Below are positions 1 to 64,000 of a stretch of 64,000 nt of DNA, in pieces. Origin of the DNA: Eubacteriales bacterium (lineage in GTDB: Bacteria; Bacillota; Clostridia; Oscillospirales; CAG-382). Both the position numbers and the translations under genes were made by a program. Position 1 is the stretch's first letter, and each line of letters opens with the position of its first letter. Location: assembly GCA_045538555.1 (NCBI GenBank), contig JAZSRP010000034.1, positions 430 through 64,429 of the forward strand, written 5' to 3'. The notes under the pieces are model-generated. The model saw only the letters and a list, made by a program, of their open reading frames with translations. It searched no databases and had not been told where the DNA came from.

Positions 1-42
1 TTTCAAAAGTGGGCGTTCAAAACACAAAAAAATATAATAAAA

Positions 43-72
43 TTCCGAGGGATTTTCCCTCGGAATTTTTTT
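43..72. terminator. Bidirectional rho-independent terminator
   Basis: 9-bp stem ttccgaggg/ccctcggaa (43-51 / 57-65), 5-nt loop, T7 run on the + strand and an A-run upstream that gives a U-tract on the - strand. Lies just downstream of the rnhA (- strand) stop. Confidence 0.7.
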
Positions 73-148
73 CCTATAACCTACTTGTGGAAACGCACAG
101 CACCACAAATAACATCGAACAACGTAAAAGCGTAAATCAGTTCACTTT

Positions 149-610
149 TCAATCTTCTTTTTTTGTGTGGTCTGCGCTATTTTCACGACTTCTTTCAACA
201 GCCAGGGCGTCGCAACGTTCATTATATTCGTGCCCTTGGTGGCCTCTCACCCAGACAAATGTCACGTCATGGATGGTCAGCAACGGAGAAAGCTGTTTCC
301 AGAGATCGTCGTTGAGAACGGGCGATTTGTCTGCTTTTCGCCAGCCGCGGGATTCCCATCCCCGGAGCCAGCCCTGGTTGATGGCGTTGACCAGATATTG
401 GGAGTCGCTGTAAAGAGTCACCTCACAGGGGCGGGTCAGGGCAGACAGCCCAACAATTGCCGCTGTCAGCTCCATGCGGTTGTTTGTGGTGAGTTTTTCA
501 CCGCCGGACAACACCCTTTCTTTTCCTTTGCACACGAGAATAACGCCGTAGCCGCCGGGACCGGGGTTTCCACTGCAGGCGCCGTCGGTGTAGATGTCAA
601 CCTTCATCAT
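149..610 (-). CDS. rnhA: Ribonuclease HI
   Basis: 153-aa ORF with RNase H hallmarks: [24 protein letters not shown], and a C-terminal [12 protein letters not shown]. 4-nt overlap with the upstream loader gene. Confidence 0.9.
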
Positions 611-1527
611 CGGTCACCCATAATTTTTTGCATACGAACATCGCTGCCCTTGAACGCCAGCACAAGAAACTCACCCATAAGACGTGAGAACACCCGCTCG
701 CCGTAGGTTTTTCGGATCTGTGCGGGAGAAAAGTTTGTGCTGATAACCGTTTGTTTTCCGGACACGAGGCGCAGGTTGATGAGGTTTGAAAGCTGTGCAA
801 CGCTGTAGTTCCCCATGCATTCAGCGCCCAGATCGTCGATGATCAGCAGGTCACAGGTCTCATATTTTTGCTTCTCTTCTTGTGATGCTCTGCCAAATCG
901 GATCTGATCATAAACATCAAAGATCTGTTGAGCCGCCTCGTAAACCACGTGCATACCTTTTTTTGACACCTCGGAGGCAATGGCGGCAGAGAGATGGGTC
1001 TTGCCCAGTCCCGTGCCTCCCGTGAACAAAAGTCCGCTGACAGAGGGGGGAAACTCGGCACAGTATTTCTTGCAGAGGTTCAGGATACGCTGTGCGTTTT
1101 CCCGGGATTCTCCCTGATAATAATCCAGGGAAAAGCTGTCAAAGGTCTTGTCCGAAAGTCCTTTTCCCAGCACGGAGCTTGTGTAGCTCTGTGAGGCCAT
1201 CAGATTTTTGATACAGTCACAGAGCTTGAGTCCCACGTATCCGCCGTCGTTGCAGAGCGGGCACTCAAATTGCGGCTCGTCGCAGTCCGGCTCATAGCCG
1301 TAGGCGGCAAGAATCCGCTGACGCTCGCGGCGGAGTGACTCTGTCTCTTTTTTCAAAACCTCGGGGTCCTCGCCTGCCACAGCCCGCATGGGAATGGCGG
1401 CAATAAGCCCGTTGACTGCCGCAAGGTCGGGAATGAGTTTTTCCAGCTCGTGGCGCTTCTCCTCGCTTTTTTGGATAGCGCTGAGTCGGTTTTGGGTTTT
1501 TTGGTGCAATGCTTCATTGAGGGTCAT
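607..1527 (-). CDS. DnaC/DnaI-type replicative helicase loader (IstB-like AAA+ ATPase)
   Basis: 306 aa. Walker [12 protein letters not shown], Walker [10 protein letters not shown]-terminal Cys cluster CPLC..C.C. Translationally coupled (4-nt overlap) to the DnaD-domain gene. Confidence 0.8.
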
Positions 1528-2438
1528 TTTTTGTCACCGTCCTCATCAAAGCCCCTTGACAGAGCCGCTTCAATAAAATCATCACCCACAAAGCTGGAGT
1601 CGCCCTTGATATCCCGTGAGCCCTCTCCCTTTGCCACGTCGGCAAGAGATTGAAACCCGCTGTCATGCCAACGGCGCAGGATGCCGTTCATGTAGGTGGT
1701 GGAGAGCATACCTTTTGTATCAACGGTTTTTTCATAGGCAAGCCGAATCAGTTCAAAGGGCATTTTCCAATCGGAAAACCAGCATTCAAAGAGCTTTTCT
1801 TCTTTTGCGGTCAGGGCACGCTCGCCCATTCCAAACAGCTTGCGGATGGCGCCGATGCTTGAATTGAGCTTTTCACGCTCTGCCATGTATGCCTCAAACC
1901 TGTCGTAGGTGTCGATGCCGTCGTCATACAGAGCAACAACCTTTTTGTAGATGTATTGCATGCTCTTTTTGCCTCTTTTACAGCAGTCCTCAATAACCCC
2001 GCAAATGACGGGCATGGGCATCCGCACAAAATCATAGAGATAAAAAAGAGTGGAAAAATCGTTTTTTGTCAGCTGCTTTTGCAGTTTTTCACAAGCCAGA
2101 TTGCAAAGTGTGGAAAACTCGTTGTCTCCGTCCATGGCGGCAGAGAGTGTCTCGGAATCGTAGTTCCGAAAAACTCCCGTGTCGGGCAAAATCTTTTTTG
2201 ATTCCTCCGCCTGCATCGGCACAAAGACGCCTGCCTTTTGCCAGAACAAAAATGCAGACTCCACCCCTTGGGCGGTCAGCCCCGTGGCTTTGACTGCCGA
2301 GGCAAGGTCCGTTGCGGGCTGAGAAAAATAATATATAAGTACCTTGAGCTGTTCTGCCGTGGCGTCCTTGAGAAAAGGAATCACGTCTTTTGGCAAAACC
2401 ACAAGATCGTCTGTGGGAAGCTTGAGGCGATTTTCCAT
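1524..2438 (-). CDS. DnaD-domain replication initiation / primosome protein
   Basis: 304 aa. DnaD/DnaB_2-type C-terminal segments (FELIRLAYEK..., MNGILRRWHDSG). Located directly upstream of the loader ATPase, as in Firmicutes dnaB-dnaI pairs. Confidence 0.7.
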   Translation of the reverse strand: MENRLKLPTDDLVVLPKDVIPFLKDATAEQLKVLIYYFSQPATDLASAVKATGLTAQGVESAFLFWQKAGVFVPMQAEESKKILPDTGVFRNYDSETLSAAMDGDNEFSTLCNLACEKLQKQLTKNDFSTLFYLYDFVRMPMPVICGVIEDCCKRGKKSMQYIYKKVVALYDDGIDTYDRFEAYMAEREKLNSSIGAIRKLFGMGERALTAKEEKLFECWFSDWKMPFELIRLAYEKTVDTKGMLSTTYMNGILRRWHDSGFQSLADVAKGEGSRDIKGDSSFVGDDFIEAALSRGFDEDGDKK

Positions 2439-2462
2439 AAAAAATGCCTTTCTTTTGATATT

Positions 2463-2918
2463 TTAGGAGCGGATAATGCTTTTGTCGGGAGAAACCGACA
2501 CGGTAAGCCGATTTTTTTCGGCAATATTGCCAACGATCTCCACAGTGTAGTCAATATCCAGCTTTCCGCCCTCCAGCGTCAGGGAGTTGAGAAGCTTTTT
2601 TGTAAAAACCCGCATTTGCAGGGGAAATATGCCCGTGTCGCAGATGCAGGTGTGGCTTTTGTTGCGTATAAAAACCAGATGCGAGTTGAAGCCGCCCACA
2701 CGGGAGAGAGAAACGGTGTCCTCCGCCAGCGTGCAGATGGTGGTGGTGACGCCCTCGTTGCCGCGAGTTTCGAAAAACTCCAGCCGAAGTCCGTTTTTTG
2801 TTTTTTCCATATACCCCTTGGCGTCAAGCACGTCGGTCTCGGGGTTTTGGGGCTGAAAGTCGATCATCTCGCCTGCCAGCCGACGGTTTGTGATGTTTAT
2901 GTCAATGGGAATTTTCAT
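2463..2918 (-). CDS. DUF1934-family (YwiB-like) beta-barrel protein
   Basis: The pattern ...VSLSRVGGFNSHLVFI...GKLDIDYTVEI... resembles DUF1934. The track ORF starts at a TTG (2957) that overlaps murI; the ATG at 2918 is preferred but the start is uncertain. Confidence 0.55.
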   Translation of the reverse strand: MKIPIDINITNRRLAGEMIDFQPQNPETDVLDAKGYMEKTKNGLRLEFFETRGNEGVTTTICTLAEDTVSLSRVGGFNSHLVFIRNKSHTCICDTGIFPLQMRVFTKKLLNSLTLEGGKLDIDYTVEIVGNIAEKNRLTVSVSPDKSIIRS

Positions 2919-2934
2919 TTTTTTGTATGTGTCC

Positions 2935-3756
2935 TCAGTATTTTTCAATATCGGCAAAAAAGACTCCGCCCGTCACGTCTCTGCCCAAAAAACGCTGTGC
3001 GTCTCCCGCAAAAAGCGACTCGTCATCACTGGTATAAAATGTGGTGGTGCCTTTTTGAGATTGGGGGTTGGCAAGCCCTGTGTCGGTGATGATGCGGCAC
3101 ATCTCCCGCGCCGCCTCTTTGCCTGAGCTGATGATCTCGGCATGAGGCACGTGCCGTGAAATAACGGCTGACAGGAGGGGATAGTGTGTGCAGCCCAAAA
3201 CCAGTGCGTCGGGCTCAAAACGGTTGATCTCCGTCAGATATTCCTCTGCCACTGCGTTGGCTGCCTTGTCGTCGGGGGCGGTGTGACCGTTCTCCACCAG
3301 CGGAACAAACAGCGGACATGCCCGTGAGACTGTGGAATAATCTCCCATGCGGGAAATGGCTTTTTCGTAAGCGCCGCTTTTTACCGTGGCGTTGGTGCCC
3401 AGCACGCCGATTCTTTTTTTGCCTTTGTCCGCAACAAGACACGCCTGTTTTGCGGTGGCATCCACCACACCCACCACGGGGATCCCAAAGGAAGCCCTCA
3501 GCATAGGCAGACAGTTTGAACTGACGGTGCCGCAGGCAACAAGGATGGCCTTGACTCCCTTTGAAACCAAAAATCTGGCATCCTGCATGGCAAATCTGCC
3601 GATGACCTCGGGAGATTTTGTGCCGTAGGGGATACGGGCGTTGTCGCCAAAATATATGATATTTTCGTTTGGCATCAGCTTTTCCAGCTCAGAAAGGGCG
3701 GTGAGCCCTCCCAGACCGGAATCAAAAACGCCGATGGGCAGACGGGTTTTTTCCAT
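2935..3756 (-). CDS. murI: Glutamate racemase
   Basis: 273 aa. Motifs GVFDSGLGGLT, VACGT and LGCTHYP with the catalytic Cys residues. Confidence 0.93.
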   Translation of the reverse strand: MEKTRLPIGVFDSGLGGLTALSELEKLMPNENIIYFGDNARIPYGTKSPEVIGRFAMQDARFLVSKGVKAILVACGTVSSNCLPMLRASFGIPVVGVVDATAKQACLVADKGKKRIGVLGTNATVKSGAYEKAISRMGDYSTVSRACPLFVPLVENGHTAPDDKAANAVAEEYLTEINRFEPDALVLGCTHYPLLSAVISRHVPHAEIISSGKEAAREMCRIITDTGLANPQSQKGTTTFYTSDDESLFAGDAQRFLGRDVTGGVFFADIEKY

Positions 3757-3791
3757 AAAAAATCAAGTCCTTCAAAAAAAGGTTTTTTGTA

Positions 3792-4856
3792 TCAGCTCCG
3801 CTCCTCTGCCAGCGTGAGAAGCTGTGTGATGAGCCGGCTGTAAGGGATCCCCGCCACGTCCATCAGCTTTGGAAACATACTGATGGGGGTAAATCCGGGA
3901 ATGGTGTTGATCTCGTTGAGAAACACACCTTTTTCTGTGAGGAAAAAGTCCACTCTCGACAGGCCCGAGCAGCCCAGTGCGGTATACACCTTTTTTGCAA
4001 GCTGTCTGATGTGCAGGTGGGTGTGGCTGTCAAGAGGTGCGGGAGCGATACAGTCAGCGCTGTCGTTGACGTATTTTGTTTCATAGTCATAAAAATCGCT
4101 GTTGGGCACGATCTCGCCGCAGGGTGATGCAAAGGGAGTGTCGTTGCCCATGACCGCAACCTCAATCTCTCTGCCGATGACGTTGGGCTCGATGAGCAGC
4201 TTTTTATCGTGCAAAAAGGCAAGCTCAATACCTTTCAGGAATGATGCTCTGTCGGTGGCTTTTGTGATGCCCACCGAGCTGCCTGCGTTGGCGGGTTTTA
4301 TGAAAACGGGATAACCAAATTTTTCTTCACATCGGCAGATAAGAGCGTTGACGTCAACATCGGGGGTGTTGACGGCAGAAACAAAGGGAACCACGGGAAC
4401 TCCCGCCTCGGAGGCGGCAAGCTTTGTGGCGGTTTTGTCCATGCCCATGGCGGAGGAGCAGGTGTTGCAGCCCACGTAGGGCACGCCCGACAGCTCCAGC
4501 AGACCCTGCATTGTTCCGTCCTCCCCGTTTTTTCCGTGAAGCACGGGGAATATCACATCCACCCGCCTGATGTCGTAGGTCCCCGCAGATTTGTCAAAAG
4601 CTACAAACCCGTGGTGCGCCTTGCAGGGGGAGAGGATAGCGGGGATCAGATTTTTTGTATCGTTGACCCAGCCGCCGGAACGCATATCGGCGGTGGAACC
4701 GTTGTATATCCACCATTTTCCGTCCTTTGTGATGCCCACAAGAAGTCGGTCAAATTTTGTCAGATCAAGATTTTCTGCCACGTTTGCGGCAGAAACGCAG
4801 CTGACCTCGTGCTCAGAGGATTCGCCGCCAAAGAGAATGGCAACAAGCTTTTTCAT
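3792..4856 (-). CDS. ddl: D-alanine--D-alanine ligase
   Basis: 354 aa. N-terminal ILFGGESSEHEVS and an ATP-grasp core (FIKPANAGSSVG, EINTIPGFT). Confidence 0.93.
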   Translation of the reverse strand: MKKLVAILFGGESSEHEVSCVSAANVAENLDLTKFDRLLVGITKDGKWWIYNGSTADMRSGGWVNDTKNLIPAILSPCKAHHGFVAFDKSAGTYDIRRVDVIFPVLHGKNGEDGTMQGLLELSGVPYVGCNTCSSAMGMDKTATKLAASEAGVPVVPFVSAVNTPDVDVNALICRCEEKFGYPVFIKPANAGSSVGITKATDRASFLKGIELAFLHDKKLLIEPNVIGREIEVAVMGNDTPFASPCGEIVPNSDFYDYETKYVNDSADCIAPAPLDSHTHLHIRQLAKKVYTALGCSGLSRVDFFLTEKGVFLNEINTIPGFTPISMFPKLMDVAGIPYSRLITQLLTLAEERS

Positions 4857-4887
4857 AAAATATCATCGTTCCTTTTGAAATGTTGTA

Positions 4888-5820
4888 TCAAAAAACAAAC
4901 TGGTTGTAGAGAGTCCAGAGAAGCGGAATTGTGACGATGCACAAAAGGTTTGTGGACAGCACAATATCTGCGGCGCTCCTGCTGTCGCCTCCGTGTGATT
5001 CCGCCAAGCTTTGGATCATTGCGGCGGCAGGGCAGCAGCACAGCACAAAAGCAGCGGCTCTTGTGACAGAGTCAAGCGGAACCAGCCGCAGCAGCCCCAG
5101 CACCGTCAGCGGAAAGAGAATCAGCTTTGACAAAGCGGCGGTGTATATGCGCCTGTTGCCAAATACGGAACCAAAGCTCTTTGTGGCAAGCCGCATCCCC
5201 AAAACCGTCATGCAGACGGGAGTGGACATCTGTCCCAGCAGGGTGATGGGCTCGGCTATGGGCTGCGGAAGCTTGATTTTGAAAATAAACAGAGGCAGGG
5301 ACACCAAAAAAGAGATCATTGCGGGGTTTACAAACACGGATTTTGCGCTGACATAACGTCGGTTTCCGGTGATGAGCGTAAGTCCCACGGTCCAAGCCAA
5401 AAGGTTCATACTGACGGAAAAAGCGGCAGAATACGCCGCCGCTTCCCCAAGCTGAGGCAGCAGATGGCGCAGGAGCGGAAGCCCCAAAAATCCCACGTTT
5501 CCGCAGGCGCCCGCCACAGCGGCGATGCGGTGTGCGGAATCGGCCAGCTTTTTTCGGAACAGCAGGCAATACAGGGAAATGATGACCACCTGTCCTGCCA
5601 GCGTTGCCAAAAAGAACCAAAAGATGTTTTTTATCAGCTCCGCAGAAAAATCCACGGAGTCGAGGGAGTACACCATCAGAGCGGGCTGACAGACGTACAG
5701 CAAAAATTTTGCAAAAACGGAGATTGCCGATTCCGTCATCAGCTTTGTTTTTATGAGCAGGTATCCGGGGATACCGTATGCCATCATGGTGGCGACTTTT
5801 ATTGCCGTGATTCCAAACAT
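4888..5820 (-). CDS. AEC (auxin efflux carrier) family permease
   Basis: 310-aa polytopic membrane protein whose length and hydrophobic pattern are typical of AEC/Mem_trans transporters. Confidence 0.7.
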   Translation of the reverse strand: MFGITAIKVATMMAYGIPGYLLIKTKLMTESAISVFAKFLLYVCQPALMVYSLDSVDFSAELIKNIFWFFLATLAGQVVIISLYCLLFRKKLADSAHRIAAVAGACGNVGFLGLPLLRHLLPQLGEAAAYSAAFSVSMNLLAWTVGLTLITGNRRYVSAKSVFVNPAMISFLVSLPLFIFKIKLPQPIAEPITLLGQMSTPVCMTVLGMRLATKSFGSVFGNRRIYTAALSKLILFPLTVLGLLRLVPLDSVTRAAAFVLCCCPAAAMIQSLAESHGGDSRSAADIVLSTNLLCIVTIPLLWTLYNQFVF

Positions 5821-5842
5821 GACGCCTCCGTAAAAAAATCAG

Positions 5843-6439
5843 TTATCGGTCTACGTTCTTTTTGCTCTCGATGATCTTGTCAATAACTCCGTATGCCAGG
5901 GCATCCTCTGCAAACATCCAGTTGTCCCGCTCAGTGTCCTCCCGAACCTTTTCTACGGGGTGTCCGGTGTTTTTTGCAAGAATGGCGTTGAGCCGGTCCT
6001 TTGTACGGCGTGCAAAATCCGTTGCAATAATAACATCGGACGCCTGACCGCCGATGGTGCCGATGACCTGGTGGAGCATAACCTCACAGTTGGGCAGTCC
6101 GTATCTTTTTCCTTTTGTACCCGATGACAGCAAAAATGCGCCCATACTGCAGGCGGAGCCCACGCACACCGTGGAAACGTCGCATTTGAGACTGTTGATG
6201 GTGTCGTATATTGCCAGCCCGGCCGAAACGCTTCCGCCGGGGGAATTGATGTAGATGGTGATGTCCTTGTCGGGATCAACGGATTCCAGATACAGGAGCT
6301 GACCCACGATGGAGCAGGCAAGATCATCGGTTATCTCGTGAAAAAGAAGAATGATCCTGTCCTTGAGAAGTCTGGAAAAAAGGTCATAGCCGACCTGGCG
6401 GCCGCCCTCGTTGTCAAAAAAAGTGGGGTTGGAAATCAT
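5843..6439 (-). CDS. clpP: ATP-dependent Clp protease proteolytic subunit
   Basis: 198 aa. YINSPGGSVSAGLAIYD, catalytic Ser context GSACSMGAF, His context MLHQ. Confidence 0.95.
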   Translation of the reverse strand: MISNPTFFDNEGGRQVGYDLFSRLLKDRIILLFHEITDDLACSIVGQLLYLESVDPDKDITIYINSPGGSVSAGLAIYDTINSLKCDVSTVCVGSACSMGAFLLSSGTKGKRYGLPNCEVMLHQVIGTIGGQASDVIIATDFARRTKDRLNAILAKNTGHPVEKVREDTERDNWMFAEDALAYGVIDKIIESKKNVDR

Positions 6440-6531
6440 ATTGCGTTTCTCCTGTCTTCCGATAGTCTTATAATTTTAACACAAAGCTCCCCGCTTTTCA
6501 ATAGCAATTTGCATCCCCAAAGCCCAATTTT

Positions 6532-6548
6532 TTTGACCTGTTCCGACA
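6532..6548 (-). promoter_or_regulatory. Possible CtsR-type operator upstream of clpP
   Basis: The - strand reads TGTCGGAACAGGTCAAA against the consensus GGTCAAA-NAN-GGTCAAA (about 13 of 17 positions, second heptad perfect). It sits 93-109 nt upstream of the clpP start. Confidence 0.3.
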
Positions 6549-6582
6549 AAAAACCAAAAATATCAAAAAACAAACACATTCG

Positions 6583-6612
6583 TTGACAAAAGGCGTGACC
6601 GGGGTTTATAAT
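6583..6612 (+). promoter_or_regulatory. Sigma-A type promoter of the U32 peptidase gene
   Basis: TTGACA (6583-6588), 18-nt spacer, TATAAT (6607-6612). About 40 nt upstream of the ATG at 6655. Confidence 0.7.
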
Positions 6613-6654
6613 GACCGGGAGAAAGAACAAACAAAAGGGAGGTACAAAACGGGA

Positions 6655-8376
6655 ATGAAACCGCTGCTGCTTGCTCCGGCCGGGAGCTTTGAGGCACTGA
6701 TTGCCGCCATGGATGCGGGTGCCGATGAGATATATCTCGGCGGTACGGCATTCAATGCCCGCATGAATGCCTCCAACCTTGATTCTTCTGCGTTGGTAAA
6801 GGCAGGAGAGCTCTGCCGTGAAAAAAACGTGGGGCTCCACGTGACGCTCAACACTCTGGTTTTTGACCGTGAGCTGGACGAAGCACTGAGATACGTAGAG
6901 TTTTTGAACAAACAGGTGATGCCCGACGCACTCATCATACAGGATCGGGGACTTGCCTCTGCGGTAAAAAGAGAATTTCCTCACCTCTGCCTCCACGCCA
7001 GCACCCAGATGAGGATCCACTCATATCTTGACGTGCCCTATCTCAGACAGCTTGGTTTTTCACGGGCGGTGCTTGCAAGAGAGCTTCCGAGAGAGGACAT
7101 AGAGGCGTTTTCAAAAAGCGGTATGGAGACCGAGATATTTGTTCACGGAGCGTTGTGCATCAGCGAGAGCGGAGGGTGTCTCATGAGCAGTGTCATCGGA
7201 AACCGAAGCGGAAACCGCGGCCAATGCGCCCAGCCCTGCCGCCTCCCCTGCAAGGGAAACACCCGATATCCCTTGTCGCTCAAGGATCTCTGCCTTGCGG
7301 AGCGGATCACGGATATTGCGGAGATGGGTGTCACGTCCCTAAAGTTGGAGGGAAGGATGAAAAGCCCCCGCTACGTGGCGGCGGTGACCTCAGTATACCG
7401 CAGATTGCTGGACGAGAACCGAAACGCAACTCCCGAGGAGATGCGCTATCTGCGTGAAGTTTTTTCCCGAGACGGGTTTACCTCGGGATATTTTGATTCT
7501 CGCATCGGAAAAACCATGTTTGGGTTCCGAAAAGATTCTGACAAGGAGCAGTCCGCTTCATTTGTACTCCGTGATACAAAAAAATATACCGCAGTGCGGG
7601 AAAGAAAAACAGCCCCCGCCGTACCCGAAAATATTTGTGAGTTTGATAAAAGCGTTTTGCTTCATCCCCGCCATCAGCTGGGTGCGGTGCTGAGGTTTGA
7701 GGGAGCTGTTCCCAGCAGGGATTTTTTGGACAGATTTGAGCAAAAGGCGGTGCGGATCGACGTTCCCGTGGAGCAGTCGGACCACCCAAACCTCCGCCAC
7801 CTTGCAGAAAAGTTGGCAATAATCCTGCCCCGTCAGTGCTATGTTTCTGAGCACAAAAAGCTGAAAAAAATGATTTCCGACGCAAAAAAACGGGGTGTCC
7901 GCCACGCCGTCGTGTCGGCTTTCTGGCATATCGAACTTTGTGAGGGAATGTATATTCACGGAGATTATCCGCTCAACGTTCTCAACAGCGAGTCGGTGAC
8001 AAGCTATGCAAAATTTCCGTTTTCCTCCCTGATGCTGTCTCCCGAGTGCGATCCGTCGGAATTTCACGGAGCGCCCGTGGCGCTGGAATATATGGTATAC
8101 GGCAGGACCCCCGTGATGTATACCCGAAACTGCATCATTCAAAACGTGAGCGGCTGTGAAAACAAGAAGCGCTGCTTTGGGACGCTCACCGACCGCACGG
8201 GTGCAAAATTTCCCATAATCGGCGGATTTGGGCACCGAAACACTATCTACAACTCCCTGCCGTCAAACCGCATCGACAGCCGAAAAAAGCTGAAAAAAAG
8301 CGGCATCGGCCTCACCACATATCTTTTTACCACGGAACCCGAATCCCGTATGACGGAAATCTGTGAAAGGGCATGA
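6655..8376 (+). CDS. Peptidase U32 family protein (collagenase-like)
   Basis: MKPLLLAPAGSFEALIAAMDAGADEIYLGG is a typical U32 N-terminus. The conserved E..VHGALC....G.C and QPCR motifs are present. AAGGGAGG Shine-Dalgarno before 6655. The track start at 6583 is the TTG of the -35 box. Confidence 0.88.
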   Translation: MKPLLLAPAGSFEALIAAMDAGADEIYLGGTAFNARMNASNLDSSALVKAGELCREKNVGLHVTLNTLVFDRELDEALRYVEFLNKQVMPDALIIQDRGLASAVKREFPHLCLHASTQMRIHSYLDVPYLRQLGFSRAVLARELPREDIEAFSKSGMETEIFVHGALCISESGGCLMSSVIGNRSGNRGQCAQPCRLPCKGNTRYPLSLKDLCLAERITDIAEMGVTSLKLEGRMKSPRYVAAVTSVYRRLLDENRNATPEEMRYLREVFSRDGFTSGYFDSRIGKTMFGFRKDSDKEQSASFVLRDTKKYTAVRERKTAPAVPENICEFDKSVLLHPRHQLGAVLRFEGAVPSRDFLDRFEQKAVRIDVPVEQSDHPNLRHLAEKLAIILPRQCYVSEHKKLKKMISDAKKRGVRHAVVSAFWHIELCEGMYIHGDYPLNVLNSESVTSYAKFPFSSLMLSPECDPSEFHGAPVALEYMVYGRTPVMYTRNCIIQNVSGCENKKRCFGTLTDRTGAKFPIIGGFGHRNTIYNSLPSNRIDSRKKLKKSGIGLTTYLFTTEPESRMTEICERA

Positions 8377-8401
8377 AACACCTTTCAATTTGTTTTTTAA
8401 A

Positions 8402-8446
8402 AAAGGAGACGACTTCTGCACGAAGCGCCTCCTTTTGTGTTTTTTA
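8402..8446. terminator. Bidirectional terminator between convergent U32 and ricT genes
   Basis: Imperfect stem of about 13 bp, aaaggagacgacttc / gaagcgcctccttt, with a 5-nt loop, flanked by an A-run and a T-run. Confidence 0.6.
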
Positions 8447-9616
8447 TTCTTCCAGCTTTTTCAGTTCTTCGCTGACCTCTTCTTTGATGCGGACGGTGCC
8501 CACCGCCTTGAGGTCGCCTTTAGAAAAGATCTTGATGGATTGATCGCCGTTCATTTTGACTTTTATTTTTCCGGTCAAAAAGCTGCTCTCTATGATAACG
8601 CCTCTGCCCTTGGGGGTCTCAACTATGGTATCCACCTTTGGAAACGTTGCATATTCACGCTCATAGGTGTCGTGCTCAAACCGCAGACAGCACATGAGGC
8701 GGCCGCAGGAGCCGCTTATCTTGGTGGAGGAGAGGGAGAGGTTTTGCTCTTTTGCCATTTTTATGGAAACTTGAGCAAAATCCGGCAGGAAGGTGCTGCA
8801 GCAGAACGGTCTTCCGCAGGTGCCAAGACCTCCGCACAGCTTTGCCTCGTCGCGGACTCCGATCTGTCTCAGCTCGATTCTGGTGCGAAAAACTCCTGCC
8901 AGATCCTTGACCAGCTCTCTGAAATCCACTCTGCCGTCGGCAGTAAAATAAAAGCAAAGCTTGGCGTTGTCATGGGTGTATTCCACGTCAACAAGCTGCA
9001 TCTCCAGCCCGTTTTTCTTGACTTTTTCGTGCCAGATGGGCTTTGCGCGTTCTTCCATGGCGCGGTTTTCGGCGTTGCGCTGGTCATCCTCGCGGGTTGC
9101 CTTGCGGAGCACCGGTTTGAGGGGGGATACCACCTCCGACTGGCCCACAAACTTGTTTCCTGCTGCGATCTCGCCGTATTCTACGCCTCGCACTGTCTCA
9201 ACAATGGCGTGCTCGCCCTGACTGAACTGTATGCCCTCCGGCGAAAAATAATATATCTTGCTTCCGTTGCGAAACCTGATGCCCACCACCTCTTGATCCT
9301 TGGGCTCATCGGGCTTTTGGGGCAGGTTGTCCTCATAATCGTATCTGGATTCCACCGCCTCCGGCTCAACGATCGGCTCGGGAGTGATGATGTCCGCAAG
9401 AGTCTCTTTTTGCTTTTTTGGCTGCTCCTGCCTGTCCTGCTTGTCTCCCTTGGGGCGGTTGTGGTGGCGGTTCTGACCGTGAAAATGCTTTCCGCCCTTG
9501 CCTTTTCCGCCGTAGGACTTGCCGTGGGGCTTGCTGTTTCGGTGTTGTTTTTGGGGGTGTTTTTCGTGATTATTCTGTTTTTCCTGCGAGGGATTGTTTT
9601 GTTTCTTTTCTTCCAT
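8444..9616 (-). CDS. ricT: PSP1-domain protein RicT/YaaT with long basic N-terminal extension
   Basis: The core VVGIRFRNGSKIYYFSP...HAIVETVRGVEYG...CCLRFE matches the PSP1/YaaT family. It lies next to holB, as in Firmicutes. About 110 extra N-terminal residues are rich in K/H/Q/G. Confidence 0.85.
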   Translation of the reverse strand: MEEKKQNNPSQEKQNNHEKHPQKQHRNSKPHGKSYGGKGKGGKHFHGQNRHHNRPKGDKQDRQEQPKKQKETLADIITPEPIVEPEAVESRYDYEDNLPQKPDEPKDQEVVGIRFRNGSKIYYFSPEGIQFSQGEHAIVETVRGVEYGEIAAGNKFVGQSEVVSPLKPVLRKATREDDQRNAENRAMEERAKPIWHEKVKKNGLEMQLVDVEYTHDNAKLCFYFTADGRVDFRELVKDLAGVFRTRIELRQIGVRDEAKLCGGLGTCGRPFCCSTFLPDFAQVSIKMAKEQNLSLSSTKISGSCGRLMCCLRFEHDTYEREYATFPKVDTIVETPKGRGVIIESSFLTGKIKVKMNGDQSIKIFSKGDLKAVGTVRIKEEVSEELKKLEE

Positions 9617-9676
9617 ATCCGTTGTTTTGCTTTTTTGATGAAAGCATCAAAAAGCAAAAACCTCCTGTTTGAGTTT

Positions 9677-10612
9677 TCAGCCCGCTTTTGCGGCAAAAAG
9701 GTCTGCAGCCAGCTTTGACAGAGCGGCAGTGACGTTTGCGTTGGATTCCAGTGCGGCGATGCAGGCGATCACCGATTCCTCCATTCGGAACAGGGTGCGC
9801 TTTGTCACCGTGCCCGAAACCGGAGTATACTCTGCTGATGGGCGGTATTTTGATTGAAGCTCGGCATTTATGAGCGTCACCAGCCGCAAAAGCAGCGGCA
9901 CGATGCTGTCACGCTTGTGCTTTGTGGCAACAAGCTGTTTGGCAAGTGCGTATCTGTCGCTTCCCAATGCCAGCAAAAACAGCTTTTCCGCTTCTTTTTT
10001 TGCGGCAGAATGCTCTTTTGACAAAAATTCAAGCGCTGTATTTGCGTTTCCGCCTGCGGCGGCAACGGCTTTTTTTATCATCTGCGGATCTGCGTTTTTT
10101 TGCGTAGAGATGAGGTATTCCTCCAGCTCGCTGTCGGTCCAGCCGGAGAGATGAATCTTGTGCCCCCTTGACAAAACCGTGGGAAGCAGTGACGAACGGG
10201 ATTCGGTCAGCAAAAAGATGACGCAGCCCTTTGGCGGCTCCTCAATGATCTTGAGCAGTGCGTTTTGGGCATCACGTCGCAGTTTGCCCGCGTTGCATAC
10301 CACAAAAACCTGCTTGTCCGCCTCGTTTGGCTTGAGGTTTGAGCGGCGGATCAGCTCTCTCACGTCGTCCATGGAGGCGGTTTTTTCTCTGCCGATAACA
10401 AAAATATCCGAGTGTCCTCCGCTTTTTATGCGAATACAGGCATCACAGAGCCCGCAGGGCTTTTTTGCTCCTTGGCAGAGCAGAATACCGGCGGCGTCCA
10501 TGGCAAAATTCAGCTTGCCCACTCCTGCCTCGCCGTCAATAATGTAGGCGTGGGAGCAGGTGCCGTTCTCGGCGCGGCTTGCAAACAGCAATAGCTCCTC
10601 TTTGTTGTACAT
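9677..10612 (-). CDS. holB: DNA polymerase III subunit delta prime
   Basis: SHAYIIDGEAGVGK P-loop, Zn-module Cys (CGLCDAC), IIEEPP motif. GGAGG Shine-Dalgarno before the ATG at 10612. Confidence 0.85.
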   Translation of the reverse strand: MYNKEELLLFASRAENGTCSHAYIIDGEAGVGKLNFAMDAAGILLCQGAKKPCGLCDACIRIKSGGHSDIFVIGREKTASMDDVRELIRRSNLKPNEADKQVFVVCNAGKLRRDAQNALLKIIEEPPKGCVIFLLTESRSSLLPTVLSRGHKIHLSGWTDSELEEYLISTQKNADPQMIKKAVAAAGGNANTALEFLSKEHSAAKKEAEKLFLLALGSDRYALAKQLVATKHKRDSIVPLLLRLVTLINAELQSKYRPSAEYTPVSGTVTKRTLFRMEESVIACIAALESNANVTAALSKLAADLFAAKAG

Positions 10613-10846
10613 TCCTCGGCCTCCGGTCATTCTTTCTCACTCTCTATAATATCACAAAATTTTTAAGAATAAAAGTCATTTTGCAAAAAAATAATTTGAC
10701 AAAGGGGCAAAAAAGAGATACACTCTTATACAACTGTAAACAAAACTATAAAATAAGTTGACCGTTGCGTTGCAAAAAAACGCTTTTTGCTGACGGCAGA
10801 GTAAAAAAACGGGTTTTGCCGTGCCTATGGAAAGGGGTAAAAACAA

Positions 10847-11668
10847 ATGAGTATCGTAGTGGGAATCGATGTGGGCGGAAGTACCACAAAGATTGTGGGA
10901 TTTGACGGAAAAAAGCTGTTGACACCCGGTATGGTAAAAGCCACCGACCCCATCGCCTCGGTGTACGGCGGGTTTGGAAAATTTACCAGCCAGAACGGAA
11001 TCAAGCTGACGGATATCAGCAAGGTAATGATCACGGGGGTAGGCTCCACCTTTTTGGGTGACAACATATACGGGCTTCCCACGGTGCACGTGGACGAGTT
11101 TGTGTCAAACGCTTGCGGAGGACTGTACCTCAGCGGGCTGGACGAGGCGGTGGTGGTCAGTATGGGCACCGGAACCGCTTTTGTGTACGCCAACGGAAAC
11201 ACACAGGAATACTGTCACCTGGGAGGTACCGGTGTGGGAGGCGGAACACTTGTGGGACTGGCAGGTCAGCTGCTGGGAATGCGCTCTGTGGAGCATCTGG
11301 CAGAGCTGGCGCTGGAGGGCGACGTGTCAAAGGTTGACCTCAAGATCTCGGATATTACCGAAAATGACATCAGCCCCACTCTTACAAACAACGCAACCGC
11401 ATCAAATTTTGGAAAAATGAGTGACCTTGCATCCCGTGCGGACATTGCCGCAGGTCTTTTGAATATGGTTTTTGAGACCATCGGCATGCTGGCGATCTTT
11501 TCTGCAAGGATGAAGGACATCAAGGATATCGTTCTGATCGGAAATCTGACGGAACTGCCTCAGGCATCGACGGTGTTCGGTACCTTGTCGGCAATGTTTT
11601 CCATGAACTTTGTGATCCCCGAAAACGCCACCTTTGGCACCGTTATCGGCGCCGCACTTCAGAGCTGA
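10847..11668 (+). CDS. coaW: Type II pantothenate kinase
   Basis: 273 aa. ASKHA-fold motifs GIDVGGSTTKIV, VSMGTGTAF, GGTGVGGGT and TASNFGK resemble staphylococcal-type CoaW. Confidence 0.75.
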   Translation: MSIVVGIDVGGSTTKIVGFDGKKLLTPGMVKATDPIASVYGGFGKFTSQNGIKLTDISKVMITGVGSTFLGDNIYGLPTVHVDEFVSNACGGLYLSGLDEAVVVSMGTGTAFVYANGNTQEYCHLGGTGVGGGTLVGLAGQLLGMRSVEHLAELALEGDVSKVDLKISDITENDISPTLTNNATASNFGKMSDLASRADIAAGLLNMVFETIGMLAIFSARMKDIKDIVLIGNLTELPQASTVFGTLSAMFSMNFVIPENATFGTVIGAALQS

Positions 11669-11687
11669 CGGGCGAAAGGAACAAAAA

Positions 11688-12068
11688 ATGGCAGAAAACA
11701 ACAGATGGAACAAAAAAATATTTGCTCTCCTGCTGGAGGAGGCAAAGGGTGTGAGATCCTGGCGTCAGTTTGCGTCAGAATGCGATATTTCCTACGTGCA
11801 GATGCGAAAATTGGCTCGCTGCACTCAGGAAAACCCGCCCCGTCCCAAGCTCATCCGAAAAGTGGCAAGACACGCCTTTGGCGAGGTGGATCTGGAGGAT
11901 CTGATGTTTGCTGCAGGAATCCGGACGGGCGAGACGGCGGCACCCAGAGAGGAAAAGAAAAATCAGGATTCTTTTGCCTCCGGATACAACCGCCTGTCGC
12001 CCAAGGACCGCAGGGCAGCGGAGCTTTTTGTGGAATTTTTGCTGAACAAAGAGGAATCCGACAAATAA
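11688..12068 (+). CDS. Hypothetical protein, possible HTH
   Basis: 126-aa ORF starting 20 nt after coaW. The segment FASECDISYVQMRKLAR is HTH-like. No family recognised. Confidence 0.5.
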   Translation: MAENNRWNKKIFALLLEEAKGVRSWRQFASECDISYVQMRKLARCTQENPPRPKLIRKVARHAFGEVDLEDLMFAAGIRTGETAAPREEKKNQDSFASGYNRLSPKDRRAAELFVEFLLNKEESDK

Positions 12069-12071
12069 TAA

Positions 12072-12365
12072 TCAGTTCAGCAAAAGAAACATGATCAAAA
12101 GCGCTGCCAGATCGTTGCTTCCGTCGGAATCGGTGAGCAGCAAAAGCGCTATGCCCAAAAGGATCAGATCGTCGGTTTTCAAACCGTGAAAAATATCAAG
12201 TCCCAACAGTCCTTTTGGCTTTTCCGACGGGGACTCGGCGTGTTCTTTTTGAGGAGTCTGAGGAGTTTGATCCTCCTGCTGAGTCCAATAGCTTTGGTTT
12301 TCCTCCCTCTGGAGGTTGTATAGCTGTCCGTCGCTGCGTATCCCCGAAAAATCTCTGTTGTACAC
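12072..12365 (-). CDS. Hypothetical small membrane-anchored protein
   Basis: 97 aa. Q/E/P-rich N-terminus and a C-terminal hydrophobic segment. Third gene of a tight three-gene unit. Confidence 0.5.
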   Translation of the reverse strand: MYNRDFSGIRSDGQLYNLQREENQSYWTQQEDQTPQTPQKEHAESPSEKPKGLLGLDIFHGLKTDDLILLGIALLLLTDSDGSNDLAALLIMFLLLN

Positions 12366-12374
12366 GGATTCACC

Positions 12375-12686
12375 CTACTTTCTGCCAAGGAGAGGGCCGA
12401 TGACCGAGGCAATGGTCATCAGCTTGGTCATCTGGTCGATCCGTTCCTGCCGTTCTTTGCTAAGCAGCGGCTTGAGGGATGACAGAAGCGCCAGCATGGG
12501 CTGGTCTTTGCCCAACGGGGGAAGAACGGGAGAGGGCTGTGAAAAAGCGGTTTGCTCCGCAGGGGGCGGAGATGGCGGCGGTTGACTTTGAGAGATGCCC
12601 AGCCCGCTTGCGATCTCCATGATTTTTGCCATGGAGTCGGGATCCGAGAGTACCCGATTGAGCTTTGTCTGAAGATCATCCTCCAT
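12375..12686 (-). CDS. Hypothetical small protein (Pro-rich centre)
   Basis: 103 aa. Overlaps the upstream small ORF by 11 nt. No family recognised. Confidence 0.5.
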   Translation of the reverse strand: MEDDLQTKLNRVLSDPDSMAKIMEIASGLGISQSQPPPSPPPAEQTAFSQPSPVLPPLGKDQPMLALLSSLKPLLSKERQERIDQMTKLMTIASVIGPLLGRK

Positions 12687-12939
12687 TTTTTGACTCTCCT
12701 TTTTTTATGATGGAAAAAATTTGGTCGCTCTTTTCTTTTCCTGCGGATTTTATGATAGATTCTGCCTCCGACGGAGTCATGCGGGAAAGAGCGTTTCGCA
12801 CAAAATCCAGGTTTTCCAGCAGGTTTGCGGTCTTTTTTGAGTCTGCGCCCGCCGCTTGTGCGATCTGCTTTGTCAGCTCGCCCAGGGTTTTGTCGTCAAG
12901 AGAGATGAGACGGTCAAGAGAGCTTTTGTCCAGTTCCAT
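12676..12939 (-). CDS. Hypothetical small protein
   Basis: 87 aa from the ATG at 12939, preceded by GGAGG. The longer track ORF (to 13038) lacks a Shine-Dalgarno and would overlap the divergent gene. Confidence 0.5.
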   Translation of the reverse strand: MELDKSSLDRLISLDDKTLGELTKQIAQAAGADSKKTANLLENLDFVRNALSRMTPSEAESIIKSAGKEKSDQIFSIIKKGESKNGG

Positions 12940-12998
12940 AAAACAAGATTCCTCCGTGAAAAAAATTTTGATAGATCCCGTGAAAGGGGGAGAATAAA

Positions 12999-13505
12999 AT
13001 GTATAAATGCAAGCCCGAAAGGTCTGTAAAGCAGACAAGAATCCTGCTCATAACCTGCGTTTTTGTGACGCTTTCCGTGTTTTTGCTGGCGTCGTTGTTT
13101 TCTCAATGGGGCGGAGTTTTGCGTTTTTTGGGGTTTGCCTGCCTAGTGACCTCCATCCTTTTTGTGGTAAAATATACTTTGACGGAGATGGAGTATGCCG
13201 TTGACGGCGGAGATTTTTTGGTCACAAAGATCGTAGGAAACAAGCGCACCGTCATGTGCTGTGTGGATATGTCCACTGCCATCGGCATATATACAAAGAG
13301 TGAGTACAACAATCTGCCAAAAAGCGAAAAAGCGGTGACAAAATACGTGCTGAACCAAAACATGAAGGCAGATTCCCACGTGTATCTCTGCGAGTTTAAC
13401 GGCAGACGGGCAATGGTGGAGTTTGAGCCCAATCCTCCCTTTGTTGCCATCATGAGAGAGGAGATAAAAAAAGCCAAGGAAGCAGCGGAAAAAGAGCAGT
13501 CGTGA
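12999..13505 (+). CDS. Hypothetical two-TM membrane protein
   Basis: 168 aa. GGGGGAG Shine-Dalgarno, two N-terminal hydrophobic helices, then a soluble domain. Confidence 0.6.
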   Translation: MYKCKPERSVKQTRILLITCVFVTLSVFLLASLFSQWGGVLRFLGFACLVTSILFVVKYTLTEMEYAVDGGDFLVTKIVGNKRTVMCCVDMSTAIGIYTKSEYNNLPKSEKAVTKYVLNQNMKADSHVYLCEFNGRRAMVEFEPNPPFVAIMREEIKKAKEAAEKEQS

Positions 13506-13636
13506 GCGTTGCAGATGCTTTTTGTGCTATTTTCATTGTATGCAGCAGTGCCGTTGCGGTTGCGTAACGGGGATTACTTTATGATATGATTTTTTGTGTT
13601 ATTTGACACGTTTAAAAAAGCCAAGAGGTGAGAGTC

Positions 13637-15070
13637 ATGTTTGACGTTGCGGTTATCGGCGGAGGCATTACCGGCGCCGCTATTGCGTATTATCTTTCAA
13701 AATACAAGGTTTCGTGCTGTGTGCTGGAAAAAGAAAACGACGTTGCCATGGGCACCACCCGTGCCAACAGCGGCATCGTTCATGCCGGGTATGATCCCGA
13801 GCCCGACACACTGATGGCGCGGCTCAACGTCAGGGGAAACCTGCTGACAGAGCAGCTCTGCTCAAAATACAACGTTCCCTTCAAAAAAACGGGCTCCATC
13901 GTCATTGCATTTGACGACAGCAATATGGAGCATATCAAAAAGCTTTTTGAAAGAGGACAAAAAAACGGAGTCCCCGGGCTTTGCATTCTCTCCTCAGACG
14001 AGGTTTTGAGACTGGAGCCAAACCTGTCCCGTGACGTAAAAGGCGCGCTTTTTGCGCCCACGGGAGCTGTGGTAAATCCCTGGCGGCTCTGTCTTGCTCT
14101 CTGCGAGACGGCGGCTTGGAACGGAGTGGAATTTTTTACGGATTTTGCTGTTGACAGTATAAAAAAGACCCGGTCGGGGTTTGCGATCACTGCAGGAGAC
14201 AAGCAGGTGGAGGCAAGGTATGCGGTCAATGCCGCAGGACTTTTTGCCGACAGGATCGCAGAGCTGGCGGGGTGCGCCGATTTTTCGGTCACCGCTTCAA
14301 AGGGGCAGTATTATCTGCTGGACAAGACCCAAAAAGGGCTTGTAAACACGGTGGTCTTCCAGTGTCCCACAAAGCTGGGCAAGGGTGTGCTGGTGTCCCC
14401 CACCGCTGACGGAAATATTATTGTTGGCCCCAATGCGGAGTCAAACAATGTCAAGGAGGACCTTTCCACCGATCGGGAGGGATTGGCGTACGTGTCCCGA
14501 GAGGCGGCAAAAAGCGTTCCAAACATAAATTACCGAGACAATATTCGTTGTTTTGCGGGGTTGCGTGCCAACTCCACAGACTCTGATTTTATTATACGTG
14601 AGTCCAATGTGCCGGGATTTTTCCACGCTGCGGGCATAAAATCTCCCGGGCTTTCCTCTGCTCCCGCCATTGGTGAGTATATGACGGAGCTGCTTGAAAA
14701 ATCAGGGCTTTTGCTTGAGAAAAAAGAAAATTTTGTGGAGCCGAGGTTCCCAAAACCCTTTTCCGAGATGACTCCCGAGGAGAAAAAAGCCGCCTGTGCA
14801 CGAGATCCGAGGTACGGAAACGTTGTGTGTCGCTGCAATACGGTCACGGAGGCGGAGATCGCCTTTGCACTGGAAATGAAGCTTTCTGCCGTCACCATTG
14901 ACGGCGTGAAGCGCCGTGTAGGCACGGGAATGGGCAGATGCCAGGGCGGATTTTGCGGTCCCCGTGTTCATGAGCTGATATGCCGTCACAGAGGTGTGGA
15001 TCGCGAGTCGGTTTTTGCGGACAGAAACGGCTCCTATATTGTGGTAGGAAAGACGGGTGAGCAAAAATGA
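13637..15070 (+). CDS. FAD-dependent oxidoreductase, GlpA-like glycerol-3-phosphate dehydrogenase with BFD-like [2Fe-2S] domain
   Basis: VIGGGITGAA dinucleotide fold. C-terminal VCRCNTV...GMGRCQGGFC Cys motif. ATG at 13637 follows AGAGGTGAGAG. Confidence 0.8.
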   Translation: MFDVAVIGGGITGAAIAYYLSKYKVSCCVLEKENDVAMGTTRANSGIVHAGYDPEPDTLMARLNVRGNLLTEQLCSKYNVPFKKTGSIVIAFDDSNMEHIKKLFERGQKNGVPGLCILSSDEVLRLEPNLSRDVKGALFAPTGAVVNPWRLCLALCETAAWNGVEFFTDFAVDSIKKTRSGFAITAGDKQVEARYAVNAAGLFADRIAELAGCADFSVTASKGQYYLLDKTQKGLVNTVVFQCPTKLGKGVLVSPTADGNIIVGPNAESNNVKEDLSTDREGLAYVSREAAKSVPNINYRDNIRCFAGLRANSTDSDFIIRESNVPGFFHAAGIKSPGLSSAPAIGEYMTELLEKSGLLLEKKENFVEPRFPKPFSEMTPEEKKAACARDPRYGNVVCRCNTVTEAEIAFALEMKLSAVTIDGVKRRVGTGMGRCQGGFCGPRVHELICRHRGVDRESVFADRNGSYIVVGKTGEQK

Positions 15071-16326
15071 CCCAAAAGTGTGATGTTGCCGTTATCGGTG
15101 CGGGCCCTGCGGGACTTGCCGCAGCATATTCCGCCTGGAACAGCGGTGTAAAGAATATTTTGCTTATCGAGCGTGACGTGGAGGCGGGAGGGATCCTCAA
15201 CCAGTGCATCCACAACGGGTTTGGGCTTCACCGCTTCGGCCAGGAGCTCAGCGGCCCCGAGTACGCCCAAAAATATATTGAAATGCTGCGGGACACAGGG
15301 GTGACACTGCGTCTCGGCACCATGGTGCTTGACATAAGCGAAAAAAGGATCTGCACCGTTTCAAAGGATCGTGGATATGAGGAGATCGAGGCAAAAGCCG
15401 TGATTCTTGCCATGGGCTGCCGTGAGCGGAGCAGAGGTCCCATCTTTTTGGCAGGCGACAGAGGAAGCGGAGTTTTTACTGCAGGATGCGCCCAGAGATA
15501 CCTCAACATCGAGGGCTATCTTGTGGGAAAACGTGTGGTGATACTGGGCTCCGGCGATATCGGACTTATTATGGCACGCCGAATGACGCTGGAAGGCGCC
15601 AAGGTGCTGGCGGTGGCTGAGCTGATGCCTTATTCCAACGGTCTGATCCGAAACGTGGTTCAGTGTCTTGAGGATTTTGACATTCCCCTTTACCTTTCTC
15701 ATACCGTCACAAGGGTGACGGGAAACAACCGTGTGGAATCCGTTGAGATCTCACAGGTGGATGAGAATAAAAATCCCATAAAAGGTACGGAGATCACTTT
15801 TGAGTGTGATACTCTTTTGCTTTCTGTTGGTCTCGTGCCGGAAAACGAGCTGAGCCGAAGTGCGGGCGTGGAGCTTGACCCCCGCACCAACGGACCCTTG
15901 GTGGACGACAGGATGCAGACCTCTCTTGAGGGCGTGTTTGCCTGCGGAAACGTGCTTCACGTCCACGATCTGGTGGACTACGTTTCTGCCGAGAGCGAGC
16001 GAGCAGGCGTTTCTGCGGCAGAGTACGTGCTGGGCGAAAAAAAAGAAAAAACTCTCCGAGCTCTGAAAAACGGCGACGGGGTGGCCTATACCGTTCCCCA
16101 GCGGTTTGACGGCGAAACGGATAAAAAGCTGGAAATATTTTTCCGCGTTCGCAACAGGATCAAAAAAGGCGAGATACGGGTTTTTGCGGGGGAGACACAG
16201 ATCGCCTCGTTCAAGCGTGAGTTTATGGCGCCCGCAGAGATGCAAAAAATCGTTGTTCCTCCCGTACTGCTTCAAAAAGCAGAGGGGGATCTGACGGTTT
16301 GCGCCGTCAGCACGGAGGTGGACTGA
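15067..16326 (+). CDS. Pyridine nucleotide-disulfide family FAD/NAD(P) oxidoreductase
   Basis: Two Rossmann motifs (VIGAGPAGLAAA and VILGSGDIGL). 4-nt overlap with the GlpA-like gene. Confidence 0.8.
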   Translation: MTQKCDVAVIGAGPAGLAAAYSAWNSGVKNILLIERDVEAGGILNQCIHNGFGLHRFGQELSGPEYAQKYIEMLRDTGVTLRLGTMVLDISEKRICTVSKDRGYEEIEAKAVILAMGCRERSRGPIFLAGDRGSGVFTAGCAQRYLNIEGYLVGKRVVILGSGDIGLIMARRMTLEGAKVLAVAELMPYSNGLIRNVVQCLEDFDIPLYLSHTVTRVTGNNRVESVEISQVDENKNPIKGTEITFECDTLLLSVGLVPENELSRSAGVELDPRTNGPLVDDRMQTSLEGVFACGNVLHVHDLVDYVSAESERAGVSAAEYVLGEKKEKTLRALKNGDGVAYTVPQRFDGETDKKLEIFFRVRNRIKKGEIRVFAGETQIASFKREFMAPAEMQKIVVPPVLLQKAEGDLTVCAVSTEVD

Positions 16327-16327
16327 A

Positions 16328-16672
16328 ATGAAAAGAGAACTTGTGTGCACAGTCTGCCCGCGGGGATGCCGCCTCACGGCAGATGATGAAACCTTTGCCG
16401 TCAGCGGGAATTTTTGCCCCCGCGGCGAGGAATACGGAAAAGCGGAGGTCACCGACCCAAAGCGCACCGTCACCGGCACCGTGGCAATAAAAGGCGGGAT
16501 CCACAGCCGCCTGCCCGTGCGTACCGCCGCCCCCGTTTCAAAATCAAAAATGCAAGATGTGATGAAAGAGCTTCACTCGTTCACCGCCGTTTCTCCGGTA
16601 AAAAGAGGAGAAGTCCTCATCAAAAATGCGGCAGAAACGGGAGTTGACGTGATCGCTTCCCGTGATATGTGA
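16328..16672 (+). CDS. DUF1667 domain protein
   Basis: 114 aa. CTVCPRGC...CPRG motif. It is the usual third member of this flavoprotein trio in Clostridia and Thermotogae. Confidence 0.75.
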   Translation: MKRELVCTVCPRGCRLTADDETFAVSGNFCPRGEEYGKAEVTDPKRTVTGTVAIKGGIHSRLPVRTAAPVSKSKMQDVMKELHSFTAVSPVKRGEVLIKNAAETGVDVIASRDM

Positions 16673-16684
16673 TCCACAAAAACC

Positions 16685-16721
16685 AACCGCCCTTCGGCAG
16701 CTGTGCCAAGGGGCGGTTTTG
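16685..16721 (+). terminator. Rho-independent terminator of the flavoprotein operon
   Basis: Long GC-rich hairpin aaccgcccttcggca / tgccaaggggcggtt followed by TTTTGTT. Confidence 0.7.
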
Positions 16722-16900
16722 TTATTTATTTGCAAAAAAATAGTCAAAATACACATCGCAATATATAGAGAGAACCGAAAAAAAACAACAAGATGTTGTA
16801 AAAAAACGAAACATATACCATTTATTTGAAAAATGCAGGAAAATCGGGCAAAAAGGGGTTGAAAAAATGCACAAATTTTTTTAAAACAACCAAAGAAATG

Positions 16901-16929
16901 TTGACAAAATCAGTTGAGTGTTGTATAAT
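16901..16929 (+). promoter_or_regulatory. Exact consensus sigma-A promoter
   Basis: TTGACA (16901-16906), 17-nt spacer, TATAAT (16924-16929). About 300 nt upstream of the 17235 start. Confidence 0.75.
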
Positions 16930-17234
16930 TGTTCCAAACAATGGTGTAATATTCCGTGCATGCGCCTTTTTTTCTCAAAAATTTGTTTGTAGAAGGACAG
17001 ATGATGGGTTAACAGGGTGTTGTTTTGCCGTTATATTATTTATAATGGAAGGAACAAGAGGATCCCGGAGCATTGCTCGAGGATGCTTCGGTAAAAAACG
17101 GAATGTTACGTCAGGACCTGCAGCATGAGAGGATGGTGCCGCCTCGCAGGGTGATCAAAGCCCGCCTTGTGATCGTGGCTCTGTCGGCTTTTGCAAGCGG
17201 TCCGCAGTTAAAAAATCTAAAAAGGAGAAAACAC

Positions 17235-20200
17235 ATGAAAAGGACTCTCAAAAGATCCCTGGCAACAGTTCTGTCCGTCCTGATGGTAGTCACCAGCATG
17301 ACCGCTGTTCTTGCCCTGTTTGCAGGCGCATACAACACAGGTGATGCTGTAGTTACCGGCGACTTTGTGAAGGTTAACCACAACCTCACAGCTACCCAGA
17401 CCGACTATATCACGGCAGACAACATTACCAACTATGCCAACTCCATGAATGATGGCATCACCGCTGATCCTGACGGCGGATTCTCCTACGGCGCTCCTTG
17501 GTATGCTTTCTATCTGTCCAACGACAACTCCAAGTATACCATCGATCCCGCTACCCACACCGGTTATGCTACCTTTGACCTTGGCGCTGCAAAGCCCATC
17601 TCTGAGGTTGCAATGCAGGTTGCTCCCGCTATCGGTACCGCTTCTTCCATCAAAGCATACGTCTCTGACGACAATGCAACTTGGGAAGAGGTTGCTACCC
17701 TGACCTACGAGGGCACCGCAATCCAGACAATCTCCGCAGTATTTGAGACCGAGATCGTTGCTCAGTACTGGAGATTTGAGTTTGTTACCGACGGCATGTT
17801 CTTCATGGTCTCCGAGATCATGGTTTATGAGTACAAGGCCGCTGAGAAAGCAAACATCGGCTCCATCAACGCATACGACTGGACTGCAAATCTTCCCATC
17901 ATCCTCGCTTACGGCAGGGACAAGACCGTTGAGACCGCTGTTGGCGGCAACTGGTTTGCATGGTGGATCAAGATCAAGGCAGAGTGGAGCCAGGACGATC
18001 ACGCATTTGTTGTAAATGCAATTGATGGCGCTCCCGGCACCGAGTCTCATGACTATGAGACCTGGACCCTTGGCGAAAAAGAGGTTATCCTCCTTGCCAA
18101 CTCCGGCAACGTTGACGCTGCTTCCTATGCTGCAGCTTCTGCTCTTGCAGTAGGCGACAAGCTCTACCTCTACGGCTTTGATTTCACAAACGCATCCGTC
18201 AACAACCTCTCCACCGAGGCAGACGGCGTTTACACTTCCTCTGTGTACTTCTACACTCAGATGGCAGTGGAAGATGGTGCATATGATGTTCCCGACGTAG
18301 TATATCCCGGTTACTTCACCGATGTTGATGTTCCCGAATTTGCAACCGTTGAAAACATCATCGATGACACCACCGTCATCACCCACGATTATGCCGCAAA
18401 CACTTCTTACCCCGGCGACATCGCTGACGGTATTGCTCCCGATTCCGGATACACCACCGATTGGCGTTCTTATCCCAACGGAACCACCTCCACCCTGTTT
18501 GATCTGGGCGCAGAGCGCTCCGACATCGGCGGTGTGAGAGTATACCTCTGGCCCGCAAACCAGTCCGGTATCGTTCCTCCCGATGCAATCAACGTATATG
18601 CATCCTGCGACAACGTTTCCTACGCACTCATGGGCACATTCGATCTGTCTGATCCTTTCTACAGCGAGAAGAGCTCCGAAACCATCTGGGCTGAGCTCAA
18701 GTTTGAGAAATTCCTCAACGCTCGCTACATCAAGATCGAGTTTGTAAACAATGCATCCTTCTGCTTTGTTGGTGAGATTGAGATCTGCGCAATGGAAGAG
18801 ATTTCCGTTCAGTATTTCACCACCACCTATGAGTACAGCACCAGCTCCATCAACCTTATCTCCTACGCAATGGCAGATATCCTTGATGACTGCAACGCAA
18901 ACCTCAAGACACACGAGTACTGGAACTTTGCTCAGGTTGAGTGGAATGCGGCTACCAGCACCTACCAGGTAGCAGGCGTTTACACCGCTGAGGCAGGCAA
19001 AGATTTTGGTGATCTTGCAGTTCCCAAGTACGGCTTCATCATCGGTGCACATGCTTCCGGCGGCGACGAGGCAGCAGAGGCATTTGCAGCATTTATCGCT
19101 TCTCTCAGTGAGGGCGACGATCTGTACCTCTACGGCGCAGACCTTGTTGAACTCACCGAGGTTGGCACCGCTATTCCCGATGCTTACATCACCACATCTC
19201 CCGTAGCAGGCGAGACCGCATACAGACCTGAGGTTATTCCTCTGTACACCTCTGTTGGTTTTGCAGCTTCTGACTCCACCCTCTTTGTTAGAATCACCAA
19301 AGAGGACGGCACTGTTCTCTCCACCCTCCAGGATGTCGCTGCTTATATCAGAGGCATCGAGGTTGGCGACCAGACCGACTACAACTACTACTACGTGATC
19401 ACCGTTGATGCTGACGACGTTGTTACCGGTACCTACTACGTACTGGGCAGAGACAACGAGGGCGGCCTCAAGGGCGAGATTGAGATCCCCGAGGGCGGCT
19501 ACGCAATCGGTCTCAACGCAGGAAGCAGCTATGCTGCAGAGTTCCAGGAATTCGTTGTAGGCGACAGCGTTGTTCTTTACGGCGTTGACCTCGACGAGCT
19601 TGCTCAGAACCCCGGTGCAACCATCGTTGAAGATGATCCTGCAACCGAGGATGTGGATGAGTCCTCCGTGACCGCTTCCACCATTGATATTTCCGGCGCA
19701 TTCTTTGCACGCGGCCACGTACATACATGGGAGACCATCGTTCTGGAACCCACATGTACTGCTGACGGCTACACCTATGACAAGTGCTCCACCTGCGGAG
19801 AGATCGTTATTGACGAGTCCACACGTGTTGGTATGACCGGTCACGATGAGTCCGGCGAGATCCTCACCAAGGAGCCCACCTGTGTTGATGAGGGATACGA
19901 TTACCGCATCTGCGGCAACTGCAATGAAGAGCTTGTTATTGAAGGAACCTCCGTTCCCGCAACCGGCAACCACACCTATGGTGAGGGCATTGCTGTCAAC
20001 ACCAAGTTCCTCCAGAAGACCTGTGAGGTTTGCTCCGGTGTTATCTACACCGACAATGACGGCAACGTTGCAAAAGACATTGTTGTTTCTCACAGAAATG
20101 CTTACAACTGGGGCACCTATGAGGCAATGATCATCACCGGCGAGGGCAAGACTGTTACAGAAGTAATCGGTCAGTCTCCTCTCTGGTGGACTGTTACCGT

Positions 20201-20867
20201 TATCCAGAACGTTGACGGCGTATACCGTGCAGTTGGTTTCTATCAGAACGTAGCTGAGGTTTCTACCGTTACCGTTCCTGCTGACGGCTTCCTCCTCTAC
20301 ACCTTTGAGACCAACAGCGCTCACGCATATGCAAACGGCGGCGGTCTCCAGGGTCACTACTTCCTGCCCATCATCGACGTTGAGGCAACCGCTCCCTTTG
20401 CAGTTGATCCTTCTGTTGCCGCACCGGATCACATCTACGCAATCGAGGCGCCCGCAGCTGACATGACCGGCTACAATGCCGCAAAAGCAGCAGCAGAGGC
20501 ACTCAATGCTGATGATTACACTCCTGAGACATGGGCAATTCTTGAGGCAGCTCTTGCTGTTGACGTAAGCAACAAGAAAGAGTATGAGCAGGCAGCAGTT
20601 GACGCGGCAACCTCCGCAATCAACGCAGCAGTTCTTGGCCTTGAGGATGCAGTTGCAGACGTAGTATTTGGCGATATCGACGGCAACGGCGAGTTTGACG
20701 GCAACGACCTTGTTCTTGCACGTCAGGTTGACGCAGCTATGATCGAGATCGACCAGGCACTCCTTGATGCAATCGAAGTAAGCGGCGACGGTATCTTTGA
20801 TGGTGCTGACGTTGTACTTATGGTTCAGATGGACGCAGGCTTTATTGACGCTTGGCCCGCTGAATAA
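17235..20867 (+). CDS. Secreted multidomain surface protein: two discoidin/F5-8-type-C-like modules, Cys-rich repeats, C-terminal dockerin
   Basis: AAAGGAG Shine-Dalgarno before the ATG at 17235. Signal peptide MKRTLKRSLATVLSVLMVVTSMTAVLALFAGA. Discoidin-like blocks (...YWRFEFVTDGMFFMVSEIMVYEY; ...RYIKIEFVNNASFCFVGEIEICA). Three D.LYLYG.D modules. TC..GY.Y..C..C repeats. C-terminal dockerin Ca-loops GDIDGNGEFDGND and SGDGIFDGAD. Confidence 0.85.
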   Translation: MKRTLKRSLATVLSVLMVVTSMTAVLALFAGAYNTGDAVVTGDFVKVNHNLTATQTDYITADNITNYANSMNDGITADPDGGFSYGAPWYAFYLSNDNSKYTIDPATHTGYATFDLGAAKPISEVAMQVAPAIGTASSIKAYVSDDNATWEEVATLTYEGTAIQTISAVFETEIVAQYWRFEFVTDGMFFMVSEIMVYEYKAAEKANIGSINAYDWTANLPIILAYGRDKTVETAVGGNWFAWWIKIKAEWSQDDHAFVVNAIDGAPGTESHDYETWTLGEKEVILLANSGNVDAASYAAASALAVGDKLYLYGFDFTNASVNNLSTEADGVYTSSVYFYTQMAVEDGAYDVPDVVYPGYFTDVDVPEFATVENIIDDTTVITHDYAANTSYPGDIADGIAPDSGYTTDWRSYPNGTTSTLFDLGAERSDIGGVRVYLWPANQSGIVPPDAINVYASCDNVSYALMGTFDLSDPFYSEKSSETIWAELKFEKFLNARYIKIEFVNNASFCFVGEIEICAMEEISVQYFTTTYEYSTSSINLISYAMADILDDCNANLKTHEYWNFAQVEWNAATSTYQVAGVYTAEAGKDFGDLAVPKYGFIIGAHASGGDEAAEAFAAFIASLSEGDDLYLYGADLVELTEVGTAIPDAYITTSPVAGETAYRPEVIPLYTSVGFAASDSTLFVRITKEDGTVLSTLQDVAAYIRGIEVGDQTDYNYYYVITVDADDVVTGTYYVLGRDNEGGLKGEIEIPEGGYAIGLNAGSSYAAEFQEFVVGDSVVLYGVDLDELAQNPGATIVEDDPATEDVDESSVTASTIDISGAFFARGHVHTWETIVLEPTCTADGYTYDKCSTCGEIVIDESTRVGMTGHDESGEILTKEPTCVDEGYDYRICGNCNEELVIEGTSVPATGNHTYGEGIAVNTKFLQKTCEVCSGVIYTDNDGNVAKDIVVSHRNAYNWGTYEAMIITGEGKTVTEVIGQSPLWWTVTVIQNVDGVYRAVGFYQNVAEVSTVTVPADGFLLYTFETNSAHAYANGGGLQGHYFLPIIDVEATAPFAVDPSVAAPDHIYAIEAPAADMTGYNAAKAAAEALNADDYTPETWAILEAALAVDVSNKKEYEQAAVDAATSAINAAVLGLEDAVADVVFGDIDGNGEFDGNDLVLARQVDAAMIEIDQALLDAIEVSGDGIFDGADVVLMVQMDAGFIDAWPAE

Positions 20868-20909
20868 CATTTTTCGTAATCCAATATATTTTATAAAAGG
20901 AGAAACCCC

Positions 20910-21938
20910 ATGAAAAGAATCGCACTTATCCTTGCGGTTGCAATGATGGTATCCTGCTTCGCATGCGTTTTCGCATCTGCTGATGACTGTGTATTCACCT
21001 TTGCAACTGCCGGCATCGAGGACAACAACGTTGTATATCTCGGAACTACCACTGATGATATTCCCGATGATATCTTTGCTGTTGCTCTTCGCGTTGACAC
21101 CGCTGGCCAGCCCTTCTGCCGTTACAAGGTAGAGATTGCGTTTGACGCAACCAAGCTTGGCTACATCACTTGTACCGAGAGCGAAGGCGACTGCCTCCTC
21201 GGTATCTACGACCACACCACCGATGGTTACAGAAAAGTTAAGTACGACCTCTGCAACGACATGAATGCAGAAGCCGGCAAAATCATCGTAACCATGACCA
21301 ACGCTAGCAACCTCACCTACAAGCAGGGTCTGAAGACTCAGAACCTCACAATGGCATCCTTCATCGTTCTTTACTTCTACCCCCTCACCGATGAGGCATG
21401 CGACACCACTCTCAGCTGGACCTACACTGAGGTCAGAGATCAAGTTCCTTCGCTTCTTCCTTCTACCGGCGAGAACCTCACCCTCAAGATGAACGGCGGT
21501 GCTCCTGCAGCATCTGCTCCTCTTACTTCTCTTGGCGCTCTCGTTAACGAGGAGCTCGTAGGCCTCCGCTTCGGCGCTACCTACAACAGAATCGTTGAGA
21601 ACGGCGAAGTTACCGATCTCGGTATGATGCTTCTCCCCGCTGCTAAACTCGGCGATGATGAGCTCACTCTCGACTACATTGCAAACGGCGCAAACGGCGA
21701 TCTCGTTGCTAAGCTCTCTGCTAGAGGCATCGACGCTGACAGCTACGTTGCAAACCAGGCATTTGAGGACTATGCAAGCTTCACTTACACCTGCACTGTT
21801 ATCGGTCTTGAGGGCCACGAGGATGCAGACATTGTTGCTGTTCCCTACATCACCTATGATGGAACCGGCGCAATCTCTGAGTTCTATGCAGATGCAATGG
21901 TTAGAAACTTTGCTGCTGTTCTTGCTGCAAACGCTTAA
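20910..21938 (+). CDS. Secreted protein with cohesin-like N-terminal domain
   Basis: Signal peptide MKRIALILAVAMMVSCFACVFASA. Residues of about 25-165 (…FAVALRVDTAGQPFCRYKVEIAFDATKLGYITCTESEG…GKIIVTMTNAS…) follow the cohesin beta-sandwich pattern by eye. The C-terminal half is not recognised. Confidence 0.5.
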   Translation: MKRIALILAVAMMVSCFACVFASADDCVFTFATAGIEDNNVVYLGTTTDDIPDDIFAVALRVDTAGQPFCRYKVEIAFDATKLGYITCTESEGDCLLGIYDHTTDGYRKVKYDLCNDMNAEAGKIIVTMTNASNLTYKQGLKTQNLTMASFIVLYFYPLTDEACDTTLSWTYTEVRDQVPSLLPSTGENLTLKMNGGAPAASAPLTSLGALVNEELVGLRFGATYNRIVENGEVTDLGMMLLPAAKLGDDELTLDYIANGANGDLVAKLSARGIDADSYVANQAFEDYASFTYTCTVIGLEGHEDADIVAVPYITYDGTGAISEFYADAMVRNFAAVLAANA

Positions 21939-21955
21939 TTTGGGAGGTAGTTGTA

Positions 21956-22078
21956 ATGAAATATACTGCACCTGAATTTGAAGTTGTTATGTTCCAGACC
22001 GAGGATGTTATCACCCTCTCTCTCGCAATTGAAGCAAACGACAACACCGTTGTTGCTCCCAACAGCTGGTGGAACTAA
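21956..22078 (+). CDS. WW-tail small peptide, paralogue A (40 aa)
   Basis: Hand translation: MKYTAPEFEVVMFQTEDVITLSLAIEANDNTVVAPNSWWN. GGGAGG Shine-Dalgarno 8 nt upstream. Starts 17 nt after the cohesin-like gene stop. Paralogous to the peptides at 29809-30129. Confidence 0.75.
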   Translation: MKYTAPEFEVVMFQTEDVITLSLAIEANDNTVVAPNSWWN

Positions 22079-22108
22079 TTTAGTCACACACTAAATTACA
22101 ACACAAAA

Positions 22109-22133
22109 GGCGGTTCTTCGGAACCGCCTTTTT
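22109..22133 (+). terminator. Rho-independent terminator of the dockerin/cohesin/peptide operon
   Basis: ggcggttc-ttcg-gaaccgcc hairpin followed by TTTTT. Confidence 0.85.
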
Positions 22134-22162
22134 CTTTTCCTGTCTCGGGGGCAAGTCGATAT

Positions 22163-22421
22163 GTGAAGTTGTGAATGGAAAGGGCTTCTCATCCGCAGCA
22201 GCAGACATTCGAAATTTTGGGCTACACTTCTTCTTTTGTATATCAATTTTCGGTTTTTATCTCACAGTTGCAACCACTTTAAAAAGTTTTGTGTTACTTT
22301 TTCAAAAGTGACGAGCTTTGGGATAAGATTTTAAAATTTGATATTCATAGTGGGGAGTGTAGCCCGAAATTTTGAATACCCCTTGCTGCGGATGGGAAGC
22401 TGTTTTCGTTCACGACTTCAC
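22163..22421 (+). repeat. 66-nt imperfect inverted repeat pair flanking a 127-nt spacer (possible structured RNA or MITE-like element)
   Basis: Arms 22163-22228 and 22356-22421 match at 53 of 66 positions by hand alignment. Eight of the 13 mismatches would still pair as G-U in a + strand transcript. Confidence 0.7.
22281..22312 (+). repeat. Direct repeat copy 1 (contains small hairpin)
   Basis: aaaaagttttgtgttactttttcaaaagtgac. 31 of 32 positions identical to 22447-22478. Internal hairpin gttacttt-ttca-aaagtgac. Confidence 0.8.
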
Positions 22422-22446
22422 CCACCGACCAGCCCCGAAGGGCAAC

Positions 22447-22478
22447 AAAAAGTTTTGTGTTACTTTTTCAAAAGTAAC
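22447..22478 (+). repeat. Direct repeat copy 2
   Basis: aaaaagttttgtgttactttttcaaaagtaac. The perfect 8-bp hairpin gttacttt/aaagtaac differs from copy 1 by one wobble-compatible change. Confidence 0.8.
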
Positions 22479-22479
22479 A

Positions 22480-22505
22480 AAGGGAGCCGGAAAACCGACT
22501 CCCTT
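22480..22505 (-). terminator. Probable terminator of the lipoprotein gene
   Basis: Stem aagggagccgg / ccgactccctt (one mismatch) with an AAAA loop, followed on the - strand by a T-rich tract. Confidence 0.5.
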
Positions 22506-22545
22506 GAATGTTATTGCTTGTAATTTTTGGTATAGAACGAACCAA

Positions 22546-24006
22546 TCAGCTTTCCGAAAGAGCAAGTGAGAATGCTTTGTCCATATTTTCTTCAGACAGG
22601 AACACAATGATGTAATCCACAACGTTTTTGTCCTCTGCAGAGTACTGAATAGCGTTGGAGAGGTTGATGTCAAAATCACCGCTCTTTGCGATCATGCAGG
22701 ACTCAAAGCGCTCAAGAATAAAATCAACAAAGGGAAGTGTGCAGTCATCACGATAGATGAGAGCGTTGGGAAGCCGGAGTGAATCGGTGCGATCGGTGCG
22801 AACCAGCCATCTCTCTGCGGCGCCGTTGATGTTGTCAGCGTTGTCAGAGGTGGTAAAGAATCCGTAGTCACCGTTCTCTGCATCCTTGTACTTGCGGATA
22901 GAGTTGATCTTGGTTGAACCTGCCTCGTTTGTGCCAAGGTTGAGGTCGATCTTGTCAGTGGCCTCCATGATGGTGATCTCCTCGGTGATGATGGTAGGAT
23001 CGATCTCACGGAAGTTCACCAGATTGCCGCCCAGTGTGTTGACCTTTTTGAAAGTAAACTCATCAATGGGTCTGGGAGCAGAATCCGGGAAACGCTCTGC
23101 AACGGCGTTCATAACCTCGGTATAGGTGAGGAATGCGGCATAATCAGTGAGGTTGCTGTCGGTGACACGGAAGAGTCCGCCGTTTTCCAAAACGGTGGGG
23201 TCGTCCTTCAGCTGCTCAAAGATGGGAAGCATGTCCACAACGGTTGCTCTTGTCTGAGACAGAGTATCTCTGATCTGCTGATAGAGAGTGGTGTTGGTGT
23301 CCTGAACAGCGCCCTCGGGGAAAATCTCCGGGTACACGGTAGTAACGTTGGGAACCAGCACGTAGATCATCTCAACCATGTCGCCCTTTGCACGGGTCTC
23401 ATAACCGGTGATATAGCTGGTAACTTTTTCTCGGATCTTTTTCAGCTCGGAAACGGTGTAGAGGTTTGTGCCGGAGGCATCGTCAAGCATTTTGTCAAAA
23501 TACAGACGGGAGCCGGTACCAACGGAAACACTGTTGCCGTCAAGACGGGTATCAGCGGTTGCGTTGAACTCTGCAATGATGGAGCGAGCAAGACTGGTCT
23601 CTTTCTCCTCAACCTTTGCAGTAACCTCCAAAAGGTTGGATGCCTCGTATTTGAGGTCAACTTCAATCACAAAATAGGTGCCGTTTGCGGTTGTGGAGAC
23701 ATCCTCCACGCCGCCGGAAACAAAAATCACGGCGTTTTCCTCACACTCGCCGCAGATTGCCACGGTGCTGGGAGCGATGTTGACCACCTGTTTGACCACA
23801 GGCGCCTCTGTGTAGCCGTCGGGGGTAGAGATCTCATCAACAGAAACGTCCGCAACGGACTCTTCTTTTGAAAGATCCAGTGACATATTGTCGATGATGT
23901 CAATTCCGTCGTTTGTGTTAACACAAGCGGCAAGAATGACAGAGAGAAGCAGAACCAGCAGCATCAGCGCCGGAACTCTTGCAAAAACAGAAACTTTGTT
24001 TTTCAT
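22546..24006 (-). CDS. Lipoprotein, possibly AlgJ/DHHW-family-like with a degenerate motif
   Basis: ATG at 24006 preceded by GAGG. Signal peptide with lipobox MKNKVSVFARVPALMLLVLLLSVILAAC. The central segments IYVLVPNVTTVYPEIFP and FRVTDSNLTDYAAFLTY resemble the AlgJ/DHHW pattern, with DSNL in place of DHHW. This comparison was by eye only. Confidence 0.45.
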   Translation of the reverse strand: MKNKVSVFARVPALMLLVLLLSVILAACVNTNDGIDIIDNMSLDLSKEESVADVSVDEISTPDGYTEAPVVKQVVNIAPSTVAICGECEENAVIFVSGGVEDVSTTANGTYFVIEVDLKYEASNLLEVTAKVEEKETSLARSIIAEFNATADTRLDGNSVSVGTGSRLYFDKMLDDASGTNLYTVSELKKIREKVTSYITGYETRAKGDMVEMIYVLVPNVTTVYPEIFPEGAVQDTNTTLYQQIRDTLSQTRATVVDMLPIFEQLKDDPTVLENGGLFRVTDSNLTDYAAFLTYTEVMNAVAERFPDSAPRPIDEFTFKKVNTLGGNLVNFREIDPTIITEEITIMEATDKIDLNLGTNEAGSTKINSIRKYKDAENGDYGFFTTSDNADNINGAAERWLVRTDRTDSLRLPNALIYRDDCTLPFVDFILERFESCMIAKSGDFDINLSNAIQYSAEDKNVVDYIIVFLSEENMDKAFSLALSES

Positions 24007-24081
24007 GATTTGCCTCACTTTTTCGGAAAAGATGATAAAAACCGGGGGAATATAGAAAATGAGGTGAAAGCCGGAAGCGGA

Positions 24082-26118
24082 TTATTCCTCCTCGGCCGCT
24101 TTCTTTGCCTCGGCAATGACTTTTTGGGAGACCTCGCCGGGAGCTTCCTCGTATCTGACAAAATCAAATGTGTAGTTGCCTCTGCCCTGAGTGATAGCTC
24201 TGAGCTGAACCGCGTATGTGAGCATTTCTGCGGAGGGAACCTCTGCCTCGATGACGGTGTAGCCCTTGCGCGCACTCTCGCTCATACCCATGATCCTGCC
24301 GCGTCTCTTGCTGACGTCGCCCATGATGTCTCCGGAGAAAGAGGTGGGGATGGTGACCTTGAGGTAACCAACGGGCTCAAGAATAACGGGATTGGCCTTG
24401 GGGAGACCCTCTTTGTATGCCAGTTTTGCGGCAAGTTTGAAAGAGATCTCGTTGGAGTCAACGGGGTGGTAAGAACCGTCAAACAGGTCTGCCTTCAGGT
24501 TGGCCATGGGGAATCCTGCCAAAACACCCTTTTGCATTGCCTCAAGAAGTCCCTTTTCAACAGCGGGGTAATAGTTCTTGGGAACGTTACCGCCCACAAC
24601 GCTCTGTGTAAAGGTGAGACCGTCCTCATCGCCGGGGGCAAAGGTGATCTTTACGTGACCGTACTGACCGGAGCCGCCGGACTGTTTCTTGTGCTTGCCT
24701 TCAACAGCAATGGGCTTTTTGATTGCCTCGCGGTAAGCGATCTTGGGCTCAACCAGCTCGATTGCAGTACCATAGCGGGACTTGAGCTTGGAGCACATAA
24801 CATCAAGGTGAATGTCACCCAGACCGGAAACGGTCATTTCTTTTGTCTCGGCGTTGTTGAGGTATTTAAGAGTGAGGTCCTCGTCAAGCAGCTTGGCGAT
24901 ACCGGAGGAGATCTTGTCCTCGTCGTTCTTGGAAAGCAGCTTGATCGCCATAGTGTAGTAGGGCTTGGGGAACTCAATTGCGGCATACTCGTCGGTGGAG
25001 GAACCGGCAACCAGAGTGTTGTTGATGTTGGTGTTGACCAGCTTTACAACATAGCCGATATCACCGCATGCAAGCTCGTTTGCCTCGCTCTCCTTCTTGC
25101 CGCAGCAGGTGCAGATCTTTGCGATCTTTTCCTGCTGGTTGGTGGAGATATTGGTGAGCACCTGATCTTTTTTCAGGGTGCCGTTCATAACTTTGAAGAA
25201 AACTTTTTTGCCAAAGCTGTCTGCCAGAGTTTTGAAAACAAAGAGCTTTGTCTCGCCGTTCTCCTCGGCAGTCTTCATTGCCTCGATGGGAGAAACAAAT
25301 GCAGCGGCAACGATGTCAAGGAAGAACTTGATACCGCTGAGGTTCATGGATGAGCCGCAGAACACGGGAGCGATGGCACCGCTGATAAGTCCTGCGTTGA
25401 GCGCTTCATGCTTCTCTTCATGGTTGAGGGGCTCCTCAAGGATAAGAACCTTTTCCATCAGCTCATCGCTGGTGCCTGCAAGAGACTCGTCCAGAGCCGC
25501 TTTGTATGCCTCCATCTGATCCTTGCAGCTGTCGGGCAGGGTAGCGGCAACCTTGTTGCCTGCCTTGTCGCAGGTAAATGCCTCGTCGTTGATGAGGTCA
25601 TAATATCCCACGTTGCCGGTGCCCTCGTTGAAAGGAACGAGAACGGGACATACGGTGGAGCCAAACGCCTCGCGGAGACCGCTGTATGTGTTGGCAAAGT
25701 TGGAGTTGTCATCATCGGTCTTGTTTACAAAAAATGCTTTGGGCTTGCCCTGGGAATAATCCCAAGCCAGCTCGGTGCCTACCTTGCAGCCGGACTTTGC
25801 ATCCACGACGATAACAGAGCTTGCGGCAACAGCCACGGCTTCTTTTACCTCGCCTGCAAAGTCAAACATGCCGGGAGTGTCAAGAATGTTGATCTTCTTG
25901 CCGTTCCACTCGATGTTTACAAGAGAAGTTGCGATAGAATAACCTCTTTTTATTTCCTCGGGATCAAAGTCGCAGACGGTGGTGCCGTCAGCGGTCTTGC
26001 CGAGTCTGTCGGTAGCTTTTGCGAGATAGAGAATGGCCTCGGTGAGGGATGTTTTTCCGTCGCCGCTGTGGCCTACAAAGCAGATATTTCTGATCTGGGA
26101 AGAAGTAAATTTTGCCAT
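24082..26118 (-). CDS. Elongation factor G-like translational GTPase (EF-G paralogue)
   Basis: 678 aa from the ATG at 26118 (GGAGGAAC Shine-Dalgarno). G1 GHSGDGKTS, G3 DTPG, G4 NKTD. EF-G domains II-V are evident along the length. Confidence 0.85.
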   Translation of the reverse strand: MAKFTSSQIRNICFVGHSGDGKTSLTEAILYLAKATDRLGKTADGTTVCDFDPEEIKRGYSIATSLVNIEWNGKKINILDTPGMFDFAGEVKEAVAVAASSVIVVDAKSGCKVGTELAWDYSQGKPKAFFVNKTDDDNSNFANTYSGLREAFGSTVCPVLVPFNEGTGNVGYYDLINDEAFTCDKAGNKVAATLPDSCKDQMEAYKAALDESLAGTSDELMEKVLILEEPLNHEEKHEALNAGLISGAIAPVFCGSSMNLSGIKFFLDIVAAAFVSPIEAMKTAEENGETKLFVFKTLADSFGKKVFFKVMNGTLKKDQVLTNISTNQQEKIAKICTCCGKKESEANELACGDIGYVVKLVNTNINNTLVAGSSTDEYAAIEFPKPYYTMAIKLLSKNDEDKISSGIAKLLDEDLTLKYLNNAETKEMTVSGLGDIHLDVMCSKLKSRYGTAIELVEPKIAYREAIKKPIAVEGKHKKQSGGSGQYGHVKITFAPGDEDGLTFTQSVVGGNVPKNYYPAVEKGLLEAMQKGVLAGFPMANLKADLFDGSYHPVDSNEISFKLAAKLAYKEGLPKANPVILEPVGYLKVTIPTSFSGDIMGDVSKRRGRIMGMSESARKGYTVIEAEVPSAEMLTYAVQLRAITQGRGNYTFDFVRYEEAPGEVSQKVIAEAKKAAEEE

Positions 26119-26243
26119 ACTATGGGTTCCTCCGATAAAGTTTGTAGCATATAGAATTATTATATATGATTTGACCCAAATAATCAAGTGCAAAATAAGC
26201 ATTTTTCGGTCATATCACCAAAAAAATGCATATATTTTGCCAT

Positions 26244-28751
26244 TTACATCATAAAAAATGATACCAGCCATACGGGCAGCAGCCAAAACAGCTGAAAAGC
26301 CACTGCGTGGAGAGAGGTTATGGCACCTACGTCGCCTGTGATGGCAAGGAATGCAACTGCCGCAAAGGACAGAAAAACACTGACGGAGCTGATAATAAAA
26401 TTGCTTTTTGTAACGTGTTTTGCCTTGTCACAGAGAGCAAACATGGTCAAAAAGCTGTGAAGCGACGAGGAACAGACGATGCCGCTGTCCAGCCGTTGCA
26501 CCTCTCCCGCCACCTCCTGAGGGCTGTTGCTCCTCAGCACGGAGACAGGGCATTTTTTGAAAGAAACAGCTCTGTTTATCAGATCGTTGTTGATGTTGGG
26601 GTCAAGAGTCTTGATGCCTACGCAAAGATTGGCTTTGTACATCTCGCGCAAAAGTGCTTCAAAGAGAGGATTTACGGTATATTTGATGTACAGCTTGGCG
26701 GCGGGCTTGTCGTTGACAACCACGTACATGATGGAGCCGTTGGTGCGCTCGTATGCGTCGTCGCCGTCATCAACAGGGCAGTCAAAGCGGTATCTGCGCA
26801 TATATGACTTCTTGCCCAAAAAGTAGTTGCGGCCGTCCATTGCGATACAGAGCCCGTCATTGGCGCACTCAATGGTGCGGATAAGGGCGGGCGAATCAAA
26901 TTTTTCGGTAATAGTTGCGGCAAGAACCTTGGACAGAGGGCCTCCCACGTGTCCAAAAAGCTTTGCAAGATCGGTGAGAATGGCATCGATCCGAAAATCA
27001 CCGTACATACGTATATTGGTAATCTTTACCAGGTTGGCGGGATACACCTCGGTGTCTGCAAAGGACAGCACCGATGCCTGAGCGTATTCTTCCGATACGG
27101 CGTTGCCCACAAAAGCGGTGGAAAACCTCTTGCCCACACGGTTTGCGGAGATGAGGGGAAGGTTGTTGGCAAAAAAAGCGGTGGCGGGCATGCTTGCCGC
27201 AATGAGAATGGAAAAAGCGGCATAGGAATCAACCGGAGCATACCCCATCACAGCCAGAGTGACAAAGAGAGCCACTCCTGCCAAAAAGATGGCCGGAACC
27301 AAAAAGTTGAATATATCCTCGGACTTGGGACGTTTTTCGATCCTCTCCATAAATCCGTCAACAAAATCCGCTCTCTTGACAGTGTAGAGCTCGCTGTCCT
27401 CAAAGAGGTACTTGTAAAATTCGTCGGCTTCCTTTGCGTCGCTTCCCAGCTGGCAGGCAGTGTATTTTGGTTTTTTGACTGCCACCACACGGAAACAGCG
27501 CAGGTTCTTTTTTGCGTCCAACAAGTTGATGAGGGCGCTGCACAAGCAACAAAAAGCGGCGGGAAGATTGTACAACCGCAGGTCGATTGCCGACGGATCG
27601 GTAAACATTATCACCACCGAATACGCAGCGGCAAAAAACACAGAGATGGCCAAAAGACTGTCTGTAGAAAGCCGAAACGTGGTGATACCCTTGATACCGT
27701 TGCGGATAGAATCCAGCATGGTAAGAGCGATAAAGAACAAGAGCTGAAGGTCAATGAGGATATAAAGAATCCCGTATCTGCCCTGTTTTGTAAAATCAGA
27801 ATGAATGCTGCTGTCCTTGGTAGCCAGCTCCAAAAACAGGATGGCTGCCGTTAGCACGGAAACGATGATAAGCTTGAGCATGGACGTGCGGACGCGCTTT
27901 GTCAAAAGGGCGGAAATAACACCGTTTTGCTTGCGGTCTGTGTATCTCAGCTTTGTTTCCTCGGGCTCTCGAGAACGTTTTTTTGAGGATTCGGTCTGTT
28001 TTGCCAGTTGATCCAGACGTCCATCCTCGTCCTCCATCATTTCAAACGCCAGCCGCAGATTGATGTCTGTTTCGTCAAGTGCTTCTTCTCCCAAAAGGGT
28101 GAGTTTGTCGTCATCGGTAACAAATTTTACCTGACCTTCTGTTTCTTCTTCCTCAAAATGAAGATCACGTCCCGTGACTTTTTCAGTCAGCTCCTCATAT
28201 CCCGAGTCAAAGCTTGCCGTTTCCTGCTCCTTTTCCTCGGCTCCCACGCGGAGAGTGTCTCCCAACGGAAACATTTCCTCTTGGGTATATTCCTCAAATT
28301 TGGGAACCTCTGCCTCGTCCACAAAACGGTATTCCGCAAAAGCGGCCGGAGGCAGCTTTTCACCCTCGGACAGTGTGCGTGTCTTGGCGTCGTTGATCAT
28401 TTTGTACAGCTTTTCCACACGCTGGCTGGGCTTTTTTTCACTGCTGTCGGCAACGTATTCCAACAGCTCACTGCCCTCGTTTTGCTCTGCCAGCTTCATG
28501 CGGAGCTTTTGGGTGTCGGTGAGTTTGTCCGCCACAGGGCGGGTGCTGTACATATCGATCAGCTCGGCGGTCTCGGCGTTGATGCGCTTTGTGACCTTGG
28601 TCTGCTTTTTCTTTGACTGCTCGTCCGCTACAAGGGTTTTTTGGAGCTCGGGCTTGGGTGCGTCGCGCTCCAGCTTCATGTCGGACCGGTTTTTTTCCTC
28701 TGCCTGTCGCAGGATCTCAAGTATATCCGGTTGTTTTTTTTGATCGGCCAT
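26244..28751 (-). CDS. Degenerate P1B-type ATPase homologue with long acidic N-terminal region
   Basis: 835 aa. About 290 acidic or low-complexity residues, then TM helices. IAASMPATAFF sits where CPC-type ATPases have IACPCALGLA. SFADTEVYP replaces FDKTGTLT. GIKTLDPN replaces TGD. No GDGxND motif. Confidence 0.5.
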   Translation of the reverse strand: MADQKKQPDILEILRQAEEKNRSDMKLERDAPKPELQKTLVADEQSKKKQTKVTKRINAETAELIDMYSTRPVADKLTDTQKLRMKLAEQNEGSELLEYVADSSEKKPSQRVEKLYKMINDAKTRTLSEGEKLPPAAFAEYRFVDEAEVPKFEEYTQEEMFPLGDTLRVGAEEKEQETASFDSGYEELTEKVTGRDLHFEEEETEGQVKFVTDDDKLTLLGEEALDETDINLRLAFEMMEDEDGRLDQLAKQTESSKKRSREPEETKLRYTDRKQNGVISALLTKRVRTSMLKLIIVSVLTAAILFLELATKDSSIHSDFTKQGRYGILYILIDLQLLFFIALTMLDSIRNGIKGITTFRLSTDSLLAISVFFAAAYSVVIMFTDPSAIDLRLYNLPAAFCCLCSALINLLDAKKNLRCFRVVAVKKPKYTACQLGSDAKEADEFYKYLFEDSELYTVKRADFVDGFMERIEKRPKSEDIFNFLVPAIFLAGVALFVTLAVMGYAPVDSYAAFSILIAASMPATAFFANNLPLISANRVGKRFSTAFVGNAVSEEYAQASVLSFADTEVYPANLVKITNIRMYGDFRIDAILTDLAKLFGHVGGPLSKVLAATITEKFDSPALIRTIECANDGLCIAMDGRNYFLGKKSYMRRYRFDCPVDDGDDAYERTNGSIMYVVVNDKPAAKLYIKYTVNPLFEALLREMYKANLCVGIKTLDPNINNDLINRAVSFKKCPVSVLRSNSPQEVAGEVQRLDSGIVCSSSLHSFLTMFALCDKAKHVTKSNFIISSVSVFLSFAAVAFLAITGDVGAITSLHAVAFQLFWLLPVWLVSFFMM

Positions 28752-28768
28752 TGGGTTTCACCTGCTTT

Positions 28769-29539
28769 TTATGTGTTCCGCTGTTTTGCGGCTTCAAACA
28801 TCACAACGGCGCCTGCCGCAGAGACGTTGAGTGAATTGACACTTCCGTACATGGGAATGCCTGTGATAAAATCACTTTCTTTTTTGATTAGGTCGGACAC
28901 GCCCTCCCCCTCGCTTCCCAGCACAAGAGCTACAGAGCCCTTGAAATCCTGCTGATAGTAAGGAGTACCGCCTGCCTCCAGCGCCCAGATCCAGACGCCG
29001 CTGTCCTTGAGGGTCCTGATGGCGGAAACAAGGTTTGACACCCGGGCAATAGGCATTGAGAACACGGCGCCTGCGCTGGATTTTGCCACAGTGCCGTTTA
29101 CGCCTACCGAGCGTCTTTTTGGAATGATGATCCCGTTGACACCGGCACAGAGAGCGCTTCTGATGATGGCGCCCAGATTGTGAGGGTCGTTGATGGAATC
29201 ACAAATGACAAAAAATGGCTTTTGGCCGTTTTCTTCCGTCAGCTCCAGAAGCTCTGTCACCGACAGATAGTCGGTCTCTGCCGCCACGGCAATAACTCCT
29301 TGATGTACGGCTCCGCCGCTGAGAGCATCCAGCTTGCGGTTGTCGGTATCCACCAGAGGTATCCTTGCCTCACGGGCAAGAGAGCGAATTTTTGCCAAAA
29401 CGCCGTCCTGCTGACCCGATATGTAAATTCTGTCCACCGTGCGTCCGCTTTTCAAAAGCTCTGTCACGGCGTTTCTGCCCACAAAAAGTCCCTCGTCGGG
29501 CACCTTGGGGGATTGCTTTTTGTCATATCTTTCGCTCAT
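28769..29539 (-). CDS. rlmB: 23S rRNA (guanosine-2'-O)-methyltransferase, TrmH/SpoU family
   Basis: 256 aa from the ATG at 29539 (GGAG Shine-Dalgarno). SpoU motifs DSINDPHNLGAIIRS, LVLGSEGEGVS, IPMYGSVNSLNVSAA. Confidence 0.85.
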   Translation of the reverse strand: MSERYDKKQSPKVPDEGLFVGRNAVTELLKSGRTVDRIYISGQQDGVLAKIRSLAREARIPLVDTDNRKLDALSGGAVHQGVIAVAAETDYLSVTELLELTEENGQKPFFVICDSINDPHNLGAIIRSALCAGVNGIIIPKRRSVGVNGTVAKSSAGAVFSMPIARVSNLVSAIRTLKDSGVWIWALEAGGTPYYQQDFKGSVALVLGSEGEGVSDLIKKESDFITGIPMYGSVNSLNVSAAGAVVMFEAAKQRNT

Positions 29540-29667
29540 GGCGTTCTCCAATATACAAAAATAAATCGTTTTTTAAAACAGCAAGAAACATGATGTTTTT
29601 TTGCCTGCAAACGAGCAAAAAGTCTGTTTTTGTCACCTTTTGGTTCTTCCTATACAAATCCACGTTC

Positions 29668-29696
29668 ATTATAACACACATTGTTTTTTGTGTCAA
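29668..29696 (-). promoter_or_regulatory. Exact consensus sigma-A promoter of the rlmB operon
   Basis: The - strand reads TTGACA (29696-29691), 17-nt spacer, TGT-TATAAT (29673-29668). Confidence 0.7.
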
Positions 29697-29764
29697 TCAC
29701 AGCGGGGCTGACTTTGCAAAAAAAGTGCTTGATTTCAGGTGGCTTTTTGAACTGCGGAAGAACA

Positions 29765-29792
29765 AAAAAGACACCTGAAAAGGTGTCTTTTT
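29765..29792 (-). terminator. Terminator of the small-peptide operon (bidirectional hairpin)
   Basis: aaaaagacacc-tgaaaa-ggtgtcttttt: an 11-bp stem with U-tracts in both orientations, 17 nt downstream of the peptide B stop. Confidence 0.85.
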
Positions 29793-29808
29793 GAAAGCTT
29801 GCAATAAA

Positions 29809-29940
29809 TCAGTTGTCCCACCAAGCAGTAGGAGCTTTTGTGGTATTGTCACCCTCAACAACAGCCAGAGAAGCAGAAATGACATCTGTCATATCGTACT
29901 CAACGAAAGTGATCTTGGGCTCGGTGTAAATCTTGTTCAT
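29809..29940 (-). CDS. WW-tail small peptide, paralogue B (43 aa)
   Basis: Hand translation: MNKIYTEPKITFVEYDMTDVISASLAVVEGDNTTKAPTAWWDN. GAGAGAGG upstream. Shares its N-terminal block and DN-x7-WW tail with peptides A and C. Confidence 0.75.
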   Translation of the reverse strand: MNKIYTEPKITFVEYDMTDVISASLAVVEGDNTTKAPTAWWDN

Positions 29941-29982
29941 GGCATAGTACCTCTCTCTATAATATCAAATAATACGCGCAGA

Positions 29983-30129
29983 TCAATCCCACCAGTCGGG
30001 GGGCAGAGTGACGCCGTTGTCGCCGTCGGAAATTGCAAGTGACGCATCATTTGCAGGGGATGCGGATACAACGTCACGGAAATCATAACCGATGATATTG
30101 AGTTCGGGCTCCGAATAATACTTTTTCAT
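29983..30129 (-). CDS. WW-tail small peptide, paralogue C (48 aa)
   Basis: Hand translation: MKKYYSEPELNIIGYDFRDVVSASPANDASLAISDGDNGVTLPPDWWD. AAGGTGA Shine-Dalgarno 6 nt upstream. Confidence 0.75.
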   Translation of the reverse strand: MKKYYSEPELNIIGYDFRDVVSASPANDASLAISDGDNGVTLPPDWWD

Positions 30130-30190
30130 AATCAGTCACCTTGTTGTTTATCGTACGGGCAAAAACCCAGATGCTACTTGATTCTCACTT

Positions 30191-30219
30191 ATTATACCCC
30201 CAAAAACTCCTGTTGTCAA
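30191..30219 (-). promoter_or_regulatory. Exact consensus sigma-A promoter of the peptide C/B operon
   Basis: The - strand reads TTGACA (30219-30214), 17-nt spacer, TATAAT (30196-30191). About 55 nt upstream of the peptide C start. Confidence 0.75.
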
Positions 30220-30350
30220 GAGGTTTTTCGGAATTTTCGGGCTGTTTTGTCAAAACATTTTTGAAACACTATATAATGTGGATTCCATGGGAATTTTTTT
30301 CAAAACATACCCAATAGGTAGAAACAAATTTTTTTCTGTTGATCAAAAAA

Positions 30351-31568
30351 TCATTTTTTTTCAAATAATTTCAGATCATCGTAGAGGCGGTTTCGTTTTT
30401 TTGCGCTTTTCATCACCTGTCCGATATCCGCCTCCTGCTTTTTGAACAATATCCGCATCAAGGACAAAAAAGGAATGTATATCCAAAACACGGGCAGAAG
30501 GATGGGGCATTTTTTTGTGATAGGGTATCGGTTGTACGCTTTTGTGTTGAGGCGGGAAATCATGGCGGAAAAAGCGGATTTGCGTCCCTTGTCCTCGCTT
30601 GACGCACCGCCCACAAAGTGTGAGCTCAGCCGTCTCTCTCTGCTCTGGTAAAAAAAGTTGCTTCCCTCCAGCAGATCCTCCGTGAGCCGATCCCACAGCT
30701 CCTCCTTTGTTCCGCAAAAAAACTCCGGCATGGGCATCCCCAGATGCTTGTGGCAGACCCCGCACAGGGCAGAACCAAACTTCCACATTCCGCAGGATTC
30801 AAAATCCTTTTTGTCCTCATCTGTCAGCATTTTGCTGTAATAATTTGCGCTGATTGCCCAGTCGCACAGCTGCCGCAGACCAACGCTGGAGGTGAGCATA
30901 TGCCGTTCTGTATGGAACAGCAGCGACAAAAGCTGAAATTTTGGTGCCAGCACGTTAAACTGCCTTCCCTTCAGAGCGGCGGTGCAGGTGCGGTCAAGGG
31001 CGGAATCAAAAAGCTTTTTTGAAAAATTTCCGCAATCGTTGTTTGGAAAAACAGATACGGAGCGGTGAAGTTCCACAAACACACCGTCCTTTTCCAGAGC
31101 GATGTGAAAATCATGATCCTCTGCCGCCTCCGATTGGCAAAAACCCATTTCACGCAGCAGCTCTGCGCCCTCCTCCAGCCGTTCCTCCGGCAGCAAAAGG
31201 TCAATATCTCCCAGCACTCTCAGCTCGGGGCGGGGATAGCAGGCGGCAACGCTTGCGCCCTTGAGCACAGATACGGGAATCCCGCTTTGGATGAGACGGG
31301 AGAGAATCTCCTCCTCTGTCTCAAGGAGCTTGTCTCCCTTGAGCATGGTGGAAACAGTGAGCGATTTGAGCTGTTTTATCAGATCGGCAGGAACCTCCCA
31401 CTCACTGCTGTGAGCGGTGAGCCCTCCCAAAAGCAGAGGCATGACACTGTGGCGCTTTGCCTCGGTCATCAGAGCACGCCAATCTGTTCCTTTTGCACAA
31501 AAGGGCACACAAACGCCAAAAAGTTCTTCTGCCAGCAGTGCCAGCAACAGGCGGTGTTCTTGGTTCAT
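30351..31568 (-). CDS. Uncharacterised nucleotidyltransferase family protein (NTP_transf_5 / PF14907-like)
   Basis: 405 aa. GGAGG Shine-Dalgarno. The N-terminus LLLALLAEELFG..., the catalytic-type LGDIDLLLPEE motif and the overall length fit this family as I remember it. Confidence 0.6.
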   Translation of the reverse strand: MNQEHRLLLALLAEELFGVCVPFCAKGTDWRALMTEAKRHSVMPLLLGGLTAHSSEWEVPADLIKQLKSLTVSTMLKGDKLLETEEEILSRLIQSGIPVSVLKGASVAACYPRPELRVLGDIDLLLPEERLEEGAELLREMGFCQSEAAEDHDFHIALEKDGVFVELHRSVSVFPNNDCGNFSKKLFDSALDRTCTAALKGRQFNVLAPKFQLLSLLFHTERHMLTSSVGLRQLCDWAISANYYSKMLTDEDKKDFESCGMWKFGSALCGVCHKHLGMPMPEFFCGTKEELWDRLTEDLLEGSNFFYQSRERRLSSHFVGGASSEDKGRKSAFSAMISRLNTKAYNRYPITKKCPILLPVFWIYIPFLSLMRILFKKQEADIGQVMKSAKKRNRLYDDLKLFEKK

Positions 31569-31610
31569 GCTCTTGCCTCCTTTTTTGATAAGTTATTGAA
31601 AATATCTTGA

Positions 31611-34115
31611 TCAGTCAACCACTCCCGAGCCCGCAATAACAGAAAAAATCTCTGCACCGTTGCGAAATCCTCTGGGTTTATAGTATGTTTTGTTTATAAA
31701 ATCAATGACAGAATCCGCATCCTCGCGTTTGACAAGAATCATGATGCATCCGCCAAGCCCTGCGCCGGAGAGCTGTGCCCCCAGAACGCCTTTTTGGGCA
31801 AGAACGCTGTCCACAAGTCCGTCAATATCGGCAGTGGAGCAGGCATATCCGCCCGGCTGATTGTGGATCTGTGCGTTTGACACCTTGGCGGGATGCTCGC
31901 TTTTCAGATCGTTGATGAGACGGTAGAGATACAGCTCGTTGGCGGAATAATCGTATTTTTTGTCCCCTGATGCCACGCGGTCGCCGTTGTGGCTGGTGTT
32001 CATCAGTTCGCCCAAGCGGGAAATATCTCCGCTTTTGAGACACCGGATACAAAATTCACTTCTCTCACACTCGGCGATGCCGTACAGAACCACACTGCGA
32101 ATATCATAAAACTCCGGCGGAGTGTGGGTTTTAAAAATTCTTTCGATACGGTCGGATTCCTCCGGGAGTGCCTGTCTTACCTCCTCTGCAGTCATCCGCT
32201 CGGGAAGGGTGATGAGCATCTCGTAGATTCTGGACGGGGGAACAGACAGAGTTTTGGGATTGACGTCCTTGAGCACTTTCATTTTTTCGGCATACTGCGG
32301 AAAATTCTTTTTAAGCAGCATCAGGCCAAACTCGTACCCTGCAATCTTTGAATTGAAAATATCCTTTGCTCCCGCGCTCTTTTTTGCCTCCACAAAGCTG
32401 TTGGCAACAATGAGACGGTAATCCTCGGGAAAAGGAACCGATTCTCCTACAGAGAACGGGTTGAAATAAAGATGGGTAATGCTTCCTGCGCTTCCGCATT
32501 TCATTGCGGCGTGGTCGCCTGCACCGCCCCGTGAGCCCACAAACCATTCTCCCTCACCGCACAGGCGTATAAATTCGCTTCGATCCAGCTCGATGCCGTT
32601 GAGGGCAACTGCCGCTTCCATGGTGGAGACCACAATGGAGGAGGAGCTGGAAAGTCCTGCTGCCATGGGGATGTTTCCCAAAAACATCATGTTCATGCCG
32701 CACAGAGCTTTTTTTCTGTCACCAAGCTGAAGCCGAAGGATGGCGGCCTTGACATAGTTGATCCAATCACCTTTGTGCTGTTCCACAACGGAGGTGATGG
32801 AGGCAGATTCAATAAATTCCAGCCAGTTTTCGGTGTCGTATTTTTTTATGTGATCCAGAATGGAAAAGCTATAATCCTCAAATCCATCCTTTACGTTGGA
32901 GATGGTAACAACATCGTCCTCGGTGGGCGAAACCGCCACCAGCATTTCACGGCTGATGGTGAGTACGTTGATGCTTCCGCCCCGATGCTCAATATGGCGT
33001 CCCATTACGTTGAGACGGCCGGGAGCCCTTGCGATCAAAATTTCTCTGTCGCCAAACCGCTCCAAAAACCGTTCCAGCAAAAGGATATAGCTTTCTCTGC
33101 GCTCCGCCAAAAGCCGGCTGTCGTTGCCGTATATCTCAACAAATTTTGCTTCCATACCACTGTCACGGCGGCGAATCCGATCCAAAAGCTCGCTTGCTTT
33201 CGGAATCCGGCGGCTCACGTGGGAAGCAAAGTATTTTTCAAGCTTTATCAGCTCCTCCATGGTGCTGTAGGTCAGCAGCATGTGGGGTTCTGTGACGGGA
33301 ACGATCTTTGTGCCGCCGTTGGCAGAAAGATCGTTGATGGCGTCTGTCATGTACAGCTCGCCCTGTGCGTTGTTTGAGCTGAGGTTGGACAGGGCAGACA
33401 ACGCAGTGTCCACGTCCACCAGATAAGTGGCGGAGTTGACGTATTTTCCCGACTCGATATCTTTGGGACTGAATTTGTGTCCGCAAAGCTCTGTGGGTAT
33501 CACGCTCGTCAGCTTTTTTGCAGATTCCAGCAGTTTTGCGCTCTTTTTCTCGCTGAGTCCAAAGGAACCGACAGCATTTTCAAGCTCCGATTCATCAAGG
33601 GGAAGCAGTGTGGAAATATGTCTCAGATACGAATCCATCTGCTCGATGATACCGCAGACCTTCCCGTTTTTCATCAGCACTCTGCCGCCGGAGGGGTTGC
33701 GGTCTTTTGGAGTAACTGCAAAAACAGCGCTGTCTCCCGGGCCAAATTCTTCTATCAGCCATTTAAAAACCAAAGGGTCGATGATCTTGTCGCCCATACA
33801 AACAAAAGCGTTGCCTGTATAACCCGTAGATCTCAGTGCCTTGAGTCCGATATAGGCGGCGTTTCCCGTACCGTTTTGTGTCTTTTGGTATGCGTACACC
33901 ACTCCCTCGACACCGTCGAGGCAGTCCATGACCTTGTCTGCTTTTGATCCCACCACCACCACAAAACGGGACACGCCCGCTTGCTTCAGGTTGTCAATAA
34001 GCCGCAGAATGGCAGGTCTTCCCGCAATTTCATAGCACACCTTGTGGGTACGGTCGTCCTTCATGCGGGTGCCTCTGCCGGCACAAAGAAGAATTGCCGC
34101 TGGAGAGCTGTTCAT
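31611..34115 (-). CDS. Bifunctional sugar-1-phosphate nucleotidylyltransferase / GHMP sugar kinase (Fkp-like architecture)
   Basis: 834 aa. N-terminal LCAGRGTRM nucleotidyltransferase signature. C-terminal galactokinase-type APGRLNVMGRHIEHRGG and GHMP motif PMAAGLSSSSS. Confidence 0.75.
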   Translation of the reverse strand: MNSSPAAILLCAGRGTRMKDDRTHKVCYEIAGRPAILRLIDNLKQAGVSRFVVVVGSKADKVMDCLDGVEGVVYAYQKTQNGTGNAAYIGLKALRSTGYTGNAFVCMGDKIIDPLVFKWLIEEFGPGDSAVFAVTPKDRNPSGGRVLMKNGKVCGIIEQMDSYLRHISTLLPLDESELENAVGSFGLSEKKSAKLLESAKKLTSVIPTELCGHKFSPKDIESGKYVNSATYLVDVDTALSALSNLSSNNAQGELYMTDAINDLSANGGTKIVPVTEPHMLLTYSTMEELIKLEKYFASHVSRRIPKASELLDRIRRRDSGMEAKFVEIYGNDSRLLAERRESYILLLERFLERFGDREILIARAPGRLNVMGRHIEHRGGSINVLTISREMLVAVSPTEDDVVTISNVKDGFEDYSFSILDHIKKYDTENWLEFIESASITSVVEQHKGDWINYVKAAILRLQLGDRKKALCGMNMMFLGNIPMAAGLSSSSSIVVSTMEAAVALNGIELDRSEFIRLCGEGEWFVGSRGGAGDHAAMKCGSAGSITHLYFNPFSVGESVPFPEDYRLIVANSFVEAKKSAGAKDIFNSKIAGYEFGLMLLKKNFPQYAEKMKVLKDVNPKTLSVPPSRIYEMLITLPERMTAEEVRQALPEESDRIERIFKTHTPPEFYDIRSVVLYGIAECERSEFCIRCLKSGDISRLGELMNTSHNGDRVASGDKKYDYSANELYLYRLINDLKSEHPAKVSNAQIHNQPGGYACSTADIDGLVDSVLAQKGVLGAQLSGAGLGGCIMILVKREDADSVIDFINKTYYKPRGFRNGAEIFSVIAGSGVVD

Positions 34116-34150
34116 GAGGTTGTCCTCCCTTTTTTTAAAAAAAGGATTTT

Positions 34151-35284
34151 TTATTTTTTGAGAAACGCTTTTATTTCATCTGCCACCTGTGTGATCTCTT
34201 CTGTTGTGAGATAGGGGTGCATTGGCAGAGAAAGACAGGTGTCCGTCACGCGGTTGGTGTTGGAAAAATCGCCCTTGTCAAATCCCGCATTTTTTACAGC
34301 GGTTTGAGAATGCATTCCTTTTGGATAATATACCATTGAGGGAATATTTTTTGATTTGAGGTGCTGCTGGAGAGCGTCCCTTGTTTTTCTGTCCTCAAGC
34401 AAAATGGTGTACTGCGCCCAGCTGGAAACAAATCCTTCGGGAACCAGCGGTGTCACCACCACGTCCTTCAAAAGCTCCGTGTATGTATGCGCAACACGGT
34501 TTACTTCATCGATCTCATAATCTCTGAAAGCGTGGAATTTTGGCAGCAGAATGGCTGCCTGCAGGGTATCAAGCCGTGAGTTGAGACCTGTCTGTCTGTT
34601 GTCATACTTGTCCTCAGGCGATCTGCCCTGAGCACGGATGGATCTCAAAACCTCGTCAAGCCCGTCGTCGTTGGTAAAAACAGCGCCGCCGTCGCCGTAA
34701 CAGCCAAGGGGTTTTGCGGGGAAGAAAGATGTTGTGGCGGCATCGCCAAAGGAGCATGCCTTGCGTCCGTTGATGCTTCCGCCAAAGCCTTGGGCTCCGT
34801 CCTCAAGCACCAAAAGCCCGTATTTTTTTGCAATGGCAATAATTTTTTCATAATCGGCGCACTGACCGAAAAGGTCAACGGGAATGATAACTTTGGGAGT
34901 GAGGCGCCCCTCTTCTATGGTGCGGATGATTGCCTTTTCCAGTGCCTCGGGGCACATGTTGAATGTACGGCTGTCAATATCCACCGTGATTGTCTCGGCA
35001 CCCAGTCCCATAGCGCAGTTTACCGTGGCAAAAAAGGTAAAATCGGGAGCAAACACAGCGTCGCCCTCGCCGATGCCCCATGCCTTGAGCACCAGAATAA
35101 GTGCATCGGTGCCGTTGGCGCAGGAAATACAGTGTTTTACACCAACATAGTCCGCCAGCTCCTTTTCAAGCTGCTCCACCTGGGGTCCAAAAATAAATCT
35201 TGTGCTGTTGATAACCTCGGCAATACCTGCGTCAATTTCTGATTTGAGCGCTTGATACTGTCTGGAAAGATCACGGAATTGCAT
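34151..35284 (-). CDS. DegT/DnrJ/EryC1-family PLP sugar aminotransferase (WbpE-like)
   Basis: 377 aa. Typical DegT layout (…FEKELADYVGVKHCISCANGTDAL…). Gene order with the WbpB/WbpD-like genes. Confidence 0.85.
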   Translation of the reverse strand: MQFRDLSRQYQALKSEIDAGIAEVINSTRFIFGPQVEQLEKELADYVGVKHCISCANGTDALILVLKAWGIGEGDAVFAPDFTFFATVNCAMGLGAETITVDIDSRTFNMCPEALEKAIIRTIEEGRLTPKVIIPVDLFGQCADYEKIIAIAKKYGLLVLEDGAQGFGGSINGRKACSFGDAATTSFFPAKPLGCYGDGGAVFTNDDGLDEVLRSIRAQGRSPEDKYDNRQTGLNSRLDTLQAAILLPKFHAFRDYEIDEVNRVAHTYTELLKDVVVTPLVPEGFVSSWAQYTILLEDRKTRDALQQHLKSKNIPSMVYYPKGMHSQTAVKNAGFDKGDFSNTNRVTDTCLSLPMHPYLTTEEITQVADEIKAFLKK

Positions 35285-35289
35285 AAAAA

Positions 35290-35853
35290 TCAGATCTCCT
35301 TCAGCCCGTTTTGGGATTCAATGTAATTTCTGCCGCAATGAGAGCAGCTCAGCCCGTCCTTCAACAGCTCGCCGCACTCACACACCCAGCCCCGTATTTT
35401 TGCCGGAACACCCAGCATCAAAGCGTGATCGGGCACGTCGCAGGCAACCACGGCACCCGCTCCGATGAGAGCCCAGCTTCCCACGGTGTGTCCGCACACC
35501 ACGGTGGCGTTGGCGCCGATGCTGGCTCCTGTTTTTACAAGTGTTTTTTTATAGTTTGCCCGTCCCTTTGGGTACTTGGCACGGGGGGTGAGGTCGTTGG
35601 TAAAAACGCAGGACGGTCCGCAAAAAACGTGGTCCATCAGCTCCACTCCCTCATATACCGCAACGTTGTTTTGTATCTTGACTCCGTTGCCGATACGCAC
35701 GTTGTTGGCAACGTTGACGTTTTGACCAAGCGAGCAGTTCTCGCCGATGACGGCGCCGCTTTGAATATGGCAAAAATGCCAGATTTTTGTGCCTTTTCCG
35801 ATCAAAACGTTTTCGTCAACGTAGCTGCTTTCGTGAACAAAATGGTCGGACAT
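35290..35853 (-). CDS. Left-handed beta-helix N-acetyltransferase (WbpD/WlbB-like)
   Basis: 187 aa of hexapeptide repeats (IGKGTKI, IGENCSLGQNVNV, IGNGVKIQNNV). Confidence 0.8.
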   Translation of the reverse strand: MSDHFVHESSYVDENVLIGKGTKIWHFCHIQSGAVIGENCSLGQNVNVANNVRIGNGVKIQNNVAVYEGVELMDHVFCGPSCVFTNDLTPRAKYPKGRANYKKTLVKTGASIGANATVVCGHTVGSWALIGAGAVVACDVPDHALMLGVPAKIRGWVCECGELLKDGLSCSHCGRNYIESQNGLKEI

Positions 35854-36926
35854 CAGAATTCCCCTTTCATGTCCGTGGAGGCAAAATCTGTCAGGGGAAG
35901 CTTCACGGGAAGCCCCGTTTTGCGGCTCTTGTAGATAGCAAGCACCATTTCCAGTGCGTTTCTTCCCGCAACGGCATCCACGTATGGGTCACGGTCCTCA
36001 TTGATGGCGTCCATAACGTCGGCAAACAGAGCAGTGTGTCCGTTTCCGTATACGTTGCTGGTTGCCTCACACAGATTTTTGTTTGCCTCGTCCTCATCGG
36101 TCTCGTCAGCAAAGTTCCACACGTCAATATTGTTGGTGGAGGTGCCGCCGATCTTTACGGTGCCCTTCTCGCCAAAGAGATAGAGAGTCTCCTCCAGGTT
36201 GCGGGGGAACACGTTTACGGTGCCCTCGATGGTGGCAACGGAGCCGTTTTTAAATCTGACCACTGCCATTCCCAAGTCCTCTGCCTCCAGATAATCGTGG
36301 AACTGCTGCTTGGTGGTGCCGTATACCTCCTCCACCTCGTCGCCCAGCATCCATCTCAAAAGGTCGATGCCGTGGATACACTGGTTCATGAGACATCCGC
36401 CATCCTGTGCCCAAGTGCCTCTCCAGGTTGCCTGATCATAATAATCCCTGTTGCGGTTCCAGCGCACGTGTATGGAGCCGTGGGACATACGGCCAAACCG
36501 ACCGCTTTCGATTGCGGTGCGGGTCTGCTGAACCGCTTTGTTAAACCTGTTTTGATGGCAGGCGCAGACCTTGACGCCCTTTTCACGGGAGCGTCTGATG
36601 ATCTCGTCCGCATCGGCCATGTTCATTGCCATGGGCTTTTCGATAATAACGTTGATACCTCTGTCGATGCAGGCAAGCGCGATCTCGGCGTGAATACCGC
36701 TCTCGGTGGCAATGCTCACCAGAGTGGGCTTGATCTCGTCAAGCATCACGGTATAATCGGCGTATCTTTTGATGCTTGTGTTGTTTTCCAACCCGTGCTT
36801 TGCCAGCAGGAGGTCACATTTTTCGGGAATAATATCACAAACAGCGGCGATCTCCAGCTGATTGTTCACAGCGGCTTTGATGTGGTTGGTTGCAATTCTT
36901 CCGCAACCGATAAGCGCGTATTTCAT
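35853..36926 (-). CDS. Gfo/Idh/MocA-family sugar oxidoreductase (WbpB-like)
   Basis: 357 aa. N-terminal Rossmann MKYALIGCGRIA. Overlaps its neighbours by 1 and 4 nt. Confidence 0.8.
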   Translation of the reverse strand: MKYALIGCGRIATNHIKAAVNNQLEIAAVCDIIPEKCDLLLAKHGLENNTSIKRYADYTVMLDEIKPTLVSIATESGIHAEIALACIDRGINVIIEKPMAMNMADADEIIRRSREKGVKVCACHQNRFNKAVQQTRTAIESGRFGRMSHGSIHVRWNRNRDYYDQATWRGTWAQDGGCLMNQCIHGIDLLRWMLGDEVEEVYGTTKQQFHDYLEAEDLGMAVVRFKNGSVATIEGTVNVFPRNLEETLYLFGEKGTVKIGGTSTNNIDVWNFADETDEDEANKNLCEATSNVYGNGHTALFADVMDAINEDRDPYVDAVAGRNALEMVLAIYKSRKTGLPVKLPLTDFASTDMKGEF

Positions 36927-38005
36927 GCTTTTTTACCCTTCCAATCCATTATAATACTCAAAATCTTTTCTGCTGCGTGTCCGTCGCCAAAGGGCTGATA
37001 TTCAGGGTCGATGATCTGCACTGCGGACAGCTTTTTCAGAATATCGTTTCTGTCGGGCTTTGCCAGCTGGTTGCGGTTGCCCACCAGAGTCTCGGGCCAT
37101 GCGGCATGGTCAAATACAAAGACACACTGCACGCCGGCATAAAATGCCTCGCACTGAAGTCCGCCGGAATCCGTAACGATCTTTTTGGCATTTTTTGTCA
37201 GCCACACCGAGGCAGAATACTGCACGGGATTGATGAGAATCACGTTGTCAAACCCCTGCTCCCTGCAGATACGGGCAGCGCGCTCCTTGTTGCGGGGATG
37301 GACGGGGTACACGGTTTTTGCATCCAGCGAGTTCATTGCCGCCATGATCTCCGTCAGGGGCTCGTCGGAATAAGTGTTTTCCTGTCGATGGCAGGTCATG
37401 TAATAAAATTCGTCGGGAATCTCCGCAGGGGAGCCGTCAAGAAGGGTGATGCTCTCCTTTGGCATGGGCTTGTCCGCAAAATGGAGGAAAGAGTCGTACA
37501 TGATGTTTCCGACCACGTGGGCTCTGTCTGCCAGCCCCTCTGCTTCCAGCTTTTTGTATGCATCGTCGGTGGCGCAGAAAAGCAGGGAGGAGATATGGTC
37601 TGTGCAGATACGGTTGACCTCCTCGGGATTGTCCAGTGTGCCGAGACGGTTGCCGGATTCCACGTGGATCACGGGAATGCGGAGCTTGACCGCCGCAAGA
37701 GATGCGGCAAGAGTGGAGTTTGTGTCACCGTAGACCAAAAGAGCATCCGGTGTTTCGGAAATCAAAATTTCCTCAATTTTTTGCATCATGGTGCCTGTCA
37801 TAGAGGCGTGGGATCCGCCGTTTACACCAAGATTGTATTTGGGCTTGGGGATCCCCATTTCTTCAAAAAAAATATCGGACATGTTGGGGTCATAATGCTG
37901 ACCCGTATGAACCAGAATCTCCTCCAGCTCGCGGGAAAAAACACGGGAGCCGGCGGCTGCTTTGATAAACTGCGGGCGTGCGCCCACCACGGTGACGATC
38001 TTCAT
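36923..38005 (-). CDS. UDP-N-acetylglucosamine 2-epimerase, non-hydrolysing family (WecB/WbpI-like)
   Basis: 360 aa. MKIVTVVGARPQFIKAA...HTGQHYD...GDTNSTLA motifs. Confidence 0.88.
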   Translation of the reverse strand: MKIVTVVGARPQFIKAAAGSRVFSRELEEILVHTGQHYDPNMSDIFFEEMGIPKPKYNLGVNGGSHASMTGTMMQKIEEILISETPDALLVYGDTNSTLAASLAAVKLRIPVIHVESGNRLGTLDNPEEVNRICTDHISSLLFCATDDAYKKLEAEGLADRAHVVGNIMYDSFLHFADKPMPKESITLLDGSPAEIPDEFYYMTCHRQENTYSDEPLTEIMAAMNSLDAKTVYPVHPRNKERAARICREQGFDNVILINPVQYSASVWLTKNAKKIVTDSGGLQCEAFYAGVQCVFVFDHAAWPETLVGNRNQLAKPDRNDILKKLSAVQIIDPEYQPFGDGHAAEKILSIIMDWKGKKA

Positions 38006-39318
38006 TACAATACCTCGATATTGTCTCTGGGAGTAACGTTTTTCATAACGTTTTTGGTATCAAAGATAGCTTTTGCGTTTTGCTGTACCATGGGATAATC
38101 CACGTTGGAGTGAGCGGTGGTAACCATCACAAGGTCATATTCTGCCACTGCCTCGGGAGTGAGCGCGGGGATACCTGTCATAGAGAGCTCTCCGTCTCTG
38201 AAAGAGGGGACCCAGGGATCAAAATACTCCACGTTTGCGCCTGTCAGCAGCAGTTTTTCAATAACGCGGATAGCGGGAGACTCACGGTAATCGTCGATGT
38301 CCTGCTTGTAGGAAACGCCCAGAACCAAAACTCTGGAGCCGTTGAGGGATTTTTGAAATCTGTTGAGAATACGTGAAGCTCTGTCAACGCAGTACTCGGG
38401 CATACGGTCGTTGATCATCATGGAGCTCTCGATCATAGATGTGTGGAATCCGTATTCTCTTGCCTTCCAGCTCAGATAATAGGGGTCAAGCGGAATGCAG
38501 TGGCCTCCCAGACCGGGACCGGGATAGAACGCCTGAAAACCATAGGGCTTGGATTTTGCGGCGTCAACAACCTCCCACACGCTGATTCCCATGCGGTGGC
38601 AGAGCATTGCGATCTCGTTGATAAGTCCGATGTTTATATTGCGGTAGGTGTTTTCCAGGATCTTTTCCATTTCAGCCACAGCGGGGGATGAAACGGTGTG
38701 CACATCGCCCGAAAGCACCGAGCGGTACATCTCTGCGATGACCTCGGTGGCATCGGCGCCTACACCGCCCACCACTTTGGGGGTGTTTTTTGTTTTGTAG
38801 ATCAGGTTGCCCGGATCAACACGCTCGGGAGAGAATCCGAGATAAAAATCCTCACCGCACACCAGTCCGGAGCCCTCTTCCAGAATGGGCTTTATCAGTT
38901 CCTCGGTGGTGCCGGGATAAGTGGTGGATTCAAGCACTACCATGGTATTCTTTTTCAGATGTTTTGAGATTGCGATTGCCGAATCACGCACGTAGCTGAT
39001 ATCGGGCTGCTGGTGAGTGTCAAGAGGAGTGGGAACGCAGATTGCAATAAAATCAACGTCTTTTATGAAAGAAAAATCGGTAGTGGCGGAAAGAATGCCG
39101 TCACGAACAAGCTGTGCAAGATCAGAATCCACAACGTCACCGATATAGTTTGAACCCTGATTTACAAGCTCAACCTTTTTTTGCTGAACGTCAAATCCGA
39201 TGGTGCGGAATCCCGCTTTTGCCTTTTCGACCGCAAGGGGAAGTCCCACGTAGCCCAGTCCCACCACGCCGCAGACGATCTCCTTGTTTTTGATTTTGGA
39301 AAGAAGTTGCTGTTTCAT
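38005..39318 (-). CDS. UDP-N-acetyl-hexosamine 6-dehydrogenase (WbpA/WecC-like nucleotide-sugar dehydrogenase)
   Basis: 437 aa. VGLGYVGLPLA Rossmann motif and catalytic GGHCIPLDP motif. Confidence 0.88.
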   Translation of the reverse strand: MKQQLLSKIKNKEIVCGVVGLGYVGLPLAVEKAKAGFRTIGFDVQQKKVELVNQGSNYIGDVVDSDLAQLVRDGILSATTDFSFIKDVDFIAICVPTPLDTHQQPDISYVRDSAIAISKHLKKNTMVVLESTTYPGTTEELIKPILEEGSGLVCGEDFYLGFSPERVDPGNLIYKTKNTPKVVGGVGADATEVIAEMYRSVLSGDVHTVSSPAVAEMEKILENTYRNINIGLINEIAMLCHRMGISVWEVVDAAKSKPYGFQAFYPGPGLGGHCIPLDPYYLSWKAREYGFHTSMIESSMMINDRMPEYCVDRASRILNRFQKSLNGSRVLVLGVSYKQDIDDYRESPAIRVIEKLLLTGANVEYFDPWVPSFRDGELSMTGIPALTPEAVAEYDLVMVTTAHSNVDYPMVQQNAKAIFDTKNVMKNVTPRDNIEVL

Positions 39319-39348
39319 TTTTTTCCTCGCTTAAATACAATTTTTATT

Positions 39349-40668
39349 TTAAGAATCCGCAGCGGCTCTTGCGTCCTGCAACGCAATTTCTTTTTTGCAC
39401 ACTGCAGAAAAATATACCCAGTAAGCAATACCCGACACTACGTGAACGATGATGGTCCCGTAAGCTACGCCGTAGATGCCGAATTTTTTGATAAAAAGAT
39501 AGTCCAACAGTATCTGAGCGCCGCAGGATATGGCGGCAACCCAGGCGTTAAATTTTGTGCGGCCTACGGCGGGAAGCATGTTTCCCGGTACAAACCGCAG
39601 ACAGCAGTTGACAGCCCTCATTGCCCAGAGAATATAGGAGATCTCAATGGCGTCAACGTATTTTTGACCGTAGAGAAGACGGATGGCGACAGGGGTGAGC
39701 GCAACTCCCGCGGCAGCCACAAAAAACATAAAAATTGCCGTAAAAACACCGATCTTGTATGTTTTTTTCCGGATCTCCCGCCAGTCCTTGGTCTGAGCCA
39801 CGACGGGGAAGAAATACACCGTGATGGCGCCTGCCACGAGAAGCAGCATTCTGGGAAATATCCCAGCCACCTTGAAATTGGCGGTAATGATCTCGTCACG
39901 GATCATGTTGTCCACCAAAAACGCCTCGTTGAGGGGCATCATGGAGGAAAACAGGTTGGCAACCATCAGAGAAATGCTCATTTTCCAGAGCGCTTTTTTC
40001 TTTTCATTCGGAATGGGAGAGGGCTTGATCCCGCCCAGCTTTTTCACCACAAACGGCAGCAGGTATATCAGCGCAATCACCGCACCTGCGTATCTTGCCG
40101 CTACAATGCCCACGGCGTCAAAAATCAAAACAAATCCGATGCTCAGCAGACACACCGACAGTGATTGAAGCACTGCGCTTTTTGCGTAGCGTTTGTTTTC
40201 ACGCAGGGTACGGATATAATTTGTGACGGTGAGAAAAATACAGTGGATAAAAGGATACAGGCACAGCGCCCAGACGTACATTCTTGCATTGGGGTACGGA
40301 ATATCCGCAAACGTCACCGCAACACACAAAACCAATGACGCCAACAGCTCAAAAGCCGAACCCCTCGTGGCGGCGTAAGAGAGATACGCCTTGTTTTCCT
40401 CATCGGGGTTGTGAGGCGAGCAGAACTTGAGGATGGCGGTGGAAAGCCCCATGCCGGATAGCAGCGAGATATAGGAATACAGAGTATCCGCATAGGAAAG
40501 GTAGGCATAGTCGGTCTTGCTCACCAGCTTGGCAATCACCACGCTGGATATCATGGAAATGGCCTTGTTCAGCACGTTTCCGCTGAGAATATGCAAAAAT
40601 CCGCCTTTTATCAGCCGTTTCGCTGATGAGAGGGCTTTTTTTATGTATTTTTTCAGCTTGGAACTCAT
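39349..40668 (-). CDS. Wzx-type oligosaccharide flippase (MOP superfamily)
   Basis: 439-aa polytopic protein with the N-terminal pattern and size of polysaccharide-biosynthesis (PST) flippases. Confidence 0.75.
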   Translation of the reverse strand: MSSKLKKYIKKALSSAKRLIKGGFLHILSGNVLNKAISMISSVVIAKLVSKTDYAYLSYADTLYSYISLLSGMGLSTAILKFCSPHNPDEENKAYLSYAATRGSAFELLASLVLCVAVTFADIPYPNARMYVWALCLYPFIHCIFLTVTNYIRTLRENKRYAKSAVLQSLSVCLLSIGFVLIFDAVGIVAARYAGAVIALIYLLPFVVKKLGGIKPSPIPNEKKKALWKMSISLMVANLFSSMMPLNEAFLVDNMIRDEIITANFKVAGIFPRMLLLVAGAITVYFFPVVAQTKDWREIRKKTYKIGVFTAIFMFFVAAAGVALTPVAIRLLYGQKYVDAIEISYILWAMRAVNCCLRFVPGNMLPAVGRTKFNAWVAAISCGAQILLDYLFIKKFGIYGVAYGTIIVHVVSGIAYWVYFSAVCKKEIALQDARAAADS

Positions 40669-40701
40669 TTTTTGCCCTTTCGAAGCAACGAAAAATTATT
40701 A

Positions 40702-42393
40702 TCAAAAAAAGTTTTTTGCAGCCGCCAGCACCGTCAGCACCGTCAGCTTTGAGGACACCTTTTTGCCGACAAAATTGTCCTCCAGCAGCTTTTTTGTTTC
40801 GGGAATATAATCAAAAAAGGCAATGTTTTCCTTGAAATAGTTTTCTACAAAATCCCGCATTTCCGGCTTTGTGTCGTACCAAAAATCAAAGGGGTTCATG
40901 TTTTGGGAGGCGTATCCGGATCTGACCAGTCCCAGCTTTTTCAGCATGCGTCTGACACGGTTTTTTACCCCTCGTTTGATATGCGCCCACTCTTTTTTTG
41001 CCCTTGAGGCAGGACGCTGTCTGGTGGTGGGAATGGCTGCGGCATCGGGGTGCTTTTTGTCCAGCCACGCCCAGTACAGCTTGTGTCCGCAGCGGTATTC
41101 CAGCGGAATCTCAAGGCAGGTCTCCATAAATTCCACGTCAATAAAAGGTGCCACCGCCGTGGTGTAATGTCTCCGTACAAAGTGGGTGGTGAGGGTTTTT
41201 TGAAACCCCGACAGATATTTTGTAAAAATCTCGTTGTTCTCGTATTCCTCTGTCTGCGTCAGCATGGGGTCGATACCCTTTGTCAGCACCATGCAGTCCG
41301 CATTGAGCGCTCGCATCTCATCCGGAGAGTCGGAGTAGGAGCTCAGCACAAGCCCCAGCTGGCCCGTGTGCTCAAGCCCAAATTTTTTGAAATCCAGCTC
41401 TGCCAAAAAACGCTCGCCGCCGGTGATGCCTGCATAATACGCCAGCCCGTAGTTCTTTTTTACGATGCTGTCAACGTCGTAAATAAATTCCACTCCGTCC
41501 AGTGATCGAAACTGCCACTCATTGCCCATTGCCTCGGCGGCAAGACGGGCATACTCGGATTCCTGTGAGCCGTTTTTTGAGTAGGAGATATTTGTGATGT
41601 TGTCATATCCCAGTTTTTTTGCCACAAAAGAGGTCATGCGGGAATCCAGTCCGCCGCTCATGTCCGCAAGGTGGTGGGAATATCCGTATTCCAGATCCTT
41701 GTCAAAGCAGCGCTTCACCGCCTTTTGAAAAGCGGAATCAACTCTTTCCACCGCCTCGTCAAGCGTCATCTGTTTCGGCTTGTTGGAAAACCTGTGGTAG
41801 ATATTTTCTGTCGCTCCGTTCCTTGACAGCGTGACGACCTTGCCGGGATTGGATTTGTGTATCTCGCTGACGTAGGTGTTTCCCTCCACCACACAGCCCA
41901 TGGAGAGGATCTGGTTTGCGGCAACGGGGTTGAAGGTGAGAGGCACCTCTGCCTTTTTGCAGAGCTCCAAAACCGAAAGAAAATCATTGGAAACGGCGCA
42001 AAAATGACGGTCGTTGTAATAAAAAATTATACCGTCTCCCGTCTGGTTGCCAAACGCTGAAAGAGAGTCACTCTCCGTGTCCGCAACCACTCCGCAAAAT
42101 GGACCGATAAACCTGCGGAAAAACAGCGGATCTTCTTTTTTTAATGCAGAAACAAGAGAGGGCATATCGGATACGTCTGCAGCTTCCTTGAGCTCGGTCG
42201 AGTTGAGAATAACTCCGTCCAGCAGCAAAAGCTCGTTTCCGTCCTCAAAAAAGGCACAATCTCCCTCAAACCGTCCGTCTGCAAAAAAAGATGCGCGGAG
42301 GTTTCCGCGTGCAATCACTTTGTGTGTGTCGGGAGCGGAAAAAATATTCTCATACCTCGGGTCGTATGCCCGAAAAACCGTCCATTTGTTCAT
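40702..42393 (-). CDS. Asparagine synthetase B-family adenylating amidotransferase lacking the N-terminal Cys nucleophile
   Basis: 563 aa. PP-loop SGGLDSR present. The N-terminus is MNKWTV instead of MCG. Confidence 0.75.
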   Translation of the reverse strand: MNKWTVFRAYDPRYENIFSAPDTHKVIARGNLRASFFADGRFEGDCAFFEDGNELLLLDGVILNSTELKEAADVSDMPSLVSALKKEDPLFFRRFIGPFCGVVADTESDSLSAFGNQTGDGIIFYYNDRHFCAVSNDFLSVLELCKKAEVPLTFNPVAANQILSMGCVVEGNTYVSEIHKSNPGKVVTLSRNGATENIYHRFSNKPKQMTLDEAVERVDSAFQKAVKRCFDKDLEYGYSHHLADMSGGLDSRMTSFVAKKLGYDNITNISYSKNGSQESEYARLAAEAMGNEWQFRSLDGVEFIYDVDSIVKKNYGLAYYAGITGGERFLAELDFKKFGLEHTGQLGLVLSSYSDSPDEMRALNADCMVLTKGIDPMLTQTEEYENNEIFTKYLSGFQKTLTTHFVRRHYTTAVAPFIDVEFMETCLEIPLEYRCGHKLYWAWLDKKHPDAAAIPTTRQRPASRAKKEWAHIKRGVKNRVRRMLKKLGLVRSGYASQNMNPFDFWYDTKPEMRDFVENYFKENIAFFDYIPETKKLLEDNFVGKKVSSKLTVLTVLAAAKNFF

Positions 42394-42402
42394 TCCGATT
42401 CC

Positions 42403-43632
42403 TCAGATGATCCTGTAAAATTCGTCATAATTTTTCTCTGCGTCAAAAAAGCATTCCCAAAGCGCACGGGCGTTTTTTCGAAGCGCGGCATAGTCGTTGG
42501 TTTCCATGTAGATCACTTTGCGGATCTCCTGCGCCAGGGTCCCGGCATCGGGATTTGGCGAAACCAAAAAGCCGTTGCCTCCGTGATGAACCACCTCGTG
42601 GGTGCCGCCAACGTCGGTGGCAATGACGGGAATCCCAAAAGATGCCGCCTCCATGATTGACACGGGCAGTCCCTCGGTGGAGCTTGCGTTGACAAACAGG
42701 TGCACGTCGTTTGTGCGGTAAAATTCCATAATTTCCGTATTCTTCCTGTTGCCCATAAAAACAAATGAAATATTATCCGGCAGACTGTGGGTCTGCTCCA
42801 GCAGCTCATGGGCGTTGGGGCCGTCACCAAAATGAACCCATTCAACGGCACGGTCGGTGATCTCGCAAAGCGCTTTTGCGATCAGCGGGAGCCGCTTGAG
42901 AGGAATGATATAGGCGCAGGTGACCACCCTAAAGAGGGTGTCTTTGTTGCAGGCGGTGCGTTCTCCGCTTTTGTTAAAAGAGCCCAGCCGCTTGGTGATG
43001 ACGTTTTGCCTGTCGCCAAACTCCGCTTTTATGTAGCGCTCCCCGTCTGTGGAAACGGGGTAGATGCCGTCAAGATTGTCTATCAAAAACCGCCTCATGG
43101 GCGCATATCCGCCCTTGTGACGCTCTGCGTACAGATCTCCGCCGTGGGCTCTGGTCACGGCTTTGACTCCGTATTTTTTTGCCAGCAGTGCGGAGGCGTA
43201 GCAAAAGTCCACCATCCAGTAGGAATAAAAAACCGTGTTGCCGGGAGATTTTTTCAGTATGCTTCCGTATTTCTTTTCCAGTGCTTTTGCAATGCGTGCG
43301 CCACGTGACACAAAGGCAGTCAGGTTTCGCAGGGTTGCCGGTGACAGTTTCCCTTTTTTTCTCAAAAACGACAGCTCCTGCCAAAAATGCTTTTTGAAAA
43401 AGCAGGATATGGTAAAAAACGCCTTTAAAAAGGGAGAAAAGGGCTTTTTGAACAAGGTGCCGCACTTTATTCCCTCCGGGACAGGGTGGCAAAACTCGCC
43501 CTCCTTGGTCTTGTTGACGGCAACGATCTCCAGGTCACAGCCGTTTTTTTGGGCAAAAGAAAGCTCCGGAGCTACAAATGACTCGCCTTTTTCAAAAGGA
43601 AACTGGGAGGTAAGGAGAATGACGTTTTTCAT
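42403..43632 (-). CDS. Glycosyltransferase family 4 (GT-B)
   Basis: 409 aa from the ATG at 43632 (GAGGAG Shine-Dalgarno). C-terminal EGLPVSIMEAASFGIPVIATDVGG motif. Confidence 0.8.
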   Translation of the reverse strand: MKNVILLTSQFPFEKGESFVAPELSFAQKNGCDLEIVAVNKTKEGEFCHPVPEGIKCGTLFKKPFSPFLKAFFTISCFFKKHFWQELSFLRKKGKLSPATLRNLTAFVSRGARIAKALEKKYGSILKKSPGNTVFYSYWMVDFCYASALLAKKYGVKAVTRAHGGDLYAERHKGGYAPMRRFLIDNLDGIYPVSTDGERYIKAEFGDRQNVITKRLGSFNKSGERTACNKDTLFRVVTCAYIIPLKRLPLIAKALCEITDRAVEWVHFGDGPNAHELLEQTHSLPDNISFVFMGNRKNTEIMEFYRTNDVHLFVNASSTEGLPVSIMEAASFGIPVIATDVGGTHEVVHHGGNGFLVSPNPDAGTLAQEIRKVIYMETNDYAALRKNARALWECFFDAEKNYDEFYRII

Positions 43633-43644
43633 AAAAAGCACTCC

Positions 43645-44955
43645 TCAGATAAGGAATACAAACCACCAGCTGTAGACCTGAAGCATGGCAAGAGAGGTGC
43701 CAAATATCGCCATTGAAAGCTTCATCTCAAAAACCGTCAGGAAATTGGGGTTTGAGGTGTCCTTGTATTGCCTGAAATACCACATGCACCGTGAAATAAA
43801 CTGAAAAAAGATGTATATCGTTCCGATCACACCAAAAGCCATCAAAAAGTCAATGTACACATTGTGAGTGACCTGATCTGCCGCAACAGCCACCAGCCCG
43901 GGAGATCCGGGGATGTTGAAACCAAATGCCTGCTTGAGCAAGCTCTGGTTTGCAAAATGATTCATGTATGCGTTTGCGATATCGCTTCGGTTTACGGTAG
44001 CGAGGGTATAGTCCTGACTCTCGATGGACGAGAACGTGCGCTCCCAACGCCACAAGAGCTCTTCCATGTAGGGGATCTCAATCACGTTGCTGATAATAAA
44101 GAGAATGAGAATGGCAACCGCAAGAGAAAATACAATAATTCTCATCTTTTTGCCCACACCCTGCGTAAACACGACCTTCATCAGCAGGATGGAGACGGCA
44201 ACCAGCAGTCCGGATCGGCTGCCGGATCTAAAAATCCCCACAAATATCAAAATGACAGAGAGGTACTGAAACACCTTTCCTATTTTTGTTTTGAACTTGG
44301 TGTTGAGCAGGGCACAGAGGCCCTGGGTGCAGATAAAGGAAGCGTAGTTGGGGTCGGAATAACCCAATCCCGCCATACGGTCGGTGGTCTTGTAGGTTCC
44401 GCTGAGACCAAATGTAAAAGAAAGAGCGGGCAGCAGTGATGAGGTATAAACAGTGAACAAAAGGTTTTCCAGCCGTCTGGGGTCATCCTTGATCTTGTTG
44501 CCCACGATCATCATACAAAGGATAATGATGATCATTTTTATGGAATTGTTGCCGTATTCGCCGTAAGCGTACACAAAAAAGAGAACACAAACCGTGGCAA
44601 AAGCCATTTCACGCAGGTCGGGCATACGCTTGCCCGATGTGATCAGCTTGAAAAGCAATATGGCAATATAAAACAGCATCAGGGTAAATTTTCCAAACAA
44701 AAACGTACCCATGGCGTTGTCAAGAAAGGTGAGAGGGAACAGCAGATAGTTGAAAGAATCAAATCTGTACAGAGCGATGAGCGATATGGGAAGCACCGAG
44801 AACTTGATCAGCGGTCCCACTGCCGGCACCAGAATAACCAACGCGCAGGAAACGATAAACGTGACGATGAGGAACCGCTCTCTGCGGTTCTCGTCATTGA
44901 TTCCCGATGCGTTGCTTATGCGGTATCTGCTGTTTTTCAGATGAACTCCTGTCAT
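43645..44955 (-). CDS. O-antigen polymerase/ligase-like (Wzy-type) membrane protein
   Basis: About 436 aa with 10+ predicted TM segments and a large loop. Start preferred at the ATG at 44955 (GGAG Shine-Dalgarno); the track ORF starts at a TTG at 44982. Confidence 0.65.
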   Translation of the reverse strand: MTGVHLKNSRYRISNASGINDENRRERFLIVTFIVSCALVILVPAVGPLIKFSVLPISLIALYRFDSFNYLLFPLTFLDNAMGTFLFGKFTLMLFYIAILLFKLITSGKRMPDLREMAFATVCVLFFVYAYGEYGNNSIKMIIIILCMMIVGNKIKDDPRRLENLLFTVYTSSLLPALSFTFGLSGTYKTTDRMAGLGYSDPNYASFICTQGLCALLNTKFKTKIGKVFQYLSVILIFVGIFRSGSRSGLLVAVSILLMKVVFTQGVGKKMRIIVFSLAVAILILFIISNVIEIPYMEELLWRWERTFSSIESQDYTLATVNRSDIANAYMNHFANQSLLKQAFGFNIPGSPGLVAVAADQVTHNVYIDFLMAFGVIGTIYIFFQFISRCMWYFRQYKDTSNPNFLTVFEMKLSMAIFGTSLAMLQVYSWWFVFLI

Positions 44956-44988
44956 GGTGTCTCCAAAGCCCAAAACGGGCAAACGTCA

Positions 44989-46170
44989 TTATTTTTGCGG
45001 AAGAATCCGCTTGTATGCTTCCTCAAGCCGTGCGCTTTCCTTTTCCCAGCACAGCTCTTTTTTTGCTATCCTCAGGTTGGATTTGAATTTCTTTGTCAGC
45101 TCACTGTCGGAGCGCATCTGCCGGAGGCAGTCTGACATTGCCTGCGGGTCGGCGGGATCACAGGTGAGCCCGATGCCGTATTCCTTGACGATCTTGCTGA
45201 TTTCAGGAAAAAACGATCCCACCACCGGGGTCAAGCTCTGAATGTTTTCAAACAGCTTGTTGGGCAGTGAATAAAAGTGATTGATACAGACGTTTTTCAG
45301 TATCACCATGCCTGCGTCTGCCGCACCCGTGTATTTCCACAGCTCCTCAGCGGGAACCGCAGGGTGAAAATATATTCTGTCCGTGATGCCCATTGCCTCG
45401 GCTTTTTTCTTCAGCTCCGCCATGTAGGCATCGGCTCCGTTGCCCAACACCACGGATACGATGTTGCTGTTCAGCGCAGTGACCTCCATCAGAGTCTCCA
45501 CTCCTCTGTTGGGCACCACTCCGCCGTGGTACATGGCAATAAATGCATTATCCGCAAACCCCGCCTTTTTGCAGAGCTCTTTTCTGGTTTCTGCAATAAC
45601 GGACTCGTCAACGGGCATATATGCGGGAATATTTCGTACCACTGCGGGTCTTTCCTTCAGCTTGTGGATGGCGGTGACCTCGTCTGCGATGCTGTCGTTG
45701 ACCATGGTGGCAAGCGCGCATCTTTTTATGAGAAATCTCTCGGTGCGTGTGACCAAAAATTTTTGGAGCTTGCTGCGCTCGCCGCTTCTGCCGATCTCAA
45801 ACTCGTGGGAGTCGTATACCAGCAGGGGCTTGTTCTTTTTTGATCTGAAAAGCGTAGAAAGGTATCCGATCATCAGGGCAGGCAGGTCGTGGCAGGTCAG
45901 CAGGTCTGCCTTAAACGCTCTTGATCTCTTTGCCCACCAAAAAATGGAATATATCCTGTTGACCGGCCGCAAAATACGGCTGCCTCCCAGAGGACGGGTG
46001 GTAAACAAAAAATTGTCATATCCGTCGGTGACCACGTGACGTCCCTTGTCTCCGGGCTCGCCCTTGCTCATCACCGCCACATCCAGCCCCAGCTTTTTGA
46101 GGACGGACAGCTCGCGCTTGTCACGGCTGGCGTTGCGCCAGACGTTTCCGTATATTTTGAGTGCTTTCAT
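44989..46170 (-). CDS. Glycosyltransferase family 4
   Basis: 393 aa. GT-B C-terminal domain with an E..P.K..E-type motif. Confidence 0.75.
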   Translation of the reverse strand: MKALKIYGNVWRNASRDKRELSVLKKLGLDVAVMSKGEPGDKGRHVVTDGYDNFLFTTRPLGGSRILRPVNRIYSIFWWAKRSRAFKADLLTCHDLPALMIGYLSTLFRSKKNKPLLVYDSHEFEIGRSGERSKLQKFLVTRTERFLIKRCALATMVNDSIADEVTAIHKLKERPAVVRNIPAYMPVDESVIAETRKELCKKAGFADNAFIAMYHGGVVPNRGVETLMEVTALNSNIVSVVLGNGADAYMAELKKKAEAMGITDRIYFHPAVPAEELWKYTGAADAGMVILKNVCINHFYSLPNKLFENIQSLTPVVGSFFPEISKIVKEYGIGLTCDPADPQAMSDCLRQMRSDSELTKKFKSNLRIAKKELCWEKESARLEEAYKRILPQK

Positions 46171-46198
46171 GACGCACCTCGACTTAAAAATTGTTTTT

Positions 46199-47302
46199 TC
46201 AGATGCTGTTGTAGATATCGGTCAGGATCTTTTCCTGAGTGCTCCAGTTGTACAGCTCCTTGGCGGCCTCGTAGCCGTTTCTGCCCATTTCCGCCGCCCT
46301 GTCGGGGTTGGAAATAATGTATTTTACCGCTTCGGCAACCGCAGAGGGATCCTTTGGAGGAACGCAGATGCCGCAGCGGTGCTTTTCCACGATCTCTTTC
46401 CAGAGGTCAAAATCCGTGCAGATAACGGGAATTCCCGCCATCATGTATTCAAAAAGCTTGGTGTTGCCCAGGGTGCCCCGTTTGTTGCCTGTGTTGTTGC
46501 TGTAGGAGCACAGAGCCATCCCGCACACGCTGTTTGCCAGCTCGCCGTTGACCAGAGTGTGGTCGATCTTTCCTCTGAAATCCAAAAAGCCCGCGCCCTT
46601 TGATGCCTTGAGGGACTCAACGTACGCATCGCTTCCGTTGCCGAATATGCGGTAACTTGCATCACCGTCGCCCGCTGACTCCAGCGCCTCCAGAACCACG
46701 GAATGGTTCCATTGAGGGGAGACGCCGCCTGCAAAGCAAAAGAGCTTTTTGTCCTTGTTCTTTGCCTCGGGGAGAGGTGAAAGTCGGGGGTAATTGGTCA
46801 CCTGAAACACTTTTTTTGACACTGTCTGCAGATACTCGCAGATGCGAGGGGTGACGGAGATGACACAGGTGCATTTTTTGAGACGGTTTTTTTCAAACCG
46901 TGTGTAGAAAAATTTTATGACGCTGCGGAGATATTTTGGGAGATACTGCTTGTCCGAGATGGAGTCAGCCACGTTTTCGTGACTGTCAAAAATCACTTTT
47001 TTGCCTTTTTTTGACAGCTTGGGAACAAACCGCAGCAGCTCGGGATCGTGGAGGTGATAAACCTCCGCATCCAGCTCCAGCGCTTTTTTTACCACCTTTT
47101 TTGCGAACTTTGTGGCACGTTCGAGACGTTTTTTTGGAGGAGCGCCCACGCCCACCACCTTGACGCCCTTTTCCTCACGGGAGTCGCCGCTTGCAACCAG
47201 ATAGGTGTCAAACCCCGCCTCTGCAAGCGAGACGCATTCCTTGTGAAACACGCGAACATCGTCGCTTTTGTGTGCGCTTGTGATATGGCAGATCTTCATC
47301 AT
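46199..47302 (-). CDS. Glycosyltransferase family 4
   Basis: 367 aa. N-terminal KICHITSAHKSDDVRVF, typical of a GT4 subgroup. C-terminal TKLFEYMMAGIPVICTD. Confidence 0.8.
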   Translation of the reverse strand: MMKICHITSAHKSDDVRVFHKECVSLAEAGFDTYLVASGDSREEKGVKVVGVGAPPKKRLERATKFAKKVVKKALELDAEVYHLHDPELLRFVPKLSKKGKKVIFDSHENVADSISDKQYLPKYLRSVIKFFYTRFEKNRLKKCTCVISVTPRICEYLQTVSKKVFQVTNYPRLSPLPEAKNKDKKLFCFAGGVSPQWNHSVVLEALESAGDGDASYRIFGNGSDAYVESLKASKGAGFLDFRGKIDHTLVNGELANSVCGMALCSYSNNTGNKRGTLGNTKLFEYMMAGIPVICTDFDLWKEIVEKHRCGICVPPKDPSAVAEAVKYIISNPDRAAEMGRNGYEAAKELYNWSTQEKILTDIYNSI

Positions 47303-48546
47303 TTTTTCTCCGAAATAATGTTGTAGAGCTTGTGGGTGAGAATGCGGCAGTCATAATCCTCTGCGGCACGGCGTGCATTTTTGCAATATGTATCCATCTC
47401 CTCCCGGGACAGCTCCGAAAAGCGGATGATCTCATCTGCCATTGCCTCGGGAGAAAACTCCGGGAGGCATTTTCCGCATTGGTATCTGTCAATGAGGGAG
47501 TAACCGGAGTTTCGGTTTGCCAGCACAGGCCTTCCGGATGCAAAATATTCAAAAGACTTGTTCAAGCTCAGTCCGTACTTAAACAAGGGCGAATCCGCAA
47601 TCATGTATACGTTCAGATTTCCCTTGGACAAAAGGGAGGGAATGATGTCTTTTGATACGGAGCCCTTGAGAACGATGTTGTCAAGTCCGTTTTCTTTGAT
47701 GGAGCGGTTGATCTCCTCCACTTTGTCGCCGGCACCCCAGATCAGCAGCTTGATGTTGTTTTTGCCCTTTGCGCGCAACTGCTTTGCCACCTCAACCAGT
47801 TCCTCGATACGGTTGGCTTTTCGGATGGCTCCGGTGTAAATGACCTTGAAAATATCCGGGTTGTCAAGATCGGGATCGGTCAAAACCTTTTCTTTTGCAA
47901 GCGCGTCAAAAACCTCAAGATCAACACCGTTGTTGATGTGATGTATCTTTGATATATCGATGGGACCGCCGTTGGCGGTGTCCCAGCCCTGCTCGATAAT
48001 ATAATCTCTGCCGCCCTCCATGGTAAAGGTGACGGCGTCAGCTTTTTTGTAGAGGTTCCTCTCATAGCGGTACAAAATTCTTGCAATGGGGTTCTTTTTG
48101 GACATGTAGTTGTATGCAAAAAGGCTCTCGGGCCAAAGGTCTGCAATCTCCGCAACGCCTCTGCAACTGTATTTTTTTGAGAGCTTGATGCCTTTCATGC
48201 ATGCCATGGGAGTGACGGAAACAGCCAAAATTGCGTCGGGCTTGGGATATTTCTTGCACACCTTTGGCAGACGGCGGGGGAACAGAAACATGTTGATGAT
48301 CCTGTCGATCCCGTTGGAGCTGTAATTCCTGTTGCGGACGTACACGTACTTGATGCCGTCCACCACCTCCTCCTTGTACAGGGAGCCGTCGGTGATGAGG
48401 TTGAGATCGGAATTGTGTACCGTGCTTGCCGCAAAAATGGTGACTGTATGCCCCATTCTGGTGAGATATTTTGCATACGCCGCCGTGCGAACGTGAGGAA
48501 AATATTTTTGGGGGACGGCGTAATGGTTGATTATCCAGATGTTCAT
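47299..48546 (-). CDS. Glycosyltransferase family 4 (WbuB/WcaI-like), first gene of the - strand glycan operon
   Basis: 415 aa. MNIWIINHYAVP N-terminus. 4-nt overlap with the next GT4 gene. Confidence 0.8.
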   Translation of the reverse strand: MNIWIINHYAVPQKYFPHVRTAAYAKYLTRMGHTVTIFAASTVHNSDLNLITDGSLYKEEVVDGIKYVYVRNRNYSSNGIDRIINMFLFPRRLPKVCKKYPKPDAILAVSVTPMACMKGIKLSKKYSCRGVAEIADLWPESLFAYNYMSKKNPIARILYRYERNLYKKADAVTFTMEGGRDYIIEQGWDTANGGPIDISKIHHINNGVDLEVFDALAKEKVLTDPDLDNPDIFKVIYTGAIRKANRIEELVEVAKQLRAKGKNNIKLLIWGAGDKVEEINRSIKENGLDNIVLKGSVSKDIIPSLLSKGNLNVYMIADSPLFKYGLSLNKSFEYFASGRPVLANRNSGYSLIDRYQCGKCLPEFSPEAMADEIIRFSELSREEMDTYCKNARRAAEDYDCRILTHKLYNIISEKK

Positions 48547-49056
48547 AAAGACCTCATGCTTTCAAAAATCGATCAGACCTCATAGTTTTTTGGAGGGCAA
48601 AACCGCTTTGAATAGACTTTGAATAAAAATATTTTTCTTTTCCGCTCCTTTTGGTGCGGCGGAAAAGGCAGTTGCAAAATCAAAGTGCAAATTGACCTAT
48701 TTTGAAATTTACACTGATACATAATACCACCACAAAAAACCAAAGTCAATAGCAGGAACATAATTTATATACATTATTATACATTCTCAATCCGTTCCCA
48801 CCGCAAAAAACCGTGTCAAGGTGCAAAAATCCGGCTGCGGACGGAGCTTGAGCGGCGGAAAAAACGGCGAGTTTTTAAACAATTTGGCGAAAAATATGTT
48901 AAAATATTGTAAAATAAAACAAAACATCGAAACAAAGCCAGCCAAAAAAATTTTCAAATTCTATAGTTTTTGAATCTTTTAAAAATCGAAAAAATCGTTG
49001 AGGAAAATAGTTGCAGCCCTGCCTTTTGCCGGGGTGGCGGAATCTTGAAATACGTA

Positions 49057-49085
49057 TTGATTTTTGCAATAATATGTGTTATAAT
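49057..49085 (+). promoter_or_regulatory. Near-consensus extended -10 promoter of the licD operon
   Basis: TTGATT (49057-49062), 17-nt spacer ending in TGT, TATAAT (49080-49085). A hairpin atccgca-ctgt-tgcggat lies in the leader. Confidence 0.65.
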
Positions 49086-49139
49086 TATACAAATCCGCAC
49101 TGTTGCGGATCAAATTTCTTGCTTTTTCAGGAGACGGGA

Positions 49140-50009
49140 ATGAGCGCTGAGACAAACGCATCTTTGCATATGGAACACCAAAAAGCCCTGTACCGTCTGC
49201 TTTGTGAGTTTGACAGAGTGTGCAAGGAATTGAGCATTCCGTATTTTTTGTTTGCAGGCACTCTGTTGGGCGCTGTGCGCCACGGGGGATTTATTCCCTG
49301 GGATGACGATCTTGACGTTATTATGCTGCGTGAGGACTACCGTCGGCTTCTTGAGGAAGCGGACGGGGTTTTGAACCGCAGCGATTTTTATTTGCAAAAG
49401 GAATTTTCCGATCACTGGCCCATGTTTTTTTCCAAGCTTCGTCTCAACGGTACCACTTGTCTTGAAAAATACCATCCCAAAGACGAGGACGCTCATCAGG
49501 GTATATACATTGACATTTTTCCGCTGGACAGAGCCAAAAAGAGCGGTTTGGGCAGAAAAATACAGTTTTTTGCCTCAAAGATCGTCATTTCAAAATCTCT
49601 TTTCAACAGGGGCTATGACACCGACAGCAAAAAGAAAAAGCTGTTCATGTCCCTGTGTCGTCTGTTGCCTCTCAAGCCCTTTCTTGTCTGTGCAAAAAAC
49701 GGGCAGGAGGGAGGAGAGTACCTTCACAGCTTTTTCGGAGGCGCATCGGGATACGGCAAAAACGTGTATGATTGGGAGCTCTTTTCTCACAGCTGCTACC
49801 TAAAATTTGAGGGAGGGGAATTTCCCGCGCCCCAAAAATACCGTGAGCTGCTTGCCCATATCTACGGCGATTTTATGACCCTTCCTCCGGAGGAGGAGCG
49901 GAAGGTGAAGGAGCACGTGCTGCTGCTGGATACGGAAAATTCATTTGAAAAATACAAGGGATATCGGGATGGAATGACCTTTGACGTGCATACCCGCAGT
50001 ATCCGCTGA
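49140..50009 (+). CDS. licD: LicD-family phosphotransferase
   Basis: 289 aa from the ATG at 49140 (AGGAGA Shine-Dalgarno). LicD motifs FLFAGTLLGAVRHGGFIPWDDDLDV and IDIFPLD. Confidence 0.85.
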   Translation: MSAETNASLHMEHQKALYRLLCEFDRVCKELSIPYFLFAGTLLGAVRHGGFIPWDDDLDVIMLREDYRRLLEEADGVLNRSDFYLQKEFSDHWPMFFSKLRLNGTTCLEKYHPKDEDAHQGIYIDIFPLDRAKKSGLGRKIQFFASKIVISKSLFNRGYDTDSKKKKLFMSLCRLLPLKPFLVCAKNGQEGGEYLHSFFGGASGYGKNVYDWELFSHSCYLKFEGGEFPAPQKYRELLAHIYGDFMTLPPEEERKVKEHVLLLDTENSFEKYKGYRDGMTFDVHTRSIR

Positions 50010-50027
50010 AATTGAAAGTAAAAATAT

Positions 50028-50852
50028 ATGTTGCCGGGTGACGGAATGAGCAGGATCCAGGTTTTGGTTGCTACCATGAACCGCGAGGATGCGTCTCTTG
50101 CGGAAAAAATGAATATTGATTGCGATGCCATAATTGCCAATCAGGCGGGCAGACACGGGTTTGAGTCGGTGACACGGAACGGAAGAACGGTAAAAATGAT
50201 CACCACCGACACCAAGGGTGTGGGGCTCAACCGCAACATCGCTCTTTTTGCGGCGGATGCGGAGATCGTGTTGTTTGCGGATGATGATATGGTGTATTGC
50301 GACGGGCTGTCCGAGGGTGTGGCGGCGGCTTTTGATCACTGGAAGGACGCCGACGTGATATTGTTCAGCGTTTCCTTTTCAAAAAACGGGCAGGTGTTCA
50401 AAAAGCGCATCGTTCCTCAAAAAAGGATGCGGCTGTGGAATTCTCTCAAGTACGGCGCCATTGCTGTTGCCGCAAAGCGGGAGTCGATTTTAAAAAACAA
50501 CATCAGCTTCAGCCACTTTTTTGGCGGCGGATGCATATACGGCTCCGGTGAGGATTCCATGTTTATCAAGCACTGCTTTGACAAGGGGCTCAAGGTGTAC
50601 TCCTATGATTTCATGCTGGGGCGCTGCGGAAAGGACTCCTCCACCTGGTTTTGCGGTTACAATGACAAGTTCTTTTTTGACAAGGGAGCCGCCCTGCGGT
50701 ATATGTTCCCAAAAATGAAATATCTCATGATGCTGAGATTTGCCTTAAAATTCAAAGAATCCGGATATTCTTACGGAAAAAAGCTCCGTTTGATGGCGGA
50801 TGGAATCAAAAAATCCAAAAATCTCACCCCCTTTGAAGGGGAGCAAAAATAA
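50028..50852 (+). CDS. GT-A fold glycosyltransferase (family 2-like)
   Basis: 274 aa. QVLVATMN...FADDD motif. The start could be 50028 or 50046. Confidence 0.65.
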   Translation: MLPGDGMSRIQVLVATMNREDASLAEKMNIDCDAIIANQAGRHGFESVTRNGRTVKMITTDTKGVGLNRNIALFAADAEIVLFADDDMVYCDGLSEGVAAAFDHWKDADVILFSVSFSKNGQVFKKRIVPQKRMRLWNSLKYGAIAVAAKRESILKNNISFSHFFGGGCIYGSGEDSMFIKHCFDKGLKVYSYDFMLGRCGKDSSTWFCGYNDKFFFDKGAALRYMFPKMKYLMMLRFALKFKESGYSYGKKLRLMADGIKKSKNLTPFEGEQK

Positions 50853-50895
50853 AAACCAAAGGATCGCAAAAAGTTTTTTTGCGGAAAGGAACACC

Positions 50896-51822
50896 GTGCC
50901 CAGATTTTCTGTTATAATTCCGGTATTCAATACGGAGCCATACCTTGCCTGCTGTGCAGAGTCGGTTCTCTCCCAGGGGTTTGGGGATTTTGAAATAATT
51001 CTGGTCAACGACGGAAGCACCGATGACAGTCCGTCTCTGTGTGATGCCCTTGCCCAAAAGGACCCTCGGATCAGTGTGATACACAAGGCAAACGGCGGTT
51101 TGTCTCACGCAAGGAATACGGGGCTTGCTGCGGCAACGGGACAATACGTTTTGTTTTTGGATTCCGATGACGTGTTTTTTGATGATGCACTTGAAAAATT
51201 GGCTTACTTTGCCGACGGTGTCAATGATATCTTGGTTTTTGACGGAGAGTGCAGCGACGGAAGCAAAAAGCTTTTTCACCACCACGTAAAATCCGTTTGT
51301 AACGGTAAAACCTACCTCAGGCAAGCGCTGTCAAAAAACCGCATGCCCATGGCGTCGTGGCTGTACGGCTACCGCCGTGAGTTTTTGGAGAAGAACGGGC
51401 TGGAGTTCAAAAACGGGATCCTGCACGAGGACGAGCAATTTACGCCTCGGGCGTTTTTGTGTGCCGAAAGGGTGGCTGACACGGGAGCAAGAGTTTATGG
51501 TTATTGCGTTCGTCAGGGCTCCATCACACAGCAAAAGGATCTGCGCAGGAACTGCGCTCATCTCACGGAAACCTGCTTTGAGTTGAAGCAGATATACGAT
51601 TCTCTGGAGGACGAGGAGCTGAAAAACCTTCTGCTCGACTCTCTGGTGACCAAGTATCTGAGCTTGATGCAGGACGGAAAGCTGTACCGGTACGGAAAGC
51701 CGTTTGTGCAAAAAGCTTTTGTGAAGCAAAACGCAAAAAGCCGAAAAAACAAGGCAAAAGCCCTGCTTTTCTGCCTGTCGCCGCGGCTCTACTGGCAGGT
51801 AAACAATATTGCAAAAAAATAA
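50896..51822 (+). CDS. Glycosyltransferase family 2
   Basis: FSVIIPVFNTEPYL...VNDGSTD...LDSDD motifs. The GTG at 50896 with a GGAAAGGA Shine-Dalgarno is preferred over the overlapping ATG at 50800. Confidence 0.85.
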   Translation: MPRFSVIIPVFNTEPYLACCAESVLSQGFGDFEIILVNDGSTDDSPSLCDALAQKDPRISVIHKANGGLSHARNTGLAAATGQYVLFLDSDDVFFDDALEKLAYFADGVNDILVFDGECSDGSKKLFHHHVKSVCNGKTYLRQALSKNRMPMASWLYGYRREFLEKNGLEFKNGILHEDEQFTPRAFLCAERVADTGARVYGYCVRQGSITQQKDLRRNCAHLTETCFELKQIYDSLEDEELKNLLLDSLVTKYLSLMQDGKLYRYGKPFVQKAFVKQNAKSRKNKAKALLFCLSPRLYWQVNNIAKK

Positions 51823-51858
51823 CGCACCCCCATTGCCCGACGGGCAGAAAGGCGAAAA

Positions 51859-52941
51859 ATGGCCACATATTTGATCTGTACGGCAGTTCTTGCTCTGTGC
51901 TGGCTGCTGTCGCGGTTTGCGGACCGGTACGAAAACAAAAAATGCGTTTATGCCGTGGTGGTGATTCTTTCTCTTTTTGCGGGGCTGAGGGGAGAAAGCG
52001 TGGGTATCGACACAAGCAATTATCTCACGTATTTTGAGCATATCGGCAGGGGAGAGTTTCAGTATGCGTACGGACTTGAGGAGACTTTCAAGTATCTTTG
52101 CTATGCGATTTTGAAAATCATTCCCTCCACCCAGTTTTTGCTGGTATTTTGCGCTGCAGTGACCAATTATTTTGTGCTGATGCGCATGTGGGATTTTCGA
52201 AAAGTGGCGGCTTTTGGCACAATGGCGTCCTGCTATTATATGGGTTTTTTCTTCATGACCCTCAATACCATGCGTCAGTTTTGCGCCATTGCCATCGTTT
52301 TTTACGCCACACGCTATTTGATTGATCACAAAAACGTCAAATATCTGTTTTTTGTGGCGATATCTGCCCTGTTTCACACCTCCGGTCTTGTGGGCGTGGC
52401 GTTTCTTGCGTTCAGCTTTTTGCGGTGGAAAAACCTGAAAAGGATTGAAAAGATCTTTTACGCCTCCGCAGTGCTTGTATCCCCTGCGGTTGTGGGATAT
52501 CTGATGCTGAAAATGCTGAGATACGAAGGTGATTTTACCATGACGGGCAAGGGCGTGGGCATCATGGTCCCCGTCAAGATCGCATTTTTTGCTGCCACCT
52601 TGCTGTTTGTGTACGTTTTGTACGGCAGGGACAAGCATTTTTGCGTGTGGAACCGGCTTGCCGGCGAGGAAAAGGAAGCGCTGGGGTTTGTTTGTATCTG
52701 CTACGGCATCGGAATCTGTCTGATATTTTTGAGTTATTTTGTGCCCATGCTCAACAGAGTGGGGTGGTATTTTACCATCTTTGAGGGTGTGTATATGGGC
52801 AGTCTGATACGCACAAAAAACCAGGTGCACAGATATGCTTTCGGTGCCTGTGTGATGTTGATAATGGGATATGGATTTGTGTCTGCCATGACGGGAAACG
52901 ATCAGGGGACTGTGCCATATCTGTTCTTCTGGCAGAAATAA
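51859..52941 (+). CDS. EpsG-family (Wzy-like) polysaccharide polymerase
   Basis: 360 aa, polytopic. The N-terminal pattern ...LFAGLRGESVGIDTSNY is typical of the EpsG family. Confidence 0.7.
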   Translation: MATYLICTAVLALCWLLSRFADRYENKKCVYAVVVILSLFAGLRGESVGIDTSNYLTYFEHIGRGEFQYAYGLEETFKYLCYAILKIIPSTQFLLVFCAAVTNYFVLMRMWDFRKVAAFGTMASCYYMGFFFMTLNTMRQFCAIAIVFYATRYLIDHKNVKYLFFVAISALFHTSGLVGVAFLAFSFLRWKNLKRIEKIFYASAVLVSPAVVGYLMLKMLRYEGDFTMTGKGVGIMVPVKIAFFAATLLFVYVLYGRDKHFCVWNRLAGEEKEALGFVCICYGIGICLIFLSYFVPMLNRVGWYFTIFEGVYMGSLIRTKNQVHRYAFGACVMLIMGYGFVSAMTGNDQGTVPYLFFWQK

Positions 52942-52995
52942 AGGATTTTTTGCACACGGTTTTGATCCGAGACAAAAAGCACGGGAGGAAAGCTG

Positions 52996-54390
52996 ATGAA
53001 AAGCCGAAACAAATACCTGTTGAAAAACGTTGTCAGCTTCTTTTTTGGAAAGGTGGGGTCAAAGCTGATCAGCTTTTTGCTGGTTCCGCTGTATACTCAC
53101 GTGCTTGCTACGGGAGAATACGGCGTTGCTGATCTGGTGATAACCGCTTCCTCAATGATGGCATCCGTTGTGGTGCTTGAGGTGGGCGAAGCGGTGATGA
53201 GGTTTTGCCTGGACAAGGGCGCCGACAAAAACAAGGTGATGAGCGTGGGGCTGGCGCTGCTTGCCGCAGGAACTGTGGCGGGACTGGCGTTTATCCCCAT
53301 TTCAAATTCTGTTTCTGCCTTTTCGGGATACGGATTGTTTGTGTACGGCTGTATGCTCAGCGCCGCATATATGCAGGTGTTTCTCAGCTTTTTGAGAGGG
53401 CAGGAAAAGCTCAATCTTTATGCGGTGTGCAACATCGTGCACACTCTTTCCTTTGCGGGACTCAATATTTTGTTTCTTGTTTTTCTCCGTTGGGGCGTCA
53501 ACGGGTATTTGTACGCAAACATTTTTTCAAACTGTCTCACGGCGCTGCTTGCCGCAGTGCTGGGCAGCGCCCACAGGGCGGTTGCGGAATTTTGTATTGA
53601 CACCGCGCTTGTGAAAAGGATGGTAAAATATTCTGTTGCGCTTGTTCCAAACACCTTGATGTGGTGGATCATCAACTCCTCGGACAGGGTTATGATAACC
53701 GCCATGATCGGCTCTGCCGCCAACGGGCTGTATGCGGTGGCATACAAGCTGCCGTCGCTGCTCAACACCTTTTCAAGCACCTTCAATTTTGCTTGGACGC
53801 ATTCTGCAATACGTGAAAAGGGCAGCGTTGACGAATCGGAGTATCACAACGAGACTTACAACGGGATGGTACAGGTGCTGACAGTGGTTGCGGCGGGAAT
53901 GCTGCTGGTCATAAAGCCGTTTTTGGGCATTTACGTTGCGCCTGCCTTTTTTGAGGCGTGGAAATATACGCCGTATCTGATATTGGCGTTTGTGTTTTTG
54001 ACGCTGGGCGATTTTGTGGGCACTGCCTACAAGGTGAACAAAAACAGTGTGCAGTATCTGCTGTCGGGAGTTCTCGGAGCGGTGGTGAACGTGGGGCTGA
54101 ACCTCTTGCTGATCCCCGTGATCGGTGCGGCGGGCGCCGCGGTTGCAACCTGTGCAAGCTGTCTGTCGGTTTTTGTTTTTCGATTGATAAACACCAGGCG
54201 GTATATAAAAATCAATGCGCTGAGTTTCAGCCATTTGCTGTCTTTTGGTATGCTTTTTGCAATGGCCGGACTGATGTTTTGGGAAACGGCAGTCTCGTTT
54301 GCGCTTTCTGCGGTGCTGTTTTGCGGATGCTTGTTCTTGTCGAGAGATATCGTGAAAAAGACGGTGTTCACATTGCTGAAAAAGAGCTGA
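52996..54390 (+). CDS. Wzx-type oligosaccharide flippase (second copy in the window)
   Basis: 464 aa. KNVVSFFFGKVGSKLISFLLVPLYT is a PST-family N-terminus. 12+ TM segments. Confidence 0.75.
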   Translation: MKSRNKYLLKNVVSFFFGKVGSKLISFLLVPLYTHVLATGEYGVADLVITASSMMASVVVLEVGEAVMRFCLDKGADKNKVMSVGLALLAAGTVAGLAFIPISNSVSAFSGYGLFVYGCMLSAAYMQVFLSFLRGQEKLNLYAVCNIVHTLSFAGLNILFLVFLRWGVNGYLYANIFSNCLTALLAAVLGSAHRAVAEFCIDTALVKRMVKYSVALVPNTLMWWIINSSDRVMITAMIGSAANGLYAVAYKLPSLLNTFSSTFNFAWTHSAIREKGSVDESEYHNETYNGMVQVLTVVAAGMLLVIKPFLGIYVAPAFFEAWKYTPYLILAFVFLTLGDFVGTAYKVNKNSVQYLLSGVLGAVVNVGLNLLLIPVIGAAGAAVATCASCLSVFVFRLINTRRYIKINALSFSHLLSFGMLFAMAGLMFWETAVSFALSAVLFCGCLFLSRDIVKKTVFTLLKKS

Positions 54391-54418
54391 GACACAAAAT
54401 TTTGACATGGAGGCACTC

Positions 54419-55387
54419 ATGGGACACAGGGATGTCGTATCGGTTATTGTGCCGGTGTATAACGTAGAAAAATACTTGAGACGCTGTCTTGACAGTCTGG
54501 TGTCTCAGACATACGAGCCGCTGGAGATCATTCTTGTTGACGACGGCTCAATAGATTCCTGCGGGGGGATCTGTGACGAATACGCGCAAAAATACGATTG
54601 CATAAAGGTGATTCACAAGTCAAACGGCGGGCTGTCTCATGCGAGAAACACAGGACTTGATGCGGCAACGGGCGATTTTGTGACCTTTGTGGACAGCGAC
54701 GATTTTGTGGACCCTGAGATGTGCGCTGTGCTCAAGGATGCCATTGACAAAAACGGAGCGGACGTTTCTTGCGTGGGGATCGTGAAGGAATATGAAAACG
54801 GAAAGCCCTCCTGCCCCGCCTACAGTCCCGGGGGCCCCGCTGTTTTTTGCGGCAAAGAAGGGCTCAGAGAGGTTTTTTTGTACCGGGCCATGTTTGTCAG
54901 CGCATGGGCAAAGCTCTATCGCAGGGAGCTGTTTTGCAACGTCAGGTTTCCCGTGGGGGAGACGGATGAGGATTCTGCCGTGGTGACGGATCTTTTGTAC
55001 GGACGCACCGTGGCTCATGCGGGGCGTCATATGTATCATTATCTGACCCGCTCCGGAAGCATTACGGCATCCTACTCAAGGGATCTGTGCCTTTATTCTT
55101 TCAAAAACATGCAAAACACAAAAGATTTTGTGTCAAAAAACTGCCCCGAGCTGATGCCTGAGTACGAGTATTATATGGCAACCAAATGGTTGATCTATCT
55201 GTCGTCCTATGAGGGTCAAAAAGAAGTGACGGATGAGAATGCGGCGGAGTATTACGGCGAGTACAAAAAATATTGGAAACGGCTGATAACAATGCCGGGG
55301 CTCAGCAAAAAAAGAAAGCTGAAGGCGGTTTTTTTGCGATTTGGAATACTGAAGCTCTATTATGCATTTAAGTTTCGGAAACGGTAA
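54419..55387 (+). CDS. Glycosyltransferase family 2
   Basis: VSVIVPVYNVEKYL...VDDGSID...VDSDD motifs. GGAGG Shine-Dalgarno 5 nt before the ATG at 54419. Confidence 0.85.
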   Translation: MGHRDVVSVIVPVYNVEKYLRRCLDSLVSQTYEPLEIILVDDGSIDSCGGICDEYAQKYDCIKVIHKSNGGLSHARNTGLDAATGDFVTFVDSDDFVDPEMCAVLKDAIDKNGADVSCVGIVKEYENGKPSCPAYSPGGPAVFCGKEGLREVFLYRAMFVSAWAKLYRRELFCNVRFPVGETDEDSAVVTDLLYGRTVAHAGRHMYHYLTRSGSITASYSRDLCLYSFKNMQNTKDFVSKNCPELMPEYEYYMATKWLIYLSSYEGQKEVTDENAAEYYGEYKKYWKRLITMPGLSKKRKLKAVFLRFGILKLYYAFKFRKR

Positions 55388-55405
55388 AAAATACGAATAC
55401 AAGTT

Positions 55406-55433
55406 AGAGAAGGCGCAAACCTTCTCTTTTTTG
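55406..55433 (+). terminator. Rho-independent terminator of the licD-GT2 operon
   Basis: agagaagg-cgcaaa-ccttctct hairpin followed by T6. Confidence 0.85.
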
Positions 55434-55507
55434 TCCAAAAAACCAAATTTTTGAGAAAAAAGGGGCGAAAAAAAGTAAATTGTTACATATAAAGTATATT
55501 GCGCCTA

Positions 55508-55536
55508 TTGACACCGCTTTTTAAGGGTGATATAAT
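55508..55536 (+). promoter_or_regulatory. Exact consensus extended -10 sigma-A promoter
   Basis: TTGACA (55508-55513), 17-nt spacer ending in TGA, TATAAT (55531-55536). Confidence 0.75.
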
Positions 55537-55633
55537 TATTCTGTATAAGATTCTAAATCCGTACACGGCCGGAAAACGTTTTTTTGTATTTTTTTAGCTG
55601 TGGACAAAAAACCAAAACCAGAAAGGAAAAAAG

Positions 55634-58600
55634 ATGATGAAACGCAGCTTTTCAAGAGCACTTGCGTTCCTCCTGACGCTCCTTTTGGCAGTGGGTACCG
55701 TGATTCCCGTTGCCGCAGAGGTTCAGCTTGAGGATTACCGTACGTTTTTGTCAAATCTTGAGGATCTGGAGGACTATGCAAAAACCTATGCTTCCTCCAC
55801 CGGCAAAAACGCCGACCTTTTGATGGCCAATTTTATCCGTACCGGTGTTGACAGATACACCACCAGCTCATGGACCACCATGTGCGGTGCGGAGGAGACC
55901 GCTTTTGTTGAGTTTGTAGAACAGCAGGATGCTGCTCTCAACACCTCGGCAATGGATCTCCGGGACCTGACGGAGTTTTATACTCCCAATGGCCAAAAGG
56001 TTGATTTTGAGCATATGTTCGGCGCACTGAATATGGCGCTTTACAACAAAAACAATGCCGATCTCGGCAGCTGGGCAGGCGACCTTTGCGATCTGTTGGT
56101 GTTTACCAAGGGTGAGCTGACTGCCACGGATTTTGAGGAGATGGTCACAGAGATCCGCACCGACTGGCTGGGTGTGGATGATTACCGCCTCGGAGTCAGC
56201 GGATTTGGCACTCTTGATATCTATGGCGACCTTGATGCATTTTATTTTGCCCAACAGGTCAGAAGCGGCGTGTCTCTCGCAAGCGCAGTGGGCAACTATT
56301 ACACCACCGCTCTTTCCGACGAGCAGCGTGCAGCATATTTCCTCAACAACCGCTTTGACGGGCTGGAAACAAAAGAAGACGTGCGCACGGCCATTTACGA
56401 TACATACAAAAAAGACGTGGGCGTTTCCATTCTTGAGGCAGGCGAAGGCATGACCGAGGAGGATTCTGAGAGAAGAATCGCCTGCTGCTATGCTTTTGCG
56501 GATTATCTGTACGACCTTGCCGCCGATCTTTTGGAGGGCGGAAGCGGAGATAGTCCCGATGAGCCCGGCACAAATCCCGACGATCCCGAGCAGGAAGGAG
56601 ACAACAAGTATTACAGCGTTTTTTCCACCGGCTCCTCCACTCTTGCTCCCGGCGTGGTTCAGACTATCAGCTATGCTTTGACCGCAGACAAAGAGCAGAT
56701 CGTCTATTATACCGCCACGGTTGATCTTTCTCTCGATACCGTGGGTATTATGGCCAACTACAAAAACCACGACCCTTCTCTCGGATGGGGAATGGCGCGT
56801 GTTGAGGATCAGGTAAAAGACGCACAAAAATACCACGGCGATCCCAACTCCGAAAATTATATTGAAAATTTCAACGTTATCGCAGGCGTAAACGGTGACT
56901 TTTATAACACATATACCGGAAAACCCTCAGGCGCATTTGTGATGGACGGAGTTCAATACAATTCCGGTTCCGGCAGACCCTTCTTTGCCATTCTGAAGGA
57001 CGGTACGCCCGTGATCGGTTCCTCTACTGAGTGGGACACTTACTCCGATCAGATCGCCGAAGCAGTGGGCGGAAGCGCAGTGGTTCTTCGCGACGGAGTT
57101 GTCGTGGGAGACAACTCGGGCCGTGCTTCCCGTACCGCAGTGGGCATCACCGCAGACGGAAAGGTAGTGCTGATGGTTCTTGACGGACGCCAGAGTCCTT
57201 TTTCTGCCGGCGGAAGCATGGCAGAGATCGCACAGATCCTGCTGGATGCCGGCTGTGTCATCGGTATGAACCTCGACGGCGGCGGATCTTCCACCTTTGT
57301 TGCAAAGCAGGAGGGCGAAGACGAGATCTCGCTTGTCAACAGACCCTCTGACGGATACGCACGTTCCGTCAGCTCCTCTCTGGTGGTATATTCTACCGCA
57401 AAATCGTCAAAAGAGTTTGATCACGCAAACATTTCTTCTGACTATGAGTACCTCACCGTAAACACAGAGTTGCAGCTGACTGCTGTGGGTGTCAGCAACA
57501 CGGGTTATTCCGCAACCATCCCCGAGGGCGCATACTGGGCCGTTTCGGACGATGCGTTGGCAAGCATCGATGCTGACGGACTTTTCACAGCCAAGGCAAA
57601 CGGTGACGTAAAGGCGCTTTTGATGCTGGGTGATACCATCATCGGCGAAAAAGAGCTCCATGTGGTCACTCCCGATGCCCTCGGTTTTGACAAGCCCACA
57701 ATGACCGCCATTTACGGCATCAAGGGAACACTTCCTCTCAAGGCGTATTACAACGGCAATCTCGTGGCTGTCAATGCGGGTGACTTTTTCTTTGCTCTCC
57801 AGTACAACAGCGCAGGATATATAAACGGATTTGAGTATTATATCAACGAGGACTGCGAGTACCGCTCCATCCTGGCGGGTGCAGCGCTTTTGGCAAACTT
57901 TAACGTTCAGGCCTCCATTGTCCTCAATATGTACAAGGACGGCGAGGCGTACTTTGATTTTGACAATGCCACCGCCGGCAGGGATGATTTTGCGTGGAAC
58001 CGCGACGTCACAAATTCCGAGACGGACGACGGTTTGCTGTTCCACATACTGGACAACACTCAGGATACCGAGATTTCATACACCTTTGCCATTGACATGA
58101 CCAAGATCGAGATCCCCGAAAAGCTGACGGGACTCACCAGCATGCTTCCCGGCTCCGACCTTGGCGACAAAACTGCCTGGGCATACATGCTTGAGCTTGC
58201 GGAGCGTGTCAGCACTTTGACCGAAGTAAGGATCGAAGCATGGTTTGACAGCGATCTCCAAGTGGATATTTCCAACATGAAGATCGTCAATGAATATTTT
58301 GTGCTCAGCAGCGTGACTATTGACGAAAGCAACAAGCTCACCATTGTTGCAAACTGGGTTGACCAAACAATGGCCATCAACCCTGCCACAGCAAATCCCG
58401 TTTGTATTCTCTCGGGTATCAAGCTTTCTGTTCCCGACGATGCAAACTGGAACAGCGCTGACCGGCTCCCTATTCTCAACATGGGCGAAGTTTCCTACAA
58501 CATATTCCTCCGTGCAAACCAGCTGTACAGCTTTGCAAGCGTTGGAACAAACCAAGAGGAATACGGTCTGATTCCCTTTATCAACCCCAACGATCCCAAC

Positions 58601-60217
58601 GAGAAGGGTGCATCCTTTGGATCCACCTATGCTACGTTTACCGACAGTATCACTCTTGACAGATCCCTGCGTCAGGGCTGGCACACCGCCAACGATCACC
58701 TGTATTACTACGTGGACGGCGTTGTTGTTACAGGTGTACAAAAGCTTCCCTCTTATGAGGATCCCTCCGTTGAGCTGTTTTATGATTTTGACACCGACGG
58801 CTCCTGCAAGGGAACTCTTACGGGACTGTTTGAAAAAGAAGGCAAGTTCTACTACGCCGTAATGGGCGAGCAAAAAACCGGATGGATCTCTGTTCTTGCC
58901 TCCAACGGGTCGAGCAATTTTTATTACTTTGATCCCAGCAAGGGCGGAGCCGCTCTTGACGGCCAGCAGACCATCAACACCTTCAAATACACCTTTGAAA
59001 ACTACATTTTGGTCAGAGGCGAGATTCGTGAGCACTATGACGGCGAGTTCCGTTACAGATTTGCGGGAATGTGGCTCCGCAACCAGTGGCTCCAGCTTGA
59101 CGGAAACAATTATTTTATCAAATTTGATTACTTCCTTGCACGCAACGGCATGTTCTCCGTGCGTACCATTGACGGTACAAGCACAGAGTATCTGCTGTTT
59201 GATGAAAACTGCGTGTGGCGCAACGATATTTCGGGCCTTTACATGATCAACGGCACTCTGGGTCACTTTGAAAACGGCGTCAGCACCGGTTATCTTGGCC
59301 TGGTATTTATGGACGGATACTATTATTACTTCCGTTCCAACGGCCAGGGCGTTGTGAACCAGACCTACTGGATCACCAAGACCAACGATCTGTTGCCTCA
59401 GGGCAGCTACGTCTTTGACGAAAACGGCAGAATGGTGGTTGACCTTGAGGACGATACAGAGCTTGAGGGCATCGTTGAGCTCAATGGCAAGCTGTATTTC
59501 TTCCGTGACGGACTTATGGTCAAAAATGCAGGTCTGATGAAGCTTGACGACACTACGTATATCTACGTTCGCACCAACGGCGAGCTTGCCACCGGCGTTT
59601 ACTGGCCTACAAAGACCAACGATCTGCTTCCCTATGCGGGATATGACTTTGGCACTGACGGCAAATACGCGGCTGCTCCCGTAGTTCCCGACGAGCCCGA
59701 CGTTCCCGTAGAGCCCGAGATTAAGGATGGCATCGTAGAGGAGGGCGGAAAGCTCTGGTACTACGTCAACGGCGTAAAACAGATCAATCTGGGTCTGGTA
59801 AAGCTTGACGACACCACATATATCTACGTTCGCACCAACGGACAGCTGGCAGTGGGCAACTATTGGCCTACCAAGACCAACGACTTGCTCCCCTATGCGG
59901 GATATGACTTTGGCACCGACGGCAAATACGTGGCTGCTCCCATAGTTCCCGATGAGCCCGACGTTCCCGTAGATCCCGATGTTCCCGTAGAGCCCGAGGT
60001 AAAAGAGGGCGTCTATGAGGAGAACGGAAGCTTGTACTACTACGTCAACGGCGTAAAACAAAAGAACATCGGTCTTGTACAGCTTGATGACGGCGCATAT
60101 ATCTACGTCCGCTCCAACGGACAGCTGGCAGTAGGCAATTACTGGCCCACCAAGACCAACGACTTGCTCCCCTATGCGGGATACGACTTTGGCACCGACG
60201 GAAGACTTTATATCTGA
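55634..60217 (+). CDS. 1527-aa secreted protein: phosphodiester glycosidase (NAGPA/DUF2233-like) domain plus cell-wall/choline-binding-type repeats
   Basis: Signal peptide MMKRSFSRALAFLLTLLLAVGTVIPVAA. NAGPA-like blocks AGVNGDFYN, RTAVGITADGKVVLMVLDGRQ, GMNLDGGGSSTFV. Big_2-like segment. C-terminal G(W/K).YYF...TG repeats and three ~90-aa tandem modules. Confidence 0.8.
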   Translation: MMKRSFSRALAFLLTLLLAVGTVIPVAAEVQLEDYRTFLSNLEDLEDYAKTYASSTGKNADLLMANFIRTGVDRYTTSSWTTMCGAEETAFVEFVEQQDAALNTSAMDLRDLTEFYTPNGQKVDFEHMFGALNMALYNKNNADLGSWAGDLCDLLVFTKGELTATDFEEMVTEIRTDWLGVDDYRLGVSGFGTLDIYGDLDAFYFAQQVRSGVSLASAVGNYYTTALSDEQRAAYFLNNRFDGLETKEDVRTAIYDTYKKDVGVSILEAGEGMTEEDSERRIACCYAFADYLYDLAADLLEGGSGDSPDEPGTNPDDPEQEGDNKYYSVFSTGSSTLAPGVVQTISYALTADKEQIVYYTATVDLSLDTVGIMANYKNHDPSLGWGMARVEDQVKDAQKYHGDPNSENYIENFNVIAGVNGDFYNTYTGKPSGAFVMDGVQYNSGSGRPFFAILKDGTPVIGSSTEWDTYSDQIAEAVGGSAVVLRDGVVVGDNSGRASRTAVGITADGKVVLMVLDGRQSPFSAGGSMAEIAQILLDAGCVIGMNLDGGGSSTFVAKQEGEDEISLVNRPSDGYARSVSSSLVVYSTAKSSKEFDHANISSDYEYLTVNTELQLTAVGVSNTGYSATIPEGAYWAVSDDALASIDADGLFTAKANGDVKALLMLGDTIIGEKELHVVTPDALGFDKPTMTAIYGIKGTLPLKAYYNGNLVAVNAGDFFFALQYNSAGYINGFEYYINEDCEYRSILAGAALLANFNVQASIVLNMYKDGEAYFDFDNATAGRDDFAWNRDVTNSETDDGLLFHILDNTQDTEISYTFAIDMTKIEIPEKLTGLTSMLPGSDLGDKTAWAYMLELAERVSTLTEVRIEAWFDSDLQVDISNMKIVNEYFVLSSVTIDESNKLTIVANWVDQTMAINPATANPVCILSGIKLSVPDDANWNSADRLPILNMGEVSYNIFLRANQLYSFASVGTNQEEYGLIPFINPNDPNEKGASFGSTYATFTDSITLDRSLRQGWHTANDHLYYYVDGVVVTGVQKLPSYEDPSVELFYDFDTDGSCKGTLTGLFEKEGKFYYAVMGEQKTGWISVLASNGSSNFYYFDPSKGGAALDGQQTINTFKYTFENYILVRGEIREHYDGEFRYRFAGMWLRNQWLQLDGNNYFIKFDYFLARNGMFSVRTIDGTSTEYLLFDENCVWRNDISGLYMINGTLGHFENGVSTGYLGLVFMDGYYYYFRSNGQGVVNQTYWITKTNDLLPQGSYVFDENGRMVVDLEDDTELEGIVELNGKLYFFRDGLMVKNAGLMKLDDTTYIYVRTNGELATGVYWPTKTNDLLPYAGYDFGTDGKYAAAPVVPDEPDVPVEPEIKDGIVEEGGKLWYYVNGVKQINLGLVKLDDTTYIYVRTNGQLAVGNYWPTKTNDLLPYAGYDFGTDGKYVAAPIVPDEPDVPVDPDVPVEPEVKEGVYEENGSLYYYVNGVKQKNIGLVQLDDGAYIYVRSNGQLAVGNYWPTKTNDLLPYAGYDFGTDGRLYI
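59468..60214 (+). repeat. Three in-frame tandem coding repeats (about 261-279 nt each)
   Basis: Units begin at 59468, 59729 and 60008. Each encodes ...KLDDTTYIYVRTNG(E/Q)LA.G.YWPTKTNDLLPYAGYDFGTDGKY. Units are joined by PDEPDVPVEPE-type linkers. Long stretches are near-identical at the nucleotide level. Confidence 0.85.
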
Positions 60218-60257
60218 AATCTCTTTTAGTCCCTGCCGTATTTGAGCAAAACATTAT

Positions 60258-60289
60258 CCCATCGGTGCCGGTTTTTCGGCACCGATGGG
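60258..60289 (+). terminator. Strong hairpin downstream of the 1527-aa gene (terminator-like, no U-tract)
   Basis: 13-bp perfect stem cccatcggtgccg / cggcaccgatggg with loop gttttt, followed by aaaccc rather than a T-run. Confidence 0.45.
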
Positions 60290-60330
60290 AAACCCACAGG
60301 GGATATTCCAACGAAAGGGGAGGATAAAAA

Positions 60331-61035
60331 ATGATACAGTGGCTCTATGATAACAAGCTGTTTGTGCTTTTGGGCATTGCCACGCTGTTTGGATTTTTCT
60401 GGCTCTACCAGTTCAAGGACAGACTAAAAGCAAAAACTCCCGTACTGCTGGCAATAGCAATACTCCACACGGGGATAGGTCTGGTATCGGTAAAGGTATT
60501 TGCTTTTCTGGAATCCGGAGAGGCAGGCGGAATGTCCCTTTTCGGCGGAGTGTTCTTTATGCCGCTGCTGTATTTTGCGGTGTCAAAGCTGACAAAGCGT
60601 GATACGGCAGACGTTTTTGACATATTTGCCGTCTGTATGATCACCACACTGTTTTGTGCCAGAATAAACTGCCTTTTGGGCGGATGCTGTCTGGGCATAA
60701 AATTTCCGGGGACCGATTTTCGGATTCCCACCAGAGAGATGGAGCTAGTGTTTTATGCGATCTTGTTTCTGGCGGTGCGGAAAAAGGTGTGCAGACGCAA
60801 TTACCGCGGACTGATATATCCTATTTACCTCATTTCGTACGGCGTATTCAGATTTTGTGTGGAATGGCTGAGAGAATCCACAAACACAGTGGGATTCATT
60901 CATCTGGGCCACATCTGGGCGCTGGTGGCAGTGGCGGTGGGCAGCGGATTTTATTACTACCTGACCAAAAACAACCCCACTGCAAAAAAACAAAACAAGA
61001 AAAAAAGTAAAATAAAAACAAGGAGAAAACCATGA
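60331..61035 (+). CDS. Lgt-family (prolipoprotein diacylglyceryl transferase-like) membrane protein
   Basis: 234 aa, about 6 TM segments. The ARINCLLGGCCLG segment resembles the GR.GC...GCC.G motif of one Lgt-family subgroup. GGGGAGG Shine-Dalgarno. Confidence 0.5.
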   Translation: MIQWLYDNKLFVLLGIATLFGFFWLYQFKDRLKAKTPVLLAIAILHTGIGLVSVKVFAFLESGEAGGMSLFGGVFFMPLLYFAVSKLTKRDTADVFDIFAVCMITTLFCARINCLLGGCCLGIKFPGTDFRIPTREMELVFYAILFLAVRKKVCRRNYRGLIYPIYLISYGVFRFCVEWLRESTNTVGFIHLGHIWALVAVAVGSGFYYYLTKNNPTAKKQNKKKSKIKTRRKP

Positions 61036-64000
61036 GAGTAACCGCAGAAAAAAGGTTTATGGCTCTGGCGCTGTCAGCGATTCTTTTGCTGGCAATGCTT
61101 CCCATAAGCGTTTTTGCAGCACAACTGTTTACCACCACGGTTCTTGACGGAAAAATTCAGATTTCCGGCGACGGAACCAGCGGTCTGGGTACAGGCAACA
61201 ACTCAAACGGAATTGTTACCGTTACGGCAAAAGCCGAGAGCAGCACCTGTATCACCGGAACCACCTATACGGCATCAAGCCATACTGTCACCATCCTCAA
61301 TGCCACAAATGATGAGACATTGGTTTTGAGCTTTGCTTATGACGCAACGGGATTTGGCGCTTTTACCATAGCCGACGTCAACAAGGCGGACGTGCCCAAG
61401 TCTACCTACAATGCCACACTTGCCCCCGGCGCAAGCATTGTAATCGTTCTCACCAGCAAAGATGACGCCACCGTGGCAAATCTTGTCCTCAGCGCATTTG
61501 CATTGCAGGACAGCGACACAAAAACCGTTACGGTCAATCCCTCCGCAAACGGAACAATCTCTGTAAACGGCACTGCAATTACTGCCGCAACCACTCTTGA
61601 GACCACATTCCTGGACGGTTTTTCGATTTCGGCAACAGCCGCAAGCGGATACAAGTTTATTGCCTGGGTAGATGCTGACTACAACGTACTTTCGTCCACT
61701 GCATCAGCTACTATCAACCCCAAGAGCGATATCAGCGTTTCGGCACTTTTCCTCTCACTTTCCGACACAACTGCTCATTGGATGGCAGGCGGAAAGTTGT
61801 ATTCTGATTTTGCACAGGCAATGACACAGGCGGCAGCCGTTGACGGCTTTGCCGTGCTTCTCAACAACGCCACACTTCCTGCAGGCACCTACACCATTCC
61901 TGCAGGTGTTAAGGTTCTGATCCCCTTTGACGATGCAAATACCCATTACGGCGAGGAGCCCGAGCTGATGCCCAACGGAACAAAATGGGTAGATCCCACG
62001 GTGTACCGTTCGCTCACTCTTGCTTCCGGCGCAACGTTGGAGATCAACGGCGCCCTTGAGGTTGCCGCAAAGCACCACATTTCCTCCGGCTCCAGCTCAA
62101 TCACCTTTGGCGGCGCCATCTACGGAAAATACGGCTATGTTAACCTTGCTGACGGAGCCGAGATCAACGTAAACAACGGCGGCAAGCTCTACGCTTGGGG
62201 TATCATCAACGGCGGCGGTACCGTCACTGCTGTGAGCGGCGCCTCTGTTTACGAAAAACTGCAGGTCAACGACTACCGCGGCGGTACCATGACCACTGCC
62301 GTTGCCATCAGCAACAGATCCAAAAAATTCTTCCCCTTCAGCCAGTATTACTGCCAGAACATTGAGTGTAAAGAGATCATCAACGCAGGTGCGATCCTCT
62401 ATGCTCACTGCGGCGTTTTTGCCAGCGAGCCTGAGGCAGACTGCGTAGAGTTTGTGGGCGGAACCTCGGCAATGTTTGGCATGAGCGCAGGCGCATACGT
62501 TGTCAAGCAGTATGATGCAGTCAACGATCGTCTTGTTATCGACCTGTACGGAAACGCCAGCCTAAACCCTATCTCCCTTACTTTTAACGGTCAGGAGATC
62601 AACTCCGCAGACTACAACCTTGGCATAAACAACAATATTACCATCAATATCCATTCCGGCATCACCACCATCAACCAACGTCTCCTGCTCCAGCCCGGAG
62701 TCAAGGTGTACGTTGCAAAAGAAGCGGCTCTTTACAACGCTTCTACCGTATACGTGATGGATGCAGAGGATTGGGGCACCTATTGCCGCGCTACCTCTCT
62801 GATGCCCATCAAGTGGACTGCCGCAAACGGAACCGCCGTCAAGAGAACTGCGGCCGGACTTACCGACGCTGTCGTTGACGTAAACGGTACCGTTATCAGC
62901 GCAGGTCAGATCTTTACCAGCGGAACCCAGTCGGTCATCAGCTCTGAGGGCACCGGTGTGTATATCCTCAACGCAAACGCCACCGCTTCCACCACAACTC
63001 AGATGCTGACCACAAACAGCCATAGCTACACTATCATTTCCAGCAGCGACTGGAAAACCATCGATTACACTGCCGCAGTGCTTGTAAACGGTGATACCAC
63101 CACTGTGACCGCTTCCGGCGCACAGTATGATACCTACATTTATGATACTTTGTCCGATGCTTGGACAGTCAAGAGCATCGGTTCCGGCTACGTTGCAAAC
63201 GTAACCTACGATCCCAACGGCGGAGCAGGCACTGCTTACACCGTTCCTGTGGATTATTTCGGCGCATTTACCAACGCTTCCAACAGCGGATTTACCTCCA
63301 TGGCACAGCTTTCGTTCCCCGTGGATGAAAACAGCTTTACCAATTCTGAGGGCACTTTCCTGGGCTGGAGCACAGATCCCGATGCAAGAGAGGCAGAGGT
63401 TGCTCCCAACGAGTATATTACCGTTGCAGGCGATACTACTCTTTATGCAGTATGGAGAAATTACAATCACACAGTCACCTGGATCGTTGACGGACAGACC
63501 TACAGCTCCTCCACAGTTGCAGACGGTGCATATCCCGAGGTTCCCGCAGATCCCGTAAAAGCAGAGGATGCAGGTTATACCTACACATTCCTTGGCTGGG
63601 ATCTTGACGGTGACGGCGAGACAGATGACGTTGTAGCCGCAACCGGAAACGACGTTTATACCGCAGTATTTGCAAAAACCGCAAAACAGTTTACCATCAC
63701 CTGGGTTGACGGTAACGGCGACGTTATCTATACCGAGCAGGTAGACTACGGCACCGTTCCCGTATATGACGGCGACGTTCCCGTAAAAGACGGCGATGCA
63801 CAGTACAGCTATTATTTCAATGAGACATGGTCTCCCGAAATCGTTGCGGTAACAGGCAACGCAACCTATACAGCACAGTTTGTTCAGCAGACAAACAAAT
63901 ACACTGTCACCTGGGTTGACGGTAACGGCGACGTTATCTATACCGAGCAGGTAGACTACGGCACCGTTCCCGTATATGACGGCGACGTTCCCGTAAAAGA
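61032..64000 (+). CDS. Giant secreted repeat protein, truncated by the window end (first 989 codons)
   Basis: Hand translation shows no stop from the ATG at 61032 to 64000, and this ORF is absent from the track. Signal peptide MRVTAEKRFMALALSAILLLAMLPISVFAA. One Listeria-Bacteroides-type repeat (VTYDPNGGAG...FLGWSTDPDA...LYAVW), then ~70-aa tandem modules (TWVDGNGDVIYTEQVDYGTVPVYDGDVPVK...). The start overlaps the Lgt-like stop (ATGA). Confidence 0.85.
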   Translation, partial: MRVTAEKRFMALALSAILLLAMLPISVFAAQLFTTTVLDGKIQISGDGTSGLGTGNNSNGIVTVTAKAESSTCITGTTYTASSHTVTILNATNDETLVLSFAYDATGFGAFTIADVNKADVPKSTYNATLAPGASIVIVLTSKDDATVANLVLSAFALQDSDTKTVTVNPSANGTISVNGTAITAATTLETTFLDGFSISATAASGYKFIAWVDADYNVLSSTASATINPKSDISVSALFLSLSDTTAHWMAGGKLYSDFAQAMTQAAAVDGFAVLLNNATLPAGTYTIPAGVKVLIPFDDANTHYGEEPELMPNGTKWVDPTVYRSLTLASGATLEINGALEVAAKHHISSGSSSITFGGAIYGKYGYVNLADGAEINVNNGGKLYAWGIINGGGTVTAVSGASVYEKLQVNDYRGGTMTTAVAISNRSKKFFPFSQYYCQNIECKEIINAGAILYAHCGVFASEPEADCVEFVGGTSAMFGMSAGAYVVKQYDAVNDRLVIDLYGNASLNPISLTFNGQEINSADYNLGINNNITINIHSGITTINQRLLLQPGVKVYVAKEAALYNASTVYVMDAEDWGTYCRATSLMPIKWTAANGTAVKRTAAGLTDAVVDVNGTVISAGQIFTSGTQSVISSEGTGVYILNANATASTTTQMLTTNSHSYTIISSSDWKTIDYTAAVLVNGDTTTVTASGAQYDTYIYDTLSDAWTVKSIGSGYVANVTYDPNGGAGTAYTVPVDYFGAFTNASNSGFTSMAQLSFPVDENSFTNSEGTFLGWSTDPDAREAEVAPNEYITVAGDTTLYAVWRNYNHTVTWIVDGQTYSSSTVADGAYPEVPADPVKAEDAGYTYTFLGWDLDGDGETDDVVAATGNDVYTAVFAKTAKQFTITWVDGNGDVIYTEQVDYGTVPVYDGDVPVKDGDAQYSYYFNETWSPEIVAVTGNATYTAQFVQQTNKYTVTWVDGNGDVIYTEQVDYGTVPVYDGDVPVK
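63697..64000 (+). repeat. 210-nt tandem coding repeat, identical copies
   Basis: 63697-63790 is identical, base for base, to 63907-64000 (94 nt, limited by the window end). A diverged unit precedes at about 63470-63690. Confidence 0.9.

What the first reader, a model, noticed from the sequence alone, without database searches (positions are those of the whole stretch)
21956..22078. Third member of the WW-tail peptide family, translationally linked to the cohesin-like gene
MKYTAPEFEVVMFQTEDVITLSLAIEANDNTVVAPNSWWN starts 17 nt after the stop of the 20910-21938 gene. It has a GGGAGG Shine-Dalgarno and is followed by the operon terminator.

It aligns with peptides B and C. The leader is Y-T-x-P-E-F-x-V-V-x-F-x-x-E-D-V-I-T-x-S and the tail is D-N-T-V-V-A-P-N-S-W-W-N. 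The same seven residues separate DN from WW.

A family present three times in 64 kb, always beside cell-surface loci, suggests a function tied to the envelope or to surface-protein and glycan expression. The ending differs here (WWN, against WWD and WWDN in the other two). That variation would fit either cognate specificity or Asp/Asn-directed chemistry.
Basis: seen in the sequence. Interest (0 to 1): 0.7.

Follow-up and report, generated by a model that had tools for sequence, protein, structure and literature searches.

The report
Orphan LPP-type peptide precursor gene
The 40-codon ORF is a real, conserved gene for the precursor of a recently described class of modified peptides (linear polyphosphorylated peptides); here it lies far from its modifying enzymes, at the end of a cohesin/dockerin surface-protein operon, which hints at what these peptides are for.

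Summary
Window 21956-22078 (+) encodes the stated 40-aa peptide, 17 nt after the 342-aa gene, with a GGGAGG SD and a strong terminator. Orthologues keep it under purifying selection (dN/dS 0.10-0.45).

It belongs to a large unnamed family (287 distinct peptides). Members share the leader Y-x-x-P-E-Φ-E-[IV][IV]-x-F-x-x-E-D-V-I-T-x-S and have hypervariable tails.

In 21 of the first-scan loci, and in 36 of 79 cassette-anchored loci, such peptides sit beside a cassette: HprK-like kinase, PqqD-type RRE, archaeal-type signal peptidase, PF14907 NTP-transferase, sometimes an ABC exporter. This is the LPP (linear polyphosphorylated peptide) RiPP system of Popov et al. 2026 (PMC13381572), in a Clostridial branch with its own leader consensus.

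Peptide A is therefore best read as an orphan LPP-type precursor processed in trans. Predicted leader: residues 1-20. Predicted phosphorylation site: Ser22. The window holds no kinase, RRE or peptidase gene, so this is inferred.

The WW-core subfamily (40 distinct peptides) nearly always follows a ~135-aa C-terminal module of a secreted protein; here that protein is cohesin-like.

The three copies are one ancestral tandem triplet split by an inversion. The residue after WW varies, so Asp/Asn-specific chemistry is unsupported.

The parts
16901..16929 (+). Promoter-like site (TTGACA-17-TATAAT, 12/12) for the operon that ends with peptide A
17235..20867 (+). Gene for a large secreted protein with an F5/8 type C domain and a C-terminal dockerin. 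The longest ORF starts at 17073, but the likely start is the ATG at 17235 (MKRTLKRS..., signal peptide).
   Evidence: Pfam F5_F8_type_C E=2e-11. The C-terminal 95 aa hit solved dockerins, 6kg9_A E=4e-4, plus 5lxv_B, 6kge_D, 4uyq_B, 2ccl_B. Residue 55 aligns with residue 1 of the L008 homologue.
20910..21938 (+). 342-aa secreted protein: signal peptide, cohesin-like domain (about residues 41-173), Gly/Ala/Pro linker, and a conserved ~135-aa C-terminal module (about 204-340) that is the constant upstream partner of WW peptides
   Evidence: No Pfam or NCBIfam hit. Profile against PDB: the top 8 hits are all cohesins. The C-terminal module lies upstream of WW peptides in L001-L003, L008, L009, L012-L016, L019 and L224.
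21942..21947 (+). Shine-Dalgarno GGGAGG of peptide A, 8 nt before the ATG
   Evidence: conserved in L001-L003
21956..22015 (+). Peptide A, predicted leader (aa 1-20, MKYTAPEFEVVMFQTEDVIT): YxxP RRE-binding motif (Y3, P6) and conserved T20, the predicted -1 residue
   Evidence: Leader logo from 287 peptides. Leader-only HMM 48 bits, E=2e-14. The cleavage position is inferred by analogy with LppA, which is cut after T-1 (PMC13381572).
22016..22078 (+). Peptide A, predicted core (aa 21-40, LSLAIEANDNTVVAPNSWWN) plus stop codon. Ser22 is the family-wide invariant Ser (97%) and the candidate phosphorylation site. The WW-subfamily core motif is S-L-A-x3-G-D-N-x4-P-x2-W-W.
   Evidence: the phosphorylation site is inferred from LppA Ser3 (PMC13381572)
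22105..22132 (+). Intrinsic terminator-like hairpin ending the operon
   Evidence: L001 has a hairpin of different sequence at the same place
29983..30129 (-). Peptide B (48 aa), a WW-subfamily paralogue with a 6-aa insertion that is shared with L008 copy 2, L220 and L222
29809..29940 (-). Peptide C (43 aa), a WW-subfamily paralogue
30191..30219 (-). Promoter-like site (12/12 consensus) of the separate B-C transcription unit; its terminator is at 29765-29792 (-)
30351..31568 (-). PF14907 (NTP_transf_5) protein, the same Pfam family as LppN/PsmN. It lies directly upstream of B/C, at the end of a polysaccharide locus. A functional link to the peptides is uncertain.
   Evidence: Pfam E=1e-41. Only 22-26% identical to cassette N proteins. 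The adjacency is conserved in relatives L220 and L222.

Best explanation
Peptide A is a genuine small gene. It encodes an orphan precursor of an LPP-type RiPP (linear polyphosphorylated peptide), in a Clostridial branch of that system.

Shown:
- It is conserved as a coding sequence.
- It is placed to be co-transcribed with a dockerin protein and a cohesin-like protein.
- Its first 22 residues match, position by position, a leader shared by hundreds of small peptides.
- Members of that family recur directly upstream of a cassette: HprK-like kinase, PqqD-type RRE, archaeal-type signal peptidase, PF14907 NTP-transferase, sometimes with an ABC exporter.
- The cassette peptidase and RRE are homologous to the characterised LppS and LppB.

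Inferred by analogy with LppA:
- The RRE binds the Y3-x-x-P6 leader motif.
- The kinase adds one or more phosphates to the invariant Ser22.
- The NTP-transferase may extend the phosphate with sugar.
- The signal-peptidase-like enzyme removes the leader after Thr20.
- An MsbA-like exporter releases the roughly 20-aa WW core.

The window encodes no kinase, RRE or peptidase, so these steps would have to act in trans from elsewhere in the genome. This appears to happen in Ruminococcus flavefaciens Y1.

The WW core is conserved and always paired with one particular C-terminal module of a secreted protein. It therefore most likely acts at the cell surface together with that protein. That last step is the least certain.
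For: Coding:
- The ORF, SD, 17-nt spacer and stop are conserved in L001-L003.
- dN/dS is 0.10-0.45.

Operon: promoter at 16901 and terminator at 22105.

Family:
- 136 representative clusters in an exhaustive HMMER search.
- More than 119 genome loci.
- Leader logo Y97 P94 E89 E83 F95 E86 D98 I95 T88 S97 percent, with conservation collapsing after the Ser.

Cassette:
- PqqD at 49 bits against a cut-off of 23.4; the best NCBIfam hits are lasso PqqD chaperones; HprK/ScmC-like, S24/S26-like and PF14907 proteins.
- ABC exporter and ATP-grasp variants.
- At least 591 loci. Canonical order K-RRE-S-N in 30 of 79, all four genes in 37 of 79.
- A family peptide is present in 36 of 79 loci, mostly directly upstream.

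Same leader: a model built only from cassette-adjacent peptides finds A at E=2.4e-10.

Identity with LPP:
- PMC13381572 defines the same gene set and precursor architecture.
- LppS against the cassette peptidase model gives E=1e-18; that paper's Ruminococcus SpI gives 9e-37; LppB gives 3e-4.

In-trans precedent:
- Five assemblies have a cassette on one contig and orphan pairs on others.
- The R. flavefaciens Y1 cassette has no adjacent precursor.

Surface link:
- The WW peptide pairs with the c342 C-terminal module in 11 of 11 pairs tabulated, plus L012 and L224.
- Upstream partners are enriched for signal peptides, 55 of 96 against 44 of 198.
Against: - No kinase, RRE or signal-peptidase homologue lies in the 64-kb window, and none lies within the 8 kb fetched, or on the available contig, of any of the roughly 15 WW loci. 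Whether the WW-bearing genomes have the cassette at all could not be determined.
- No WW-type peptide was found next to a cassette.
- The published LPP leader consensus (YxxPxVLxHQxIxFETxxS) is not matched literally. Here the Tyr is 18 rather than 16 residues before the Thr, and the Ser is at +2 rather than +3. Two bona fide LppA sequences are not detected by the leader model (E>7).
- The window's PF14907 protein is only 22-26% identical to cassette N proteins. Its adjacency to B/C can be explained by the inversion.
- No modification has been shown for any member of this Clostridial branch.
Confidence: 0.6

Rival explanations
1. An unmodified small protein that works directly with the upstream secreted protein, for example by binding, chaperoning or regulating its ~135-aa C-terminal module. 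In this lineage no RiPP machinery is involved, and the leader-like part is kept only by descent or as a structural strand.
For: - The pairing with the upstream gene is tight and conserved: median spacer 18 nt in 129 of 147 cases.
- Tail type follows the upstream C-terminal type: WW with the c342 module, and ...GGDIQIP tails with the T2 module.
- No cassette lies in the window or near any WW locus.
- The WW core is much more conserved than other tails.
Against: - The peptide is acidic and has no signal peptide, while its partner is exported by Sec. Without a dedicated exporter the two would be in different compartments.
- The leader is conserved position by position with cassette substrates, including the YxxP RRE motif and the T-x-S junction. 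That is hard to explain if no RRE or peptidase reads it.
- The tail shows no sequence similarity to the upstream protein.
Confidence: 0.2
2. A secreted peptide pheromone. The processed WW core is sensed by a receptor and reports expression of the surface-protein operon. This concerns the function of the product and is compatible with LPP-type maturation.
For: - L024 has six tandem precursors and the cassette next to a divergent LytTR response regulator and GHKL histidine kinase.
- The cores are short, and each genome carries many paralogues.
- From my own knowledge: type II ComS/XIP competence pheromones of streptococci carry a WW motif near the C-terminus.
Against: - No sensor kinase or Rgg/ComR-type regulator lies near A, B or C in the window.
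- The two-component pair was seen in one locus only.
- The resemblance to XIP is limited to WW and was not tested.
Confidence: 0.1
3. A lasso peptide precursor: cleavage before Ser22, a macrolactam between Ser22 and Asp29 (an 8-residue ring), and the two Trp acting as steric plugs.
For: - A YxxP leader motif with Thr at -2 relative to Ser22, Asp at core position 8, and bulky WW near the C-terminus.
- One family member weakly hits a lasso leader model: NF033528, E=0.022.
Against: - No lasso cyclase or B2 protease was found in the window or in the cassette loci whose neighbouring genes were scanned.
- The window's Asn-synthase-like gene scores 35 bits against the 300-bit cut-off of the macrolactam cyclase model.
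- Seven published rumen lasso precursors score 4 bits or less on the leader model, against 48 bits for A.
- Most family tails are too short (median 14 aa) and lack an acidic residue at positions 7-9.
- The spacing from the junction to GDN varies within the WW subfamily.
Confidence: 0.03
4. A chance ORF or a non-coding terminator-proximal element.
For: It is only 40 codons long and was not named by any source.
Against: - It is conserved in frame with silent substitutions.
- The SD is retained.
- The family counts hundreds of members at E down to 1e-23.
- The region has no Rfam match.
Confidence: 0.02

Closest known systems
LPP, linear polyphosphorylated peptides (lpp clusters; Popov et al., Nat Commun 2026, PMC13381572)
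   Same: [quoted passage not shown]
- The same precursor design: short peptides with a conserved N-terminal YxxP leader, a Thr at the junction, a Ser just after it, and hypervariable C-termini.
- The same association with polysaccharide loci.
- LppS and LppB are detectably homologous to the cassette proteins found here.
   Different: - The characterised system is from Bacilli (Paenibacillus). The paper does not mention Clostridia, orphan precursors or surface proteins.
- The leader consensus here differs: Y at -18 rather than -16, DVIT rather than FET before the junction, and Ser at +2 rather than +3. It is not detected by, and does not detect, LppA.
- Most precursors here lie outside the cluster, as the last gene of surface-protein operons.
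- Peptide A has no lpp gene within 64 kb except a distant PF14907 protein.
Phosphorylated and glycosylated lasso peptides of Firmicutes (paeninodin, pseudomycoidin; PMC6993621, PMC8498205)
   Same: - An HprK-family kinase phosphorylates a Ser of the precursor.
- A PF14907-type NTP transferase (PsmN) is needed to add hexose to the phosphate.
- A discrete RRE reads a [Y/W]xxP leader.
   Different: - There is no macrolactam cyclase and no B2 cysteine protease.
- The leader peptidase is a signal-peptidase homologue.
- The kinase target in lasso peptides is the C-terminal Ser, whereas this family has its conserved Ser at the leader-core junction.
- Lasso precursors are not detected by the leader model.
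RiPP systems with many precursors processed in trans by one enzyme set (for example prochlorosins with ProcM; from my own knowledge)
   Same: One maturation locus serves numerous unlinked precursor genes that share a leader and differ in the core.
   Different: The chemistry is different. In addition, the orphan precursors here are not scattered at random: each is attached to the 3' end of a gene for a secreted protein.
Cohesin-dockerin cellulosome operons of Ruminococcus and related Clostridia
   Same: The operon that carries peptide A encodes a dockerin-bearing protein and a cohesin-like protein.
   Different: To my knowledge no small peptide gene is a described part of cohesin-dockerin systems. 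The peptide's constant partner is not the cohesin-like domain but the C-terminal module behind it, which also occurs on a nuclease-type protein.

Membership tests
LPP RiPP (PMC13381572) | Core gene set: SpI-like peptidase, discrete RRE, HprK-like kinase, NTP transferase, MsbA-like transporter | tested here: met
   For the peptide family as a whole: all four enzymes occur in 37 of 79 cassette loci, in the order K-RRE-S-N in 30 of them. An ABC exporter is present in L132 and L175. LppS matches at E=1e-18 and LppB at 3e-4.
LPP RiPP (PMC13381572) | The precursor is encoded within, or next to, the cluster | tested here: not met
   The window has no kinase, RRE or peptidase homologue. It has only a distant PF14907 protein, beside B/C and not beside A. 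No WW locus has a cassette within the sequence fetched.
LPP RiPP (PMC13381572) | Precursor of 35-200 aa with a conserved N-terminal region carrying a YxxP RRE motif, and a variable C-terminus | tested here: met
   Peptide A is 40 aa with Y3-T-A-P6. The leader is conserved across 287 peptides and conservation collapses after Ser22.
LPP RiPP (PMC13381572) | Literal leader consensus YxxPxVLxHQxIxFETxxS | tested here: not met
   The consensus here is YxxPEΦE[IV][IV]xFxxEDVITxS. Two LppA sequences score E>7 on the leader model.
LPP RiPP (PMC13381572) | RRE-dependent cleavage after Thr-1 by the SpI-like peptidase | not testable with these tools
   Thr is conserved at 88% two residues before the invariant Ser; in peptide A this is T20.
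LPP RiPP (PMC13381572) | Polyphosphorylation of a Ser at the start of the core | not testable with these tools
   The Ser is 97% conserved (S22 in A). The kinase-like proteins keep an invariant SGTGKST P-loop motif.
LPP RiPP (PMC13381572) | Co-localisation with capsular polysaccharide loci | tested here: inconclusive
   B and C abut the polysaccharide locus at 30351-48546, and the same holds in L220 and L222. However, this adjacency results from an inversion, and A itself lies in a cohesin/dockerin operon.
Lasso peptide | Asn-synthetase-like macrolactam cyclase and B2 transglutaminase-like protease in the cluster | tested here: not met
   Neither was found in the cassette loci scanned. The window's Asn-synthase-like protein scores 35 bits against a 300-bit cut-off.
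Lasso peptide | The leader is related to lasso leaders | tested here: not met
   Seven rumen lasso precursors score 4 bits or less on the leader model. Only the YxxP motif is shared.
Cohesin domain (the 342-aa neighbour) | Sequence similarity to cohesin modules | tested here: inconclusive
   Pfam Cohesin does not hit. In the profile search against PDB the top 8 hits are all cohesins, but at E 0.005-0.6. The AlphaFold models are unusable, with pLDDT 37 and 46.
Dockerin (the 1264-aa neighbour) | Duplicated Ca-binding loop-helix repeat at the C-terminus | tested here: met
   GDIDGNGEFDGND...SGDGIFDGAD is visible in the sequence. phmmer hits solved dockerins at E=4e-4 to 3e-2.

The most novel reading that the evidence does not exclude
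The cores of these LPP-type peptides are cognate ligands of the C-terminal modules of the surface proteins they are co-transcribed with. Once exported, and possibly fixed to the wall through the phospho-sugar handle, each peptide type would mark where its partner protein docks. This would be a peptide-coded anchoring or assembly system running in parallel to cohesin-dockerin, and it would give LPPs their so far unknown biological role.

Pointers in this direction:
- Tail type follows the upstream module type: WW with the c342 module, ...GGDIQIP with the T2 module, and Gly/acid-rich tails with the T3 module.
- Spacers are about 18 nt.
- Some genomes have lipoproteins that display, at the end of a long Ser/Thr linker, the very same tail as the adjacent peptide. 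In L090 the ten residues are identical while the DNA matches at only 25 of the last 36 nt, mostly differing at silent positions.
Probability: 0.15. Interest if true: 0.85.

Novelty: new variant of a known kind. Interest (0 to 1): 0.62.

Why it matters
LPPs were described only in 2026, from Bacilli, and the authors state that their biological role is unknown.

This window and its relatives add four points:
- A much larger Clostridial branch exists. It has at least 591 cassette loci among species-representative genomes, mostly Ruminococcus, Oscillospiraceae and Lachnospiraceae of animal guts.
- This branch has its own leader consensus.
- Most of its precursors are not in the cluster. They sit as the last gene of operons for secreted surface proteins, including cohesin/dockerin proteins of fibre-degrading bacteria.
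- Core type and partner module go together.

This turns the open question of what LPPs are for into testable experiments on surface-protein display in rumen and gut Clostridia. It also shows that cluster-centred genome mining misses most precursors of this class.

Tried and rejected
- **Structure of the 342-aa protein and of its C-terminal module.** Two AlphaFold runs gave pLDDT 37 and 46. That is too poor for fold searches, so none were run.
- **Lasso peptide reading.** Rejected; see the rival explanations.
- **Immunity-gene idea.** I asked whether the genes after B/C were a thiostrepton-type rRNA methyltransferase and an EF-G-like protection protein. They are a bona fide RlmB (220 bits against a 160-bit cut-off) and an EF-G (772 against 583). 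The synteny exists only in the three closest genomes of 80 sampled.
- **PF14907 next to B/C as proof of a local modification system.** Weakened by 22-26% identity to cassette N proteins and by the inversion. Kept only as a possibility.
- **Tail mimicry of the upstream protein.** Real in four lipoprotein pairs, but absent for A and all WW pairs.
- **Single partner domain.** The C-terminal module of the 342-aa family is not detected in the big LRR/BspA-type upstream family. The upstream proteins have at least six C-terminal types.
- **Scans that found nothing.** The search for related loci with the peptide alignment failed because no stretch was conserved enough. The same tool with the 342-aa protein found nothing.
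- **Word-indexed searches.** They returned only 5 hits each.
- **Family libraries.** Pfam and NCBIfam have no model for the peptides.
- **Literature.** Searches by sequence string, HprK/ScmC terms and PF14907 did not find the family. The LPP paper surfaced only with 'signal peptidase' plus 'RRE-Finder'.

Full report
**1. The observation**

- The preceding 342-aa gene stops at 21938.
- GGGAGG lies at 21942-21947, and the ATG follows 8 nt later.
- A 12-bp-stem terminator lies at 22105-22132.
- A perfect-consensus promoter at 16901-16929 precedes the 1264-aa gene. The unit therefore reads promoter, 1264-aa gene, 342-aa gene, peptide A, terminator.

Peptides B (29983-30129, minus strand) and C (29809-29940, minus strand) are real. 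They form their own bicistronic unit with a perfect promoter (30219-30191) and a terminator (29792-29765).

The three peptides align at 43-45% identity.

**2. It is a gene**

Three metagenome contigs carry orthologues that are 65-83% identical. All keep the same 342-aa gene, the 17-nt spacer, the SD and the stop. One has a terminator hairpin of a different sequence at the same place.

Pairwise dN/dS among five 40-aa orthologues is 0.10-0.45, with synonymous sites near saturation.

No Rfam family and no tRNA lies in the window.

**3. The family**

Pfam and NCBIfam have no model for the peptides. Public sources call them 'hypothetical protein' or give no name.

An exhaustive HMMER search found 136 representative clusters, nearly all 30-67 aa. 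Many match only the first 22 positions. A degenerate DNA pattern for the leader hit more than 119 genome loci. Most are in Ruminococcus flavefaciens, other Ruminococcus, Oscillospiraceae and Lachnospiraceae, with several copies per genome.

Across 287 distinct peptides the leader is as follows (percent conservation in brackets):
Y(97)-x-x-P(94)-E(89)-Φ-E(83)-[IV]-[IV]-x-F(95)-[ED]-x-E(86)-D(98)-[VI]-I(95)-T(88)-x-S(97).

Conservation collapses right after the Ser. The tails have a median length of 14 aa and a net charge of about -2.8. They are rich in G, D, E, P and N and almost free of Cys.

Peptide A fits every conserved position; the boundary Ser is S22.

**4. The maturation cassette**

Clustering all ORFs around the peptides showed that, in 21 loci, the peptides are followed by four conserved genes:
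- an HprK/ScmC-like P-loop protein;
- a PqqD-family RRE (PF05402, 49 bits against a cut-off of 23.4; the best NCBIfam hits are lasso PqqD chaperones);
- an S24/S26 protein of the archaeal signal-peptidase type;
- a PF14907 NTP-transferase.

Variants add an ABC exporter (L132, L175) or TupA-like ATP-grasp domains (L108). L024 has six tandem precursors beside a LytTR/GHKL two-component pair.

Using the kinase-like protein as a probe gave at least 591 genome loci. The canonical order is K-RRE-S-N. In 36 of 79 sampled loci a family peptide is present, mostly directly upstream.

A leader model built only from 23 such cassette-adjacent peptides picks out A, B and C, and nothing else, in the window.

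**5. This is the LPP system**

Popov et al. (Nat Commun 2026, PMC13381572) describe linear polyphosphorylated peptides.
- The clusters encode an archaeal-type signal peptidase (LppS), a discrete RRE (LppB), an HprK-like kinase (LppK), an uncharacterised NTP transferase (LppN) and an MsbA-like transporter.
- The clusters are often embedded in capsular polysaccharide loci.
- Precursors are 35-200 aa, with a conserved N-terminus (YxxPxVLxHQxIxFETxxS) and variable C-termini.
- LppK polyphosphorylates core Ser3. LppS, presented with the substrate by LppB, cuts after Thr-1.
- The biological role is unknown.

Direct comparison with the cassette found here:
- LppS matches the cassette peptidase model at E=1e-18.
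- That paper's own Ruminococcus SpI, which sits in a minor network cluster, matches at 9e-37.
- LppB matches the RRE model at 3e-4.
- Two LppA sequences are not detected by the leader model (E>7).

The junction geometry also differs: Y at -18 and S at +2 here, against Y at -16 and S at +3 in LppA.

The paper does not mention Clostridia, orphan precursors or surface proteins. Its dataset dates from February 2019.

I therefore file the family as a Clostridial variant of LPP, not as a member in the strict sense of the published consensus.

For related enzymes, PsmK phosphorylates and PsmN is required for hexosylation of the phosphate in pseudomycoidin (PMC6993621).

**6. What is special about peptide A**

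(a) It is an orphan.
- The window has no kinase, RRE or peptidase homologue.
- None of the roughly 15 WW loci shows one within the sequence fetched.
- Orphans are the rule in this branch. Five assemblies hold a cassette on one contig and orphan pairs on others. The cassette of the cultured strain R. flavefaciens Y1 has no adjacent precursor, while at least four orphans lie elsewhere in its genome.

(b) Orphans are not placed at random.
- 129 of 147 peptide genes follow a same-strand ORF. The median spacer is 18 nt, and 132 of 147 have an SD-like motif.
- The upstream proteins are large and enriched for signal peptides. Many carry LRR_5/BspA or DUF285 repeats.

(c) The WW subfamily has an unusually conserved core.
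- It counts 40 distinct peptides.
- The core motif is S-L-A-x3-G-D-N-x4-P-x2-W-W.
- Its constant upstream partner is a ~135-aa C-terminal module. The module occurs on the cohesin-like 342-aa protein here, on 229-, 592- and 598-aa proteins elsewhere, and on a 944-aa Endonuclease_1 protein in L224 at E=5e-45.

The 342-aa protein's N-terminal half is cohesin-like: the top eight PDB profile hits are all cohesins, though individually weak. The 1264-aa protein ends in a dockerin.

**7. The three copies**

In L008 the A-like, B-like and C-like genes are tandem. The B-like copy shares B's 6-aa insertion. The three genes lie after homologues of the 1264-aa and 342-aa genes and before RlmB.

L228 shows the undisturbed order: peptide, RlmB, 843-aa protein, EF-G, ALGX, polysaccharide locus.

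The window, L001/L222 and L220 have the block B-C-RlmB-835aa-EF-G-ALGX inverted. This puts B next to the PF14907 gene that ends the polysaccharide locus.

RlmB and EF-G are housekeeping genes. Their synteny with the peptides is confined to the closest genomes.

The nearest species-level genomes are uncultured Eubacteriales/Oscillospiraceae MAGs from animal guts, with EF-G 74-80% identical.

**8. Mechanism, and what is inferred**

Shown:
- coding conservation;
- operon signals;
- leader identity with cassette substrates;
- homology of the cassette to LPP enzymes;
- conserved pairing with the C-terminal module.

Inferred by analogy with LppA:
- RRE binding at Y3/P6;
- phosphorylation at S22;
- cleavage after T20. 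The -3/-1 rule of signal peptidases would equally allow cleavage after S22;
- export.

Speculative: the exported core acts on or with the partner module at the cell surface.

**9. Verdict**

The finding is real and more interesting than a stray small ORF. However, its kind has been known since 2026. It is a new variant of that kind: a Clostridial branch, orphan placement on surface-protein operons, and a WW core with a dedicated partner module.

Noticed in passing
window 22140-22445: A ~300-nt imperfect palindrome lies in the spacer between peptide A's terminator and the convergent ALGX gene. Its arms are 22148-22250 and 22334-22436 (75% complementary), and there is a 32-nt direct repeat at 22281 and 22447. 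It folds into one long hairpin (-156 kcal/mol, z=-16.5) and is absent from the orthologous spacer in L001. It looks like a MITE-like insertion at the inversion junction.
   Followed up: partly
L090 5778-6278(-) and 5626-5769(-); L121 2948-3551; L030 5380-6075; also L095 and L044: In some loci the gene just upstream of the peptide is a small lipoprotein: a lipobox, a long Ser/Thr/Ala linker, and an extreme C-terminus that repeats the peptide's tail. In L090 both end in PIELPLVPLR, yet the DNA matches at only 25 of the last 36 nt, mostly differing at silent positions. Selection, not recent duplication, keeps the two tails identical. The L030 pair sits directly before the cassette.
   Followed up: partly
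L026, L071, L101, L113, L130 (T2 type); L064, L078, L114, L124, L127 (T3 type); all WW loci: Peptide tail type goes with the C-terminal type of the upstream protein. Tails ending ...GGDIQIP or ...GDIHIS follow proteins ending ...VTVSS..L.C.LDFE. Gly/acid-rich tails follow the ...RPYLVY.DKNG..TVYG type. WW tails follow the c342 module. The large T1 type is not specific to one tail.
   Followed up: partly
L024 66-5928: Six tandem precursor genes (2215-3223) are followed by the full K-RRE-S-N cassette. A divergent LytTR response regulator and GHKL histidine kinase lie next to them, which suggests peptide-responsive regulation.
   Followed up: no
L175 5986-10313 (Ruminococcus flavefaciens Y1): A cultured strain has the cassette as K-RRE-S-ABC exporter-N, with no recognisable precursor gene next to it. 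At least four orphan precursor/surface-protein pairs lie on other contigs (L084, L090, L111, L121). This makes it a convenient experimental system.
   Followed up: partly
L108 2940-5937: The PF14907 protein is fused to a TupA-like ATP-grasp domain and is followed by a second ATP-grasp gene. This hints at further modification chemistry in some clusters.
   Followed up: no
window 17217-21971 (-): A 1584-aa open frame runs antisense to the dockerin and cohesin-like genes. It clusters only with equally antisense frames in orthologous loci, so it is an artefact of codon composition and not a gene.
   Followed up: yes
window 26244-28751 (-): An 835-aa protein without any Pfam domain is conserved between RlmB and EF-G in all close relatives (L007, L008, L009, L016, L220, L222, L228). 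Its only weak hint is a clan AA aspartic protease model at E=0.02.
   Followed up: no
window 30351-48546 (-) and 49011-60217 (+): Two back-to-back polysaccharide loci. The first has a sugar-kinase/NTP-transferase fusion, DegT aminotransferase, epimerase, UDP-sugar dehydrogenase, flippase, an Asn-synthase-like amidotransferase and four GT1 genes. The second has LicD, three GT2, EpsG and a flippase, followed by a 1527-aa protein with a NAGPA phosphodiester-glycosidase domain.
   Followed up: no
protein P0018 (2408 aa): A very large protein matched the first part of the leader profile (positions 2-14) in seven separate stretches. It therefore carries a repeated YxxPE-like motif.
   Followed up: no

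Follow-up and report, generated by a model that had tools for sequence, protein, structure and literature searches.

Paralogous acidic peptides with a conserved WWD tail beside a Clostridial capsule locus are candidate orphan precursors of an LPP-like RiPP family

The end of a capsule-type polysaccharide locus in a Clostridial genome carries two very small genes whose products, peptides C and B, share an N-terminal block and a Trp-Trp-Asp tail, and the question is what such peptides do there. The two genes and a third paralog, peptide A, lie in the 64,000-nucleotide stretch of DNA that was analyzed (the window; Table 1). C and B are real open reading frames at the coordinates of the first-pass annotation, each with a Shine-Dalgarno sequence. 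In both peptides residues 1–24 form a leader-like block. In B the block is followed by the core module SLAVVEGDNTTKAPTAWWDN, and in C an extra SPANDA insert precedes the core module SLAISDGDNGVTLPPDWWD. The peptides have a net charge of −4 to −6, their N terminus is not hydrophobic, and there is no signal peptide. Cys-dependent RiPP chemistries are ruled out because none of the peptides contains a Cys.

Table 1 Positions of the peptide genes, their transcription and translation signals, and neighboring genes in the window
Feature	Position	Strand	Description
Peptide C	29983..30129	-	48 aa, MKKYYSEPELNIIGYDFRDVVSASPANDASLAISDGDNGVTLPPDWWD
Peptide B	29809..29940	-	43 aa, MNKIYTEPKITFVEYDMTDVISASLAVVEGDNTTKAPTAWWDN
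Shine-Dalgarno sequence of C	30136..30142	-	AAGGTGA, 6 nt 5' of ATG; read from sequence
Shine-Dalgarno sequence of B	29950..29955	-	GAGAGG, 9 nt 5' of ATG; read from sequence
Sigma-70-type promoter of the C-B unit	30191..30219	-	TTGACA (30219..30214), 17-nt spacer, TATAAT (30196..30191)
Intrinsic terminator of the C-B unit	29765..29792	-	12-pair stem, then T run
Peptide A, third paralog	21956..22078	+	40 aa, MKYTAPEFEVVMFQTEDVITLSLAIEANDNTVVAPNSWWN; tail SLAIEANDNTVVAPNSWWN
342-aa secreted protein	20910..21938	+	No Pfam family; ends 18 nt before A
PF14907 (NTP_transf_5) nucleotidyltransferase, LppN-like	30351..31568	-	405 aa; Pfam E = 1e-41
Sugar-1-phosphate nucleotidylyltransferase + GHMP (galactokinase-like) kinase fusion	31611..34115	-	834 aa; Pfam, NCBIfam
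Asn-synthase-like protein	40702..42393		563 aa, no glutaminase domain; ~10.5 kb away, inside the capsule cluster

The pair had been described as a self-contained transcription unit with an exact promoter and a clean terminator, and this is borne out. The two promoter hexamers match the consensus at 12/12 positions. The −35 and −10 elements (TTGAC and TATAAT) are invariant in the window and in the related loci L005, L007, and L131, and the flanking DNA has diverged. A GC-rich stem followed by a T run lies at the same place after C-B in the window and in L005, with different stem sequences; this position holds a T run in L131 and no clear hairpin in L007. An Rfam search of positions 29400..30500 returned nothing but sub-threshold terminator-like matches.

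The conservation of C and B is at the protein level, as had been proposed. The paralogs share 21 of 42 aligned residues at a nucleotide identity of only 58%, and their synonymous sites are saturated (pS 0.87 versus pN 0.29). The DN-to-WW spacing is identical, with 8 residues from N to W in each. Orthologous C/B pairs were found in L005/L006, L007, L008, and L131. C orthologs are present in L001, L005, L006, L007, L008, and L131, and B orthologs in L005, L007, L131, L135, L138, and L143. Homologous small ORFs thus exist in other lineages, and nonsynonymous changes are the rarer class. In the comparisons where dS could be estimated, dN/dS was 0.06–0.10 for C, 0.21–0.25 for B, and 0.23 for A, which indicates that the orthologs are under strong purifying selection and rules out A, B, and C as spurious ORFs. 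The orthologous pairs in other lineages, these ratios, and the invariant promoter hexamers place the C-B unit beyond chance.

A HMMER search of 1.84 billion representative proteins recovered ~18 small relatives with the consensus MKKxYxxPELxxIxFxxxDIITxSLAxxxGDNxxxxPxxWWD. In the alignment of this WWD subfamily, M1, Y5, P8, D19, and S24 are invariant, and D37 and W46 are nearly so. Pfam and NCBIfam gave zero matches to the peptides. A word-indexed protein search returned only the queries themselves, and a full-text literature search on the leader strings gave nothing relevant.

Peptide A, the third peptide alluded to in the first-pass annotation, is the last gene of a three-gene operon (1264 aa, 342 aa, A) 8 kb from C/B. 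A orthologs were found in L009, L010, L131, L137, L138, and L074. Homologs of the 342-aa protein (343–365 aa) precede the A-type peptides in L009, L131, L137, L138, and L140, and at the loci examined A-type peptides always follow a secreted protein of 342–365 aa. These comparisons mark the 342-aa gene as a partner gene conserved upstream of the A-type peptides. An AlphaFold2 model of the 342-aa protein, built from a 6-sequence alignment, had a pLDDT of 37 and was unusable. The 1584-aa ORF on the opposite strand (17217..21971, −) is antisense to real plus-strand genes and is not a gene.

The N-terminal block extends far beyond the WWD subfamily. Metagenomes were scanned with a hand-made degenerate DNA pattern for this block alone, and the matches listed include >120 loci against ~2 expected by chance (our own estimate). 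These loci come mostly from gut and rumen metagenomes, and all are ORFs of 30–77 aa with hypervariable tails. The leader consensus over the first ~24 residues is M-K-K-x-Y-x-x-P-E-h-x-h-h-x-[FY]-x3-D-[IV]-[IV]-[TS]-x-S. Among the matches listed (100 metagenome peptides), 93% carry S24 and 72% carry T23; the search pattern required neither residue.

Neighbor clustering combined with Pfam and NCBIfam identified a recurring cassette consisting of an HprK-like kinase, a PqqD RRE, an archaeal/SipW-type signal peptidase I, an ABC exporter, and a PF14907 nucleotidyltransferase. Most or all of this set is found in L012, L029, L061, L071, L078, L093, L113, L118, and L124. Kinase, RRE, peptidase, and exporter all lie near same-leader peptides in L012, L029, L071, L113, L118, and L124; in L061, L078, and L093 the first three were matched and the exporter was not. 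Of the listed members flanked on each side by 3–4 kb of sequence, about half have a cassette kinase, RRE, or peptidase gene nearby and the other half have no cassette gene, so orphan precursors are common in this family. An HMM built only from cassette-linked leaders ranked C (E = 2.4e-8), A (E = 1.5e-7), and B (E = 0.028) as the top three of 1405 window ORFs. The cassette RRE profile matches LppB (9X8Z) and lasso B1 RREs. PDB sequence searches with the PF14907 and HprK-like proteins gave nothing useful. These data identify the N-terminal block, by homology, as a leader of the YxxP type, which PqqD-like RREs bind, and the RiPP-precursor layout suggested earlier gains support from the same leader in RRE/kinase/peptidase/exporter cassettes of other Clostridia.

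The cassette also shows that the wider family is no longer uncharacterized. By gene content it corresponds to the core gene set of the linear polyphosphorylated peptide (LPP) RiPPs, published in May 2026 (Popov et al., Nat Commun 2026, PMC13381572). That set comprises LppK, LppB, LppS, LppD, and LppN, and the class is further defined by a YxxP leader, Ser polyphosphorylation, at S3 of the core in LppA, and a location in capsule loci (PMC13381572). When LppN was expressed heterologously in that study, no activity was detected (PMC13381572). In Bacillota leaders, WxxP marks the paeninodin-type lasso peptides and YxxP marks LPP (PMC13381572). The L061 peptidase is 99.4% identical to SCH01704.1 in the dataset of that paper (PMC13381572).

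We propose that C and B, and A with them, are orphan LppA-like precursors matured in trans, and put the probability of this reading at about one half. An RRE encoded elsewhere in the genome would bind the leader, and an HprK-like kinase would phosphorylate the near-invariant Ser24. The adjacent LppN-like nucleotidyltransferase may then attach a further phospho-linked group, whose donor could originate from the neighboring capsule locus. A SipW-type signal peptidase would cut off the leader around residues 22–23, and an ABC exporter would release an acidic product of 19–25 residues carrying the conserved module S-L-A-x3-G-D-N-x4-P-x2-W-W-D. Each chemical step, the cleavage site, and the presence of the trans-acting enzymes in this genome are inferred.

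The neighborhood of C/B is consistent with part of this scheme. The capsule-type locus ends with the PF14907 gene, immediately upstream of the C-B promoter. Its product is 22–32% identical to the PF14907 proteins of LPP-type cassettes. The gene has the same position beside the peptides in L005, L006, and L007. In L131, L135, L138, and L143 a secreted-protein operon and rlmB flank the peptides and the PF14907 gene is missing; the adjacency is limited to close relatives of the window and may therefore be incidental. The genes found next to WWD-type peptides encode PF14907, rlmB, a CopA-like protein, an EF-G paralog, and ALGX. The 834-aa fusion gene lies 42 nt upstream of the PF14907 gene, the two also form a pair in L007, and the fusion protein could supply an activated sugar donor that might serve the peptides. 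Also upstream are capsule genes for a flippase, a Wzy-like polymerase, GT4 glycosyltransferases, a UDP-glucose dehydrogenase, and a DegT aminotransferase. HMMs of LppK, LppB, LppS, and LppD had zero matches in the window, and homologs of the four are absent within ±10 kb of L002, L005, L007, L074, L131, L135, L137, and L138. The first-pass description of the pair as autonomous thus stands for transcription and fails for maturation, the PF14907 nucleotidyltransferase being the sole LPP-type enzyme gene near C/B in the window.

The absence of the cassette near every WWD-type locus examined is also what would be expected if unmodified or only trimmed acidic peptides acted with a protein partner, an alternative that we regard as credible but unlikely. 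The partner of an A-type peptide would be the secreted protein encoded just upstream. The peptide could be a cognate ligand of this protein, help in its assembly or anchoring, or inhibit it. The N-terminal block would serve export or partner binding, not enzyme recruitment, and C and B would be free-standing duplicates of A. Gene order is the main argument for such a partnership. A same-strand ORF of at least 150 aa lies directly upstream of 100 of the 107 listed family peptides that have enough upstream sequence, with a median gap of 20 nt among the matches listed, and the A-type peptides invariably follow their secreted protein. The upstream proteins are diverse and secreted or surface located (LRR_5, F5/8 type C, PA14, GLUG, and dockerin-bearing), and the tail class of a peptide goes with the family to which the C-terminal 200 aa of its upstream protein belong. 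The conservation of the WWD tail likewise argues for a conserved binding partner. However, the co-variation of tail and upstream domain may merely reflect an operon inherited as one unit, and C and B have no upstream partner gene. A secreted partner would be reachable only through a dedicated exporter because the peptides lack a signal peptide. The leader is homologous to leaders beside RRE, kinase, and peptidase genes, and a modification site is the best explanation for a Ser24 that hardly ever varies; both points count against the partner reading.

A modification at Ser24 could also be a macrolactam. Cleavage after residue 23 would leave a lasso precursor with a ring between Ser24 and the Asp of GDN (core residue 8), the tail threading the ring with the two Trp as its steric plugs. 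Either the genes for a cyclase and a B2 protease would lie in another part of the genome, or the divergent Asn-synthase-like protein of the capsule locus would be the cyclase. Lasso precursors have Gly, Ala, Ser, or Cys as core residue 1, Asp or Glu at core positions 7–9, and Thr at leader position −2. B and A conform (S1...D8), and the −2 residue is Thr in A and most homologs and Ser in B. The invariant or nearly invariant residues Y5, P8, S24, D37, and W46 are those that a lasso peptide needs, the S-to-D spacing is 8 in most members of the subfamily and 9 in a few, and the predicted core of 19–20 aa is of typical lasso length. The cassette-leader HMM also matches the leader of the paeninodin-type lasso precursor PbaA (E = 1.4e-3), and the RREs of the leader family are closest to lasso B1 proteins. 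Several observations nevertheless make a lasso structure improbable. C-type peptides have a 6–8-residue insert between S24 and the SLA...GDN unit that breaks the ring rule unless a longer leader without Thr at −2 is assumed, and the Ser of SLA is replaced by Asp in P0011 and in the C peptide of L131. The leader carries YxxP, not WxxP, and the recurring cassettes of the wider family contain no Asn-synthase cyclase. An HMM search found no PqqD gene in the window, and Asn-synthase-like, transglutaminase-like, and PqqD genes are absent from the other eight WWD-type loci. The Asn-synthase-like protein has weak, sub-threshold matches to macrolactam cyclase models (35 bits against a cut-off of 300), but it scores better as an asparagine synthase, with all scores far under the cut-offs. 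Its gene is flanked by a flippase and a glycosyltransferase gene near the UDP-glucose dehydrogenase gene, and this placement in the capsule cluster fits sugar amidation.

A DWW-like C-terminal motif resembles the XIP peptides. Exported pheromones like ComX or type II ComS/XIP, with a cytoplasmic or membrane receptor sensing the C-terminal Trp-Trp segment, would suit the strong promoter and conserved tail of the C-B unit, and signaling is compatible with a mature RiPP product, but this earlier analogy is very improbable given a RiPP-type leader, strongly acidic peptides that are neither hydrophobic nor basic, no ComQ-like, ComR/Rgg-like, or other receptor gene at ~10 subfamily loci, and no Rgg/ComR, RRNPP, ComQ-like, or histidine-kinase gene beside the peptides in the window, L005, L007, L131, L135, L137, L138, and L143.

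The LppA-like reading and the gene pairing can be combined in a more speculative proposal that we consider improbable. In a widespread system of gut and rumen Clostridia, each large secreted surface protein would be paired with its own RRE-leader peptide, which capsule-locus enzymes would decorate by phosphorylation and phospho-glycosyl transfer before export, and the decorated core would be the cognate ligand or anchor. The core would bind the C-terminal domain of the protein encoded upstream and thereby fasten surface proteins to the capsule or the cell wall; C and B, a strongly expressed pair where the capsule locus ends, would be stand-alone versions of the anchor. If true, this would give a role to a class that has none and would add a new way in which proteins are anchored at the cell surface. 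The LPP class dates only from 2026, was described mainly from Bacilli, and has neither a known final structure nor a known function (PMC13381572). The window points to a much larger Clostridial branch (>120 loci among the matches listed) with a distinct, lasso-like Tyr leader, in which the precursor gene almost always follows one for a large secreted protein, again among the matches listed. The WWD subfamily within it has a conserved core and a gene order retained in several lineages, and its genes lie apart from the modifying cassette. It is a tractable entry point because, with the core conserved, one synthetic peptide, antibody, or mass spectrometry target would serve many organisms. Work on it could help to clarify the function of LPP-type peptides and whether they are linked to capsule biosynthesis through the PF14907 enzyme.

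Three known systems can be compared with these peptides. ComS/XIP type II and ComX are also small unannotated peptides with a Trp-containing C-terminal motif, a likeness limited to the WW dipeptide; they differ in their ComR/Rgg or ComQ/ComP partner genes, in composition and leader, and in taxon. The paeninodin/pseudomycoidin-type lasso peptides of Bacillota are closer. They share an M-K-K-x-[W/Y]-x-x-P-E-L-E-V-type leader bound by a discrete PqqD B1 RRE, an HprK-like kinase and a nucleotidyltransferase as tailoring enzymes, a small core residue 1, Asp at position 8, and bulky residues near the C terminus. Here, however, all members of the leader family lack a linked cyclase and B2 protease, the leader has Tyr for Trp, the C-type copies break the ring rule, and the cassettes use a SipW-type serine peptidase.

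The LPP RiPPs differ from the peptides in several respects. The published leader consensus is Px9Fx[T/A] / YxxPxVLxHQxIxFETxxS (PMC13381572). Residue 10 after P8 in C and B is R or T, not F, and the best analog is P-x12-[IV]-x-[TA], so that the C/B-type leader deviates in spacing and consensus and is nearer to the paeninodin-type leaders, but with Tyr. The cassette-leader HMM misses the LppA of P. alginolyticus, a sequence rebuilt from primers. The WWD tail is strongly conserved, whereas LPP cores are hypervariable; kinase, RRE, peptidase, and exporter genes are missing from the 64-kb window; and the host belongs to the Clostridia instead of the Bacilli. The coupling of the leader family to large secreted-protein genes is a feature not described for LPP (PMC13381572). 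The likenesses are a precursor of small size that begins with a conserved YxxP leader, a conserved Ser immediately after the point of predicted cleavage, same-leader relatives in LppK/LppB/LppS/LppD/LppN-type cassettes without a macrolactam cyclase, and a PF14907 nucleotidyltransferase that adjoins C/B at a capsule polysaccharide locus.

The two paralogous peptide genes of the minus-strand unit, C and B, lie where the first-pass annotation had placed them. Each has its Shine-Dalgarno sequence, and the unit has the exact consensus promoter and clean terminator ascribed to it. Their products share 21 of 42 aligned residues at a nucleotide identity of only 58%, and synonymous sites are saturated (pS 0.87) compared to a pN of 0.29, which confirms that the pair is conserved as protein. 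Both peptides place the first W 8 residues from the N of GDN, the equal spacing noted earlier. A third paralogue in the window, A, was located with an HMM of the N-terminal block. The proposed search for homologous small ORFs in related genomes was productive: among loci of other genomes and metagenomes carrying relatives (L numbers), tandem C-B orthologues occur in L005/L006, L007, L008, and L131, B-type copies in L135, L138, and L143, and A-type copies in L009, L010, L131, L137, L138, and L074. Between the window and L005, C differs at 22 of 31 synonymous versus 13 of 113 non-synonymous sites (dN/dS 0.06); dN/dS is 0.10 for C against L007, 0.25 for B against L005, and 0.23 for A against L009. 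Synonymous and non-synonymous changes are thus not equally frequent among the copies (dN/dS 0.06–0.25). C, B, and A are real genes, and the finding is genuine.

Features of the peptide loci (window positions unless a locus is named)
Feature	Position	Strand	Basis or remark
Gene C	29983..30129	-	ORF, 48 aa
Gene B	29809..29940	-	ORF, 43 aa
Ribosome-binding site of C, AAGGTGA	6 nt ahead of start	-	purine-rich; sequence reading
Ribosome-binding site of B, GAGAGG	9 nt ahead of start	-	purine-rich; sequence reading
C-B promoter, TTGACA-17-TATAAT	30219..30191	-	exact sequence match
C-B 5' untranslated region	30130-30190	-	
C-B terminator	29792..29765	-	12-pair hairpin + T run
rlmB promoter, TTGACA-17-TATAAT	29668-29696	-	perfect, with TG extension
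PF14907 protein, 405 aa	30351..31568	-	Pfam; directly upstream of C-B promoter
Divergent Asn-synthase-like PP-loop protein, 563 aa	40702-42393	-	in capsule cluster; SGGLDS motif, without glutaminase domain
CopA-like membrane protein, 835 aa	26244-28751	-	no Pfam match; weak match to copper P-type ATPase CopA (3rfu, E = 2e-7)
1264-aa protein	17073-20867	+	ORF; first gene of A operon
342-aa secreted protein	20910-21938	+	no Pfam family; directly before A
Peptide A, 40 aa, MKYTAPEFEVVMFQTEDVITLSLAIEANDNTVVAPNSWWN	21956..22078	+	HMM of N-terminal block; tail ...APNSWWN
1584-aa ORF	17217-21971	-	rejected
Inverted repeat, 103 nt	22148-22250 / 22334-22436		imperfect, 75% complementary
Direct repeat, 32 nt	22281-22312 / 22447-22478		palindromic in itself
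Low-complexity ...IELPF-ending protein	L012 6092-6907; L078 3701-4510; L033 1781-2365; others		same-motif C-terminus

A whole-unit alignment of four lineages shows TTGAC and TATAAT invariant within diverged flanks. After B, the window and L005 both retain a GC-rich stem followed by a T run, the stem sequences differing. Rfam gave no family above threshold over the C-B unit. The 5' untranslated region hints at a conserved regulatory element; by hand count the window and L005 agree there at ~87% of positions, more than the 74–76% of the coding regions. Only ~70 nt beyond the C-B terminator, a second perfect promoter precedes rlmB.

Pfam and NCBIfam have no match to the peptides, a word-indexed protein search returned the queries alone, and the sole named relative in the searched collection is labelled 'hypothetical protein'. 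Searched exhaustively with HMMER, 1.84e9 representative proteins yielded 22 matches at E ≤ 1e-3, ~18 of them peptides of 36–57 aa. The consensus of the small relatives is MKKxYxxPELExIxFxxxDIITxSLAxxxGDNxxxxPxxWWD, with M1, Y5, P8, D19, and S24 invariant and D37 and W46 nearly so. A degenerate DNA pattern confined to the N-terminal block had at least 120 matches in metagenome contigs (~2 expected by chance, by our own estimate). The matches listed are all ORFs of 30–77 aa that share the leader-like block and carry hypervariable, acidic, Gly/Pro-rich tails, yet residues outside the pattern are conserved among them (S24 93%, T23 72%, F15 66%, T22 63%). The WWD tail thus marks a single conserved subfamily inside a much larger leader-defined family.

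All neighbouring ORFs of leader-family loci were clustered and representatives annotated. This tabulation, suggested in the first-pass annotation, revealed two regularities, an upstream secreted-protein gene and a recurrent cassette. Of the 107 listed peptides having enough upstream sequence, 100 come directly after an ORF on the same strand that is 150 aa or longer, at a median gap of 20 nt among the matches listed. The upstream proteins are secreted or surface proteins of widely varied architecture (BspA-type LRR, F5/8 type C, PA14, GLUG, or dockerin-bearing). A is the last gene of such an operon (1264-aa, 342-aa, A), starting 18 nt past its neighbor and followed by a terminator; L131, L137, and L138 have the same three-gene order. 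The 1584-aa ORF overlapping these genuine plus-strand genes is an antisense artefact. Across the listed metagenome loci L011–L130, the tail class (...W[ST][DG][FL]Y, ...NIW[GD]ED, ...GDGGNED, Pro-rich acidic, or ...P..WW[DN]) goes with the sequence family to which the C-terminal 200 aa of the protein encoded directly upstream belong. The near-universal gene position and this co-variation would suit an unmodified partner peptide, but shared operon ancestry alone could account for the co-variation, and we consider this reading doubtful.

In L131, L135, L138, and L143 the gene order is a large F5/8-type-C or dockerin protein, a 343–365-aa secreted protein, A, (C), B, rlmB, a ~840-aa CopA-like protein, an EF-G paralogue, and ALGX. 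The C-B-rlmB...ALGX block is inverted relative to A in the window, and C adjoins a capsule locus there because of this inversion. The CopA-like protein keeps constant synteny with rlmB and a B-type peptide in the window, L005, L007, L131, L135, L138, and L143. The interval from the A terminator to the 3' end of ALGX contains two repeats, both unique within the window; it is the junction where the window lineage differs from L131 and L138 by inversion. On the capsule side, an 834-aa fusion of sugar-1-phosphate nucleotidylyltransferase and GHMP kinase precedes the PF14907 gene. Further upstream is a capsule-type cluster (DegT aminotransferase, UDP-glucose dehydrogenase, flippase, Asn-synthase-like protein, GT4 glycosyltransferases, Wzy-like polymerase), whose Asn-synthase-like member is far under the cut-offs of the asparagine synthase and lasso cyclase models. 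PF14907 adjoins C-B-type peptides only in the window and its near relatives L005, L006, and L007.

The recurrent cassette comprises an HprK-like kinase of ~250 aa (weak ScmC, HprK_rel_A, and PEPCK matches), a PqqD RiPP recognition element (RRE; best NCBIfam model, the lasso PqqD chaperone), an archaeal/SipW-type signal peptidase I, a fused ABC exporter, and the PF14907 nucleotidyltransferase, often with a TetR regulator and a membrane protein ending ...ELPFVPAE. Most or all of these genes occur in nine listed loci (L012, L029, L061, L071, L078, L093, L113, L118, L124), and the kinase is the sole cassette gene in many more. For about half of the listed peptides with at least 3–4 kb on both sides, a kinase, RRE, or peptidase gene falls inside that distance. 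Neither the 64-kb window nor the ±10 kb around eight other WWD-type loci gave any match to HMMs of the kinase, RRE, peptidase, and exporter. At metagenome loci of this cassette type, a low-complexity membrane-anchored protein ending ...IELPFVPAE or ...IELPFIPAK directly follows the peptide, and the same motif appears in peptide tails there (...NPELPFVPVSGK, ...ETPFVPFSEK).

The best-supported reading, at a probability of roughly 0.5, takes C, B, and A for orphan precursors resembling LppA of the linear polyphosphorylated peptides (LPP). In this scheme an RRE would be recruited by the YxxP leader, phosphate would be added to the near-invariant Ser24, the peptidase would cut at a site marked by a small residue (position 22–23), and the cell would export an acidic peptide with S-L-A-x3-G-D-N-x4-P-x2-W-W-D. 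Against it stand the enzymes missing nearby, a PF14907 adjacency that is not conserved, and a tail conserved to an unusual degree. A lasso peptide is improbable: A and B suit it neatly, with S1...D8 spacing and a WW plug, but no locus carries a cyclase or B2 protease linked to the peptides, the ring rule fails in C-type copies, and the leader contains Tyr. None of the nine cassette loci has a cyclase-like Asn-synthase gene; the only SGGxDS match, in L113 (387-aa ORF, opposite strand), has the motif context of a small PP-loop ATPase and not of a cyclase. The RiPP-precursor interpretation made at first pass was broadly right, the leader family being tied to RRE-dependent LPP-type cassettes, whereas nothing in the genomic context supports its analogy to a ComX/XIP-like pheromone, which is very improbable. 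What is new is a WWD subfamily with a conserved core, its detachment from the cassette, and the coupling to secreted-protein genes across the whole leader family.

The cassette is the same gene set as in LPP clusters, defined as LppA, LppK, LppB, LppS, LppD, and LppN and located within capsule loci (Popov et al., Nat Commun, May 2026; PMC13381572). In that system LppK polyphosphorylates core Ser3, LppS (SpI-like), helped by the RRE LppB, cleaves after T-1, LppN has no detectable activity, and the final product and function are undetermined (PMC13381572). The leader-family loci are linked directly to LPP because the L061 peptidase is 99.4% identical to SCH01704.1 (uncultured Ruminococcus), which is in similarity cluster no. 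9 of Supplementary Data 1, outside the authors' focus cluster 1 (PMC13381572). The cassette-RRE profile matches TbiB1, PbaB1 (9X90), TfuB1, and LppB (9X8Z). When the leaders of the nine cassette-linked precursors alone were made into an HMM, the three best-scoring ORFs among the 1405 of the window were C (2.4e-8), A (1.5e-7), and B (0.028). This HMM also picks up PbaA, a paeninodin-like lasso leader (1.4e-3), but does not match P. alginolyticus LppA (sequence rebuilt from the paper's primer table), and the published LppA motif Px9Fx[T/A] does not match the Clostridial leader (PMC13381572). The hit to PbaA and not to LppA shows the Clostridial leader to be a distinct, lasso-like Tyr variant. 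The peptides are not wholly new; their leader puts them on a Clostridial branch within the RRE-dependent LPP/lasso world, as described in 2026.
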